Assembly (NCBI GenBank): GCA_032718475.1 | Contig: JAUCBJ010007125.1 | Coordinates: forward strand, 1 to 64,000 | DNA: 64,000 nt | Reading direction: 5' to 3' | Source of the DNA: Nemertoderma westbladi | Taxonomy: Eukaryota; Animalia; Xenacoelomorpha | Part shown: piece by piece, positions 1-64,000 of the stretch | Position numbering within the stretch: the stretch's first letter is position 1 | Layout of the letters: each line of letters starts with the position of its first letter | Translations under genes and position numbers: made by a program | Notes under the pieces: generated by a model | What the model was told of the DNA's origin: nothing | Seen by the model: the letters and a program-made list of their open reading frames with translations, nothing else | The model's database searches: none

Positions 1-2
1 TT

Positions 3-647
3 TTTGCGGTTTGCCCTCAATTTATGACTCAATGTCACCACTGTCAACTAAAGGGACACTCCAGTTTCGATTGCCCTTTTTAATCGCGATTTGGAAAGCG
101 TAGATGAAATGATCACACTACGTTACATTAGAGCTTGTGAAGCGAACGCTGATTCACATCGTGATTCGCGCCATCGCTATTATCCTGGACGCGCTTACGA
201 AGGAATTTATGCGTTCCATCCTTATCTATTCGCTTCTGTCGAACAGAAATCACGCATATCGAGTTACAGGAAGTATATCGACGGCCTTACGAGTATCGAG
301 CCCGTGAACGCGAGTTAGAAAGAACCATTAAACCAAGGAAGTTTCTAACTGCCTATGGTCCACCCACGGCCCTCGTTCAGACCACTCGTAAAGGACCCGT
401 AAGAGCGGCTGTCTTGAAACGAGCTCTCAAAGCCGTTAGACCCCTCTCCCCGGACGTTGATGTCCATCAACCCGGTACTTCGACCGGCGGATATACCGAT
501 CGCAATCCCATACCTTCTGATGCAATCATATTGCACCCTTCACCCCGGAGTTATAGCCCTCCTAGTAAAGTGGCTCGCCCCAAAGAGAAAAGGACTCTTG
601 CTAGCTTCAAAAAACTGCGTAAACGCCGTCCGCGCAAGAAAGACTAA
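3..647 (+). pseudogene. C-terminal remnant of a retrotransposon extra ORF (CCHC zinc knuckle + basic tail), homologous to the ORF at 45355/49845; two frameshifts
   Basis: Manual translation from position 3 gives AVCPQFMTQCHHCQLKGHSSFDC. After a frameshift it reads CEANADSHRDSRHR..EGIYAFHPYL. After a second frameshift it reads EVYRRPYEYRARERELERT..RKGPVRAA..PDVDV..KKLRKRRPRKKD*. These blocks match, in order, VSVCPILYNLCTTCGFRGHSS / FETYANSHMKTKVRR..CGYFSFPERL / EVIRRLYSY..RNSELERR..KGRAA..MDVDA..RRKAYQRKK* of ORF 49845-52445. Confidence 0.75.
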
Positions 648-725
648 CTGTTTAGAGTATTTTTGTATTTTAGAAACTGTGATTTTGTATATTTTATAGA
701 CTTAAATCCCATTTTCTGGGAGCGG

Positions 726-2262
726 TGTAAAAGCTTTTGTGGGATAACTGATACGTTTGCCTATGCTGGCCAGTTCCCCCCCAGGCGCTGGAATACTCTA
801 AAAAGGGTTTTCTAACTGTATATATATTCCCCTCGCCCGCAAGGTACCTTTACAGGTGTTTTAACGGACATAAAAATCATTCTGCTATATACGTGTTTTA
901 GTGGACATGGTAAGACAAAAAACTTGTAATGCACCCACCACCTTTCACAGCTTAGCCGTGATGATTCATATTACGACATCTAGCAGCTGGTTGCTGACAT
1001 GGAAACAGCCATTAGACGCGTGGTTCTTTGTTTGGCTTGGGCCAATCAGGGCGGTTTTTCCTGTCGACGTGTAGCTTTTCTGCCGATCATAAGGAGAGTG
1101 TTCAGTCTTACTGTTTTTAGAGTTGTAACTTTGTTGTTATTGCTGTCTAAGCCAGAAACACCGGCATTTTTGGATAGATACTGCTGTACCGTAAACTGCT
1201 TGAATTATCGAAAGTATAAACTGTTACCTAACTTAACGAACTACTCACTGACTTAAATCACTCATCTCACCTTGATACTTTTGCATTAATCATATTGTTT
1301 GTACTGTTATTTTACCGTCAGTTATTAATTGTAAATATTTGTTGATGGAAATATTGCTATTTGGATAATACGGATAAATCACCCAATTCCCAATTTTCTT
1401 GATAACACTACAGGTTAGAGAGACCGGCTATACATAACAATTGCGATTTATATTAATGTGGTGTGTATTGAATCCAATGTTATTTAGCAGACCCTACGTG
1501 AGTCAATTACTGCTCTCTTTATGTGTGATCAAATGTACTGACTGTCGGCATAATAGTGTGTATGATCGTGATTGGTAACAAAGTATTTCCTAAAGAATAC
1601 GTTTTATACTTTAATCATAAGCAGTATCGTTGCGTTTAGTATAAGTCTTTAGTTCTGTTTAAATAGATAAAGCGCCACGTCCTAAAGGAACTGTTAATAT
1701 TTCCCGAAAGCCAATAATATCTGTCAGAGATTAATTATTAACGATCTATCGAATAATACATTAGGTATACACTGCAACCTTACACTGTAATAATACAATT
1801 CAAGCATCCGAATTCAGTCTCCCGGGTGTAGATCCATCGGGTGAATGATCGCGCATGGGCTGACTTCGGCTAATGTTTTGCGTATTAGCATAAATTATTG
1901 TCGTATGCTAAAGTGGTTGTAATTAACTAGAAGACATATAAAATTTGGCAGGTTAAACTGCTAAAGGTCTTCAAAAGCGCGAACAACTCTGTCTCGCTGG
2001 TTCCGTATGTAGTGCGGTTTTAACGTCCTCCGAAGATTCTAGGACCCTCGGGGGGCGTCCCGCATACGACTCGGCGTCAAGGTTTACAACCTAGATATCT
2101 AACAACGCCTGAGTCTGTCAGTCTGTGGATTGATTGCCCCTGGAACTCCTACATCACACCAAAGTCCTGCTTCTCCACTTAATCCAGGCTGGTCTCTGAC
2201 TATGGGTTCCGACTGTCACGTTTCGTGGTCCAAATGCTAGAGAGGCCAGATCCCCAACAACA
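726..2262 (+). mobile_element. Putative 3' LTR of an LTR retrotransposon truncated by the window start
   Basis: Purine-rich GGGAGCGG directly precedes TGTAAAAG (726), ~80 bp after the ORF stop. The candidate end is CCCCAACAACA (2262). Length is ~1.54 kb, similar to the 1.49 kb LTR at 52620. Both share TCCT(G/C)CTTCTCCAC near the 3' end. The partner LTR and TSD are outside the window, so the ends are inferred. Confidence 0.5.
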
Positions 2263-3217
2263 TCACGGCGTTCATTTATATGTGTTTGGAGTATGAGGCC
2301 TTTTTTAAATTCCAATTCTACCAAATTCAATTGTTATTAATCACATTTCACTAACATTTAATTAATTTGAAGTTTAATTGTAGGGCCTATCAATTAAAGA
2401 GTACAAAATACAATATACAATTGAATTGAAGTAAACAATAAACAGCAATAAAACTACCAGTATAAATTAAAGTAACAAAACGCTATATACACTATTTATT
2501 TAAGTAAGCAAAACTCATTAAACAATTAAACGTAAATAAAAACGCAACTCTGCAGTACAGCTGCAGTAGGCCTACTGACTGACCACAAAATGACTGTATG
2601 AGTCATTTATTGGCAATGAATCATGTGACTGATTTTTAATTGCAATGTGTGTCAAGCACCACTAAAGTTCTTATGAAATGTTTGTCAAGTTATAAAGTCA
2701 CCGAAAGTATATTCTAGTTATACAAAATTTGTTAAGAATTTGGTAAGTGCATTGCATGATAAGTGCCCACCAAATTATTTCTTAATAATATCTATACTGT
2801 ACTTGGCAAGTATTTTTTAATTCCTTAACAAAGAATGCAAAATGTGGTAATTGTAAAATTTTAGTAAATTTATCATGCCAGTAACTTGCCATTAGGTAGT
2901 ACTTTACTAATACAGTAATATGATAAGATTCTCTGACAGTCTATCCTTCAGTATAATATGATGATATGGGCTACTTTACAGCTTTAAGACTATGACCTAA
3001 ATTTTGAGTCTCACGTATAGGCAATACTGCAATAGGCAGATAGGATGTACAGATGTAGGAGTTTATATCTACCCACTGCATGTGTAGGCCAGTAGGCTAT
3101 GTATTGCATTATATATCTGTATATTGTATTATACGAACAGTAGCCTATTTCTACTTGTACAGTTGTATAGTGTAGTGTATACTACACTCTGACACTGGTT
3201 TTAGTATAGGCCTACTC

Positions 3218-3398
3218 CTTTTTGTATGCGTTTCTCACTCGTTTGTACCGTACTCTTTTGGACTATTTTTGCACTCTCTTCGTTCTCTTGTACTATTTTT
3301 TTTGCACACTTTTGTACTATTTTTGCACTTTATTGTACTCTTTCTGTCTTTTGTACTATATTGTACTATTTTGTATTTTTTTGTACTTTTTTGTACAG
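3218..3398. repeat. T-rich low-complexity repeat (TTTTGTACT-like units)
   Basis: Degenerate repeats of ttttgtact/ttttgcact. Confidence 0.75.
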
Positions 3399-5324
3399 AT
3401 TCGTCGGACCGGGGCGTTCCTTACTCCCATCGGCACATCGGCAGATCCAGACAGCCAGAGATCGGCCCATCCAATCTTCTGACAGTCTGACCTTTGTCTA
3501 CTCCTACTGGAACAAAATAGCCTAACTAGGCCTAAATACTGAAATAATATACTGCTGTACTGATATAGGCCTACTGACTGACTGATATAGAATTGTGATT
3601 CAAGATTCAATTGTTTATTACTCTTCAAATCACCAACCAAATATTAAAACAACTAGGCCTTTCCAACAATGTCAAAATTTATATCCTTTATATTCAGATA
3701 TTCAGATATTCTGCCTATGGCAGTATGGCCTATCTGCTTTATATAATTTAGGCATACGGCAGTACGTGCAGTACGGTACATCGTTATTTTAAGATTTTAT
3801 GAAAAACCATAAAAAACCAATTTTTCGCCTTTTTTAAAAGTTTGTTAAACCAAAAAACCATAAAAACCCAATAGCTGAATGGTGAGAAAAACCATTGGTT
3901 TCCAACCCTGACACTGACTGACTGATACACATCCACATCCTGGCAGCCTGGGGTAAAAAAACGATGGAGAATCTATTTACAGGCTGACAGGTACCGGTTG
4001 TTCAATTAGTCTAATAGCACTAGGCCTATTATCTGATTATTGCCTTCAGCTGTTCAGAGCGGAAAATGCGCTCGTCTCGTTATAGCAGGCTGTTACAAGC
4101 ATTAAGCAATGCAATCTCTCACACCATCGGATCTTCGATATCAAGCTGTCAAGATGTCAGGTTGCAGTGATCAAGGACGAGAGACGAGATGAAGGTTGTC
4201 TCTCAACTCATGCAGTCATGTACCGGGATACCACGGACATATACAGTTGGGTATTCTCAGCGAGATTTGGTTTCTTTGTGAAACCAAATCTGGTTTCACA
4301 AATTCAAAGTATCACTAACAAATCCCTTTCAAAAATTAAATTTAAAAATTGTAATAATAATCATAGGAATAGATTTACAAAAATAATACCACCAGAAGGC
4401 CCTTACAAAACTGTATTGTTTGTACGTTACGAAATTTTGTTTCCATGTGCTGTTTTTGAATAAACACAACAAAAACAATTTGCGACCAGATTTGGTTTCA
4501 CGACATTTTCTTTAGGTTGGAATAATGATGTAATGGCGGTCTGCCTTTGAGTTACCACTGCACCTTGGATGAGTGACAGACTAATTGCCTCTGGGCTTTC
4601 AGCTAACCAGCTAACTGGAGCCTCACAGAGAGCACAGGTGGCTAGGAAGGGAGAATAGTTAGCTGGTTAGTTAGGCAAGCTGGTGGATATGAGGTAGACA
4701 CACACCAGGCCAAGCCAGCCTAGCTACAGCTCTGTCGGTATTACTTACTAACCGACCTTGTGTATGTTGATGGCTTGCCGCCCACCTTGGACACAATGCA
4801 ATTTGGGTTGTGTTCCAATATGTTAATGTAAAGGCCTCACCTCTTGCTTACAACCCTGTGGGCTTAGGCTGTGGTTTTATTAAACCGTCATATTGGCCTA
4901 CTGTATGTAGCTAGGGTGGATGAGCTACATGAGCTGAAGTTTCCCTAAAATTATACTTGGACATGGACAAGTTGGCCTTTAGTCTGTCTATATATTGCAT
5001 CGCATTCAATAAATTACATCTTGTTGTCTGAGACAGGGGGGGGGGGGGGGGGGGGGGGGATGGGGAAACTGGACGCAAAACCCGCCTTGGCGAATTAAAA
5101 TCCCTCATGTACAGTACATTATGTGGATCCATAGTTACAGCAATTAAAATCTAAGAGCACGCGAAGGGGTGGGGCATTCGCACCCCCCCCCCCCCCCCCA
5201 GTAGTATAGGGTTAAATGTCAAGTAATTATTTCGAATAATCGTATCAAGTCATTTACTGTTATTTTAATTATCATTCAGCTACAACAAATTATTTGTAAT
5301 ATTATGGGTGTAAAGTAAACGTTA

Positions 5325-5441
5325 AGCAGACACTGGTGCAGACAGTGATGCAGACAGTGGTTCAGACACTGGTGCAGACAGTGGTGCAGACAGTAGTGCA
5401 GACAGTGATGTAGACAGTGGTGCAGACGCCGGTGCAGACAG
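5325..5441 (-). repeat. 12-bp minisatellite (GTCTGCACCACT), left arm, ~9-10 copies
   Basis: Tandem agtggtgcagac on the + strand. Confidence 0.9.
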
Positions 5442-5993
5442 TAAAGGGGCGAGCAGGTTAGTAAAGGAGCAGGATTCAGATGAGTATTGGGGGAACCAAA
5501 ACAATAAACGTTATTGTTTTGCGGGCTAAGAATACCCAAGGGCCAAGAATACTCAATTCCTGAGACCTTACTGTAGTTAGTGAATTTATCTCCCCAGAAT
5601 GAGACAAAAACTTAATGAGCTCGTTTTATTATACAGTAATAAGCAGTGGCTCCAGTGCTCCAGTAAAGGTAAACAAATTAAACATACTCTGAATAAGGTA
5701 GGTCATGTATAAACAATCAAACACACACAACACACTTCGTACACACAACACACCACTTATAATTATTTGTAATCAGGCAGTCAGGGCACATTCACCGGCA
5801 CGCACCCCGGCTTGTACTACATACGTCCTCCCTACTTCATGTACAACCTTTCAGTAGTTACTCGCATATTTGTAGATAATAAAGTCTATGATAAAATATT
5901 AATATAATATAATAGGCCTAGTGCCTGGTGGTATTGTGTTTTGTGGTACTCTGGCTGTCTGGTATTTCAGTCTGACAGTATTTTCACCAGGCT

Positions 5994-6990
5994 GCCAGGT
6001 GTTTGCACCAGTGTCGGCACCAGTCTGCACCAGTGTCTGCACCACTGTCCGCACCAGGTGTCTGCACCACTGTCTGCACCACTCTGTCTGCACCACTATC
6101 TGCACCACTGTCTGCACCACTGTCTGCACCAGTGTCAGCACCACTGTCCGCACCAGGTGTCTGCACCACTGCCTGCACCACTGTCCGCACCAGGTGTCTG
6201 CACCACTGCCTGCACAACTGTCTGCACCACTGTCTGCACCAGTGTCTGCACCACTGTCTGCACCAGGTGCCTGCACCACTGCCTGCACCACTGTCCGCAC
6301 CAGGTGTCTGCACCACTGCCTGCACCACTGTCTGCACCACTGTCTGCACCACTGTCTGCACCAGTGTCTGCACCACTGTCCGTACCAGCACCAGGTGTCT
6401 GCACCACTGTCCGTACCAGCACCAGGTGTCTGCACCACTGTCCGTACCAGCACCAGGTGTCTGCACCACTGCCTGCACCACTGTCTGCACCACTGTCTGC
6501 ACCAGTGTCTGCACCACTGTCTGCACCAGGTGTCTGCAGCACTGCCTGCACCACTGTCTGCACCACTGTCCGCACCAGGTGTCTGCACCACTGCCTGCAC
6601 CACTGTCTGCACCACTGTCTGCACCAGTGTCTGCACCACTGTCTGCACCACTGTCTGCACCACTGTCTGCACCACTGTCTGCACCACTGTCTGCACCAGT
6701 GTCTGCACCACTGTCTGCACCACTGTCTGCACCACTGTCTGCACCAGTGTCTGCCCTGCACCACTGTTTGCACCACTGTCTGCCTGCACCAGTGTCTGCA
6801 CCACTGTCTGCACCAGTGTCTGCACCACTGTCCGTACCAGCACCAGGTGTCTGCACCACTGTCCGTACCAGCACCAGGTGTCTGCACCACTGTCCGTACC
6901 AGCACCAGGTGTCTGCACCACTGTCCGCACCAGGTGTCTGCACCACTGTCCGCACCAGCTGTCTGCACCAATGTCTGCACTACTGTCTGC
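5994..6990 (+). repeat. 12-bp minisatellite (GTCTGCACCACT and variants), right arm, ~80 copies
   Basis: Tandem gtctgcaccact / gtctgcaccagt / gtccgcaccaggt. This explains the six-frame SAPL/HHCL/CTTV ORFs. Confidence 0.95.
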
Positions 6991-8914
6991 TTAACGTTTA
7001 CACCCTAATATTATGATTACGGATTACCTATTTATTATATGTTTCCGGACATTATGTTTGCATTATTACTGTCGGACACTCGGACAGAATATAGGCCTAT
7101 GTTCCCACATTTTTGGTATTTTTTGGGAACATAATGTCCGGGAACATACAGTCCCGCGGAACATATGTCCTGTTGTCGTTTGTCCAGGCTGCCAGAGCCA
7201 GGTACCTGGGAACTTAACTAAAACCCAATACCAATCACCAATATCTGGCAATATTGGGCTGCAGCCATATAAGCATAGAGATTAATAGCAATAGCCATAT
7301 TCCACATTAAACTGTTAAACCCACTCTCTTGTCTCTCCTTAATCTGACCACCATTAATTACTTCCACACCAACACACAGCAGCCAGGCAGCAACAGGTTT
7401 GGCTACACAATAAAACTAACTATCCCTATACGGATATAATAGTAACTGATTAAGGCTGTGCGTAAGGACTGTGGACTACTGCGGGTTGGAGGTTAATAAC
7501 CTGCCTTGGCTATGGTATATTATTAGCCTTGGGCAATGCTGTGCTAGCCAGCTAGCTACCCAAGACTCTGGTGTATATAAAGCAAAGCCTTAGTTTAGGT
7601 ACATACTGTAAACAGAGGTACCTTCCTACAGGAGAACATGGCCTCAGGGCTAAATACATGAAATAGACAGATAGAAGAGCACCAACTTCCAGCCAGTGCT
7701 GCAGTGCTTGTTGTTAGGCAATTGACTCTCAGATACATGTCACTCATATCCCAGTAGCAAAGTCGGGCATCCTTTGATGTCCTGAGATCTCAAAGGAAAC
7801 CAGATTTGGTTTCAATTTAGAGTAAGAGTGAAACCAGATTTGGTTTCATGAGGAAACCAAATCTCGCTGAGAATACCCAACTGATATATATAGATTGTTT
7901 TGTTCGGATATGTATTCAGGTATTCGATGGCCAATCCTTCGGAAATGCGACGGTCAGACGGTCTGACGGTCGAACGGGGATGTTGTGTACTTGTACTTTG
8001 ACAGTTTGAGGTTGAGGTAGACCCGATGTAATGGTTCCAGTGTACATTGTATAGGCCTAACCCGTAACTGGACAGACAATGTTAAATCAAACAGAACAAC
8101 GTATTCCTTAATTATGTGATTTAACTCCAGAACTCGGATAAACTCTCATAAACACATTACTGCTGTACTGAGTGGCGTTCAGAAGCAATAGCCAGATAGC
8201 GGGAACGTCAAGCATCGAAGCGATAAGAAAAAGCCGATAGTAGACAGTCGTGTCAAGTGTCTACGCAATCACTGGATCGTCACACTTTGGAATTATATTG
8301 TGTTGTGATATATGTTACAATTTCGTAATAAATAATAATATATATAATAAAGTACGGTAGCCTAATAACATAAATTACCTGATAGTAATACTAGCCTAAG
8401 TACCGGTAGTAAGTAGGCCCTATGGTATTAATACAGTAATATAAAGTGATAATATAAAGTACTTAATAATAATACGACTATAAATAAAGTAGTTATAAAA
8501 TAATTAAATTTATTGTGCATCTTTAAACAAATAATACATACAGACATAGCTGCATAGAAACTAAATAACGCCACCTGATAACGAAGGAATACAAAAGGGC
8601 ATAACTGCATAACAAAAGGGATTAATAACATAATATAACATAACATAATTTCAACAGATCAATGAAAAACTAATACCAGACTGCCAGAAATAGATTCTAC
8701 ATAATTTTTTACCCTGCAGGATGTGTATGTTTATCTTTCAAAATGGTTACCTTACCAGTAACATAAACAACATGGCCTTTGCTAGCGAAGTCTGGATTTA
8801 CCGTGTACCAACCATTCATTGCTTCAGTAGTCCTTGAGTAGGCCTATTACAGTATTAACGACATGCTATATATAATAACGATGAACAAGAAGTATCTATA
8901 TAATATTTAAACGA

Positions 8915-9071
8915 ATGACGAATGTCATGATGGCTGATTTGGCTGAGTTGGAAAATGAAATGGACGACCTTCGTGACATTCTGAATTCCGATAGCATCAC
9001 GGTCGACAACTATGCTGATGAGATAGGTGAACTAAAAAGCAGGGACATTATATTCGAAACTGTACAACAAG
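8915..9071 (+). CDS. fem-1: Fem-1 homolog, putative first coding exon
   Basis: MTNVMMADLAELENE...IIFETVQQG followed by G|GTAGGC (phase 1). It joins exon 2 to give FETVQQGKLYRLKSFL, comparable to vertebrate FEM1A/C VYNAARDGKLQLLQKLL. The start codon is uncertain (three nearby Met codons). Confidence 0.7.
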
Positions 9072-10049
9072 GTAGGCGACAGGCGTGCGTGTGCGTAACC
9101 TTTTTTCGTATTTACGAATTTTTCTTTAGTCAGTTAGTCCTACCGACGACCGACCTACCGTAGCTGTTTTTCACTCATACTCCATTCCCAGTTCCAGGGC
9201 GCAATTAAATTTATATATCAGCTTATATGTTAATGTTTTAGGTCCTATTTCCTGATTTCAATATTTTTGTGCATTGAGGTAGGCCTATTTTATATCCAAA
9301 GTATTTGTTTATTGTTCACTTCGTACAGTCACAGTAACAGAGTAATGGCTGAATCGCTGACTAACAATAGTAATAGTCTGATGGTACAAAAGACTGAAAA
9401 ATTAAATGTAGTGCCGGTAGGCGTAGACCTACTGACTGGTAAGCAGATAAAAGAGAAAAAACACAAGCGAAACGAGCGAAATTTTTGATTTTTGGTGATC
9501 ATAATTCTGGATGGATACCTTTGTGCTTTGGTGGCATTGCTGCATAGAGCATCCGGAAGTCTTCAGCCAAATTGAAAACAATTTTCATATTTCCTTATAA
9601 TTTAACAAATTTTGTGCGATGAGTAGCTTCCCTATACGAATTTCCAAACCGAGGGAAAAATGTCGGGATTTCTCGGGATTTGCTATTTCTAAATTTATAT
9701 GACATACAGCTTAAAATTTATAAAATTGATAAAAATTTACAATTTTTGCCAATAACAACAAAAACAAAAATATTTGTCAAAAATAAAAATATTGAATAAT
9801 AATGAAAAAGTATAGGTACCGGTACCGGTTTTGCTTTTACAACTACCTGCAGTGCTACATAAAATATAGATGTATATATATAAATACATGAATGTCTATA
9901 AATAATAGAAACACTTGTTTCTATGCTTTTTATTGAATATGATAAACATTTTTATGTGGCAGCTGATTTCAAGTATATACAATGCACACATCGCCACTCA
10001 AACACTATATAACATTATAGGTTTCTCATCGGTTCCCCCAAGCTTGACA

Positions 10050-10260
10050 CTTGAACAACTTTTCACCGTGAGTACCAGCCTGTGCACATTCTTGTGCTTT
10101 TGCAGCCCCGTGGAGAAAGTAAACATGGTGGACAGCCCATGACTTTCTTGAGACGCATCTTAAAGACACTGGCCTTGAAGCTGCGGATGATCTAGCAAAT
10201 GTCATGGGTGATAGGGAGTTGTGGCGGCGCAATTTTGTTGATACGCCGGCCTAGCATTCT
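10050..10260 (+). mobile_element. Degraded 3' end of a non-LTR retrotransposon (RTE-like LINE)
   Basis: Translates to PRGESKHGGQPMTF and DTGLEAADDLANVMGDRELWRR, resembling the G.R.RGRP ... A.DR..WR C-terminus of RTE-clade ORFs. Confidence 0.5.
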
Positions 10261-10843
10261 TAATCCCCGATGTATTGGGCTTGCCAATTGCGGATTGCAT
10301 GGTGGTGGCTAAGTAATTTTGTTTAGCCAGCATAGCATCTCAATGTGCAGCTTCAATGCAGCAGGAGCAGACCGATATAGCAGCGATTCAGTCAGACTGC
10401 AGTAGATATATTAAAGTGTTGCAGAAATTATATTAAATACGTAAGTGAAATGAAATACGTACGTGGGAAATAAACTACGTCTGTGAACCATTTGCAAAAT
10501 AATAATTGCAAAATATTTTTACATATCGAGACATTATTTAGTACGTATGAGATTTCTCGAAAGTTATTTACTAAGATTTGGAGGAGTATGGCCGCAATAA
10601 ATCCCGATATCCCAACAGTTGCAATCCCGATCCCAAATCCCGTTGCAACACTACCGTACATTCAGCAATTATTTGTTCTGATAAGTTTTCTTTACTAATA
10701 TAGTAGTTACCCATGGGAGTCTTACTTATAGCCAGTAATCCAAATTGTCGACATGCTACAGCTAGGGGGTCTGACATTTACGACGTTTATATGTTAAGGA
10801 TAGAGGGTGTTATTATTATTCGGGAGGCCTTTTGGGCCTAAAC

Positions 10844-10895
10844 CCTTCTTCAGGCGATTATTAAAATAATTATTTTAATAATCGCCTGAAGAAGG
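10844..10895. repeat. Perfect 52-bp palindrome
   Basis: CCTTCTTCAGGCGATTATTAAAATAA|TTATTTTAATAATCGCCTGAAGAAGG. Outer inverted arms are GTTTATATGTTAAG (~10785-10798) and CTTAACATATAAAC (10896-10909). Confidence 0.9.
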
Positions 10896-11135
10896 CTTAA
10901 CATATAAACTTCGTTACTTGTAGCCAACTGATTCATTAACACTTATCTAATAATACAGGGCATGGCCGAGGGCCTTCAAAATTCATTACGGTTTGAGACG
11001 CTAAGCACTACATTCTGACATTATCATTGTTCTGCTGCTCCCTAACTTCCCATTCCTTACCACCCGTTTAACCATTGTTAAAACTAAACTATATGCATAA
11101 ACACTTCGTTCTTCGTTGTTGGAATTTGTTTTTAG

Positions 11136-11305
11136 GTAAATTGTATCGTTTAAAGAGTTTCTTGGAACGCATCCCTAAATCTCGTGCCAAACAGATTTTG
11201 ACTCTCACAATGAATGGGGCGACACCGCTGCTTATCGCATGTCGTTTCGGCCACGTAGAAGTTGTAAAATATCTTATCAATATGCACAAAGTAAATATAG
11301 ACCAG
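11136..11305 (+). CDS. fem-1: Fem-1 homolog exon 2 (ankyrin repeat)
   Basis: Acceptor tttag|, encodes GKLYRL..GATPLLIACRFGHVEVVKYLINMHKVNIDQ, donor CAG|GTTGGT (phase 0). Confidence 0.9.
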
Positions 11306-14300
11306 GTTGGTGTTATATGAACAAAGTAAATATAGACCAGGTTGGTGTTATATGAACAAAGTAAATATAGACCAGGTTGGTGTTATATGAACAAAGTAAA
11401 TATAGACCAGGTTGGTGTTATATGAACAAAGTAAATATAGACCAGGTTGGTGTTATATGAACAAAGTAAATATAGACCAGGTTGGTGTTATATGAAAAAA
11501 GTAAATATAGACCAGGTTGGTGTTATATGCACAAAGTAAATATAGACCAGGTTGGTGTTATATGAACAAAGTAAATATAGACCAGGTTGGTGTTATATGA
11601 ACAAAGTAAATATAGACCAGGTTGGTGTTATATGAACAAAGTAAATATAGACCAGGTTGGTGTTATGCACGAAGTAAATATAGACCAGGTTGGTGTTATA
11701 TGAACAAAGTAAATATAGACCAGGTTGGTGTTATATGAACAAAGTAAATATAGACCAGGTTGGTGTTATATGAACAAAGTAAATATAGACCAGGTTGGTG
11801 TTATATGAACAAAGTAAATATAGACCAGGTTGGTGTTATATGAACAAAGTAAATATAGACCAGGTTGGTGTTATATGAACAAAGTAAATATAGACCAGGT
11901 TGGTGTTATATGAACAAAGTAAATATAGACCAGGTTGGTGTTATATGAACAAAGTAAATATAGACCAGGTTGGTGTTATATGAACAAAGTAAATATAGAC
12001 CAGGTTGGTGTTATATGAACAAAGTAAATATAGACCAGGTTGGTGTTATATGAACAAAGTAAATATAGACCAGGTTGGTGTTATATGCACAAAGTAAATA
12101 TAGACCAGGTTGGTGTTATATGAACAAAGTAAATATAGACCAGGTTGGTGTTATATGAACAAAGTAAATATAGACCAGGTTGGTGTTATGCACGAAGTAA
12201 ATATAGACCAGGTTGGTGTTATATGCACAAAGTAAATATAGACTAGGTAGGTGTTATATGAACAAAGTAAATATAGACCAGGTTGGTGTTATATGAACAA
12301 AGTAAATATAGACCAGGTTGGTGTTATATGAACAAAGGAAATATAGACCAGGTTGGTGTTATGCACGAAGTAAATATAGACCAGGTTGGTATTATATGAA
12401 CAAAGTAAATATAGACCAGGTTGGTGTTATATGAACAAAGTAAATATAGACCAGGTTGGTGTTATATGAACAAAGTAAATATAGACCAGGTTGGTGTTAT
12501 ATAAACAAAATAAATATAGACCAGGTTGGTGTTATATGAACAAAGTAAATATAGACCAGGTTGGTGTTATATGAACAAAGTAAATATAGACCAGGTTGGT
12601 GTTATATGAACAAAGTAAATATAGACCAGGTTGGTGTTATGCACGAAGTAAATATAGACCAGGTTGGTGTTATATGAACAAAGTAAATATAGACCAGGTT
12701 GGTGTTATATGAACAAAGTAAATATAGACCAGGTTGGTGTTATATGCACAAAGTAAATATAGACCAGGTTGGTGTTATATGAACAAAGTAAATATAGACC
12801 AGGTTGGTGTTATATGAACAAAGTAAATATAGACCAGGTTGGTGTTATATGAACAAAGTAAATATAGACCAGGTTGGTGTTATATGAACAAAGTAAATAT
12901 AGACCAGGTTGGTGTTATATGAACAAAGTAAATATAGACCAGGTTGGTGTTATATGCACAAAGTAAATATAGACCAGGTTGGTGTTATATGAACAAAGTA
13001 AATATAGACCAGGTTGGTGTTATATGAACAAAGTAAATATAGACCAGGTTGGTGTTATATGAACAAAGTAAATATAGACCAGGTTGGTGTTATATGAACA
13101 AAGTAAATATAGACCAGGTTGGTGTTATATGAACAAAGTAAATATAGACCAGGTTGGTGTTATATGAACAAAGTAAATATAGACCAGGTTGGTGTTATAT
13201 GAACAAAGTAAATATAGACCAGGTTGGTGTTATATGAACAAAGTAAATATAGACCAGGTTGGTGTTATATTAATAAAGTAAATATAGACCAGGTTGGTGT
13301 TATATGAACAAAGTAAATATAGACCAGGTTGGTGTTATATGCACAAAGTAAATATAGACCAGGTTGGTGTTATATGAACAAAGTAAATATAGACCAGGTT
13401 GGTGTTATATGAACAAAGTAAATATAGACCAGGTTGGTGTTATGCACGAAGTAAATATAGACCAGGTTGGTGTTATATGCACAAAGTAAATATAGACTAG
13501 GTAGGTGTTATATGAACAAAGTAAATATAGACCAGGTTGGTGTTATATGAACAAAGTAAATATAGACCAGGTTGGTGTTATATGCACAAAGTAAATATAG
13601 ACCAGGTTGGTTTTATATGAACAAAGTAAATATAGACCAGGTTGGTGTTATATGAACAAAGTAAATATAGACCAGGTTGGTGTTATGCACGAAGTAAATA
13701 TAGACCAGGTTGGTGTTATATGCACAAAGTAAATATAGACTAGGTAGGTGTTATATGAACAAAGTAAATATAGACCAGGTTGGTGTTATATGAACAAAGT
13801 AAATATAGACCAGGTTGGTGTTATGCACGAAGTAAATATAGACCAGGTTGGTATTATATGAACAAAGTAAATATAGACCAGGTTGGTGTTATATGAACAA
13901 AGTAAATATAGACCAGGTTGGTGTTATATGAACAAAGTAAATATAGACCAGGTTGGTGTTATGCACGAAGTAAATATAGACCAGGTTGGTGTTATATGAA
14001 CAAAGTAAATATAGACCAGGTTGGTGTTATGCACGAAGTAAATATAGACCAGGTTGGTGTTATATGAACAAAGTAAATATAGACCAGGTTGGTGTTATAT
14101 GAACAAAGTAAATATAGACCAGGTTGGTGTTATATGAACAAAGTAAATATAGACCAGGTTGGTGTTATGCACGAAGTAAATATAGACCAGGTTGGTGTTA
14201 TATGAACAAAGTAAATATAGACCAGGTTGGTGTTATGCACGAAGTAAATATAGACCAGGTTGGTGTTATATGAACAAAGTAAATATAGACCAGGTTGGTG

Positions 14301-17300
14301 TTATGCACGAAGTAAATATAGACCAGGTTGGTGTTATATGAACAAAGTAAATATAGACCAGGTTGGTGTTATATGCACAAAGTAAATATAGACCAGGTTG
14401 GTGTTATATGAACAAAGTAAATATAGACCAGGTTGGTGTTATGCACGAAGTAAATTAGACCAGGTTGGTGTTATATGAACAAAGTAAATATAGACCAGGT
14501 TGGTGTTATATGCACAAAGTAAATATAGACCAGGTTGGTGTTATATGAACAAAGTAAATATAGACCAGGTTGGTGTTTTGCACGAAGTAAATATAGACCA
14601 GGTTGGTGTTATATGAACAAAGTAAATATAGACCAGGTTGGTGTTATGCACGAAGTAAATATAGACCAGGTTGGTGTTATATGAACAAAGTAAATATAGA
14701 CCAGGTTGGTGTTATATGCACAAAGTAAATATAGACCAGGTTGGTGTTATATGAACAAAGTAAATATAGACCAGGTTGGTGTTATATGCACAAAGTAAAT
14801 ATAGACCAGGTTGGTGTTATATGAACAAAGTAAATATAGACCAGGTTGGTGTTATGCACGAAGTAAATATAGACCAGGTTGGTGTTATATGAACAAAGTA
14901 AATATAGACCAGGTTGGTGTTTTGCACGAAGTAAATATAGACCAGGTTGGTGTTATATGAACAAAGTAAATATAGACCAGGTTGGTGTTATATGAACAAA
15001 GTAAATATAGACCAGGTTGGTGTTATGCACGAAGTAAATATAGACCAGGTTGGTGTTATATGAACAAAGTAAATATAGACCAGGTTGGTGTTATGCACGA
15101 AGTAAATATAGACCAGGTTGGTGTTATATGAACAAAGTAAATATAGACCAGGTTGGTGTATTGCACGAAGTAAATATAGACCAGGTTGGTGTTATATGAA
15201 CAAAGTAAATATAGACCAGGTTGGTGTTATATGAACAAAGTAAATATAGACCAGGTTGGTGTTATATGAACAAAGTAAATATAGACCAGGTTGGTGTTAT
15301 GCACGAAGTAAATATAGACCAGGTTGGTGTTATATGAACAAAGTAAATATAGACCAGGTTGGTGTTTTGCACGAAGTAAATATAGACCAGGTTGGTGTTA
15401 TATGAACAAAGTAAATATAGACCAGGTTGGTGTTATATGAACAAAGTAAATATAGACCAGGTTGGTGTTATATGAACAAAGTAAATATAGACCAGGTTGG
15501 TGTTATGCACGAAGTAAATATAGACCAGGTTGGTGTTATATGAACAAAGTAAATATAGACCAGGTTGGCGTTATATGCACAAAGTAAATATAGACCAGGT
15601 TGGTGTTATATGAACAAAGTAAATATAGACCAGGTTGGTGTTATATGAACAAAGTAAATATAGACCAGGTTGGTGTTATATGAACAAAGTAAATATAGAC
15701 CAGGTTGGTGTTATATGAACAAAGTAAATATAGACCAGGTTGGTGTTATATGAACAAAGTAAATATAGACCAGGTTGGTGTTATATGAACAAAGTAAATA
15801 TAGACCAGGTTGGTGTTATGCACGAAGTAAATATAGACCAGGTTGGTGTTATATGAACAAAGTAAATATAGACCAGGTTGGTGTTATGCACGAAGTAAAT
15901 ATAGACCAGGTTGGTGTTATATGAACAAAGTAAATATAGACCAGGTTGGTGTTATATGAACAAAGTAAATATAGACCAGGTTGGGGTTATATGAACAAAG
16001 TAAATATAGACCAGGTTGGTGTTATATGCACAAAGTAAATATAGACCAGGTTGGTGTTATATGAACAAAGTAAATATAGACCAGGTTGGTGTTATGCACG
16101 AAGTAAATATAGACCAGGTTGGTGTTATATGAACAAAGTAAATATAGACCAGGTTGGTGTTATATGAACAAAGTAAATATAGACCAGGTTGGTGTTATAT
16201 GAACAAAGTAAATATAGACCAGGTTGGTGTTATATGAACAAAGTAAATATAGACCAGTTTGGTGTTATATGAACAAAGTAAATATAGACCAGGTTGGTGT
16301 TATATGAACAAAGTAAATATAGACCAGGTTGGTGTTATGCACGAAGTAAATATAGACCAGGTTGGTGTTATATGAACAAAGTAAATGTAGACCAGGTTGG
16401 TGTTAAGTAAATATAGACCAGGTTGGTGTTATATGAACAAAGTAAATATAGACCAGGTTGGTGTTATATGAACAAAGTAAATATAGACCAGGTTGGTGTT
16501 ATATGAACAAAGTAAATATAGACCAGGTTGGGGTTATATGAACAAAGTAAATATAGACCAGGTTGGTGTTATATGCACAAAGTAAATATAGACCAGGTTG
16601 GTGTTATATGAACAAAGTAAATATAGACCAGGTTGGTGTTATGCACGAAGTAAATATAGACCAGGTTGGTGTTATATGAACAAAGTAAATATAGACCAGG
16701 TTGGTGTTATATGAACAAAGTAAATATAGACCAGGTTGGTGTTATATGAACAAAGTAAATATAGACCAGGTTGGTGTTATATGAACAAAGTAAATATAGA
16801 CCAGGTTGGTGTTATATGAACAAAGTAAATATAGACCAGGTTGGTGTTATATGAACAAAGTAAATATAGACCAGGTTGGTGTTATGCACGAAGTAAATAT
16901 AGACCAGGTTGGTGTTATATGAACAAAGTAAATATAGACCAGGTTGGTGTTAAGTAAATATAGACCAGGTTGGTGTTATATGAACAAAGTAAATATAGAC
17001 CAGGTTGGTGTTATGCACGAAGTAAATATAGACCAGGTTGGTGTTATATGAACAAAGTAAATATAGACCAGGTTGGTGTTATATGAACAAAGTAAATATA
17101 GACCAGGTTGGTGTTATATGAACAAAGTAAATATAGACCAGGTTGGTGTTATATGAACAAAGTAAATATAGACCAGGTTGGTGTTATATGAACAAAGTAA
17201 ATATAGACCAGGTTGGTGTTATGCACGAAGTAAATATAGACCAGGTTGGTGTTATATGAACAAAGTAAATATAGACCAGGTTGGTGTTTTGCACGAAGTA

Positions 17301-20300
17301 AATATAGACCAGGTTGGTGTTATATGAACAAAGTAAATATAGACCAGGTTGGTGTTATATGAACAAAGTAAATATAGACCAGGTTGGTGTTATGCACGAA
17401 GTAAATATAGACCAGGTTGGTGTTATATGAACAAAGTAAATATAGACCAGGTTGGTGTTATATGCACAAAGTAAATATAGACCAGGTTGGTGTTATATGA
17501 ACAAAGTAAATATAGACCAGGTTGGTGTTATATGAACAAAGTAAATATAGACCAGGTTGGTGTTATATGAACAAAGTAAATATAGACCAGGTTGGTGTTA
17601 TATGAACAAAGTAAATATAGACCAGGTTGGTGTTATATGAACAAAGTAAATATAGACCAGGTTGGTGTTATATGAACAAAGTAAATATAGACCAGGTTGG
17701 TGTTATGCACGAAGTAAATATAGACCAGGTTGGTGTTATATGAACAAAGTAAATATAGACCAGGTTGGTGTTATGCACGAAGTAAATATAGACCAGATTG
17801 GTGTTATATGAACAAAGTAAATATAGACCAGGTTGGTGTTATATGAACAAAGTAAATATAGACCAGGTTGGGGTTATATGAACAAAGTAAATATAGACCA
17901 GGTTGGTGTTATATGCACAAAGTAAATATAGACCAGGTTGGTGTTATATGAACAAAGTAAATATAGACCAGGTTGGTGTTATGCACGAAGTAAATATAGA
18001 CCAGGTTGGTGTTATATGAACAAAGTAAATATAGACCAGGTTGGTGTTATATGAACAAAGTAAATATAGACCAGGTTGGTGTTATATGAACAAAGTAAAT
18101 ATAGACCAGGTTGGTGTTATATGAACAAAGTAAATATAGACCAGGTTGGTGTTATATGAACAAAGTAAATATAGACCAGGTTGGTGTTATATGAACAAAG
18201 TAAATATAGACCAGGTTGGTGTTATGCACGAAGTAAATATAGACCAGGTTGGTGTTATATGAACAAAGTAAATATAGACCAGGTTGGTGTTAAGTAAATA
18301 TAGACCAGGTTGGTGTTATATGAACAAAGTAAATATAGACCAGGTTGGTGTTATATGCACAAAGTAAATATAGACCAGGTTGGTTTTATATGAACAAAGT
18401 AAATATAGACCAGGTTGGTGTTATGCACGAAGTAAATATAGACCAGGTTGGTGTTATATGCACAAAGTAAATATAGACTAGGTAGGTGTTATATGAACAA
18501 AGTAAATATAGACCAGGTTGGTGTTATATGAACAAAGTAAATATAGACCAGGTTGGTGTTATGCACGAAGTAAATATAGACCAGGTTGGTATTATATGAA
18601 CAAAGTAAATATAGACCAGGTTGGTGTTATATGAACAAAGTAAATATAGACCAGGTTGGTGTTATATGAACAAAGTAAATGTAGACCAGGTTGGTGTTAT
18701 GCACGAAGTAAATATAGACCAGGTTGGTGTTATGCACGAAGTAAATATAGACCAGGTTGGTGTTATATGAACAAAGTAAATATAGACCAGGTTGGTGTTA
18801 TGCACGAAGTAAATATAGACCAGGTTGGTGTTATATGAACAAAGTAAATATAGACCAGGTTGGTGTTATGCACGAAGTAAATATAGACCAGGTTGGTGTT
18901 ATATGAACAAAGTAAATATAGACCAGGTTGGTGTTATGCACGAAGTAAATATAGACCAGGTTGGTGTTATATGAACAAAGTAAATATAGACCAGGTTGGT
19001 GTTATGCACGAAGTAAATATAGACCAGGTTGGTGTTATGCACGAAGTAAATATAGACCAGGTTGGTGTTATATGAACAAAGTAAATATAGACCAGGTTGG
19101 TGTTATGCACGAAGTAAATATAGACCAGGTTGGTGTTATATGCACAAAGTAAATATAGACCAGGTTGGTGTTATATGAACAAAGTAAATATAGACCAGGT
19201 TGGTGTTATGCACGAAGTAAATATAGACCAGGTTGGTGTTATATGAACAAAGTAAATATAGACCAGGTTGGTGTTATGCACGAAGTAAATATAGACCAGG
19301 TTGGTGTTATATGAACAAAGTAAATATAGACCAGGTTGGTGTTATATGAACAAAGTAAATATAGACCAGGTTGGTGTTATATGAACAAAGTAAATATAGA
19401 CCAGGTTGGTGTTATGCACGAAGTAAATATAGACCAGGTTGGTGTTATATGAACAAAGTAAATATAGACCAGGTTGGTGTTATGCACGAAGTAAATATAG
19501 ACCAGGTTGGTGTTATATGAACAAAGTAAATATAGACCAGGTTGGTGTTATGCACGAAGTAAATATAGACCAGGTTGGTGTTATATGAACAAAGTAAATA
19601 TAGACCAGGTTGGTGTTATATGCACAAAGTAAATATAGACCAGGTTGGTGTTATATGAACAAAGTAAATATAGACCAGGTTGGTGTTATGCACGAAGTAA
19701 ATTAGACCATGTTGGTGTTATATGAACAAAGTAAATATAGACCAGGTTGGTGTTATATGCACAAAGTAAATATAGACCAGGTTGGTGTTATATGAACAAA
19801 GTAAATATAGACCAGGTTGGTGTTTTGCACGAAGTAAATATAGACCAGGTTGGTGTTATATGAACAAAGTAAATATAGACCAGGTTGGTGTTATGCACGA
19901 AGTAAATATAGACCAGGTTGGTGTTATATGAACAAAGTAAATATAGACCAGGTTGGTGTTATATGCACAAAGTAAATATAGACCAGGTTGGTGTTATATG
20001 AACAAAGTAAATATAGACCAGGTTGGTGTTATATGCACAAAGTAAATATAGACCAGGTTGGTGTTATATGAACAAAGTAAATATAGACCAGGTTGGTGTT
20101 ATGCACGAAGTAAATATAGACCAGGTTGGTGTTATATGAACAAAGTAAATATAGACCAGGTTGGTGTTTTGCACGAAGTAAATATAGACCAGGTTGGTGT
20201 TATATGAACAAAGTAAATATAGACCAGGTTGGTGTTATATGAACAAAGTAAATATAGACCAGGTTGGTGTTATGCACGAAGTAAATATAGACCAGGTTGG

Positions 20301-23300
20301 TGTTATATGAACAAAGTAAATATAGACCAGGTTGGTGTTATGCACGAAGTAAATATAGACCAGGTTGGTGTTATATGAACAAAGTAAATATAGACCAGGT
20401 TGGTGTATTGCACGAAGTAAATATAGACCAGGTTGGTGTTATATGAACAAAGTAAATATAGACCAGGTTGGTGTTATATGAACAAAGTAAATATAGACCA
20501 GGTTGGTGTTATATGAACAAAGTAAATATAGACCAGGTTGGTGTTATGCACGAAGTAAATATAGACCAGGTTGGTGTTATATGAACAAAGTAAATATAGA
20601 CCAGGTTGGTGTTTTGCACGAAGTAAATATAGACCAGGTTGGTGTTATATGAACAAAGTAAATATAGACCAGGTTGGTGTTATATGAACAAAGTAAATAT
20701 AGACCAGGTTGGTGTTATATGAACAAAGTAAATATAGACCAGGTTGGTGTTATGCACGAAGTAAATATAGACCAGGTTGGTGTTATATGAACAAAGTAAA
20801 TATAGACCAGGTTGGCGTTATATGCACAAAGTAAATATAGACCAGGTTGGTGTTATATGAAGAAAGTAAATATAGACCAGGTTGGTGTTATATGAACAAA
20901 GTAAATATAGACCAGGTTGGTGTTATATGAACAAAGTAAATATAGACCAGGTTGGTGTTATATGAACAAAGTAAATATAGACCAGGTTGGTGTTATATGA
21001 ACAAAGTAAATATAGACCAGGTTGGTGTTATATGAACAAAGTAAATATAGACCAGGTTGGTGTTATGCACGAAGTAAATATAGACCAGGTTGGTGTTATA
21101 TGAACAAAGTAAATATAGACCAGGTTGGTGTTATGCACGAAGTAAATATAGACCAGGTTGGTGTTATATGAACAAAGTAAATATAGACCAGGTTGGTGTT
21201 ATATGAACAAAGTAAATATAGACCAGGTTGGGGTTATATGAACAAAGTAAATATAGACCAGGTTGGTGTTATATGCACAAAGTAAATATAGACCAGGTTG
21301 GTGTTATATGAACAAAGTAAATATAGACCAGGTTGGTGTTATGCACGAAGTAAATATAGACCAGGTTGGTGTTATATGAACAAAGTAAATATAGACCAGG
21401 TTGGTGTTATATGAACAAAGTAAATATAGACCAGGTTGGTGTTATATGAACAAAGTAAATATAGACCAGGTTGGTGTTATATGAACAAAGTAAATATAGA
21501 CCAGGTTGGTGTTATATGAACAAAGTAAATATAGACCAGGTTGGTGTTATATGAACAAAGTAAATATAGACCAGGTTGGTGTTATGCACGAAGTAAATAT
21601 AGACCAGGTTGGTGTTATATGAACAAAGTAAATGTAGACCAGGTTGGTGTTAAGTAAATATAGACCAGGTTGGTGTTATATGAACAAAGTAAATATAGAC
21701 CAGGTTGGTGTTATGCACGAAGTAAATATAGACCAGGTTGGTGTTATATGAACAAAGTAAATATAGACCAGGTTGGTGTTATATGAACAAAGTAAATATA
21801 GACCAGGTTGGGGTTATATGAACAAAGTAAATATAGACCAGGTTGGTGTTATATGCACAAAGTAAATATAGACCAGGTTGGTGTTATATGAACAAAGTAA
21901 ATATAGACCAGGTTGGTGTTATGCACGAAGTAAATATAGACCAGGTTGGTGTTATATGAACAAAGTAAATATAGACCAGGTTGGTGTTATATGAACAAAG
22001 TAAATATAGACCAGGTTGGTGTTATATGAACAAAGTAAATATAGACCAGGTTGGTGTTATATGAACAAAGTAAATATAGACCAGGTTGGTGTTATATGAA
22101 CAAAGTAAATATAGACCAGGTTGGTGTTATATGAACAAAGTAAATATAGACCAGGTTGGTGTTATGCACGAAGTAAATATAGACCAGGTTGGTGTTATAT
22201 GAACAAAGTAAATATAGACCAGGTTGGTGTTAAGTAAATATAGACCAGGTTGGTGTTATATGAACAAAGTAAATATAGACCAGGTTGGTGTTATGCACGA
22301 AGTAAATATAGACCAGGTTGGTGTTATATGAACAAAGTAAATATAGACCAGGTTGGTGTATTGCACGAAGTAAATATAGACCAGGTTGGTGTTATATGAA
22401 CAAAGTAAATATAGACCAGGTTGGTGTTATATGAACAAAGTAAATATAGACCAGGTTGGTGTTATATGAACAAAGTAAATATAGACCAGGTTGGTGTTAT
22501 GCACGAAGTAAATATAGACCAGGTTGGTGTTATATGAACAAAGTAAATATAGACCAGGTTGGTGTTTTGCACGAAGTAAATATAGACCAGGTTGGTGTTA
22601 TATGAACAAAGTAAATATAGACCAGGTTGGTGTTATATGAACAAAGTAAATATAGACCAGGTTGGTGTTATATGAACAAAGTAAATATAGACCAGGTTGG
22701 TGTTATGCACGAAGTAAATATAGACCAGGTTGGTGTTATATGAACAAAGTAAATATAGACCAGGTTGGTGTTATATGCACAAAGTAAATATAGACCAGGT
22801 TGGTGTTATATGAACAAAGTAAATATAGACCAGGTTGGTGTTATATGAACAAAGTAAATATAGACCAGGTTGGTGTTATATGAACAAAGTAAATATAGAC
22901 CAGGTTGGTGTTATGCACGAAGTAAATATAGACCAGGTTGGTGTTATATGAACAAAGTAAATATAGACCAGGTTGGTGTTATATGCACAAAGTAAATATA
23001 GACCAGGTTGGTGTTATATGAACAAAGTAAATATAGACCAGGTTGGTGTTATATGAACAAAGTAAATATAGACCAGGTTGGTGTTATATGAACAAAGTAA
23101 ATATAGACCAGGTTGGTGTTATATGAACAAAGTAAATATAGACCAGGTTGGTGTTATATGAACAAAGTAAATATAGACCAGGTTGGTGTTATATGAACAA
23201 AGTAAATATAGACCAGGTTGGTGTTATGCACGAAGTAAATATAGACCAGGTTGGTGTTATATGAACAAAGTAAATATAGACCAGGTTGGTGTTATGCACG

Positions 23301-26300
23301 AAGTAAATATAGACCAGGTTGGTGTTATATGAACAAAGTAAATATAGACCAGGTTGGTGTTATATGAACAAAGTAAATATAGACCAGGTTGGGGTTATAT
23401 GAACAAAGTAAATATAGACCAGGTTGGTGTTATATGCACAAAGTAAATATAGACCAGGTTGGTGTTATATGAACAAAGTAAATATAGACCAGGTTGGTGT
23501 TATGCACGAAGTAAATATAGACCAGGTTGGTGTTATATGAACAAAGTAAATATAGACCAGGTTGGTGTTATATGAACAAAGTAAATATAGACCAGGTTGG
23601 TGTTATATGAACAAAGTAAATATAGACCAGGTTGGTGTTATATGAACAAAGTAAATATAGACCAGGTTGGTGTTATATGAACAAAGTAAATATAGACCAG
23701 GTTGGTGTTATATGAACAAAGTAAATATAGACCAGGTTGGTGTTATGCACGAAGTAAATATAGACCAGGTTGGTGTTATATGAACAAAGTAAATATAGAC
23801 CAGGTTGGTGTTAAGTAAATATAGACCAGGTTGGTGTTATATGAACAAAGTAAATATATACCAGGTTGGTGTTATATGCACAAAGTAAATATAGACCAGG
23901 TTGGTTTTATATGAACAAAGTAAATATAGACCAGGTTGGTGTTATATGAACAAAGTAAATATAGACCAGGTTGGTGTTATGCACGAAGTAAATATAGACC
24001 AGGTTGGTGTTATATGCACAAAGTAAATATAGACTAGGTAGGTGTTATATGAACAAAGTAAATATAGACCAGGTTGGTGTTATATGAACAAAGTAAATAT
24101 AGACCAGGTTGGTGTTATATGCACAAAGTAAATATAGACCAGGTTGGTATTATATGAACAAAGTAAATATAGACCAGGTTGGTGTTATATGAACAAAGTA
24201 AATATAGACCAGGTTGGTGTTATATGAACAAAGTAAATATAGACCAGGTTGGTGTTATGCACGAAGTAAATATAGACCAGGTTGGTGTTATATGAACAAA
24301 GTAAATATAGACCAGGTTGGTGTTATGCACGAAGTAAATATAGACCAGGTTGGTGTTATATGAACAAAGTAAATATAGACCAGGTTGGTGTTATATGAAC
24401 AAAGTAAATATAGACCAGGTTGGTGTTATATGAACAAAGTAAATATAGACCAGGTTGGTGTTATGCACGAAGTAAATATAGACCAGGTTGGTGTTATATG
24501 AACAAAGTAAATATAGACCAGGTTGGTGTTATGCACGAAGTAAATATAGACCAGGTTGGTGTTATATGAACAAAGTAAATATAGACCAGGTTGGTGTTAT
24601 GCACGAAGTAAATATAGACCAGGTTGGTGTTATATGAACAAAGTAAATATAGACCAGGTTGGTGTTATATGCACAAAGTAAATATAGACCAGGTTGGTGT
24701 TATATGAACAAAGTAAATATAGACCAGGTTGGTGTTATGCACGAAGTAAATATAGACCAGGTTGGTGTTATATGAACAAAGTAAATATAGACCAGGTTGG
24801 TGTTATATGCACAAAGTAAATATAGACCAGGTTGGTGTTATATGAACAAAGTAAATATAGACCAGGTTGGTGTTTTGCACGAAGTAAATATAGACCAGGT
24901 TGGTGTTATATGAACAAAGTAAATATAGACCAGGTTGGTGTTATGCACGAAGTAAATATAGACCAGGTTGGTGTTATATGAACAAAGTAAATATAGACCA
25001 GGTTGGTGTTATATGCACAAAGTAAATATAGACCAGGTTGGTGTTATATGAACAAAGTAAATATAGACCAGGTTGGTGTTATATGCACAAAGTAAATATA
25101 GACCAGGTTGGTGTTATATGAACAAAGTAAATATAGACCAGGTTGGTGTTATGCACGAAGTAAATATAGACCAGGTTGGTGTTATATGAACAAAGTAAAT
25201 ATAGACCAGGTTGGTGTTTTGCACGAAGTAAATATAGACCAGGTTGGTGTTATATGAACAAAGTAAATATAGACCAGGTTGGTGTTATATGAACAAAGTA
25301 AATATAGACCAGGTTGGTGTTATGCACGAAGTAAATATAGACCAGGTTGGTGTTATATGAACAAAGTAAATATAGACCAGGTTGGTGTTATGCACGAAGT
25401 AAATATAGACCAGGTTGGTGTTATGCACGAAGTAAATATAGACCAGGTTGGTGTTATATGAACAAAGTAAATATAGACCAGGTTGGTGTTATATGAACAA
25501 AGTAAATATAGACCAGGTTGGTGTTATATGAACAAAGTAAATATAGACCAGGTTGGTGTTATATGAACAAAGTAAATATAGACCAGGTTGGTGTTATGCA
25601 CGAAGTAAATATAGACCAGGTTGGTGTTATATGAACAAAGTAAATATAGACCAGGTTGGTGTTTTGCACGAAGTAAATATAGACCAGGTTGGTGTTATAT
25701 GAACAAAGTAATTATAGACCAGGTTGGTGTTATATGAACAAAGTAAATATAGACCAGGTTGGTGTTATATGAACAAAGTAAATATAGACCAGGTTGGTGT
25801 TATGCACGAAGTAAATATAGACCAGGTTGGTGTTATATGAACAAAGTAAATATAGACCAGGTTGGCGTTATATGCACAAAGTAAATATAGACCAGGTTGG
25901 TGTTATATGAAGAAAGTAAATATAGACCAGGTTGGTGTTATATGAACAAAGTAAATATAGACCAGGTTGGTGTTATATGAACAAAGTAAATATAGACCAG
26001 GTTGGTGTTATATGAACAAAGTAAATATAGACCAGGTTGGTGTTATATGAACAAAGTAAATATAGACCAGGTTGGTGTTATATGAACAAAGTAAATATAG
26101 ACCAGGTTGGTGTTATGCACGAAGTAAATATAGACCAGGTTGGTGTTATATGAACAAAGTAAATATAGACCAGGTTGGTGTTATGCACGAAGTAAATATA
26201 GACCAGGTTGGTGTTATATGAACAAAGTAAATATAGACCAGGTTGGTGTTATATGAACAAAGTAAATATAGACCAGGTTGGGGTTATATGAACAAAGTAA

Positions 26301-29300
26301 ATATAGACCAGGTTGGTGTTATATGCACAAAGTAAATATAGACCAGGTTGGTGTTATATGAACAAAGTAAATATAGACCAGGTTGGTGTTATGCACGAAG
26401 TAAATATAGACCAGGTTGGTGTTATATGAACAAAGTAAATATAGACCAGGTTGGTGTTATATGAACAAAGTAAATATAGACCAGGTTGGTGTTATATGAA
26501 CAAAGTAAATATAGACCAGGTTGGTGTTATATGAACAAAGTAAATATAGACCAGGTTGGTGTTATATGAACAAAGTAAATATAGACCAGGTTGGTGTTAT
26601 ATGAACAAAGTAAATATAGACCAGGTTGGTGTTATGCACGAAGTAAATATAGACCAGGTTGGTGTTATATGAACAAAGTAAATGTAGACCAGGTTGGTGT
26701 TAAGTAAATATAGACCAGGTTGGTGTTATATGAACAAAGTAAATATAGACCAGGTTGGTGTTATGCACGAAGTAAATATAGACCAGGTTGGTGTTATATG
26801 AACAAAGTAAATATAGACCAGGTTGGTGTTATATGAACAAAGTAAATATAGACCAGGTTGGGGTTATATGAACAAAGTAAATATAGACCAGGTTGGTGTT
26901 ATATGCACAAAGTAAATATAGACCAGGTTGGTGTTATATGAACAAAGTAAATATAGACCAGGTTGGTGTTATGCACGAAGTAAATATAGACCAGGTTGGT
27001 GTTATATGAACAAAGTAAATATAGACCAGGTTGGTGTTATATGAACAAAGTAAATATAGACCAGGTTGGTGTTATATGAACAAAGTAAATATAGACCAGG
27101 TTGGTGTTATGCACGAAGTAAATATAGACCAGGTTGGTGTTATATGAACAAAGTAAATATAGACCAGGTTGGTGTTATATGCACAAAGTAAATATAGACC
27201 AGGTTGGTGTTATATGAACAAAGTAAATATAGACCAGGTTGGTGTTTTGCACGAAGTAAATATAGACCAGGTTGGTGTTATATGAACAAAGTAAATATAG
27301 ACCAGGTTGGTGTTATGCACGAAGTAAATATAGACCAGGTTGGTGTTATATGAACAAAGTAAATATAGACCAGGTTGGTGTTATATGCACAAAGTAAATA
27401 TAGACCAGGTTGGTGTTATATGAACAAAGTAAATATAGACCAGGTTGGTGTTATATGCACAAAGTAAATATAGACCAGGTTGGTGTTATATGAACAAAGT
27501 AAATATAGACCAGGTTGGTGTTATGCACGAAGTAAATATAGACCAGGTTGGTGTTATATGAACAAAGTAAATATAGACCAGGTTGGTGTTTTGCACGAAG
27601 TAAATATAGACCAGGTTGGTGTTATATGAACAAAGTAAATATAGACCAGGTTGGTGTTATATGAACAAAGTAAATATAGACCAGGTTGGTGTTATGCACG
27701 AAGTAAATATAGACCAGGTTGGTGTTATATGAACAAAGTAAATATAGACCAGGTTGGTGTTATGCACGAAGTAAATATAGACCAGGTTGGTGTTATGCAC
27801 GAAGTAAATATAGACCAGGTTGGTGTTATATGAACAAAGTAAATATAGACCAGGTTGGTGTTATATGAACAAAGTAAATATAGACCAGGTTGGTGTTATA
27901 TGAACAAAGTAAATATAGACCAGGTTGGTGTTATATGAACAAAGTAAATATAGACCAGGTTGGTGTTATGCACGAAGTAAATATAGACCAGGTTGGTGTT
28001 ATATGAACAAAGTAAATATAGACCAGGTTGGTGTTTTGCACGAAGTAAATATAGACCAGGTTGGTGTTATATGAACAAAGTAATTATAGACCAGGTTGGT
28101 GTTATATGAACAAAGTAAATATAGACCAGGTTGGTGTTATATGAACAAAGTAAATATAGACCAGGTTGGTGTTATGCACGAAGTAAATATAGACCAGGTT
28201 GGTGTTATATGAACAAAGTAAATATAGACCAGGTTGGCGTTATATGCACAAAGTAAATATAGACCAGGTTGGTGTTATATGAAGAAAGTAAATATAGACC
28301 AGGTTGGTGTTATATGAACAAAGTAAATATAGACCAGGTTGGTGTTATATGAACAAAGTAAATATAGACCAGGTTGGTGTTATATGAACAAAGTAAATAT
28401 AGACCAGGTTGGTGTTATATGAACAAAGTAAATATAGACCAGGTTGGTGTTATATGAACAAAGTAAATATAGACCAGGTTGGTGTTATGCACGAAGTAAA
28501 TATAGACCAGGTTGGTGTTATATGAACAAAGTAAATATAGACCAGGTTGGTGTTATGCACGAAGTAAATATAGACCAGGTTGGTGTTATATGAACAAAGT
28601 AAATATAGACCAGGTTGGTGTTATATGAACAAAGTAAATATAGACCAGGTTGGGGTTATATGAACAAAGTAAATATAGACCAGGTTGGTGTTATATGCAC
28701 AAAGTAAATATAGACCAGGTTGGTGTTATATGAACAAAGTAAATATAGACCAGGTTGGTGTTATGCACGAAGTAAATATAGACCAGGTTGGTGTTATATG
28801 AACAAAGTAAATATAGACCAGGTTGGTGTTATATGAACAAAGTAAATATAGACCAGGTTGGTGTTATATGAACAAAGTAAATATAGACCAGGTTGGTGTT
28901 ATATGAACAAAGTAAATATAGACCAGGTTGGTGTTATATGAACAAAGTAAATATAGACCAGGTTGGTGTTATATGAACAAAGTAAATATAGACCAGGTTG
29001 GTGTTATGCACGAAGTAAATATAGACCAGGTTGGTGTTATATGAACAAAGTAAATGTAGACCAGGTTGGTGTTAAGTAAATATAGACCAGGTTGGTGTTA
29101 TATGAACAAAGTAAATATAGACCAGGTTGGTGTTATGCACGAAGTAAATATAGACCAGGTTGGTGTTATATGAACAAAGTAAATATAGACCAGGTTGGTG
29201 TTATATGAACAAAGTAAATATAGACCAGGTTGGGGTTATATGAACAAAGTAAATATAGACCAGGTTGGTGTTATATGCACAAAGTAAATATAGACCAGGT

Positions 29301-31972
29301 TGGTGTTATATGAACAAAGTAAATATAGACCAGGTTGGTGTTATGCACGAAGTAAATATAGACCAGGTTGGTGTTATATGAACAAAGTAAATATAGACCA
29401 GGTTGGTGTTATATGAACAAAGTAAATATAGACCAGGTTGGTGTTATATGAACAAAGTAAATATAGACCAGGTTGGTGTTATATGAACAAAGTAAATATA
29501 GACCAGGTTGGTGTTATATGAACAAAGTAAATATAGACCAGGTTGGTGTTATATGAACAAAGTAAATATAGACCAGGTTGGTGTTATGCACGAAGTAAAT
29601 ATAGACCAGGTTGGTGTTATATGAACAAAGTAAATGTAGACCAGGTTGGTGTTAAGTAAATATAGACCAGGTTGGTGTTATATGAACAAAGTAAATATAG
29701 ACCAGGTTGGTGTTATGCACGAAGTAAATATAGACCAGGTTGGTGTTATATGAACAAAGTAAATATAGACCAGGTTGGTGTTATATGAACAAAGTAAATA
29801 TAGACCAGGTTGGGGTTATATGAACAAAGTAAATATAGACCAGGTTGGTGTTATATGCACAAAGTAAATATAGACCAGGTTGGTGTTATATGAACAAAGT
29901 AAATATAGACCAGGTTGGTGTTATGCACGAAGTAAATATAGACCAGGTTGGTGTTATATGAACAAAGTAAATATAGACCAGGTTGGGGTTATATGAACAA
30001 AGTAAATATAGACCAGGTTGGTGTTATGCACGAAGTAAATATAGACCAGGTTGGTGTTATATGAACAAAGTAAATATAGACCAGGTTGGTGTTATGCACG
30101 AAGTAAATATAGACCAGGTTGGTGTTATATGAACAAAGTAAATATAGACCAGGTTGGTGTTATATGAACAAAGTAAATATAGACCAGGTTGGTGTTATAT
30201 GAACAAAGTAAATATAGACCAGGTTGGTGTTATATGAACAAAGTAAATATAGACCAGGTTGGTGTTATATGAACAAAGTAAATATAGACCAGGTTGGTGT
30301 TATATGAACAAAGTAAATATAGACCAGGTTGGTGTTATGCACGAAGTAAATATAGACCAGGTTGGTGTTATATGAACAAAGTAAATATAGACCAGGTTGG
30401 TGTTAAGTAAATATAGACCAGGTTGGTGTTATATGAACAAAGTAAATATAGACCAGGTTGGTGTTATGCACGAAGTAAATATAGACCAGGTTGGTGTTAT
30501 ATGAACAAAGTAAATATAGACCAGGTTGGTGTATTGCACGAAGTAAATATAGACCAGGTTGGTGTTATATGAACAAAGTAAATATAGACCAGGTTGGTGT
30601 ATTGCACGAAGTAAATATAGACCAGGTTGGTGTTATATGAACAAAGTAAATATAGACCAGGTTGGTGTTATGCACGAAGTAAATATAGACCAGGTTGGTG
30701 TTATATGAACAAAGTAAATATAGACCAGGTTGGTGTTTTGCACGAAGTAAATATAGACCAGGTTGGTGTTATATGAACAAAGTAAATATAGACCAGGTTG
30801 GTGTTATATGAACAAAGTAAATATAGACCAGGTTGGTGTTATATGAACAAAGTAAATATAGACCAGGTTGGTGTTTTGCACGAAGTAAATATAGACCAGG
30901 TTGGTGTTATATGAACAAAGTAAATATAGACCAGGTTGGTGTTATATGAACAAAGTAAATATAGACCAGGTTGGTGTTATATGAACAAAGTAAATATAGA
31001 CCAGGTTGGTGTTATGCACGAAGTAAATATAGACCAGGTTGGTGTTATATGAACAAAGTAAATATAGACCAGGTTGGTGTTATATGCACAAAGTAAATAT
31101 AGACCAGGTTGGTGTTATATGAACAAAGTAAATATAGACCAGGTTGGTGTTATATGAACAAAGTAAATATAGACCAGGTTGGTGTTATATGAACAAAGTA
31201 AATATAGACCAGGTTGGTGTTATATGAACAAAGTAAATATAGACCAGGTTGGTGTTATATGAACAAAGTAAATATAGACCAGGTTGGTGTTATATGAACA
31301 AAGTAAATATAGACCAGGTTGGTGTTATGCACGAAGTAAATATAGACCAGGTTGGTGTTATATGAACAAAGTAAATATAGACCAGGTTGGTGTTATGCAC
31401 GAAGTAAATATAGACCAGGTTGGTGTTATATGAACAAAGTAAATATAGACCAGGTTGGTGTTATATGAACAAAGTAAATATAGACCAGGTTGGGGTTATA
31501 TGAACAAAGTAAATATAGACCAGGTTGGTGTTATATGCACAAAGTAAATATAGACCAGGTTGGTGTTATATGAACAAAGTAAATATAGACCAGGTTGGTG
31601 TTATGCACGAAGTAAATATAGACCAGGTTGGTGTTATATGAACAAAGTAAATATAGACCAGGTTGGTGTTATATGAACAAAGTAAATATAGACCAGGTTG
31701 GTGTTATATGAACAAAGTAAATATAGACCAGGTTGGTGTTATATGAACTATGAACAAAGTAAATATAGACCAGGTTGGTGTTATATGAACAAAGTAAATA
31801 TAGACCAGGTTGGTGTTATATGAACAAAGTAAATATAGACCAGGTTGGTGTTATGCACGAAGTAAATATAGACCAGGTTGGTGTTATATGAACAAAGTAA
31901 ATATAGACCAGGTTGGTGTTAAGTAAATATAGACCAGGTTGGTGTTATATGAACAAAGTAAATATAGACCAG
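11282..31972 (+). repeat. 35-bp satellite (ATGAACAAAGTAAATATAGACCAG|GTTGGTGTTAT) with 33- and 26-bp variants, ~600 copies, in fem-1 intron 2
   Basis: Uninterrupted tandem array of ~20.7 kb. The first unit is the real exon 2 end and donor. The last unit ends CAG|GTAACA. Confidence 0.98.
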
Positions 31973-32091
31973 GTAACAATATCAAATTAATCAAATTATT
32001 TTACCGTTGTGCGTCTATGTGGTAAAGTCTTCCTTTATTCAATTATCCAGTGGTTCTTAAATCAAATAATATAGGAATATTTGTATTTCAG

Positions 32092-32425
32092 CGGGGTACC
32101 GTTGTGTTCGAGGGTGAGACAATAGAGGACGCACCTCCGCTCTGGTGCAGTGCCGCAGCCGGACACCTCCCGACGGTACGATTCCTAATACAGGCCGGGG
32201 CCAACGTAAACAACACTACCAAGACCAACTCGACGCCGTTGCGAGCTGCCGCCTTCGACGGTCATTACGATGTTGTTAAACTCCTCTGCGATAACAACGC
32301 GGACTTTGAGATCGCCAACAGACACGGACACACCTGCCTCATGATCGCCTGCTACAAGAGACACACATCCATAGCGCATTACTTACTGAGGCGAGGTGCT
32401 GATCCCAATAAGCGAAGTAGTAAAG
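32092..32425 (+). CDS. fem-1: Fem-1 homolog exon 3 (ankyrin repeats)
   Basis: Acceptor tttcag|, encodes RGTVVFEGETIEDAPPLW..TNSTPLRAAAFDGH..ANRHGHTCLMIACYK..KRSSK, a diagnostic FEM1A/C-like sequence. Donor G|GTTAGT (phase 1). Confidence 0.95.
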
Positions 32426-32884
32426 GTTAGTTGCCGCTCAGGTAACCTTCAAATATAATGTAAACACTAAATTCTTGGATTGGAAACTAAAAGTAAATTA
32501 AACAGTAAGTTTTCTTCGGCATTAGGGCAGTTAATGTGCACAAAATCTACAGACTTCTTATTTCAGCTTTCAGATATAATACTTAACAAAAGGAAACTGG
32601 TACTCATTTAGAGACCATATAGTCCCTATGTAAATAGTTCGTGGTTTATGCCGAAATTAAAACATTCCTGCTAGGCTGCATCCCCCTGTTGGGCTTGAAA
32701 CCCCGACCTCTGCAACCAGAGATACGAATTGAAGACGACTCAAGGTGTAAACAACTTTGGTTGGTCTATAGTCTCCTTAAGTAACAATTAGTGACTGTCT
32801 TAAAGATTAATTTGATTGTAATTATAGTTATACTATGGAAATCGTTAATTATTATTGCTATACAACAATTAACCATCTCCATAG

Positions 32885-33108
32885 GTAACACAGCTCTGCA
32901 CGATTGCGCCGAGTCTGGTGCGCTGGATATTATGGAACTTCTGTTAGAGACGTTTTCCGCGAGTATTCAACTCGACGAGTACAAGCACACACCCTTGATT
33001 ACTGCGGCGCTGAGCGGAAACTCCGATATAGTTGACTACCTCCGTCATAACAAACAAATATCGAGAACAGATGGTATCGACGCATTGGAAGTACTTGGGT
33101 GTACGCAG
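32885..33108 (+). CDS. fem-1: Fem-1 homolog exon 4
   Basis: Acceptor ccatag|, encodes GNTALHDCAESG..TPLITAALSG..DALEVLGCTQ, donor CAG|GTAGGT (phase 0). Confidence 0.93.
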
Positions 33109-33259
33109 GTAGGTAATCTTGGTGGGTGTACGCAGGTAGGTAATCTGGGTGGGTGTACGCAGGTAGGTAATCTGGGTGGGTGTACGGGTACGCAGGTAGT
33201 TAATCTGGGTGGGTGTACGCAGGTAGGTAATCTGGGTGGGGTGTACGCAGGTAGGTAAT
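33097..33259 (+). repeat. 27-bp tandem repeat (GGGTGTACGCAG|GTAGGTAATCTGGGT) spanning the exon 4 donor, ~6 copies, with another copy at 36304-36327
   Basis: Direct inspection; reads as (GCTQVGNLG)n in ORF 32791-33258. Confidence 0.9.
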
Positions 33260-33954
33260 ACGCGATAGGAATACGCGTACGGGTACGGGTACGCAGTAGG
33301 GATGCGACAGAGCTAAAATTTCATCCGGAGCCCGGAGGTTCCTCCGGGTTACAATATGAGCTCCGGCCGGAGCCGGAGCTTTGGTGATTGATAATTCCAG
33401 TGTATTATTATGGTAGACATAGACAGATATGCGTTCATGAAACAGGGGGGGAGGGGGGATTTGATGCAAATTCTTACTCGGCGAATTAATATCTCGCCTC
33501 AATGTCAAATTATCATTTAAGTCGCATGCTATTCTAATCAAAACAATAATCTCTATTTAACAGGTTACAGTTAGATTTTTGGGAGTAATCAGCAGTTATT
33601 TGCGTCGATTTTCACCTGGAGAACGATGCATTTTGATTGCGTCCAAAGACTCTCCTATCTGGTGTTCATTGGACAAAAATATACTGTAATCAGTGTAATG
33701 TTTTAGACTTTCAGTTCACACTCCACTCACTCATCTCCCATTTTTTAATTAGGGAAGAATATTAATTGAATTAACTGAATAATTTCAATGTTTTTGTTCA
33801 AACATTTAAATAATTTCACAAGGGGGGTGGGGGTTATCAGAAAACTTAAAAAAACAAGCTGTAAATTACTTAATGTGTTAAACTAGCGTGTCCCTATACT
33901 AACTGCAGAGCACGCAGCAAAGACACAAAATAATCAGGAGCGTGTTATTACTAA

Positions 33955-35919
33955 TGTAGGGCTGCTAAATACAAAACCGCTACTCACCGTTGGATGGCGC
34001 TAACCTGCCGTCCGCTAATATATTTTACTAATTTTCTACGGCTCCTGCTAATCGCTTGTTCCTTTCTCTACCGATCGCTCGATAGAGAGCTAACTGTTCG
34101 AATATATGAGCCACGCGGGAATAACCAAAACAATAAACCCGAATCGGCTCCCTAAGCTTACTTAAGACGAGTGTGAGAGGCTTTACACTCAGAGTATATT
34201 CTTATGGCCTAATCTTACTGTAAAAACGCGCTAATAATTACGTCTTTTCTAATCTAATCTAATCGCAAATACTGGGGTTCCCTAACGGAATGTGAGAATA
34301 TTTAAAATAATCAAAAAATTCTAGTACAGTGTCTTTTAGGGCTAATACCTGCTGTGGGACTAAACTTGCCTTCGGCTGGCTTTAGGCCAGCAATTTACTA
34401 ATGCGTGCTGCGTACTATATACTGCGATCTAACTTATTGTCCGCTAATTCAAATAACCGCCCAGCGTGAATAGTGTACGGTACTCCAAATTATTACCTTA
34501 ACTACTCTCCGCTATGCTGCGTACAAATTCTTAATTTTACTAATTAATTACAGTCACAAATATGTAACAGCGTACTAATTACTAAGTATTCCAGAATGCG
34601 CAATTCTAATTTATTACGTAACTGGTTGTACTAGTAACAGTCTAAATACCGTATTATTTTCGACCTAATCAATAATTATTTATAGTAAACTAAGAAATAG
34701 AAATCAATCAAAAGGGGAAAAGAGCACCTACCTAAGCATTCGTGATTTATTAGGCACACTTTAGCAACATACCAATCAGCGTAACAATCTATAGTGCGAA
34801 CTATTACTAACGTCCGCAACTCACACTCTACAGTTCGCTACGTAGTTTGCGATGCAATATTTGCAACTCGCAATGTATGCAACTCGCAATGTTTGCAACT
34901 CGCAATGTTTGCAACTCGCAATGTTTGCAACTCGCAATGTGAAGCGCGAAGGCCTCTCCCGGGTACATCTAGAGCTTCCTAACTAACCCAATTCCTGCCC
35001 CCCTAATAATACAAAAATAGAGACAAAATCTGGATTATCAGCCCCCTAATTACTGTACTAGCGAGATGTCTTCACTCCACACTGCTTACTTTCTAACCGC
35101 AACAGTGGCCCCCGCCAGCGTTGCCTGCTTTTGAATCCTCCGCGCTCCCTTCGTCGCCAAACCCCCCGATGCGCCCGCCGCGCCTACCGGTAACTTAGCT
35201 CTCCATCAGAATGAATAGCTACCGTAGCGGCGCATGCAAATCACAAACAGTCTGACAGTCTAAGAAAATCCCGTAGGATTATTGCGTCGAAAGGAATCAC
35301 ATAGAACCATTAACTAAAGGGTAGAAATCATAGTTCCAGTGTAATTAACAGTAATCGTTGGGATTGATTGAGAAACACAAGCAAGAATAATCAAATTAGC
35401 GAATCATTGCAAGAAACTAATCGAAAAAAGAGCAGAAATTACAAAGAATTACGCACAAAGCACATACTCTAAAATGGATAAGAAGGTGTGGTGTGGGTTA
35501 TACTGGTACTGTGTATACCATACCGGCAAGCCGCCAATTTATAGGTGATTCAAGAGGGATGATGCAATCGCTCTCTCATTGGCTCTCCAATCCAACATCA
35601 TTATCGATATCAATATCACTATCATTAGACCAACCTGGAAACAGTTAGGCCAATAAGGAAGCCGGATCGTGAACCTATTGCTCCTGAAACCCACAAATCG
35701 TCACCATATATGGTAATTTTGCCGATGCTTAATTTAGCGGTACTAATATTATGATGCACAAAGGTTAATTTAGCGCGATTATAAAGAAAAATAAGACCAA
35801 TGTATGGCTAGCCCTGTTGAGGCTAATAACAGCAAGCTTAAATCCAGGGTCCAACAAAACTTGCTACCCTGGAACTATCTACTTATATCCTATTATAAAA
35901 TTACATAGGTAGGGCTACA
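33955..35919. mobile_element. Possible solo LTR nested in the hAT element
   Basis: TGTAG...CTACA termini, flanks TACTAA/TACTAT (imperfect TSD), minus-strand TATAAA and CCAAT motifs near 35540-35580, no ORF. Confidence 0.35.
34861..34940. repeat. 16-bp tandem repeat TTGCAACTCGCAATGT x5
   Basis: Direct inspection. Confidence 0.9.
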
Positions 35920-36599
35920 TACTATACAAAATGGGTAAAGTCAAATATATGGGCGTTTTATTTTCCTTATCTAAATGTCATCGCGCATTATTATGTCTTA
36001 TCTAAATAATTATACTGCATAACGGCTAATATATTATACTGTACAACTGCTAATATATTATACTGTACAACTGCTAATATATTATACTGTATAATACGGA
36101 CTAATGTAAGTACAGCGCCATATACCGTAACATAATGAGTTATTATGTTATTTACTATGATATTTACATTATTCATATATCAGAAAAACTTTCGAATTTC
36201 AACAACATAAGCTCCGGATTTGCTCCGTGCTAATTTGCGCGGAGCCGGAACCAGAGCCGGAGCCAGAAAATTAGCCCGGAGCCGGAGCTCTGTCGCATCC
36301 CTAGTACGCAGGTAGGTAATCTGGGTGGGGGGGGGGGGGGGGGGGGGGAGGGGGGGGGATGTACATTTTTTTGCGCTGGTAGTTTAAAAACTGTTGAGTT
36401 GCAAGGAATTGTAATTATTTTATTTTGCAATTAGCCGAAAAAAAATCTGATATTTATTTCTTGTCTAAAGCGGGTGGGTTATATGAAATCCCTGCCGAGA
36501 CGTATGGTATACAGGAGCCCTGATTGGATGTTTGCAACCCTGAAACTTTCCCCTGAAAAAGGGGAGAGTCGTCAACTTGGACTAAAAGTCAAAATTCAA

Positions 36600-37145
36600 C
36601 TAAAGCCTCTCCCAAAGAAAGGAGACTTCGGTATACCAACAAACTAGCGTGGGATCAGGTCCCTTGTGGTATCTGAGCTGCCAAAAAAAATACAACAAAA
36701 TGATTCCAGAATTAGACTTCATATATAGAAACTACAGCGTAAGAGCCAAAATTGTTAGAAGTTACGGAGATTGGTTGAAGGAATTAAAGCAAAGAACATT
36801 CATGTAGTGAACTTCAAGAAAGCATTCGTCATAATACATAGGTAAAATGCTGGAAATCCTAAGAGCTTATGGAATACCAGAAGTAATTGTGGCTGGCATT
36901 GGATTGTTATATTGTGACACAGAAGCTCACGGGCACTCTCGCCAGATGGTGAAACGGAGTTTTTCTCAATCCTGGCTGGCGTACTGCAAGGTGACACATT
37001 GGTATCGGCATTGCTACTCGTAATTATACTGGATTACGCAATGAAGACGGCCACAAATGGAGAAGATCTGGGATACAATAACGCAGAAGTTGCAGATATC
37101 CGGCAACTACAGTCACAGACACCGACTTTGCGGATGACATCGCCA
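36600..37145 (+). pseudogene. Degraded LINE (RTE-like) reverse transcriptase fragment
   Basis: Motifs PLPKKGDFGIPTN*RGI, PDGETEFFSILAGVLQGDTL..IILDYAMK and DFADDIA, with stops and frameshifts. Confidence 0.8.
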
Positions 37146-37436
37146 GACCCTTTTATTTTGCCCTATGGGCCTATTCTGTAACATTTGTAATCAGGATTTT
37201 TATCAACCCTGTTAGTAATTTACCGGTACAAATAATTCAAACCTGATATTTTAAATTTCGATTCGCCAGACCATTTTAAATATAGCCGCCGGTGGCGTAA
37301 AGTCTGGATAATGAAATTAAATGAACTCCCTAAGCTATGCCCCATGGTGGCCTGGCCTCTCTTTAAAACTTTCAGTTCTGTCTCTCGTCCAGCTGTGGGT
37401 CACTCACTGTTTACCGTTTCTGTTGCAAACTTGCAG

Positions 37437-37611
37437 GTGGATAAGAAACACGATCTGTTTTCCGCTGTTGAGTATTGGAAGACGGCGATGGAAGAGCGTA
37501 GTGAATCGAATGAACGACCCGAGTTACCTAAAGTGTTACCCATGGAAACCAAGTCTGCATACAATGGCGTCATGGAGATTACAACTAAAGAACAACTAGA
37601 AGAGCTTTTGG
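37437..37611 (+). CDS. fem-1: Fem-1 homolog exon 5 (TPR-like region)
   Basis: Acceptor ttgcag|, encodes VDKKHDLFSAVEYWKTAMEER..EQLEELL (compare FEM1 VDKKRDLLGALKHWRRAMELR), donor G|GTTAGT (phase 1). Confidence 0.92.
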
Positions 37612-37736
37612 GTTAGTAAGCGTTGTACCCAGTGATACCTATTTAGACCTGTAACACTAGGACTGTGACGAACTCTTAAAATAATAAAATTTTCTCGATT
37701 TGATTATCTCATAATATTATAATTTTTAGTAGATAT

Positions 37737-37990
37737 CGATAAAACAATAAATGGTAATTATACCCATTCTTACTTAAATCCCCGATAAGACAATAAATGG
37801 TAATTATACCCATTCTTACTTAAATCCCCGATAAGACAATAAATGGTAATTATACCCATTCTTACTGAAATCCCCGATAAGACAATAAATGGTAATTATA
37901 CCCATTCTTACTGAAATCCCCGATAAGACAATAAATGGTAATTATAACACATTACTGAAATCCTCGATAAGACAATAAATGGTAATTATA
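37737..37990 (+). repeat. 46-bp minisatellite (AAATCCCCGATAAGACAATAAATGGTAATTATACCCATTCTTACTG), left part
   Basis: ~5.5 copies; the same unit resumes at 54114. Confidence 0.93.
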
Positions 37991-38780
37991 CACTGAAAAA
38001 AGTAACCAGTAGTTTTTTTTTAAAAACCACTGGTTCGAAAAACTACCACTGGTAGTTTTTGTAACAAATAAACCAACGGTTTTTTGGCTTAACCGGCAGT
38101 AGAAATTGAGCAATATAACTGGCGGTTTCAACAACATCAAAATACCATGGGTTTTTAATACCGGTGGTTTATTAAACCAACAGTTTGAATTTTAAACAAA
38201 CTGTCGGTTTTAAAGTCGCATCCTTCAAAATCAACCATGGGTCAACCAAGCGATTCTCATACACAAAAAGAATGCGGATATTGCGAAACTCGCGGAATAC
38301 GAAGCCGCACTTATAGAACGAGATATTCAACTATACGAGGACTGGGAAAGGGATATAGATCAGGAATATGAACCAATACCGGTACCGGAATTAGAAAAGT
38401 CATTAATGACACTGGCGGTGAAACCCCCAAAACCCGAGTTCCCGCCTACCATACAGTCTACGTTATCGGCACAGGCCCCGGTGTTCCATCCCCACTGGTT
38501 ACACTTAAAAATGAGGAACCGTATTTCCCATCCAACCCCACAGCAACGAGTGTACCCAAGTACGAGCCTGAAAGGGACTCGGAACGGGATGCCACTCCTC
38601 GATCCAACAACCCGTTTACGTCCACATCACAAAGCCGTAGCCGCGTCATCATTAAAACTCCACCTATCATCGATCCATCGTGTATGGGAGAGAGTGCCGA
38701 TAATTATAACCCTCCTATCGGTGGTTTTTTTGAAAACCGGTGGTTTTTTTTTAAACAACCGTCGGTTCGTTTTTTCAGTG
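37991..38780. mobile_element. CACTG-terminated (CMC/EnSpm-like) non-autonomous element enclosing a gag fragment
   Basis: TA|CACTGAAAAAA... and ...TTTTTTCAGTG|TA, with ~60-bp imperfect TIRs and ACCACTGGT/ACCGGTGGT subterminal repeats. Confidence 0.75.
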
Positions 38781-41700
38781 TAGTCATTCCGGTTCAGACG
38801 ACGTTGGTATCATCCGGGCATTAGAGAACCGACTGGCCATGCCCAAGATGGAGATCCGCACCTTCGAAGGAGATCCCGTCGATTACCTCAGATTCAAGAA
38901 ACGGTTCTTTGCGCAGATTGGATCAACGGACATAGCCGAAGCACAGAAACTGGTATATTTATCGCAATACCTGGGTGACAAACCATGCCGAATTATCGCA
39001 TGCTTTGAAGGAGGAGCTCATGAAGCATACTATGACGCATGGAAGACTCTAGATAAAAGATACGGAAATATCGGGACTATAATTAATAAAACCCTCGAGA
39101 AACTGATCCAGGACGCGGGATCCCTAGGGGACCCACAGAATATCCAAGATTTCTCGGACTCGATGAAGGATGCCTACTACACTCTGAAACCATTAAATAA
39201 GGAGGAACAAGTGAACAACATTCTAAACCTCCGACAGATCGCCCGGAAATTCCCCGGATGGCTACAAAGTAAGTGGGCGTATAAATGCGTAGATCTCCGG
39301 CGCAGACACCCAGATCGAGATCCCAGCTTCCTCGAAATGTCAGCATTCCTGGATGATATCTCTGAAGCCATGAATGACTCGATGTTTTCAAAACAGAGTC
39401 TCGCCAAGTTGGACGGAATAGAGAGCAACTCCAGGAGTAAGATACCCCCGCCGAAACCGAGATTCCGCCCCCCACCGGTGAGTACGATGGCCATTACCAT
39501 GGCCGAGGATTCCGACGACGAAGACTACGAGGAACCGACATCCGCCGAGGAATGGGCGTGTTACCTTGCGAATTGGGCACCCGAGAGGGAAGGCATCACA
39601 AACTCCCTCCTCTGTCTCTTCTGTGGAGAGAAACATAAAGTGGAATTCTGCAGGAAGTTCCAGTTCGCCGAACTCGTCCCACGCTTCGAGGCGATAATGA
39701 AACACCGAGGATGCTTCCGGTGTCTTGGAACGGGTCACTATGTTCGGGATTGCGACCAAAGATCGTGCTGTGCAGTCTGTAACGACCTACGTCATCACAC
39801 GCTCCTCCACATCCCCGCAAACTTCGATTTCACTACCCTCCCCTTTCGGATCGAAGCCAAGCGAAGAGGAGAAACGAACCACGTCTTCAAAGGAACCCGG
39901 ACAACCCAACGGAGAGAAACCAACCCGTTTAAAATCTCCACCGATACACCACAAGTAACAAATATTTCAGCCACGATTAATCTTATAAATCGCCGCTACA
40001 TGGTCTTCGCAAAGGTAATCCCAGTAAGGATTCAAGGAGTCGGCAAATCCCTGACGACGCTCGCGTTCCTTGATAACGGGTCTGACGGAACCATCATCAA
40101 CCGGGATTTCCTCGAGCAACTCGGCCTAGAATATGAACCTTGTAAACGGCCCATACAAACCATCACCGATAACAGAGAGGTAGAGTCCGGGGATGTGCAA
40201 CTCCAGATGGAAGGAGTAATGAAGGGCTACGAAACGGTTAAGCTAACCATCAAGAACGCCTTGGTACACACAGACCTCCGAGTGCGGTTCCGACAATCAG
40301 CCGAGTACGCCCCCCTCATGCAATTGGACCGAGACGATGTAGATCTGAGGTGTCCGCAGTTGGACGTAAACCGCATCACCCTACTGATCGGACTTGATAC
40401 ACCCTAACTACACATCCCCACCGGAGATATCGCCCAATCTATAAAACAGGATGACGGATTTTATGCTGAACGAACAATAATGGGATGGACACTCTGCGGC
40501 ATTAAGGAAGAAACTACTGACACCTATACCTACCTTCCCAAATGTCAGATTAAAGAGAATGCAACCTCCGTGGGTTATTGCTCAGCTACGGACCTTGTCG
40601 GGGATTTGTTTCTGGAGACCGAGAAAACCCAACAAGAGATGATGAAATATTTTAATCTAGAGACCCAGGAGTTCGCTGAAAAGGACGAAAACCCGTCCGA
40701 AGAGGATCAATATTGTATGGACGTTCTCGACCAGGCCACGTTCAAAGACGGACACTGGTGTTCACCTATGCTATGGAAGGACCCAAACAAACCAATGGCA
40801 AACAACGCCAGCATGGCACTTAGGCGACTTAAGGGGATTCTATGCCGGCTGAATGACCAACCCGAGATAAAGGAGAAATATAATACCGTAATCCAAGGAT
40901 ATCTCGACGATGGATTAGCAGAGATGGTACCACGGAATGAACTGCAAGGTGATAAAAGAACATATTATCTCCCAACCCACTATGTGGTAGAAGCCCGGAA
41001 GGGTGGGAAAATCCGAGTGGTAAATGATGCCGCCGCTATGTACCAGGGCGAATCCCTAAACAGTCAGCTTTACACGGGACCCAACATATATAGTACACTC
41101 ATCGGCGTATTGATCAGGTTCAGGGAAAACCGGGTAGCATTCACCTGCGACATCAAGGCCATGTTTCATCAAGTTCGTACGCTACCAAGAGACTCAGACT
41201 GTCTACGTATCCTATGGACGGATAAAACACTAACTCAACAGGAGATTAGTCAACTTACGATAAAGGACGTAGACATAATGCGTATGGTCGTCAGGATCTT
41301 CGGCGCTAAAGACTCGCCGGTAGCATGCAGTGACATGCTAAAGAGAACGGCGACTATGTGCAAAAACGAGTTCCCTCCAACTGTCATAGAAACCATCCGA
41401 CGATGCTTTTACGTGGACGATGGATGCGCCGGCGCAGATAATGTGGACGACGCATATCAGCTAGCAATGGGGATGGTAGAATGTCTAAAGAAAGGAGGTT
41501 TTCCGCTCGTGAAGTTCAGATCCCACGACAAAACACTTATGGAAAAGTTTCCGGAGGACATCCGACTGGAAAATAACAAAATGTATTCGGAGGATGTGGA
41601 ACACCGTGTACTCGGGATTGAATGGGACATAGAATCAGACGAATTCATTTTCAAATATAAACCCCTACCCACCCAAGCCTATGACAAAAAGGGGATGTTT

Positions 41701-44118
41701 GTCAATAAAAAGCGCCATCTTCGACCCACTAAATTTCATATGTCCAGTAACCTTGGCCGGAATGAACCTGATTAAGGAAATGTGGATAGAAGGACTGGGA
41801 TGGGACAAAGAACTCCCCCCACACCTCAGCGTCAAATGGAGAAAATGGACGGAGCAGCTCGAACACCTACATCTTATGCGGATACCTCGACCGTTCTTCC
41901 TCGATAAACTACCCACCGATATCTTCCAGCTCCATACCTTCTCGGATGCTTCGAATACCGGAATTGGCGTAGTCACCTTCTTACGAAGACTCAGCAATGA
42001 TGGAAACGGCGATACGAGCTTCTTATTTTCTAAAGCTAAGACAGTATCCGGGGAATTCGTAGCAACGATTCCAAGACTCGAGCTACAGGCTGCAGTTTGG
42101 GCAGTAAGACAGAATTGCATGGTCATGCGGAACCTATGAATCCCCATCGAGTCTTAACACTTCTGGGTCGATTCGAGTATAGTTCTCTATTATCTCCACT
42201 CTCCATCACGGCGTCACACTACGTTTGTTGCGAACCGAGCCACGGAGATTAAACAGTGTACCGGCCGAGAACAGTGGCACCACGTGAACAGGAAGAAAAT
42301 CCAGTGGACTTATCAAGCCGAGGCGCCACCCCAAAACAACTCGGTAAAAGCAAACTCTGGCTTACAGGCCCGGAATTCCTACAGCAGCCACAATTAACAT
42401 GGAGTACCCGATTCGACCCCGAACTCAATAGCGGAAAATACTCCGAGGACGATAAAGAGATCTGTAAAGTCCATAGAAGCAACACAGTGGAAATTTATAG
42501 TTGTCTGACTGAGCCTGCAAAGGACTCGGGCAGGCACTATAACGTTGCGACGATCATTCAACCAGCGGCGTCTTTACATCTGTTGATCGAGCGAACCTCA
42601 TCAATGAGACGGCTCATCCACCACATTATAACCCTTCGCAACTTCCTACGGTGGAAAGACAACAAGCCGATAGTTCAACGGAGTATACAAGAACTCATTA
42701 TCGCAGAGAAGTGTATCATTGGATATGTCCAGAGAGAAAGTTTCCCCGATGAGTAGGAGCAACTCAGTGCGGGCAAGACCTTGAAACCGGATAGCCCAGT
42801 CTACCAACTGAGACCAATGATGGGAGAGGACGGACTGATCCGACTGAATACCCAGATGGCAAACGCCCCGGTCGAATATGAGGTTAAATACCCGGCGCTT
42901 CTGCCCGGAACTTCGACACTAGCCAAGCTATTAATTCAACAATGTCACGAGGAAAACCATCACGCAGGACAAAACTGGATTATAGCTAATATAAGACAAA
43001 GATATTGGATCACACACATCCAGCCACTGATCCGGAAAGTGTTGAAACGTTGCTTTACCTGCAGAAGATATCTAGCGCCACCACTCACACAAAAGATGGC
43101 CGACTTACCAGCCACCCGTCTACAGCCCGATTCCCCACCGTTCTACGTCACCGGAGTGGACTGTTTCAGACCGTTTACGGTCATCGAACGACGATCCAAC
43201 ATCAAATGCTGGGGGGCCATATTTACGTGCCTTAGGTCTAGGGCAATCTACCTAGACATTGTGGTGAACCTTACGCAACACGCATTCATCAACGCTCTGC
43301 GTCGGTTCGTGGCAAGCAATGGGACATGTCGTCACATGTATTCCGATAACGGCACAAACTTTGTGGGAGGAGAAAGAGAACTTAGAGAGGCGATCGAGGG
43401 ATGGTTTACCGATAACACGGCATCCCAAGTCTGGAAGGAACACCAGATACAGTGGCACTTCCAGACCCCCTTAGCACCCCATACGAGCGGGGTATGGGAG
43501 AAACTGATCGACCTAGTGAAACGATCCATGCGCGTCGCTCTAGGAGACACCCGGGTAACCCATGACACCCTCCGCACAACATTCTGCGAGATCACGGCTA
43601 CCCTGAACAACCGACCCATTGTCCCTATCCGCGACGACCCCACAGACCTGGAGCCCCTTACTCCTAATCACCTACTGGGGAGACCTAAAACTCATGTTCT
43701 CCCGGAGACAATGTTTCCGGATCCCAACGATATTGCGAGACATACAAACTGGAAGAAGGCCCAAGCATTGGCAGCGCACTGGTGGAGAATCTGGGCCCAG
43801 GAGTACCTCATAACCCTCCGGACCAGGAGGAAGTGGAACAACACCTACAGGAATGTCGAAGTTGGCGACATGGTACTAGTAAAAGAAGACCTTAAAGACC
43901 GCGTCCACTGGCCTGTGGCGCGAGTTGTGACAATACATCCGAGTAAAGATGGACTTGCGAGGACTGTGACGATACGAACGGCAAAGGGCCACTACCAACG
44001 CCCTATCCAGAGGCTGTGCCTTCTTGAAGGCAATGACAGTGGTGATTCTACGAGAGGTGATAAGTTCCCTACTAAAGATCCTGCTGCAGACATTGGTGAC
44101 AATTACAAATGCGTTTAA
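38215..44118 (+). pseudogene. BEL/Pao gag-pol polyprotein, disrupted
   Basis: Gag: PKMEIRTFEGDP and three Zn knuckles (CLFCGEKHKVEFC, CFRCLGTGHYVRDC, CAVCNDLRHHTLLH). Protease: FLDNGSDGT. RT: DIKAMF / YVDDG. RNase H: LHTFSDAS, TIPRLELQAA. Integrase: HEENHH..CFTC, GVDCF, SDNGTNF, WEKL. In-frame stops at 40405, 42137 and 42754; frameshifts at ~38490, ~41685 and ~42250. Confidence 0.93.
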
Positions 44119-45354
44119 ACCCTTCTCATCATGTTGACAAACTTTTTTAAACTGTGATTTATCGACAATGAAAATGGACCCCCCTTAAACCAACTGTAAC
44201 CACGCAATGGTATTTGTGTTTCCTCGTGTGTTATGTGGAGTCCAGCGTCACCCTGCAGATGTTTCGACTGACGCAGGATCGTTTATGTATTGTTTACCCT
44301 GATTTTGGTCATCGGGACCGACGATATTGGATTATTGGAAATGGAAAAGATTTGAAGTGGAATTCATTGTATTCATCGCAGTATGTTATGTTGTCCGTTG
44401 CGTGCGCAGTTCGGGGCGTAGGCGGTGTAACTAGTCCAGCTGTAGATCCCGGATTGCCGCGCAACACCCCCTCTATCCCGTTATTCTGGTGGGTCCATGG
44501 TGCATCCACGTGACTTCGACGATAGAGGGTTTTATGTTCTCAGTCGCGTTATTCTGGTGGGACCGTTGCGTGGATTTTGGGGCGTAGGCGGTGTAACTAG
44601 TCCAGCTGTAGATCCCAGAATGTTGCGTAACCCCATCCCACATGACTTCGTCGACTGAGCTTTATGTTGCTGGGAGTGTTATTCTGGTGGGTCCCTGGTG
44701 CATCCACGTGACTTCACTTCCAGCGTCTTCATTGTCCGTTACGTGCGCAGTTTGGGGCGTAGGCGGTGTAACTAGCCCAGCTGTAGATCCCAGATTGCCG
44801 CGTAACACCCCTTCCACGACAAAGATTTCCCAAAGAAGATGATTGAATGTAGTTGGAAATGATGAAAAGAATCAGACAACTCTACTATAAACCTGAATGA
44901 TGACGCGTATGATGATGAAAATGTAATGATGCGCACCCTGGTGCTGCGCTTATAACAAATGATGATAGCCGGGGGGCTATAACCCCAATGATGATGTGGA
45001 AATAAATGAAATGTGAAATAAATGGTGGAAATAAATGTGTTGAAATATGTTGAAATAAATGAAATGAGATGAAATAATAACGAGAAATGAAAAAAGACAA
45101 AAAAAAGGTATAAAAAAGTCTAAAGAAAAGAATTGGAAAAAAGAAAGGACATAAAAAGTCATAAAAAACTGGTTGGATATTAATGTATAGTTATAGTAAC
45201 TGTAAATGCTGAATGTATTAGCAATAAGATGATAGATGCCTATATAGCAATGTTATTTAATAAACTGAACTGAATTATTCTGCAATCACTATAGTTTCAG
45301 ACTTTCTGGACTTATAATTAACTGATCTAATTTGTAACGGATATAATCGTAAAT

Positions 45355-47829
45355 ATGGACCCAAATCACCAAATTATCGGCGAATTACGTAACACGATAG
45401 ATCTACTGGAATATTCGCAACCCGGATCCCCTGACTTTGATACAAATTGGAGCACCCTGCTAAATGAGAACGTGCGAGTCGTTAAATTCACCGGGCGAGA
45501 GGGACCGGATTCCAAGAATCTACGAGCCCTCCGGTTAGCCGATGCTAGTACGAGACTGAAAAGAACTCGGAACGCAAAGGCAACCAGAGGGGACGATTCG
45601 TCGTTTTGGGAAACGTTCCAGCAGAGCGTCTACAGATCCCAATGTTTGATCTACGACAACGAGGGAAACGCGACGCCCACCTCGAAAGCAATTACGTTGG
45701 CGAGATGTCAAAGTTTCGTCGACGACAAGAGTACGTACCTCGCCCACTGGGGAAACCTGTTGGAGTGTACGGCGACGCTTCGAGAGGAACGTATATCGAC
45801 CATCCAAAATCGCGACGACTACCAAGAAAAACACGGGGCGAAAGAATACGGTCGATCCTTGGTCGTCGTCCTCGGAACCCTGGACGGTTTGGTATTGGCG
45901 TGTCGAATATTTCCGACACCCAGACAGGAAGTGCAGGCAGCCGGAGCGATCTGGTTGCTACCTTCGGAAATCCAAAAGATCCTCTTCGACTTCGACGTCA
46001 TTAAAATCGGGTCGGATATAAAGGCGGACGTCCGGAACGACTACGCGAACGCTCCTTCAGGAAGAAACCGACGAGATGACCTCAACGCCCTTAGCCATTG
46101 CGTCGACACTCAAACGCTACTAGCCTGGTTACGATTCGCCGAGTTCATGCGAGGATTCCAAGAGGTGAGACCGACGAAATCCGGGATCGGCTACCTCGCT
46201 GTGCTAAATGGCGGCATCAACTTCAAACCCCAGAAATTCCGGGACTATAATAAAATATATGGTGGATACCCGGGATTAGAAATAAAGAGCGAGCGAGAGG
46301 GTCGATGGAAGGATGTTGATCGGAAGTGGACGATACACCAAAGGTGGGAGAATCCCGATTGACGGAACTACGTCTACGTCGTTATGGAGTGCTACACTGT
46401 CGCTAAGTTTATCTGTAAAACTCTCGATAACCTTATTACGGCGGTTCCTCTTTCCTTCGTCGACTACGACTGGAACGAGGTTATAAACCACGTGTTCAAA
46501 GCGGTCGAGAACATCACACTGGGAGAGACTAAAACGCTCGCTGTTATCGATTCCTGGGACGAGAGCGGACCTTACGACATCCCTACGATTACCGAACTTC
46601 TCGGTGCGGAGGAGCCTCTGATTTCTTCGGAAGGGGAAGAAATATGGCTAAATGAGGGTGTTCTACTCTCCACCCCGAAGCGACAACTCGAGCCGGAGGC
46701 CGCTTACTAACCGGCCGCCAAACGGGTTGCCTCCGCCGAACCAACGACGGAAGCGGGCGTTTCCTCACCACTCGGCTTCGGTAGCCCTGCGAGGGAGTTG
46801 GTTACTACCTTCGCGTTAAACGACTTCGGCGATATGTGCCAAAGGTTATCCCCGTATCCTTTCCCGGGTGGCGAAGACTGGTCGTCGGAGATTCCGAGTA
46901 CCAGCAATCAACAGACCCGCTCTGCGATATTGGTCGAGAAGGGCCTCAGCGCTGTGCTGACTCCCGACGATCTCCTCGGAATCCCTCCGTCGAAAACCCC
47001 GGCACCTCTTCGCCGACCAGCGGTGGCTACTACACCCTCCGTTCCTCAGGATCCTATGCGACTAACCCGTTGGTACGCCGAGCAAACCGAATGGATCCAT
47101 CGCCAGAAACGGTCGTCCGAGTTGAGACCGACGGGACACAAAGAAGGTTATCGTAGCGAGGACCTACTACGCAAAAGCCCAGCCTTCCGCAGGCTACCGA
47201 CCACCGCGAATATTCAGAAGAGCGACCGACGACTCGAGTATCACGTCGGCGTCCCGATTCCGATATTCCCCGGTCGAGAGATGCAATTGGAGGTGTGCGG
47301 TGACTGTGGTTCGGAGCAGTGCCCACGCGGTAGAAGGAATCGGGTTACCGATTCGTGCCTCCAGCTCCTCGGGATACTCTATTGCCCATACTGCGCGACA
47401 TCGGGCCACGACGTTTCCGTCTGCCCGATCCTATATAACCTCTGCACCACGTGCGGTTTCCGTGGACATTCCTCTAGCCCCCGCTGCTATATCAAATGTC
47501 CTACCAAAGACGTTACCGCTATGGGAAATATGGTCATGTTTGAAACATACGCAAACAGCCACATGAAGACCAAGGTTCGGAGAAACGCTCGGAATATCGC
47601 GCAGGAGATGGCGTGCGGGTACTTCTCCTTCCCGGAACGCCTCCACACGTCGGCCACGCTGCCTTTCCATTACGTGGATTTGTTGCTGAGCGTCGGATTA
47701 TTCGGCCCATTCGAAGTCATTAGACGCTTATACTCGTATAAAGAGGAGTTCGGTGACGGAGAGTGGTTCCTCGAGGTTCGCAACTCCGAGTTGGAACGAC
47801 GAACCGATATGATCCCTGATCTGATCTGA
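45355..47829 (+). pseudogene. Extra ORF copy 1: DEDDy-like 3'-5' exonuclease + CCHC zinc fingers; two in-frame stops, C-terminally truncated
   Basis: ORFs 45355, 46384 and 46798 share one frame. The TGA at 46360 and the TAA at 46708 are CGA and CAA in copy 2. Confidence 0.8.
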
Positions 47830-47845
47830 TCCCGATGATTTTTAT

Positions 47846-48607
47846 AACTTTGTGGGAGGAGAAAGAGAACTTAGAGAGGCGATCGAGGGATGGTTTACCG
47901 ATAACACCGCATCCCAAGTCTGGAAGGAACACCAGATACAGTGGCACTTCCAGACCCCCTTAGCACCCCATACGAGCGGGGTATAGGAGAAACTGATCGA
48001 CCTAGTGAAACGATCCATGCGCGTCGCTCTAGGAGACACCCGGGTAACCCATGACACCCTCCGCACAACATTCTGCGAGATCACGGCTACCCTGAACAAC
48101 CGACCCATTGTCCCTATCCGCGACGACCCCACAGACCTGGAGCCCCTTACTCCTAATCACCTACTGGGGAGACCTAAAACTCATGTTCTCCCGGCGACAA
48201 TGTTTCCGGATCCCAACGATATTGCGAGACATACAAACTGGAAGAAGGCCCAAGCATTGGCAGCAGACTGGTGGAGAATCTGGGCCCAGGAGTACCTCAT
48301 AACCCTCCGGACCAGGAGGAAGTGGAACAACACCTACAGGAATGTCGAAGTTGGCGACATGGTACTAGTAAAAGAAGACCTTAAAGACCGCGTCCACTGG
48401 CCTGTGGCGCGAGTTGTGACAATACATCCGAGTAAAGACGGACTTGCGAGGACTGTGACGATACGAACGGCAAAGGGCCACTACCAACGCCCTATCCAGA
48501 GGCTGTGCCTTCTTGAAGGCAATGACAGTGGTGATTCTACGAGAGGTGATAAGTTCCCTACTAAAGATCCTGCTGCAGACATTGGTGACAATTACAAATG
48601 CGTTTAA
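47846..48607 (+). pseudogene. Duplicated C-terminal half of integrase
   Basis: Near-identical to 43357-44118 (offset 4489), with a TGG>TAG stop at ~47985. Confidence 0.92.
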
Positions 48608-49844
48608 ACCCTTCTCATCATGTTGACAAACTCTTTTAAACTGTGATTTATCGACAATGAAAATGGACCCCCCTTAAACCAACTGTAACCACGCAATGGT
48701 ATTTGTGTTTCCTCGTGTGTTATGTGGAGTCCAGCGTCACCCTGCAGATGTTTCGACTGACGCAGGATCGTTTATGTATTGTTTACCCTGATTTTGGTCA
48801 TCGGGACCGACGATATTGGATTATTGGAAATGGAAAAGATTTGAAGTGGAATTCATTGTATTCATCGCAGTATGTTATGTTGTCCGTTGCGTGCGCAGTT
48901 CGGGGCGTAGGCGGTGTAACTAGTCCAGCTGTAGATCCCGGATTGCCGCGCAACACCCCCTCTATCCCGTTATTCTGGTGGGTCCATGGTGCATCCACGT
49001 GACTTCGACGATAGAGGGTTTTATGTTCTCAGTCGCGTTATTCTGGTGGGACCGTTGCGTGGATTTTGGGGCGTAGGCGGTGTAACTAGTCCAGCTGTAG
49101 ATCCCAGAATGTTGCGTAACCCCATCCCACATGACTTCGTCGACTGAGCTTTATGTTGCTGGGAGTGTTATTCTGGTGGGTCCCTGGTGCATCCACGTGA
49201 CTTCACTTCCAGCGTCTTCATTGTCCGTTACGTGCGCAGTTTGGGGCGTAGGCGGTGTAACTAGCCCAGCTGTAGATCCCAGATTGCCGCGTAACACCCC
49301 TTCCACGACAAAGATTTCCCAAAGAAGATGATTGAATGTAGTTGGAAATGATGAAAAGAATCAGACAACTCTACTATAAACCTGAATGATGACGCGTATG
49401 ATGATGAAAATGTAATGATGCGCACCCTGGTGCTGCGCTTATAACAAATGATGATAGCCGGGGGGCTATAACCCCAATGATGATGTGGAAATAAATGAAA
49501 TGTGAAATAAATGGTGGAAATAAATGTGTTGAAATATGTTGAAATAAATGAAATGAGATGAAATAATAACGAGAAATGAAAAAAGACAAAAAAAAAGGTA
49601 TAAAAAAGTCTAAAGAAAAGAATTGGAAAAAAGAAAGGACATAAAAAGTCATAAAAAACTGGTTGGATATTAATGTATAGTTATAGTAACTGTAAATGCT
49701 GAATGTATTAGCAATAAGATGATAGATGCCTATATAGCAATGTTATTTAATAAACTGAACTGAATTATTCTGCAATCACTATAGTTTCAGACTTTCTGGA
49801 CTTATAATTAACTGATCTAATTTGTAACGGATATAATCGTAAAT

Positions 49845-52445
49845 ATGGACCCAAATCGCCAAATTATCGGCGAATTACGTAACACGATAGATCTACTGGA
49901 ATATTCGCAACCCGGATCCCCTGACTTTGATACAAATTGGAGCACCCTGCTAAATGAGAACGTGCGAGTCGTTAAATTCACCGGGCGAGAGGGACCGGAT
50001 TCCAAGAATCTACGAGCCCTCCGGTTAGCCGATGCTAGTACGAGACTGAAAAGAACTCGGAACGCAAAGGCAACCGGAGGGGACGATTCGTCGTTTTGGG
50101 AAACGTTCCAGCAGAGCGTCTACAGATCCCGATGTTTGATCTACGACAACGAGGGAAACGCGACGCCCACCTCGAAAGCGATTACGTTGGCGAGATGTCA
50201 AAGTTTCGTCGACGACAAGAGTACGTACCTCGCCCACTGGGGAAACCTGTCGGAGTGTACGGCGACGCTTCGAGAGGAACGTATATCGACCATCCAAAAT
50301 CGCGACGACTACCAAGAAAAACACGGGGCGAAAGAATACGGTCGATCCTTGGTCGTCGTCCTCGGAACCCTGGACGGTTTGGTATTGGTGTGTCGAATAT
50401 TTCCGACACCCAGACAGGAAGTGCAGGCAGCCGGAGCGATCTGGTTGCTACCTCCGGAAATCCAAAAGATCCTCTTCGACTTCGACGTCATTAAAATCGG
50501 GTCGGATATAAAGGCGGACGTCCGGAACGACTACGCGAACGCTCCTTCAGGAAGAAACCGACAAGACGACCTCAACGCCCTTAGCCATTGCATCGACACT
50601 CAAACGCTACTAGCCTGGTTACGATTCGCCGAGTTCATGCGAGGATTCCAAGAGGTGAGACCGACGAAATCCGGGATCGGCTACCTCGCTGTGCTAAACG
50701 GTAGCATCAACTTCAAACCCCAGAAATTCCGGGACTATAATAAAATATATGGTGGATACCCGGGATTAGAAATAAAGAGCGAGCGAGAGGGTCGATGGAA
50801 GGACGTTGATCGGAAGTGGACGATACACCAAAGGTGGGAGAATCCCGATCGACGGAACTACGTCTACGTTGTTATGGAGTGCTACACTGTCGCTAAGTTT
50901 ATCTGTAAAACTCTCGATAACCTTATTACGGCGGTTCCTCTTTCCTTCGTCGACTACGACTGGAACGAGGTTATAAACCATGCGTTCAAAGCGGTTGAGA
51001 ACATCACACCGGGAGAGACTAAAACGCTCGCTGTTATCGATTCCTGGGACGAGAGCGGACCTTACGACATCCCTACGATTACCGAACTTCTCGGTGCGGA
51101 GGAGCCTCTGATTTCTTCGGAAGGGGAAGAAATATGGCTAAATGAGGGTGTTCTACTCTCCACCCCGAAGCGATAACTCGAGCCGGAGGCCGCTTACCAA
51201 CCGGCCACCAAACGGGTTGCCTCCGCCGAACCAACTACGGAAGCGGGCGTTTCCTCACCACTCGGCTTCGGTAGCCCTGCGAGGGAGTTGGTTACTACCT
51301 TCGCATTAAACGACTTCGGCGATACGTGCCAAAGGTTATCCCCGTATCCTTTCCCGGGTGGCGAAGACTGGTCGTCGGAGATTCCGAGTACCAGCAATCA
51401 ACGGACCCGCTCTGCGATATTGGTCGAGAAGGGCCTCAGCGCTGCGCCGACTCCCGACGATCTCCTCGGAATCCCTCTGTCGAAAACCCCGGCACCTCTT
51501 CGCCGACCAGCGGTGGCTACTACACCCTCCGTTCCTCAGGATCCTATGCGACTAACCCGTTGGTACGCCGAGCAAACCGAATGGATCCACCGCCAGAAAC
51601 GGTCGTCCGAGTTGAGACCGACGGGACACAAAGAAGGTTATCGTAGCGAGGACCTACTACGCAAAAGCCCAGCCTTCCGCGGGCTACCAACCACCACGAA
51701 TATTCAGAAGAGCGACCGACGACTCGAGTATCAAGTCGGCGTCCCGATTCCGATATTCCCCGGTCGAGAGATGCAATTGGAGGTGTGCGGTGACTGTGGT
51801 TCGGAGCAGTGCCCACGCGGTAGAAGGAATCGGGTTACCGATTCGTGCCTCCAGCTCCTCGGGATACTCTATTGCCCATACTGCGCGACATCGGGCCGCG
51901 ACGTTTCCGTCTGCCCGATCCTATATAACCTCTGCACCACGTGCGGTTTCCGTGGATATTCCTCTAGCCCCCGCTGCTATATCAAATGTCCTACCAAAGA
52001 CGTTACCGCTATGGGAAATATGGTCATGTTTGAAACATACGCAAACAGCCACATAAAGACCAAGGTTCGGAGAAACGCTCGGAATATCGCGCAGGAGATG
52101 GCGTGCGGGTACTTCTCCTTCCCGGAACGCCTCCACACGTCGGCCACGCTGCCTTTCCATTACGTGGATTTGTTGCTGAGCGCCGGATTATTCGGCCCAT
52201 TCGAAGTCATTAGACGCTTATACTCGTATAAAGAGGAGTTCGGTGACGGAGAGTGGTTCCTCGAGGCTCGCAACTCCGAGTTGGAACGACGAACCGATAT
52301 GATCCCGATGCCATCGAAAGGAAGAGCCGCCAGGAGACAAGCCAAAGCGTTGCTCACGATGGATGTTGACGCTCCTCTACCAGCTATAGCGATCGACGAG
52401 AGCCGACGGGCGAAGAGGCGAAAGGCGTATCAGAGAAAGAAATAG
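49845..52445 (+). pseudogene. Extra ORF copy 2, full length 866 codons, single in-frame stop
   Basis: ORFs 49845 and 51288 are in frame. The TAA at 51174 is CAA in copy 1. Motifs: IYDNEG, LPPEIQKILFDFDVIKIGSDIKADV, IDTQ, SGIGYL, W..YVYVVMEC, Cys-rich C-terminus, basic tail. Confidence 0.82.
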
Positions 52446-52619
52446 TGGATCGGGATATTCCAGGAACATTTATCGAACATTTATTTTTATACATATATAT
52501 ATAAACTCTAGGCCAAATTAATTAAAACTATGCAATATTAAATTTGGGTTTTTTATATTGGGAATGACCTACGCAAACTCAATCTACCGACAGACTTCAC
52601 TAAGGTCATTGGGGGGGAC

Positions 52620-54113
52620 TGTTCGCGGTATTTCAACTTTCCATAACGCGAGTTGAATATTTTTTGTATTGATTTAAAATGATTATTCCGATATTACTAC
52701 TGGATGCGGGACCATGGGTTTTGGGCACATTCTATAAACTGGGGGCGATTTATGGGCGAACTTTGGGGCGACTTACAGGGTACGGGACTAATTTCATGTT
52801 CATAAGGGCCAGGGGGGATGGAAAATTCAAGCAGTATTCAGGTTAGCCTGATTACTATTAGGCCCTGGCCAACTTCCTGCTGCCTGTAGAGGTGGATTTG
52901 GTAACGCGCCAGGCCTAAAGGACAAGGACTGCCCTTAGCGGTCCCTGGCCAACAGCAGTTATTACGAGCCTGAAAAGGACATCGGAACGCCAGCTGCTTG
53001 TGTCAGGGACTTGCGACGGGAAACGACACGACAGACCCCTAGCCAAGCCGTACTGGTTCTCAATGATCGTTCCCTTCGGGGTTCGTGATGGGTGGGACGG
53101 ACACGCAAAAGGGTCTACCGACTAACAGAGGAAGGGTTTGACGAGGACTGCCCTTAGCGGTCTCTGGTCAACAGCAGTTATTACGAGCCTGAAAAGGACA
53201 TCGGAACGCCGGCTGCTTGTACCAGGGATTTGCGACGGGAACCGACGACAGACCCCTTAGCCAAGCCGTACTGGTTCTCGATGCTCGTTCCCTTCGGGGT
53301 TCGTGAGGGGTGGGACGGACACGCGACGGGGTCGAAAGACAAAGGACTGGACTCTACTGGCCTACCGACTGTTCGGAGCAGTTTCTCGGCTGCCGAAGCG
53401 ACTACGAGCCTGAAAGGGACTCGGAAAGCCTAGGTGGTTGGGTTTCTGCGATGAACCGACGGACCCCTAGCCAAGCCATACTGGTTCTCGATGATCGTTC
53501 CCTTCGGGGTTCGTGAGGGGTGGGACGGACACGCGAACGGGTCCACCAACACGACAGACTCCTAGCCAAGCCGTACTGGTTCTCGATGACCGATCCCTTC
53601 GGGGTTCGAGAGGGGTGGTACGGATACGCGACAGAGTCTACCGACTGGACCGACCCTTAGCCAAGCCGTGCTGGTTCTCGATGATCGATCCCTTCGGGGT
53701 TCGGGAGGGGTGGAACGGACAAGCGACAGTGTCGACCGACACCGACACTACAGCATCAAGACTAGGACCGAGGGAAAATCTGGGGAACATTAGTTAGGCT
53801 AAAATCTGAGCGAACAGTGGGTAATTAAATAATATACTGTAGGGATTTATATTGTCGTGTATAATTATTGTGAATATTTGGTGTATATTGATTTGGGGAA
53901 GCCCAAAATTATTCTCAATCAGGGTTCAGTGAGATTAACTACATTAAAGAATATATCCAACCAATGCAGCTTTTTCTCAACCGCAATCCTGCATCTAAGA
54001 AATTCCTCCTTCTCCACAATCAATATCCGGTGACTGGCCGGGACTCCATGGTCTGTAAAGCCCCGCCTCCAGCATCGGCGTTTTTCCCCCCTGGTGTCGG
54101 GATAACGGCAACA
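52620..54113 (+). mobile_element. 3' LTR (1494 bp) of the BEL/Pao element
   Basis: TGTTCGCGG follows the polypurine tract at 52611-52618. It ends GGCAACA exactly where the 46-bp minisatellite resumes (CCGATAAGAC). Confidence 0.88.
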
Positions 54114-55220
54114 CCGATAAGACAATAAATGGTAATTATACCCATTCTTACTAAAATCCCCGATAAGACAATAAATGGTAATTATAACACATTACTGAAA
54201 TCCCCGATAAGACAATAAATGGTAATTATACCCATTCTTACTGAAATTCCCGATAAGACAATAAATGGTAATTATACCCATTCTTACTGAAACCCCGAGA
54301 AGACAATAAATGGTAATTATACCCATTCTTACTGAAATCCCCGAGAAGACAATAAATGGTAATTATACCCATTCTTACTGAAATCCCCGATAAGACAATA
54401 AATGGTAATTATACCCATTACTGAAATCCCCGAGAAGACAATAAATGGTAATTATACCCATTCTTACTGAAATCCCCGAGAAGACAATAAATGGTAATTA
54501 TACCCATTACTGAAATCCCCGAGAAGACAATAAATGGTAATTATACCCATTCTTACTGAAATCCCCGATAAGACAATAAATGGTAATTATACCCATTCTT
54601 ACTGAAATCCCCGAGAAGACAATAAATGGTAATTATACCCATTCTTACTGAAATCCCCGAGAAGACAATAAATGGTAATTATACCCATTCTTACTGAAAT
54701 CCCCGAGAAGACAATAAATGGTAATTATACCCATTCTTACTGAAATCCCCGATAAGACAATAAATGGTAATTATACCCATTACTGAAATCCCCGAGAACA
54801 CAATAAATAATAATTAATTCTTACTGAAATCCCCGAGAAGACAATAAATGGTAATTATACCCATTCTTACTGAAATCCCCGAGAAGACAATAAATGGTAA
54901 TTATACCCATTCTTACTGAAATCCCCGAGAAGACAATAAATGGTAATTATACCCATTCTTACTGAAATCCCCGAGAAGACAATAAATAGTAATTATATCC
55001 ATTACTGAAATCCCCGATAAGACAATAAATGGTAATTATACCCATTCTTACTGAAATCCCCGATAAGACAATAAATGGTAATTATAACACATTACTGAAA
55101 TCCCCGATAAGACAATAAATGGTAATTATGCCCATTACTGAAATCCCCAAGAAGACAATAAATGGTAATTATACCCATTCTTACTGAAATCCCCGATAAG
55201 ACAATAAATGGTAATTATAC
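54114..55220 (+). repeat. 46-bp minisatellite, right part (~24 copies)
   Basis: Same unit as 37737-37990, with 43-bp variants. Confidence 0.95.
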
Positions 55221-55414
55221 CGCTACCACACTCACGTCTGCACCCAGGATCCCGCAAACACCAATAGTCAATACAGGTGGAAAATCTAGAAACAGCTGAA
55301 CTAGGTGTAGTGTGTTTGGTGAGTAATACCACCCCGACACTACATTAATATTATTACTATTAATAATTAATTAATATATTAAATAGGTATTATTATTATT
55401 ATTATTATTTTATT

Positions 55415-56778
55415 ACAGCTATTGAGGGACACTGGGTGCATACGTGAGTGTGGTAGCACAGCTATTGAGGGGCACTGGGTACGGACGTGAGTTTGGTAGC
55501 ACAGCTATTGAGGGGCACTGTGTGCATACGTGAGTATAGAAGCACAGCTGTTGAGGGACACTGGGTGCATACGTGAGTTTGGTAGCACAGCTATTGAGGG
55601 GCACTGGGTACATACGTGAGTTTGGTAGCACAGCTATTGAGGGGCACTGTGTGCATACGTGAGTATAGAAGCACAGCTGTTGAGGGACACTGGTTGCATA
55701 CGTGAGTTTGGTAGCACAGCTATTGAGGGACACTGGGTACATACGTGAGTTTGGTAGCACAACTATTGATGGACACTGGGTGCATACGTGAGTATGGAAG
55801 CACAGCTGTTGAGGGACACTGGGTGCGGACGTGAGTTTGGAAGCACATCTGTTGAGGGACACTGGTTGCATAAGTGAGTGTGGTAGCACAGCTATTGAGG
55901 GACACTGGGTGCAGACGTGAGTTTGGTAGCACAGCTATTGAGGGACACTGGGCGCATACGTGAGTTTGGTAGCACAGCTATTGAGGGACACTGGGTGCAT
56001 ACGTGAGTTTGGTAGCACAACTATTGTGAGACACTGGGTGCATACGTGAGTATGGAAGCACAGCTGTTGAGGGACACTGGGTGCGGACGTCAGTTTGGAA
56101 GCACAGCTGTTGAGGGACACTGGGTGCATAAGTGAGTGTGGTAGCACAGCTATTGAGGGACACTGGGTGCAGACGTGAGTGTGGTAGCACAGCTATTGAG
56201 GGACACTGGGTGCAGACGTGAGTGTGGTAGCACAGCTATTGAGGGACACTGGGTGCATATGTGTGGTAGCACAGCTATTGAGGGACACTGGGTGCATATG
56301 TGTGGTAGCACAGCTATTGAGGGACACTGGGTGCATATGTGTGGTAGCACAGCTATTGAGGGACACTGGGTGCAGACGTGAGTGTGGTAGCACAGCTATT
56401 GAGGGACACTGGGTGCATACGTGAGTGTGGTAGCTATTGAGGGACACTGGATGCATACGTGAGTGTGGTAGCACAGCTATTGAGGGGCACTGGGTACATA
56501 CGTGAGTTTGGTAGCACAGCTATTGAGGGGCACTGGGTGCATACGTGAGTATAGAAGCACAGCTGTTGAGGGACACTGGGTGCATACGTGAGTTTGGTAA
56601 CACAGCTATTGAGGGACACTGGGTGCATACGTGAGTTTGGTAGCACAACTATTGAGGGACACTGGGTGCATACGTGAGTATGGAAGCACAGCTGTTGAGG
56701 GACACTGGGTGCATACGTGAGTATGGAAGCACAGCTGTTGAGGGACACTGGGTGCATAAGTGAGTAATGGTAGCACAG
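55415..56778 (+). repeat. 43-bp minisatellite (CAGCTATTGAGGGACACTGGGTGCATACGTGAGTTTGGTAGCA), ~32 copies
   Basis: Tandem array ending ~70 bp before exon 6, with one inverted partial unit at 55222-55246. Confidence 0.95.
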
Positions 56779-56846
56779 TGATCCCGAAGGTAGCACCCCC
56801 GATCCCATTTTAACACCAACTATTGAATCTATTTGCTCTTTCACAG

Positions 56847-57013
56847 GCGACCCCGATGAGATCCGAATGCAGTCGTTGTTGATACGCGAACGTATACTGG
56901 GTGCCAAACACCCAGACACGTCATATTATATAAGGTACCGTGGTGCGGTCTACGCGGACTCGGGTGACTTCCCTCGCTGTATAACACTATGGAGATACGC
57001 ACTCGATCTGCAG
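56847..57013 (+). CDS. fem-1: Fem-1 homolog exon 6; gene continues beyond the window
   Basis: Acceptor tcacag|, encodes GDPDEIRMQSLLIRERILGAKHPDTSYYIRYRGAVYADSGDFPRCITLWRYALDLQ, near-identical to the conserved FEM1 block. Donor CAG|GTAGGT. Confidence 0.95.
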
Positions 57014-58127
57014 GTAGGTTGTTATAATCTCCGACGACCAAAATTTAATATAATATTTTTTACTTTGAAACTTTATTTCACTTGCATTCAATTTGCGCCA
57101 CTCTGCAAATTCTAAAGGTTTTTAATCTTAGTGTATATATGAAACTTTGAGATATGAATAAATACCATAAATCATAAATATATGAATACTGAACACGTAG
57201 TTATTAACCGGTACCTAAAAATACACTGGGTCGAAATTCAAAATGGCGTGCCAGTGCATATTCGGATTTAGCCATCACCTATACATACAGTAAGTACATT
57301 TTGAAGTAAAAATTAAGATATTTAAAAGTGTTCCAAAATGCACCGTACTTCCAAAAATTGCTCAGATTTCAACGATCCTCCCACGTTGTGTTGTTTTTAG
57401 ATTTACATAAGAACCGCATATCAGACTAAAGGAGTAAGTTAAAATGTATTTCTTGTTGGGTTTATGTGATTTTTGTTTGTTTGGTTATAATTCTGATAAA
57501 CCCCAACTATACGACATTATGATTTCTCCGGTGACTGGGCACATAAGTTAATTTATAAAATGTGTTTCAGTTGCCTATGGTTGACTTGGATTTTGGAATT
57601 AAGACTTAATGTGCTCTGGTTACTCGGAGAAACCTAGTTCTGAAATATTGATTCTGAATTAGATCACCCAACCACTAAATTCTCATTAAAACTACCACGT
57701 ACACCTAACCATAAAGTGGTAAAAAAACATAAGAAATTCCACATTCACGTTCAAAATTTATTAGTTTAGAGCGAGAGCCTTCGGGTTGGTTTCTGACATT
57801 TAGTTCTAGTTAAAATTTATTTATTTATTTTATTATTTATTTATTTGATTCATTCTTGTAACTTGGGAGGAGAACCTAATTGCCATAACTGGGCCTCTCT
57901 CGTGCAATCTTCCATCTATAATCATTAAAATACAAACTTTGTAGAAGAGCGCATTCTTTGGCTTATTATTCAACTTGTGTGCGTTACAATCAATTTAGTT
58001 TGACAATATCAAAATACAAACAATTATTGCAAAATCTTAAAAAAGTTCCTGTGTCTTCAAAAGGTTGACAAATTGAAGAATTTTCAATAAAACTTGCGGA
58101 ATGTTAAATAAAAGTTGAGGAATCCAG

Positions 58128-61100
58128 TCAATACGATAAACTGTTTAACCTTTACAGCGACGACCAATGATATACTCAATACGATAAACTGTTTAACCTT
58201 TACAGCGACGACCAATGATCTACTCAATACGATAAACTGTTTAACCTTTACAGCGACGACCAATGATTTACTCAATACGATAAACTGTTTAACCTTTACA
58301 GCGACGACCAATGATCCACTCAATACGATAAACTGTTTAACCTTTACAGCGACGACCAATGATCTACTCAATACGATAAACTGTTTACTTTTACAACGAC
58401 GACCAATGATCTACTCAATACGATAAACTGTTTACTTTTACAGCGACGACCAATGATCTACTCAATACGATAAACTGTTTACTTTTACAGCGACGACCAA
58501 TGATCCACTCAATACGATAAACTGTTTACTTTTACAGCGACGACCAATGATCCACTCAATACGATAAACTGTTTACTTTTACAGCGACGACCAATGATCT
58601 ACTCAATACGATAAACTGTTTACTTTTACAGCGACGACCAATGATCCACTCAATACGATAAACTGTTTACTTTTACAGCGACGACCAATGATCCACTCAA
58701 TACGATAAACTGTTTAACCTTTACATCGCACAACCAATGATCTACTCAATACGATAAACTGTTTACTTTTACAGCGACGACCTATGATCTACTCAATACG
58801 ATAAACTGTTTACTTTTACAGCGACGACCAATGATCCACTCAATACGATAAACTGTTTAACTTTTACAGCGACGACCAATGATCCACTCAATATGATAAA
58901 CTGTTTAACCTTTACATCGCACGACCAATGATCCACTCAATACGATAAACTGTTTACTTTTACAGCGACGACCAATGATCTACTCAATACGATAAACTGT
59001 TTACTTTTACAGCGACGACCAATGATCCACTCAATATGATAAACTGTTTAACCTTTACATCGCACAACCAATGATCCACTCAATACGATAAACTGTTTAC
59101 TTTTACGCCGACGACCAATGATCCACTCAATACGATAAACTGTTTACTTTTACAGCGACGACCAATGATCCACTCAATATGATAAACTGTTTAACCTTTA
59201 CATCGCACGACCAATGATCCACTCAATACGATAAACTGTTTACTTTTACAGCGACGACCAATGATCCACTCAATACGATAAACTGTTTACTTTTACAGCG
59301 ACGACCAATGATCTACTCAATACGATAAACTGTTTACTTTTACAGCGACGACCAATGATCTACTCAATATGATAAACTGTTTAACCTTTACATCGCACAA
59401 CCAATGATCCACTCAATACGATAAACTGTTTACTTTTACAGCGACGACCAATGATCTACTCAATACGATAAACTGTTTACTTTTACACCGACGACCAATG
59501 ATCCACTCAATACGATAAACTGTTTACTTTTACAGCGACGACCAATGATCTACTCAATACGATAAACTGTTTACTTTTACAGCGACGACCAATGATCCAC
59601 TCAATACGATAAACTGTTTACTTTTACACCGACGACCAATGATCCACTCAATACGATAAACTGTTTACTTTTACAGCGACGACCAATGATCTACTCAATA
59701 CGATAAACTGTTTACTTTTACAGCGACGACCAATGATCCACTCAATACGATAAACTGTTTACTTTTCCCCCGACGACCAATGATCTACTCAATACGATAA
59801 ACTGTTTACTTTTACACCGACGACCAATGATCCACTCAATATGATAAACTGTTTAACCTTTACATCGCACAACCAATGATCCACTCAATACGATAAACTG
59901 TTTACTTTTACAGCGACGACCAATGATCTACTCAATACGATAAACTGTTTACTTTTACAGCGACGACCAATGATCTACTCAATACGATAAACTGTTTACT
60001 TTTACAGCGACGACCAATGATCCACTCAATACGATAAACTGTTTACTCTCACAGCGACGACCTATGATCTACTCAATACGATAAACTGTTTACTTTTACA
60101 GCGGACGACCAATGATCTACTCAATACGATAAACTGTTTAACCTTTACATCGCACAACCAATGATCCACTCAATACGATAAACTGTTTACTTTTACAGCG
60201 ACGACCAATGATCCACTCAATACGATAAACTGTTTAACCTTTACATCGCACAACCAATGATCCACTCAATACGATAAACTGTTTACTTTTACAGCGACGA
60301 CCAATGATCCACTCAATACGATAAACTGTTTACTTTTACAGCGACGACCAATTATCCACTCAATATGATAAACTGTTTAACCTTTACATCGCACGACCAA
60401 TGATCCACTCAATACGATAAACTGTTTACTTTTACAGCGACGACCAATGATCCACTCAATACGATAAACTGTTTACTTTTACAGCGACGACCAATGATCC
60501 ACTCAATATGATAAACTGTTTAACCTTTACATCGCACGACCAATGATCCACTCAATACGATAAACTGTTTACTTTTACAGCGACGACCAATGATCCACTC
60601 AATACGATAAACTGTTTACTTTTACAGCGACGACCAATGATCCACTCAATACGATAAACTGTTTACTTTTACAGCGACGACCAATGATCCACTTAATATG
60701 ATAAACTGTTTAACCTTTACATCGCACGACCAATGATCCACTCAATACGATAAACTGTTTACTTTTACAGCGGACGACCAATGATCCACTCAATACGATA
60801 AACTGTTTACTTTCACAGCGACGACCTATGATCTACTCAATACGATAAACTGTTTACTTTTACAGCGACGACCAATCATCCACTCAATATGATAAACTGT
60901 TTAACCTTTACATCGCACGACCAATGATCCACTCAATACGATAAACTGTTTACTTTTACAGCGACGACCAATGATCCACTCAATACGATAAACTGTTTAC
61001 TTTTACAGCGACGACCAATGATCCACTCAATATGATAAACTGTTTAACCTTTACATCGCACGACCAATGATCCACTCAATACGATAAACTGTTTACTTTT

Positions 61101-62900
61101 ACAGCGACGACCAATGATCCACTCAATACGATAAACTGTTTACTTTTACAGCGACGACCAATGATCCACTCAATACGATAAACTGTTTACTTTTACAGCG
61201 ACGACCAATGATCTACTCAATACGATAAACTGTTTACTTTTACAGCGACGACCAATGATCCACTCAATACGATAAACTGTTTACTTTCACAGCGACGACC
61301 TATGATCTACTCAATGCGATAAACTGTTTACTTTTACAGCGACGACCAATGATCTACTCAATACGATAAACTGTTTACTTTTACAGCGACGACCAATTAT
61401 CCACTCAATATGATAAACTGTTTAACCTTTACATCGCACGACCAATGATCCACTCAATACGATAAACTGTTTACTTTTACAGCGACGACCAATGATCCAC
61501 TCAATACGATAAACTGTTTACTTTTACAGCGACGACCAATTATCCACTCAATACGATAAACTGTTTAACCTTTACATCGCACAACCAATGATCCACTCAA
61601 TACGATAAACTGTTTACTTTTACAGCGACGACCAATTATCCACTCAATACGATAAACTATTTAACCTTTACATCGCACGACCAATGATCCACTCAATACG
61701 ATAAACTGCTTAACCTTTACATCGCACGACCAATGATTCACTCAATACGATAAACTGTTTACTTTTACAGCGACGACCAATGATCCACTCAATACGATAA
61801 ACTGTTTACTTTCACAGCGACGACCTATGATCTACTCAATACGATAAACTGTTTACTTTTACAGCGACGACCAATGATACACTCAATACGATAAACTGTT
61901 TACTTTTACAGCGACGACCAATTATCCACTCAATACGATAAACTGTTTAACCTTTACATCGCACAACCAATGATCCACTCAATACGATAAACTGTTTACT
62001 TTTACAGCGACGACCAATGATCCACTCAATACGATAAACTGTTTACTTTTACAGCGACGACCAATTATCCACTCAATACGATAAACTGTTTAACCTTTAC
62101 ATCGCACAACCAATGATCCACTCAATACGATAAACTGTTTACTTTTACAGCGACGACCAATTATCCACTCAATACGATAAACTGTTTAACCTTTACATCG
62201 CACGACCAATGATCCACTCAATACGATAAACTGCTTAACCTTTACATCGCACGACCAATGATCCACTCAATACGATAAACTGTTTACTTTTACAGCGACG
62301 ACCAATGATCTACTCAATACGATAAACTGTTTAACCTTTACATCGCACGACCAATGATCCACTCAATACTATAAACTGTTTACTTTTACAGCGGCGACCA
62401 ATGATCCGCTCAATGCGATAAACTGTTTACTTTTACAGCGACGACCAATTATCTACTCAATACGACAAACTGTTTACTTTTACTGCAACGACCAATGATC
62501 CACTCAATACGATAAACTGTTTACTTTTACAGCGACGACCAATGATCTACTCAATACGATAAACTGTTTAACCTTTACATCGCACAACCAATGATCCACT
62601 CAATACGATAAACTGTTTACTTTTACAGCGACGACCAATGATCCACTCAATACGATAAACTGTTTACTTTTACAGCGACGACCAATGATCCACTCAATAC
62701 GATAAACTGTTTACTTTTACAGCGACGACCAATGATCCACTCAATACGATAAACTGTTTACTTTCACAGCGACGACCAATGATCCACTCAATACGATAAA
62801 CTGTTTACTTTTACAGCGACGACCAATGATCTACTCAATACGATAAACTGTTTACTTTCACAGCGACGACCTATGATCTACTCAATACGATAAACTGTTT
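58128..62900 (+). repeat. 47/48-bp minisatellite (CTCAATACGATAAACTGTTTACTTTTACAGCGACGACCAATGATCCA), ~100 copies
   Basis: Tandem array of ~4.8 kb in intron 6. Confidence 0.96.
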
Positions 62901-62904
62901 AATA

Positions 62905-64000
62905 GGGTGTGTCAAAAAAAAAAATTTTGGATTTTGACTGTGCATACCCTCTGGATTTGTGCATTTGGGTGAAAAAACGACACAGACAAAATTTTTCATC
63001 ATTTGGCTCAGGTTAAGCCATCCCCCAAGGCGCTTGAAATTGTCAATGTTAATCGAATGGTATATTTTTGAATGAAAAAGGCCATCTGTCGGTTAGGACA
63101 CTTCCAGTCATCATATGAAGTCCATTTTGGTCTCATTTGAACCACAATCTGACAATAGCCGATTTAGTGGGGGTAGATGTGATTGTCTAAGTCTTAGTAC
63201 CAATATTTTGGAAACCTCACAGCTTAAATTTCAATATTACCAATAAGGGACTCATCAAAGGATACAACATTATCAATTTTGACTGTTGTCTTCATTGTGA
63301 CTATAGTGACATGGTTCATAATGACAATAGAAACCATCGCGAAACAATCGCTTTCTTCTCTGATACTTCCACCAAAGGAGAGAAAAGTGCCATCCCAACA
63401 AGGTCTTCACTTAAGTACCACAGCTGCCCTTTCAGTTTTTTCAAAGCTATACTGGCAACTTCTTTATCTACAACGTGGTACCTTTCAAGTTTCTTGAGTA
63501 GCAGTAAGTCATTAATGGGAGCATTGCAGCTATCTGGGGCTAAATTCCAAGGTACAATATAAATTGTTGCTATAAATAGTACAATACGTTTCAATGAATT
63601 CAATTCGTGGTGGCTCAAATCAAACTGATCTCGAAAAAGCAAAATCTTCAGACAGTATATCCCCTTAGCCATCCACCAGGAATGGCTGTATGCTCCAGGA
63701 GTCGAAAATTTAGCTTTAGCAGCAGGACAGCCCAGACTGAGAAGTACTAAATTAATAAACTCACTATAGTCCTGTCTTGGGGCAGTTTTTCTGGCTAGTA
63801 TATCAGTTAGTGCTTTACATGTGCTCTCTCTATTATTAGCCAGCCACGATTCTTCCTCACTGGATAAGACAAACTGGCCAGTTGTTTTGTCAAGTGACAA
63901 GTAACTCTCTTGGTTTATATAGGGCCACTGCTCCTTGAAACGACGGAAGAGTGGTATTTCTGGACCACATGTTGGGAAATATTTATCGAACACAGCTGAC
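62905..64000 (-). mobile_element. DNA transposon with transposase remnant (tentatively Sola2-like), runs off the window
   Basis: The minus-strand ORF 63316-63993 has GPEIPLFRRF, PRQDY.EF, PGAYSHSWWMAKGIYCLK, APINDL and QLWYLSE. I recognise these blocks from a widespread invertebrate transposase-like family. There is an abrupt GGGTGTGTC start after the minisatellite. The superfamily call is from memory and unverified. Confidence 0.55.

Follow-up and report, generated by a model that had tools for sequence, protein, structure and literature searches.

A predicted DEDDy-type exonuclease with CCHC zinc knuckles encoded 3' of the integrase in a decayed BEL/Pao retrotransposon of Nemertoderma westbladi

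Small RNAs hold down animal transposons, and only few countermeasures encoded by the elements themselves have been described. A long open reading frame (ORF3) in a retrotransposon of Nemertoderma westbladi raises the question of which protein such an element carries beyond gag and pol, and what it could serve for. An earlier note on this DNA, made from the letters alone, had read ORF3 as a 3'-5' exonuclease fused to tandem CCHC zinc fingers. The window referred to below is the whole stretch analysed, 64,000 nucleotides of contig JAUCBJ010007125.1 (positions 1 to 64,000, forward strand).

The element is a decayed BEL/Pao LTR retrotransposon. It has a DUF1759 gag, a Pao RNase H (Peptidase_A17) and a DUF5641 domain 3' of the integrase, all three matched in Pfam, in the order PR-RT-RH-IN; the order gag, PR, RT, RH, IN and the family-specific domains are those of known BEL/Pao elements (PMC3118150). 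Its features are:

37989–38782, no strand assigned: piece whose two ends form an imperfect inverted repeat of 38 bp, with an outer TA on either side, occupying the expected site of the 5' LTR and gag start
38755–40407, + strand: BEL/Pao gag (DUF1759, zinc knuckles) and aspartic protease (PF03564 E 7.7e-13, PF13650 E 3.4e-5, PF00098 E 1.3e-3)
40408–42139, + strand: reverse transcriptase (YVDD) and Pao-type RNase H, interrupted by stops and a frameshift (PF00078 E 0.016, weak; PF05380 E 4.1e-35)
42757–44118, + strand: integrase with DUF5641 tail (PF17921 E 1.6e-9, PF00665 E 2.2e-3, PF18701 E 7.9e-30)
44119–45354, + strand: 1.2-kb spacer between integrase and ORF3; contains an A/T-rich stretch and three structured repeats of ~83 bp each
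45355–47829, + strand: ORF3 copy 1, with two internal stops, codon 336 (base 46360) and codon 452 (base 46708); the duplication junction truncates it near codon 821
47846–52306, + strand: second unit of a tandem duplication (3' integrase, spacer, ORF3), 98.9% identical to 43357–47816
49845–52445, + strand: ORF3 copy 2, 866 codons, broken once by an internal stop at base 51174 (codon 444), and with a basic C-terminal tail
52611–52618, + strand: polypurine tract, ~165 bases 3' of the ORF3 stop
52620–54113, + strand: inferred 3' LTR, TG..CA, 1,494 bp, with internal 95- and 219-bp repeats

The interior of the piece at 37989–38782 appears gag-like. No 5' LTR was present within the window, where the sole LTR-like matches upstream were motifs of 24–38 bp, and the 3' LTR was therefore inferred from the polypurine tract, its TG..CA ends and contigs of other isolates rather than from an LTR pair. 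Its TG at 52620 follows the purine tract, its closing CA at 54113 abuts a 46-bp satellite, and a shorter form of the stretch occurs in contig 27 of run X5, a run that we guess to be RNA. Of the polypurine tract and 3' LTR described earlier, the tract and the TG..CA repeat were thus recovered but an LTR pair was not, the 5' LTR being missing from this damaged copy. The LTR repeats folded no better than their shuffles (z 0.19 and 0.96), and Rfam gave no match in 37000–55500 at E ≤ 1.

The extra frame of about 866 codons lies, as first described, between integrase and polypurine tract/3' LTR and is present twice, owing to a 4.5-kb tandem duplication with short repeated letters at its junction. 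The internal stops fall at different codons in copies 1 and 2, in agreement with the claim that the stops of one are sense codons in the other. Both copies in the window are dead and their decay is neutral, with 13 of 38 differences silent where 34.6% is expected. Between the copies 38 transitions stand against 3 transversions, mostly at CpG, a bias which suggests that the host methylates these repeats. Of 51 CpG sites in the spacer none differs between the copies, whereas in ORF3 31 of 258 do (p = 0.004), and the spacer is a candidate internal promoter for ORF3.

The following parts of ORF3 are discussed below:

50067–50960, + strand: predicted DEDDy 3'-5' exonuclease domain, aa 75–372, unbroken in copy 2
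50145, 50151, 50517, 50835, 50865 and 50877, + strand: positions in copy 2 of the domain residues D101, E103, D225, W331, Y341 and E345, respectively
47296–47499, + strand: Cys/His cluster of copy 1, aa 648–715, with two nucleocapsid-type CCHC knuckles (pairwise against P0001, E 3e-11)

The motifs on which the nuclease reading had been based lie where they were placed: IYDNE from residue 99, LPPEI at 202, GSDIKAD at 219–225, IDTQ at 250, SGIGYL at 276, W331 and YVYVVME at 339–345. A search of 1.84 billion proteins returned no close relative of ORF3 but two remote ones, P0001 and P0002. Joint alignments were run four times, the bacterial DEDDy set comprising either 17 or 37 domains, and in three of the runs the bacterial invariant D, E, D, Y and D fell on D101, E103, D225, Y341 and E345, which supports the DEDDy assignment. 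In the fourth ExoI alone slipped; the ExoI D-x-E is thus D101/E103 in three of four alignments and the ExoII Asp is D225 in all four. The five invariant columns and the W-x-x-P motif match DEDDy enzymes in order and spacing. The proposed ExoI register, which entails an insert of about 60 residues, was upheld by these three alignments and by a gapless 19-residue window derived from both relatives, whose best score was at E103 (rank 1 of 425; equalled by 0 of 2000 shuffles). MAFFT with the three proteins alone gave a different ExoI register without an Asp, at aa 144–145, and this was rejected as it ranked over 200 of 425.

The canonical ExoIII Y-x-x-x-D was not found in ORF3: Y341 is present, and Glu (E345) takes the place of the Asp, as it does in P0001 and P0002. 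Judged by its residues, the ExoIII of ORF3 is a variant site and not a canonical DEDDy one. Since all three proteins have Glu as their last catalytic residue, it is a family trait and not a product of decay. P0002 has Glu at ExoII too. All four catalytic acid positions still carry a carboxylate, and the Tyr is retained, although the proteins are just 24–30% identical.

Family and structure searches were less decisive. With HHalign, three bacterial DEDDy profiles scored 30–33 against at most 22 and 19 for the controls (40 column-shuffled profiles for each of two profiles), at probabilities of just 24–44% and spanning 44–73 columns around ExoII; bacterial HMMs gave the window's own domain E 0.1. 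That domain had no family match in Pfam, NCBIfam or PHROG at E ≤ 10, and the curated cut-off of PF01612 was not reached, P0001 alone touching this family (E 0.044–0.2). Language-model neighbours in the ESM Atlas were WRN-like exonucleases (0.93), with 25 of 30 matches in the PF01612 set. AlphaFold models from single- and three-sequence input were unreliable (pLDDT 32.1 and 33.4), with a best Foldseek E of 0.44 for EXD2, a best VIA Z of 3.0 and the ExoI strand unplaced; a wide fold search with the model of pLDDT ~33 returned DEDD nucleases in 9 of 50 rows at a Z of at most 3.0. As both models are poor, the fold searches merely lean toward DEDD. Taken together, the domain very probably has the DEDDy fold.

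No env-like features were found, in agreement with the earlier statement that ORF3 has neither signal peptide nor transmembrane helix, except that the hydropathy scan, on which this point rests, showed one hydrophobic stretch at aa 168–186 (Kyte-Doolittle 19-mer 2.08). We do not take it for a membrane helix, because it aligns with the core strands of the relatives and was modelled as two strands. There is likewise no env-like Pfam match in ORF3, and this lone hydrophobic stretch is internal, in alignment with strands of the nuclease.

Two canonical-type knuckles are intact in copy 1 (C677-C680-H685-C690 and C697-C700-H705-C711), which confirms the tandem CCHC claim for this copy only, since both are altered in copy 2. 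A third Cys cluster (648–668) is non-canonical. ORF3 is thus laid out as nuclease, linker of ~270 residues, two knuckles and an extra C-terminal domain, and the basic C-terminal tail could hint at a role in the nucleus. The entire layout, nuclease, linker, CCHC knuckles and C-terminal domain, recurs in P0001, which matches both halves of ORF3 independently (pairwise E 4e-16 and 3e-11) and whose knuckles are similar to NCp7 chains (E 1e-4). Further searches were blank: word-indexed protein searches at near and longer lengths gave nothing new, a three-sequence profile returned P0001 alone, scans for related loci in metagenome contigs, viral contigs and prokaryote genomes found none, and tblastn of P0001 against phage and plasmid sequences gave only matches of E 6–10. 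One tblastn match that was inspected (L004) lacked annotation or a relevant ORF. Sequence searches of the PDB gave no nuclease match; where a hit lay beyond the knuckles and had E > 0.01, it was counted as chance. As a lead only, the nearest Atlas cluster of P0001 is rich in Euglenozoa and combines PF01612 with zf-CCHC (0.86).

Extra DEDDy frames in LTR retrotransposons, mentioned in the earlier note for rotifers, are indeed on record for the bdelloid Juno and Vesta, along with ORFs of Athena/Terminon elements (Rodriguez, Kenefick and Arkhipova, 2017; PMC5408684). Like ORF3 here, those of Juno and Vesta are non-env third frames 3' of pol, of DEDDy type, with one Asp replaced by Glu and without membrane features. 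By description, on which the comparison with the rotifer ORF3s rests, the motif there is DEED and here D-E-D-E, and no tandem nucleocapsid-type knuckles are described. That paper, whose elements are the rotifer Juno/Vesta families, contains neither BEL nor Pao as a whole word; it reports no clear link between the DEDDy ORF3 and copy number, and no functional test. WRN-exo, EXD2 and Mut-7 (PF01612) share the order D-x-E, D, W-x-x-P, Y-x-x-x-acid and are the nearest neighbours in the Atlas and fold searches, but ORF3 falls under every curated cut-off and differs in its Glu at ExoIII, its long insert after ExoI and its location in a mobile element. Another transposon-carried DEDDy domain is that of Dada, which is canonical DEDD and lies inside the DDE transposase of a DNA transposon (PMC3706591). 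A similar layout is that of Trypanosoma brucei RNase D (TbRND), in which CCHC knuckles C-terminal to the DEDDy exonuclease bind the RNA that is trimmed, a combination that its authors term very unusual (PMC7797062). TbRND is a host enzyme trimming gRNAs, with a canonical DEDD site and four knuckles past a 28-residue linker, whereas ORF3 has two knuckles past ~270 residues, an extra C-terminal domain and a mobile element as host. In the sequence comparison TbRND (7c42) gave E 1.9, a match confined to the knuckles. Because the two proteins show no significant direct similarity, convergence and descent are equally likely.

The full-text literature searched described no DEDD ORF for BEL/Pao; such a case could be recorded in Repbase, Dfam, GyDB, subscription journals, the paper on Terminons or the supplements to PMC3118150 and PMC5408684. 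In the main text of the BEL/Pao survey 'exonuclease' has 0 occurrences, and elements with env are few (PMC3118150). By the literature searched, DEDDy third ORFs are already known from rotifers; the novel points are their presence in a BEL/Pao element, their fusion to knuckles and a D-E-D-E site, and the arrangement is extended to a second major LTR group.

As even env is rare in BEL/Pao, the role of ORF3 is likely accessory rather than core. RNA rather than DNA is its probable substrate, by analogy with TbRND, since CCHC knuckles hold single-stranded RNA; the added RNA-binding module yields a concrete prediction, namely that the enzyme, like TbRND, works on the 3' ends of single-stranded RNA. 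Our leading reading, offered tentatively and at somewhat short of an even chance, is that in active copies ORF3 is a knuckle-guided RNA exonuclease that trims host small-RNA guides and weakens silencing of the element. It would be expressed from the spacer as a separate message, its knuckles would guide the exonuclease to single-stranded RNA and, as the least certain step, the nuclease would trim host small silencing RNAs. Arenavirus NP is a viral precedent for a DEDD nuclease turned on host defence (PMC7968707). The possible nuclear role of the C-terminal tail and the missing link to copy number in the rotifers (PMC5408684) count against this reading. The wider proposal is doubtful, namely that the whole D-E-D-E exonuclease-knuckle family, including the remote relatives in other hosts, is a retrotransposon anti-silencing enzyme that destroys or over-trims piRNA or siRNA guides and is linked to the high copy number of the family. 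On that proposal an animal LTR element would carry a gene for an enzymatic counter-defence.

Possible too, if improbable, is that the enzyme trims the element's own nucleic acids, be it the 3' end of genomic RNA, the tRNA primer or the ends of pre-integration cDNA, with the knuckles binding element RNA in the manner of nucleocapsid, which they resemble. An 18-bp hairpin motif might be the binding site: it has 6 matches in the window where 0 are expected, all of them in gag, ORF3 and the LTR, the last with three. Processing of element RNA 3' ends was proposed by Rodriguez et al. (PMC5408684), and trimming of transposition ends for the Dada exonucleases (PMC3706591). ORF3 is, however, unfused to gag or pol, and BEL/Pao elements seem generally to replicate without a third ORF.

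It is unlikely that the nuclease site is weak or dead and that the protein acts as an RNA-binding decoy or scaffold, cf. EXD1 and Maelstrom. The Glu at ExoIII in all three proteins, the second Glu of P0002 and the 60-residue insert after ExoI would fit this, as would the trace activity left to TbRND with Ala at the ExoIII Asp (PMC7797062). But retention of four carboxylates and the Tyr at such low identity would be unusual for a dead site, and the rotifer ORF3s likewise swap one Asp for Glu (DEED; PMC5408684). Two-metal catalysis has a better than even chance of outlasting the Asp-to-Glu change. Whether the D-E-D-E site is active bears on the annotation of variant DEDD proteins, and the nuclease domain, unbroken in one natural copy, is assayable as is.

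That ORF3 is a neutral passenger or separate insertion without a working part in the element is very unlikely. For it speak the neutral differences between the window copies and the linker of the diverged contig X4 record 19, which differs by 16 bases, not a multiple of three. Against it, ORF3 is on the strand of pol and ends shortly before the polypurine tract, its flanks showed no inverted repeats when scanned for them, and it shares the hairpin motif with gag and LTR. Public contigs hold many variant copies with ORF3 in place; in those of three studies integrase end, spacer, ORF3 and LTR were covered in 30 of 30 bins (depth not being copy number, genes were not ranked by it), and these contigs also bridge spacer to ORF3 and ORF3 to polypurine tract. 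Older differences in ORF3 show a silent excess, 14 of 22 versus 6.9 expected (p = 0.002), in 33 of the best 40 rows, chosen by support, of 615 variant places; of the other rows 6 fell outside ORF3 and one was that of the stop. ORF3 is thus, in all likelihood, a selected part of the element.

That ORF3 proofreads in trans for the reverse transcriptase, on the model of coronavirus ExoN and its polymerase, can nearly be dismissed: nidovirus and phage DEDD nucleases proofread, but a 10-kb element should have little need of it and no link to the reverse transcriptase was seen. Equally improbable is a merely coincidental motif series in a domain that is not a DEDD nuclease, for although the window protein has no significant family or structure match, the five invariant columns and W-x-x-P agree in order and spacing, and the Atlas and fold-search leanings agree with one another.

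A decayed LTR element lies at ~38.2-54.1 kb on the + strand of the window. Its Pfam matches comprise a DUF1759 gag, protease, reverse transcriptase (weak), Pao RNase H (E 4e-35), integrase and DUF5641 (E 8e-30); this set places it in BEL/Pao, in keeping with the earlier note. The extra frame, ORF3, lies between the integrase and the 3' LTR.

44118, + strand: integrase stop, followed by a 1,236-bp spacer and then ORF3
44119-45354 and 48608-49844, + strand: spacer, one per duplicated unit, between integrase and ORF3
52620 (TG) to 54113 (CA), + strand: inferred 3' LTR, preceded by a purine tract

A 4.5-kb unit (3' integrase, spacer and ORF3) has been duplicated in tandem with 98.9% identity. ORF3 copy 2 (49845-52445) has 866 codons and one stop, and copy 1 has two stops, at codons other than that of copy 2, and is cut off near codon 821; the long frame after integrase is thus present twice with different stops in each copy, as first noticed from the sequence. 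In ORF3 the two copies are separated by 38 transitions and 3 transversions, most of them at CpG; this pattern points to a biological duplication, and both copies are decaying. Between the units, CpG changes affect none of the 51 spacer sites, against 31 of 258 sites for ORF3 and 5 of 42 for the integrase. The sparing of the spacer might reflect gene conversion or an internal promoter that is unmethylated; the first of its 83-bp repeats has a strong predicted fold (z -3.3).

No match for the ORF3 protein was found in Pfam, NCBIfam or PHROG, and protein and metagenome-contig searches returned no close relatives. A HMMER search of 1.84 billion representative proteins gave two remote matches, P0001 (648 aa, E 2.7e-6) and P0002 (434 aa, E 7.6e-4), both singletons from ENA assemblies. 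The C-terminal half of ORF3, which was outside the query, also matches P0001 (pairwise E 3e-11), so that the two share a layout of nuclease, linker, CCHC zinc knuckles and C-terminal domain. The P0001 knuckles match retroviral nucleocapsid chains (E 1e-4). Behind the knuckles, a conserved domain (P0001 aa 560-608, ORF3 aa ~735-780) reads F-E-x-[WY]-A ... G-[FY]-F-x-F-P ... L-P-F-x-Y-V-[ED]-L-L and has no Pfam match.

It is highly probable that the nuclease domain adopts a DEDDy fold. Motifs, profiles, a language model and structure all lean this way, none being decisive by itself. ORF3, P0001 and P0002 were aligned together with bacterial PF01612 domains, which ORF length and score divide into 17 short stand-alone ones and 20 resembling RNase D or Pol I. 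In three of four alignments the residues invariant in the bacterial domains (D, E, D, Y and D) fall on D101, E103, D225, Y341 and E345, the series singled out in the earlier note; the fourth slips at ExoI only. In two of two alignments W331 falls on the Trp that is invariant among the stand-alone domains. MAFFT without the bacterial rows chose another ExoI register. A 19-residue stretch of the relatives, with the ExoI Glu as its last residue, was scanned without gaps: E103 ranked 1 of 425 and none of 2000 shuffles reached its score. A stretch of 12 residues gave no significant result (221 of 2000 shuffles). The Glu that replaces the usual ExoIII Asp, also remarked on earlier, is present in all three proteins and is therefore a family trait, and the predicted ORF3 site is strictly D-E-D-E-y and non-canonical.

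HHalign scored 30.3, 30.7 and 32.6 against three bacterial profiles (pairwise E 8e-4 to 2e-4, probability 24-44%), and column-shuffled controls for two of them (n=40 each) peaked at 21.8 and 18.8. An HMM of all 37 bacterial domains found P0001 at E 3e-5 and the ORF3 domain only at 0.1. The language model placed the ORF3 domain at 0.93, and 25 of 30 matches belong to a set headed by WRN-like exonucleases, a cluster in which 38% of the members carry PF01612; the top three P0001 clusters all contain PF01612 (0.77-0.86, to be taken as leads only). Both structure models of ORF3 were poor (pLDDT 32.1 and 33.4), and Foldseek on such a model returned nothing at E<=0.001; EXD2 nevertheless made up 10 of the 43 rows among the matches listed and all 8 entries of a second fold comparison (Z 2.1-2.4). 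The best Z in a wide search of 48,161 chains was 3.0, and 9 of the 50 rows listed, including all 8 with at least 116 aligned residues, are DEDD nucleases. These fold alignments begin past ExoI and bear on the remainder of the domain.

ORF3 DNA, whole or in part, occurs in five sequencing runs from four studies, which were picked by their ORF3 match and one of which may be the window's own source. Three runs labelled organism A cover 30 of 30 bins across 48300-54113 (8,867, 3,794 and 206 contigs) with hundreds of variant places, as expected for a multi-copy family. One contig spans the spacer-ORF3 joint and another the joint of ORF3 stop and purine tract; in a family member ~80% alike, the nuclease part is connected to the knuckles, and the linker length differs by 16 bases. 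The copy 2 stop is absent from contigs covering that place. Of 33 listed ORF3 variant places, 22 are common to both window copies and hence older than the duplication; 14 of these 22 are silent where 6.9 would be expected (p=0.002), a count from a small, tool-selected sample that is not a dN/dS. Places private to copy 2 (4 of 10 silent) and copy-to-copy differences (13 of 38 silent) fit neutrality. In a run of organism B, a second species label, low-depth contigs match the spacer, ORF3 and the LTR at 95-99%; they could stem from a close relative, a mixed sample or transfer.

Judged on sequence, ORF3 is a real feature with a predicted nuclease function, and the knuckle fusion and D-E-D-E site are common to a small, apparently undescribed protein family. 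DEDDy extra ORFs, mentioned in the earlier note for rotifers, are indeed documented in Juno, Vesta and Terminons, with function untested there (Rodriguez et al. 2017, PMC5408684); those carry DEED, whereas the N. westbladi site is D-E-D-E, and the main text mentions neither BEL nor Pao. The rotifer case is the only one cited in the parts covered of two reviews (PMC6338049, PMC6431247). Dada, as described in the excerpts covered of PMC3706591, bears its DEDDy domain on a DNA transposon rather than, as here, a DEDDy-like domain on a BEL/Pao LTR element. In the portions covered of a BEL/Pao survey (PMC3118150), few elements carry env and the word exonuclease is absent from the main text. No DEDD ORF in BEL/Pao was met in the literature searched, repeat databases lying outside that scope, within which this would be the first example.

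ORF3 may be made from its own message, the CpG-spared spacer resembling an unmethylated promoter. The knuckles would hold single-stranded RNA and pass its 3' end to a two-metal site, as in Trypanosoma brucei RNase D, whose knuckles bind substrate and in which D80A or E82A abolishes cleavage (PMC7797062, sections covered). Trimming would tentatively be directed at host small-RNA guides, since the gene is accessory, unfused to gag/pol and EXD2/Mut-7-like, and the host appears to methylate the element. Nucleases of the EXD2/Mut-7 class trim small RNAs. Close rivals, each somewhat less probable, are an action on the RNA or cDNA ends of the element itself and, slightly behind it, a non-catalytic decoy. 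For the host small-RNA target there is a parallel in arenavirus NP, a DEDD nuclease turned against host defence (PMC7968707, as far as covered).

An 18-bp motif occurs at 38561, 45549, 50039, 52963, 53182 and 53403, that is in a gag-like piece, ORF3 and (three times) the LTR (6 matches, 0 expected). It forms a short hairpin in 5 of 5 copies folded (z -0.5 to -3.0), a possible packaging or protein-binding signal, and its sharing among gag, ORF3 and LTR ties ORF3 to the element. The window holds no 5' LTR; at its expected place, 37989-38782, is a piece bounded by inverted repeats, with TA ends and a gag-like interior, possibly a deletion or capture driven by a DNA transposon. One 46-bp satellite occurs to either side of the element (37737-37991 and 54114-55221), which therefore lies within that array. 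Two exons of an ankyrin-repeat gene, presumably FEM1-like, lie at 32026-33258, and the element is probably in one of its introns. Long strand-skewed satellites occupy 11280-31974 and 58122-62901 (35-bp unit, ~600 copies; 47-bp unit, ~100 copies).
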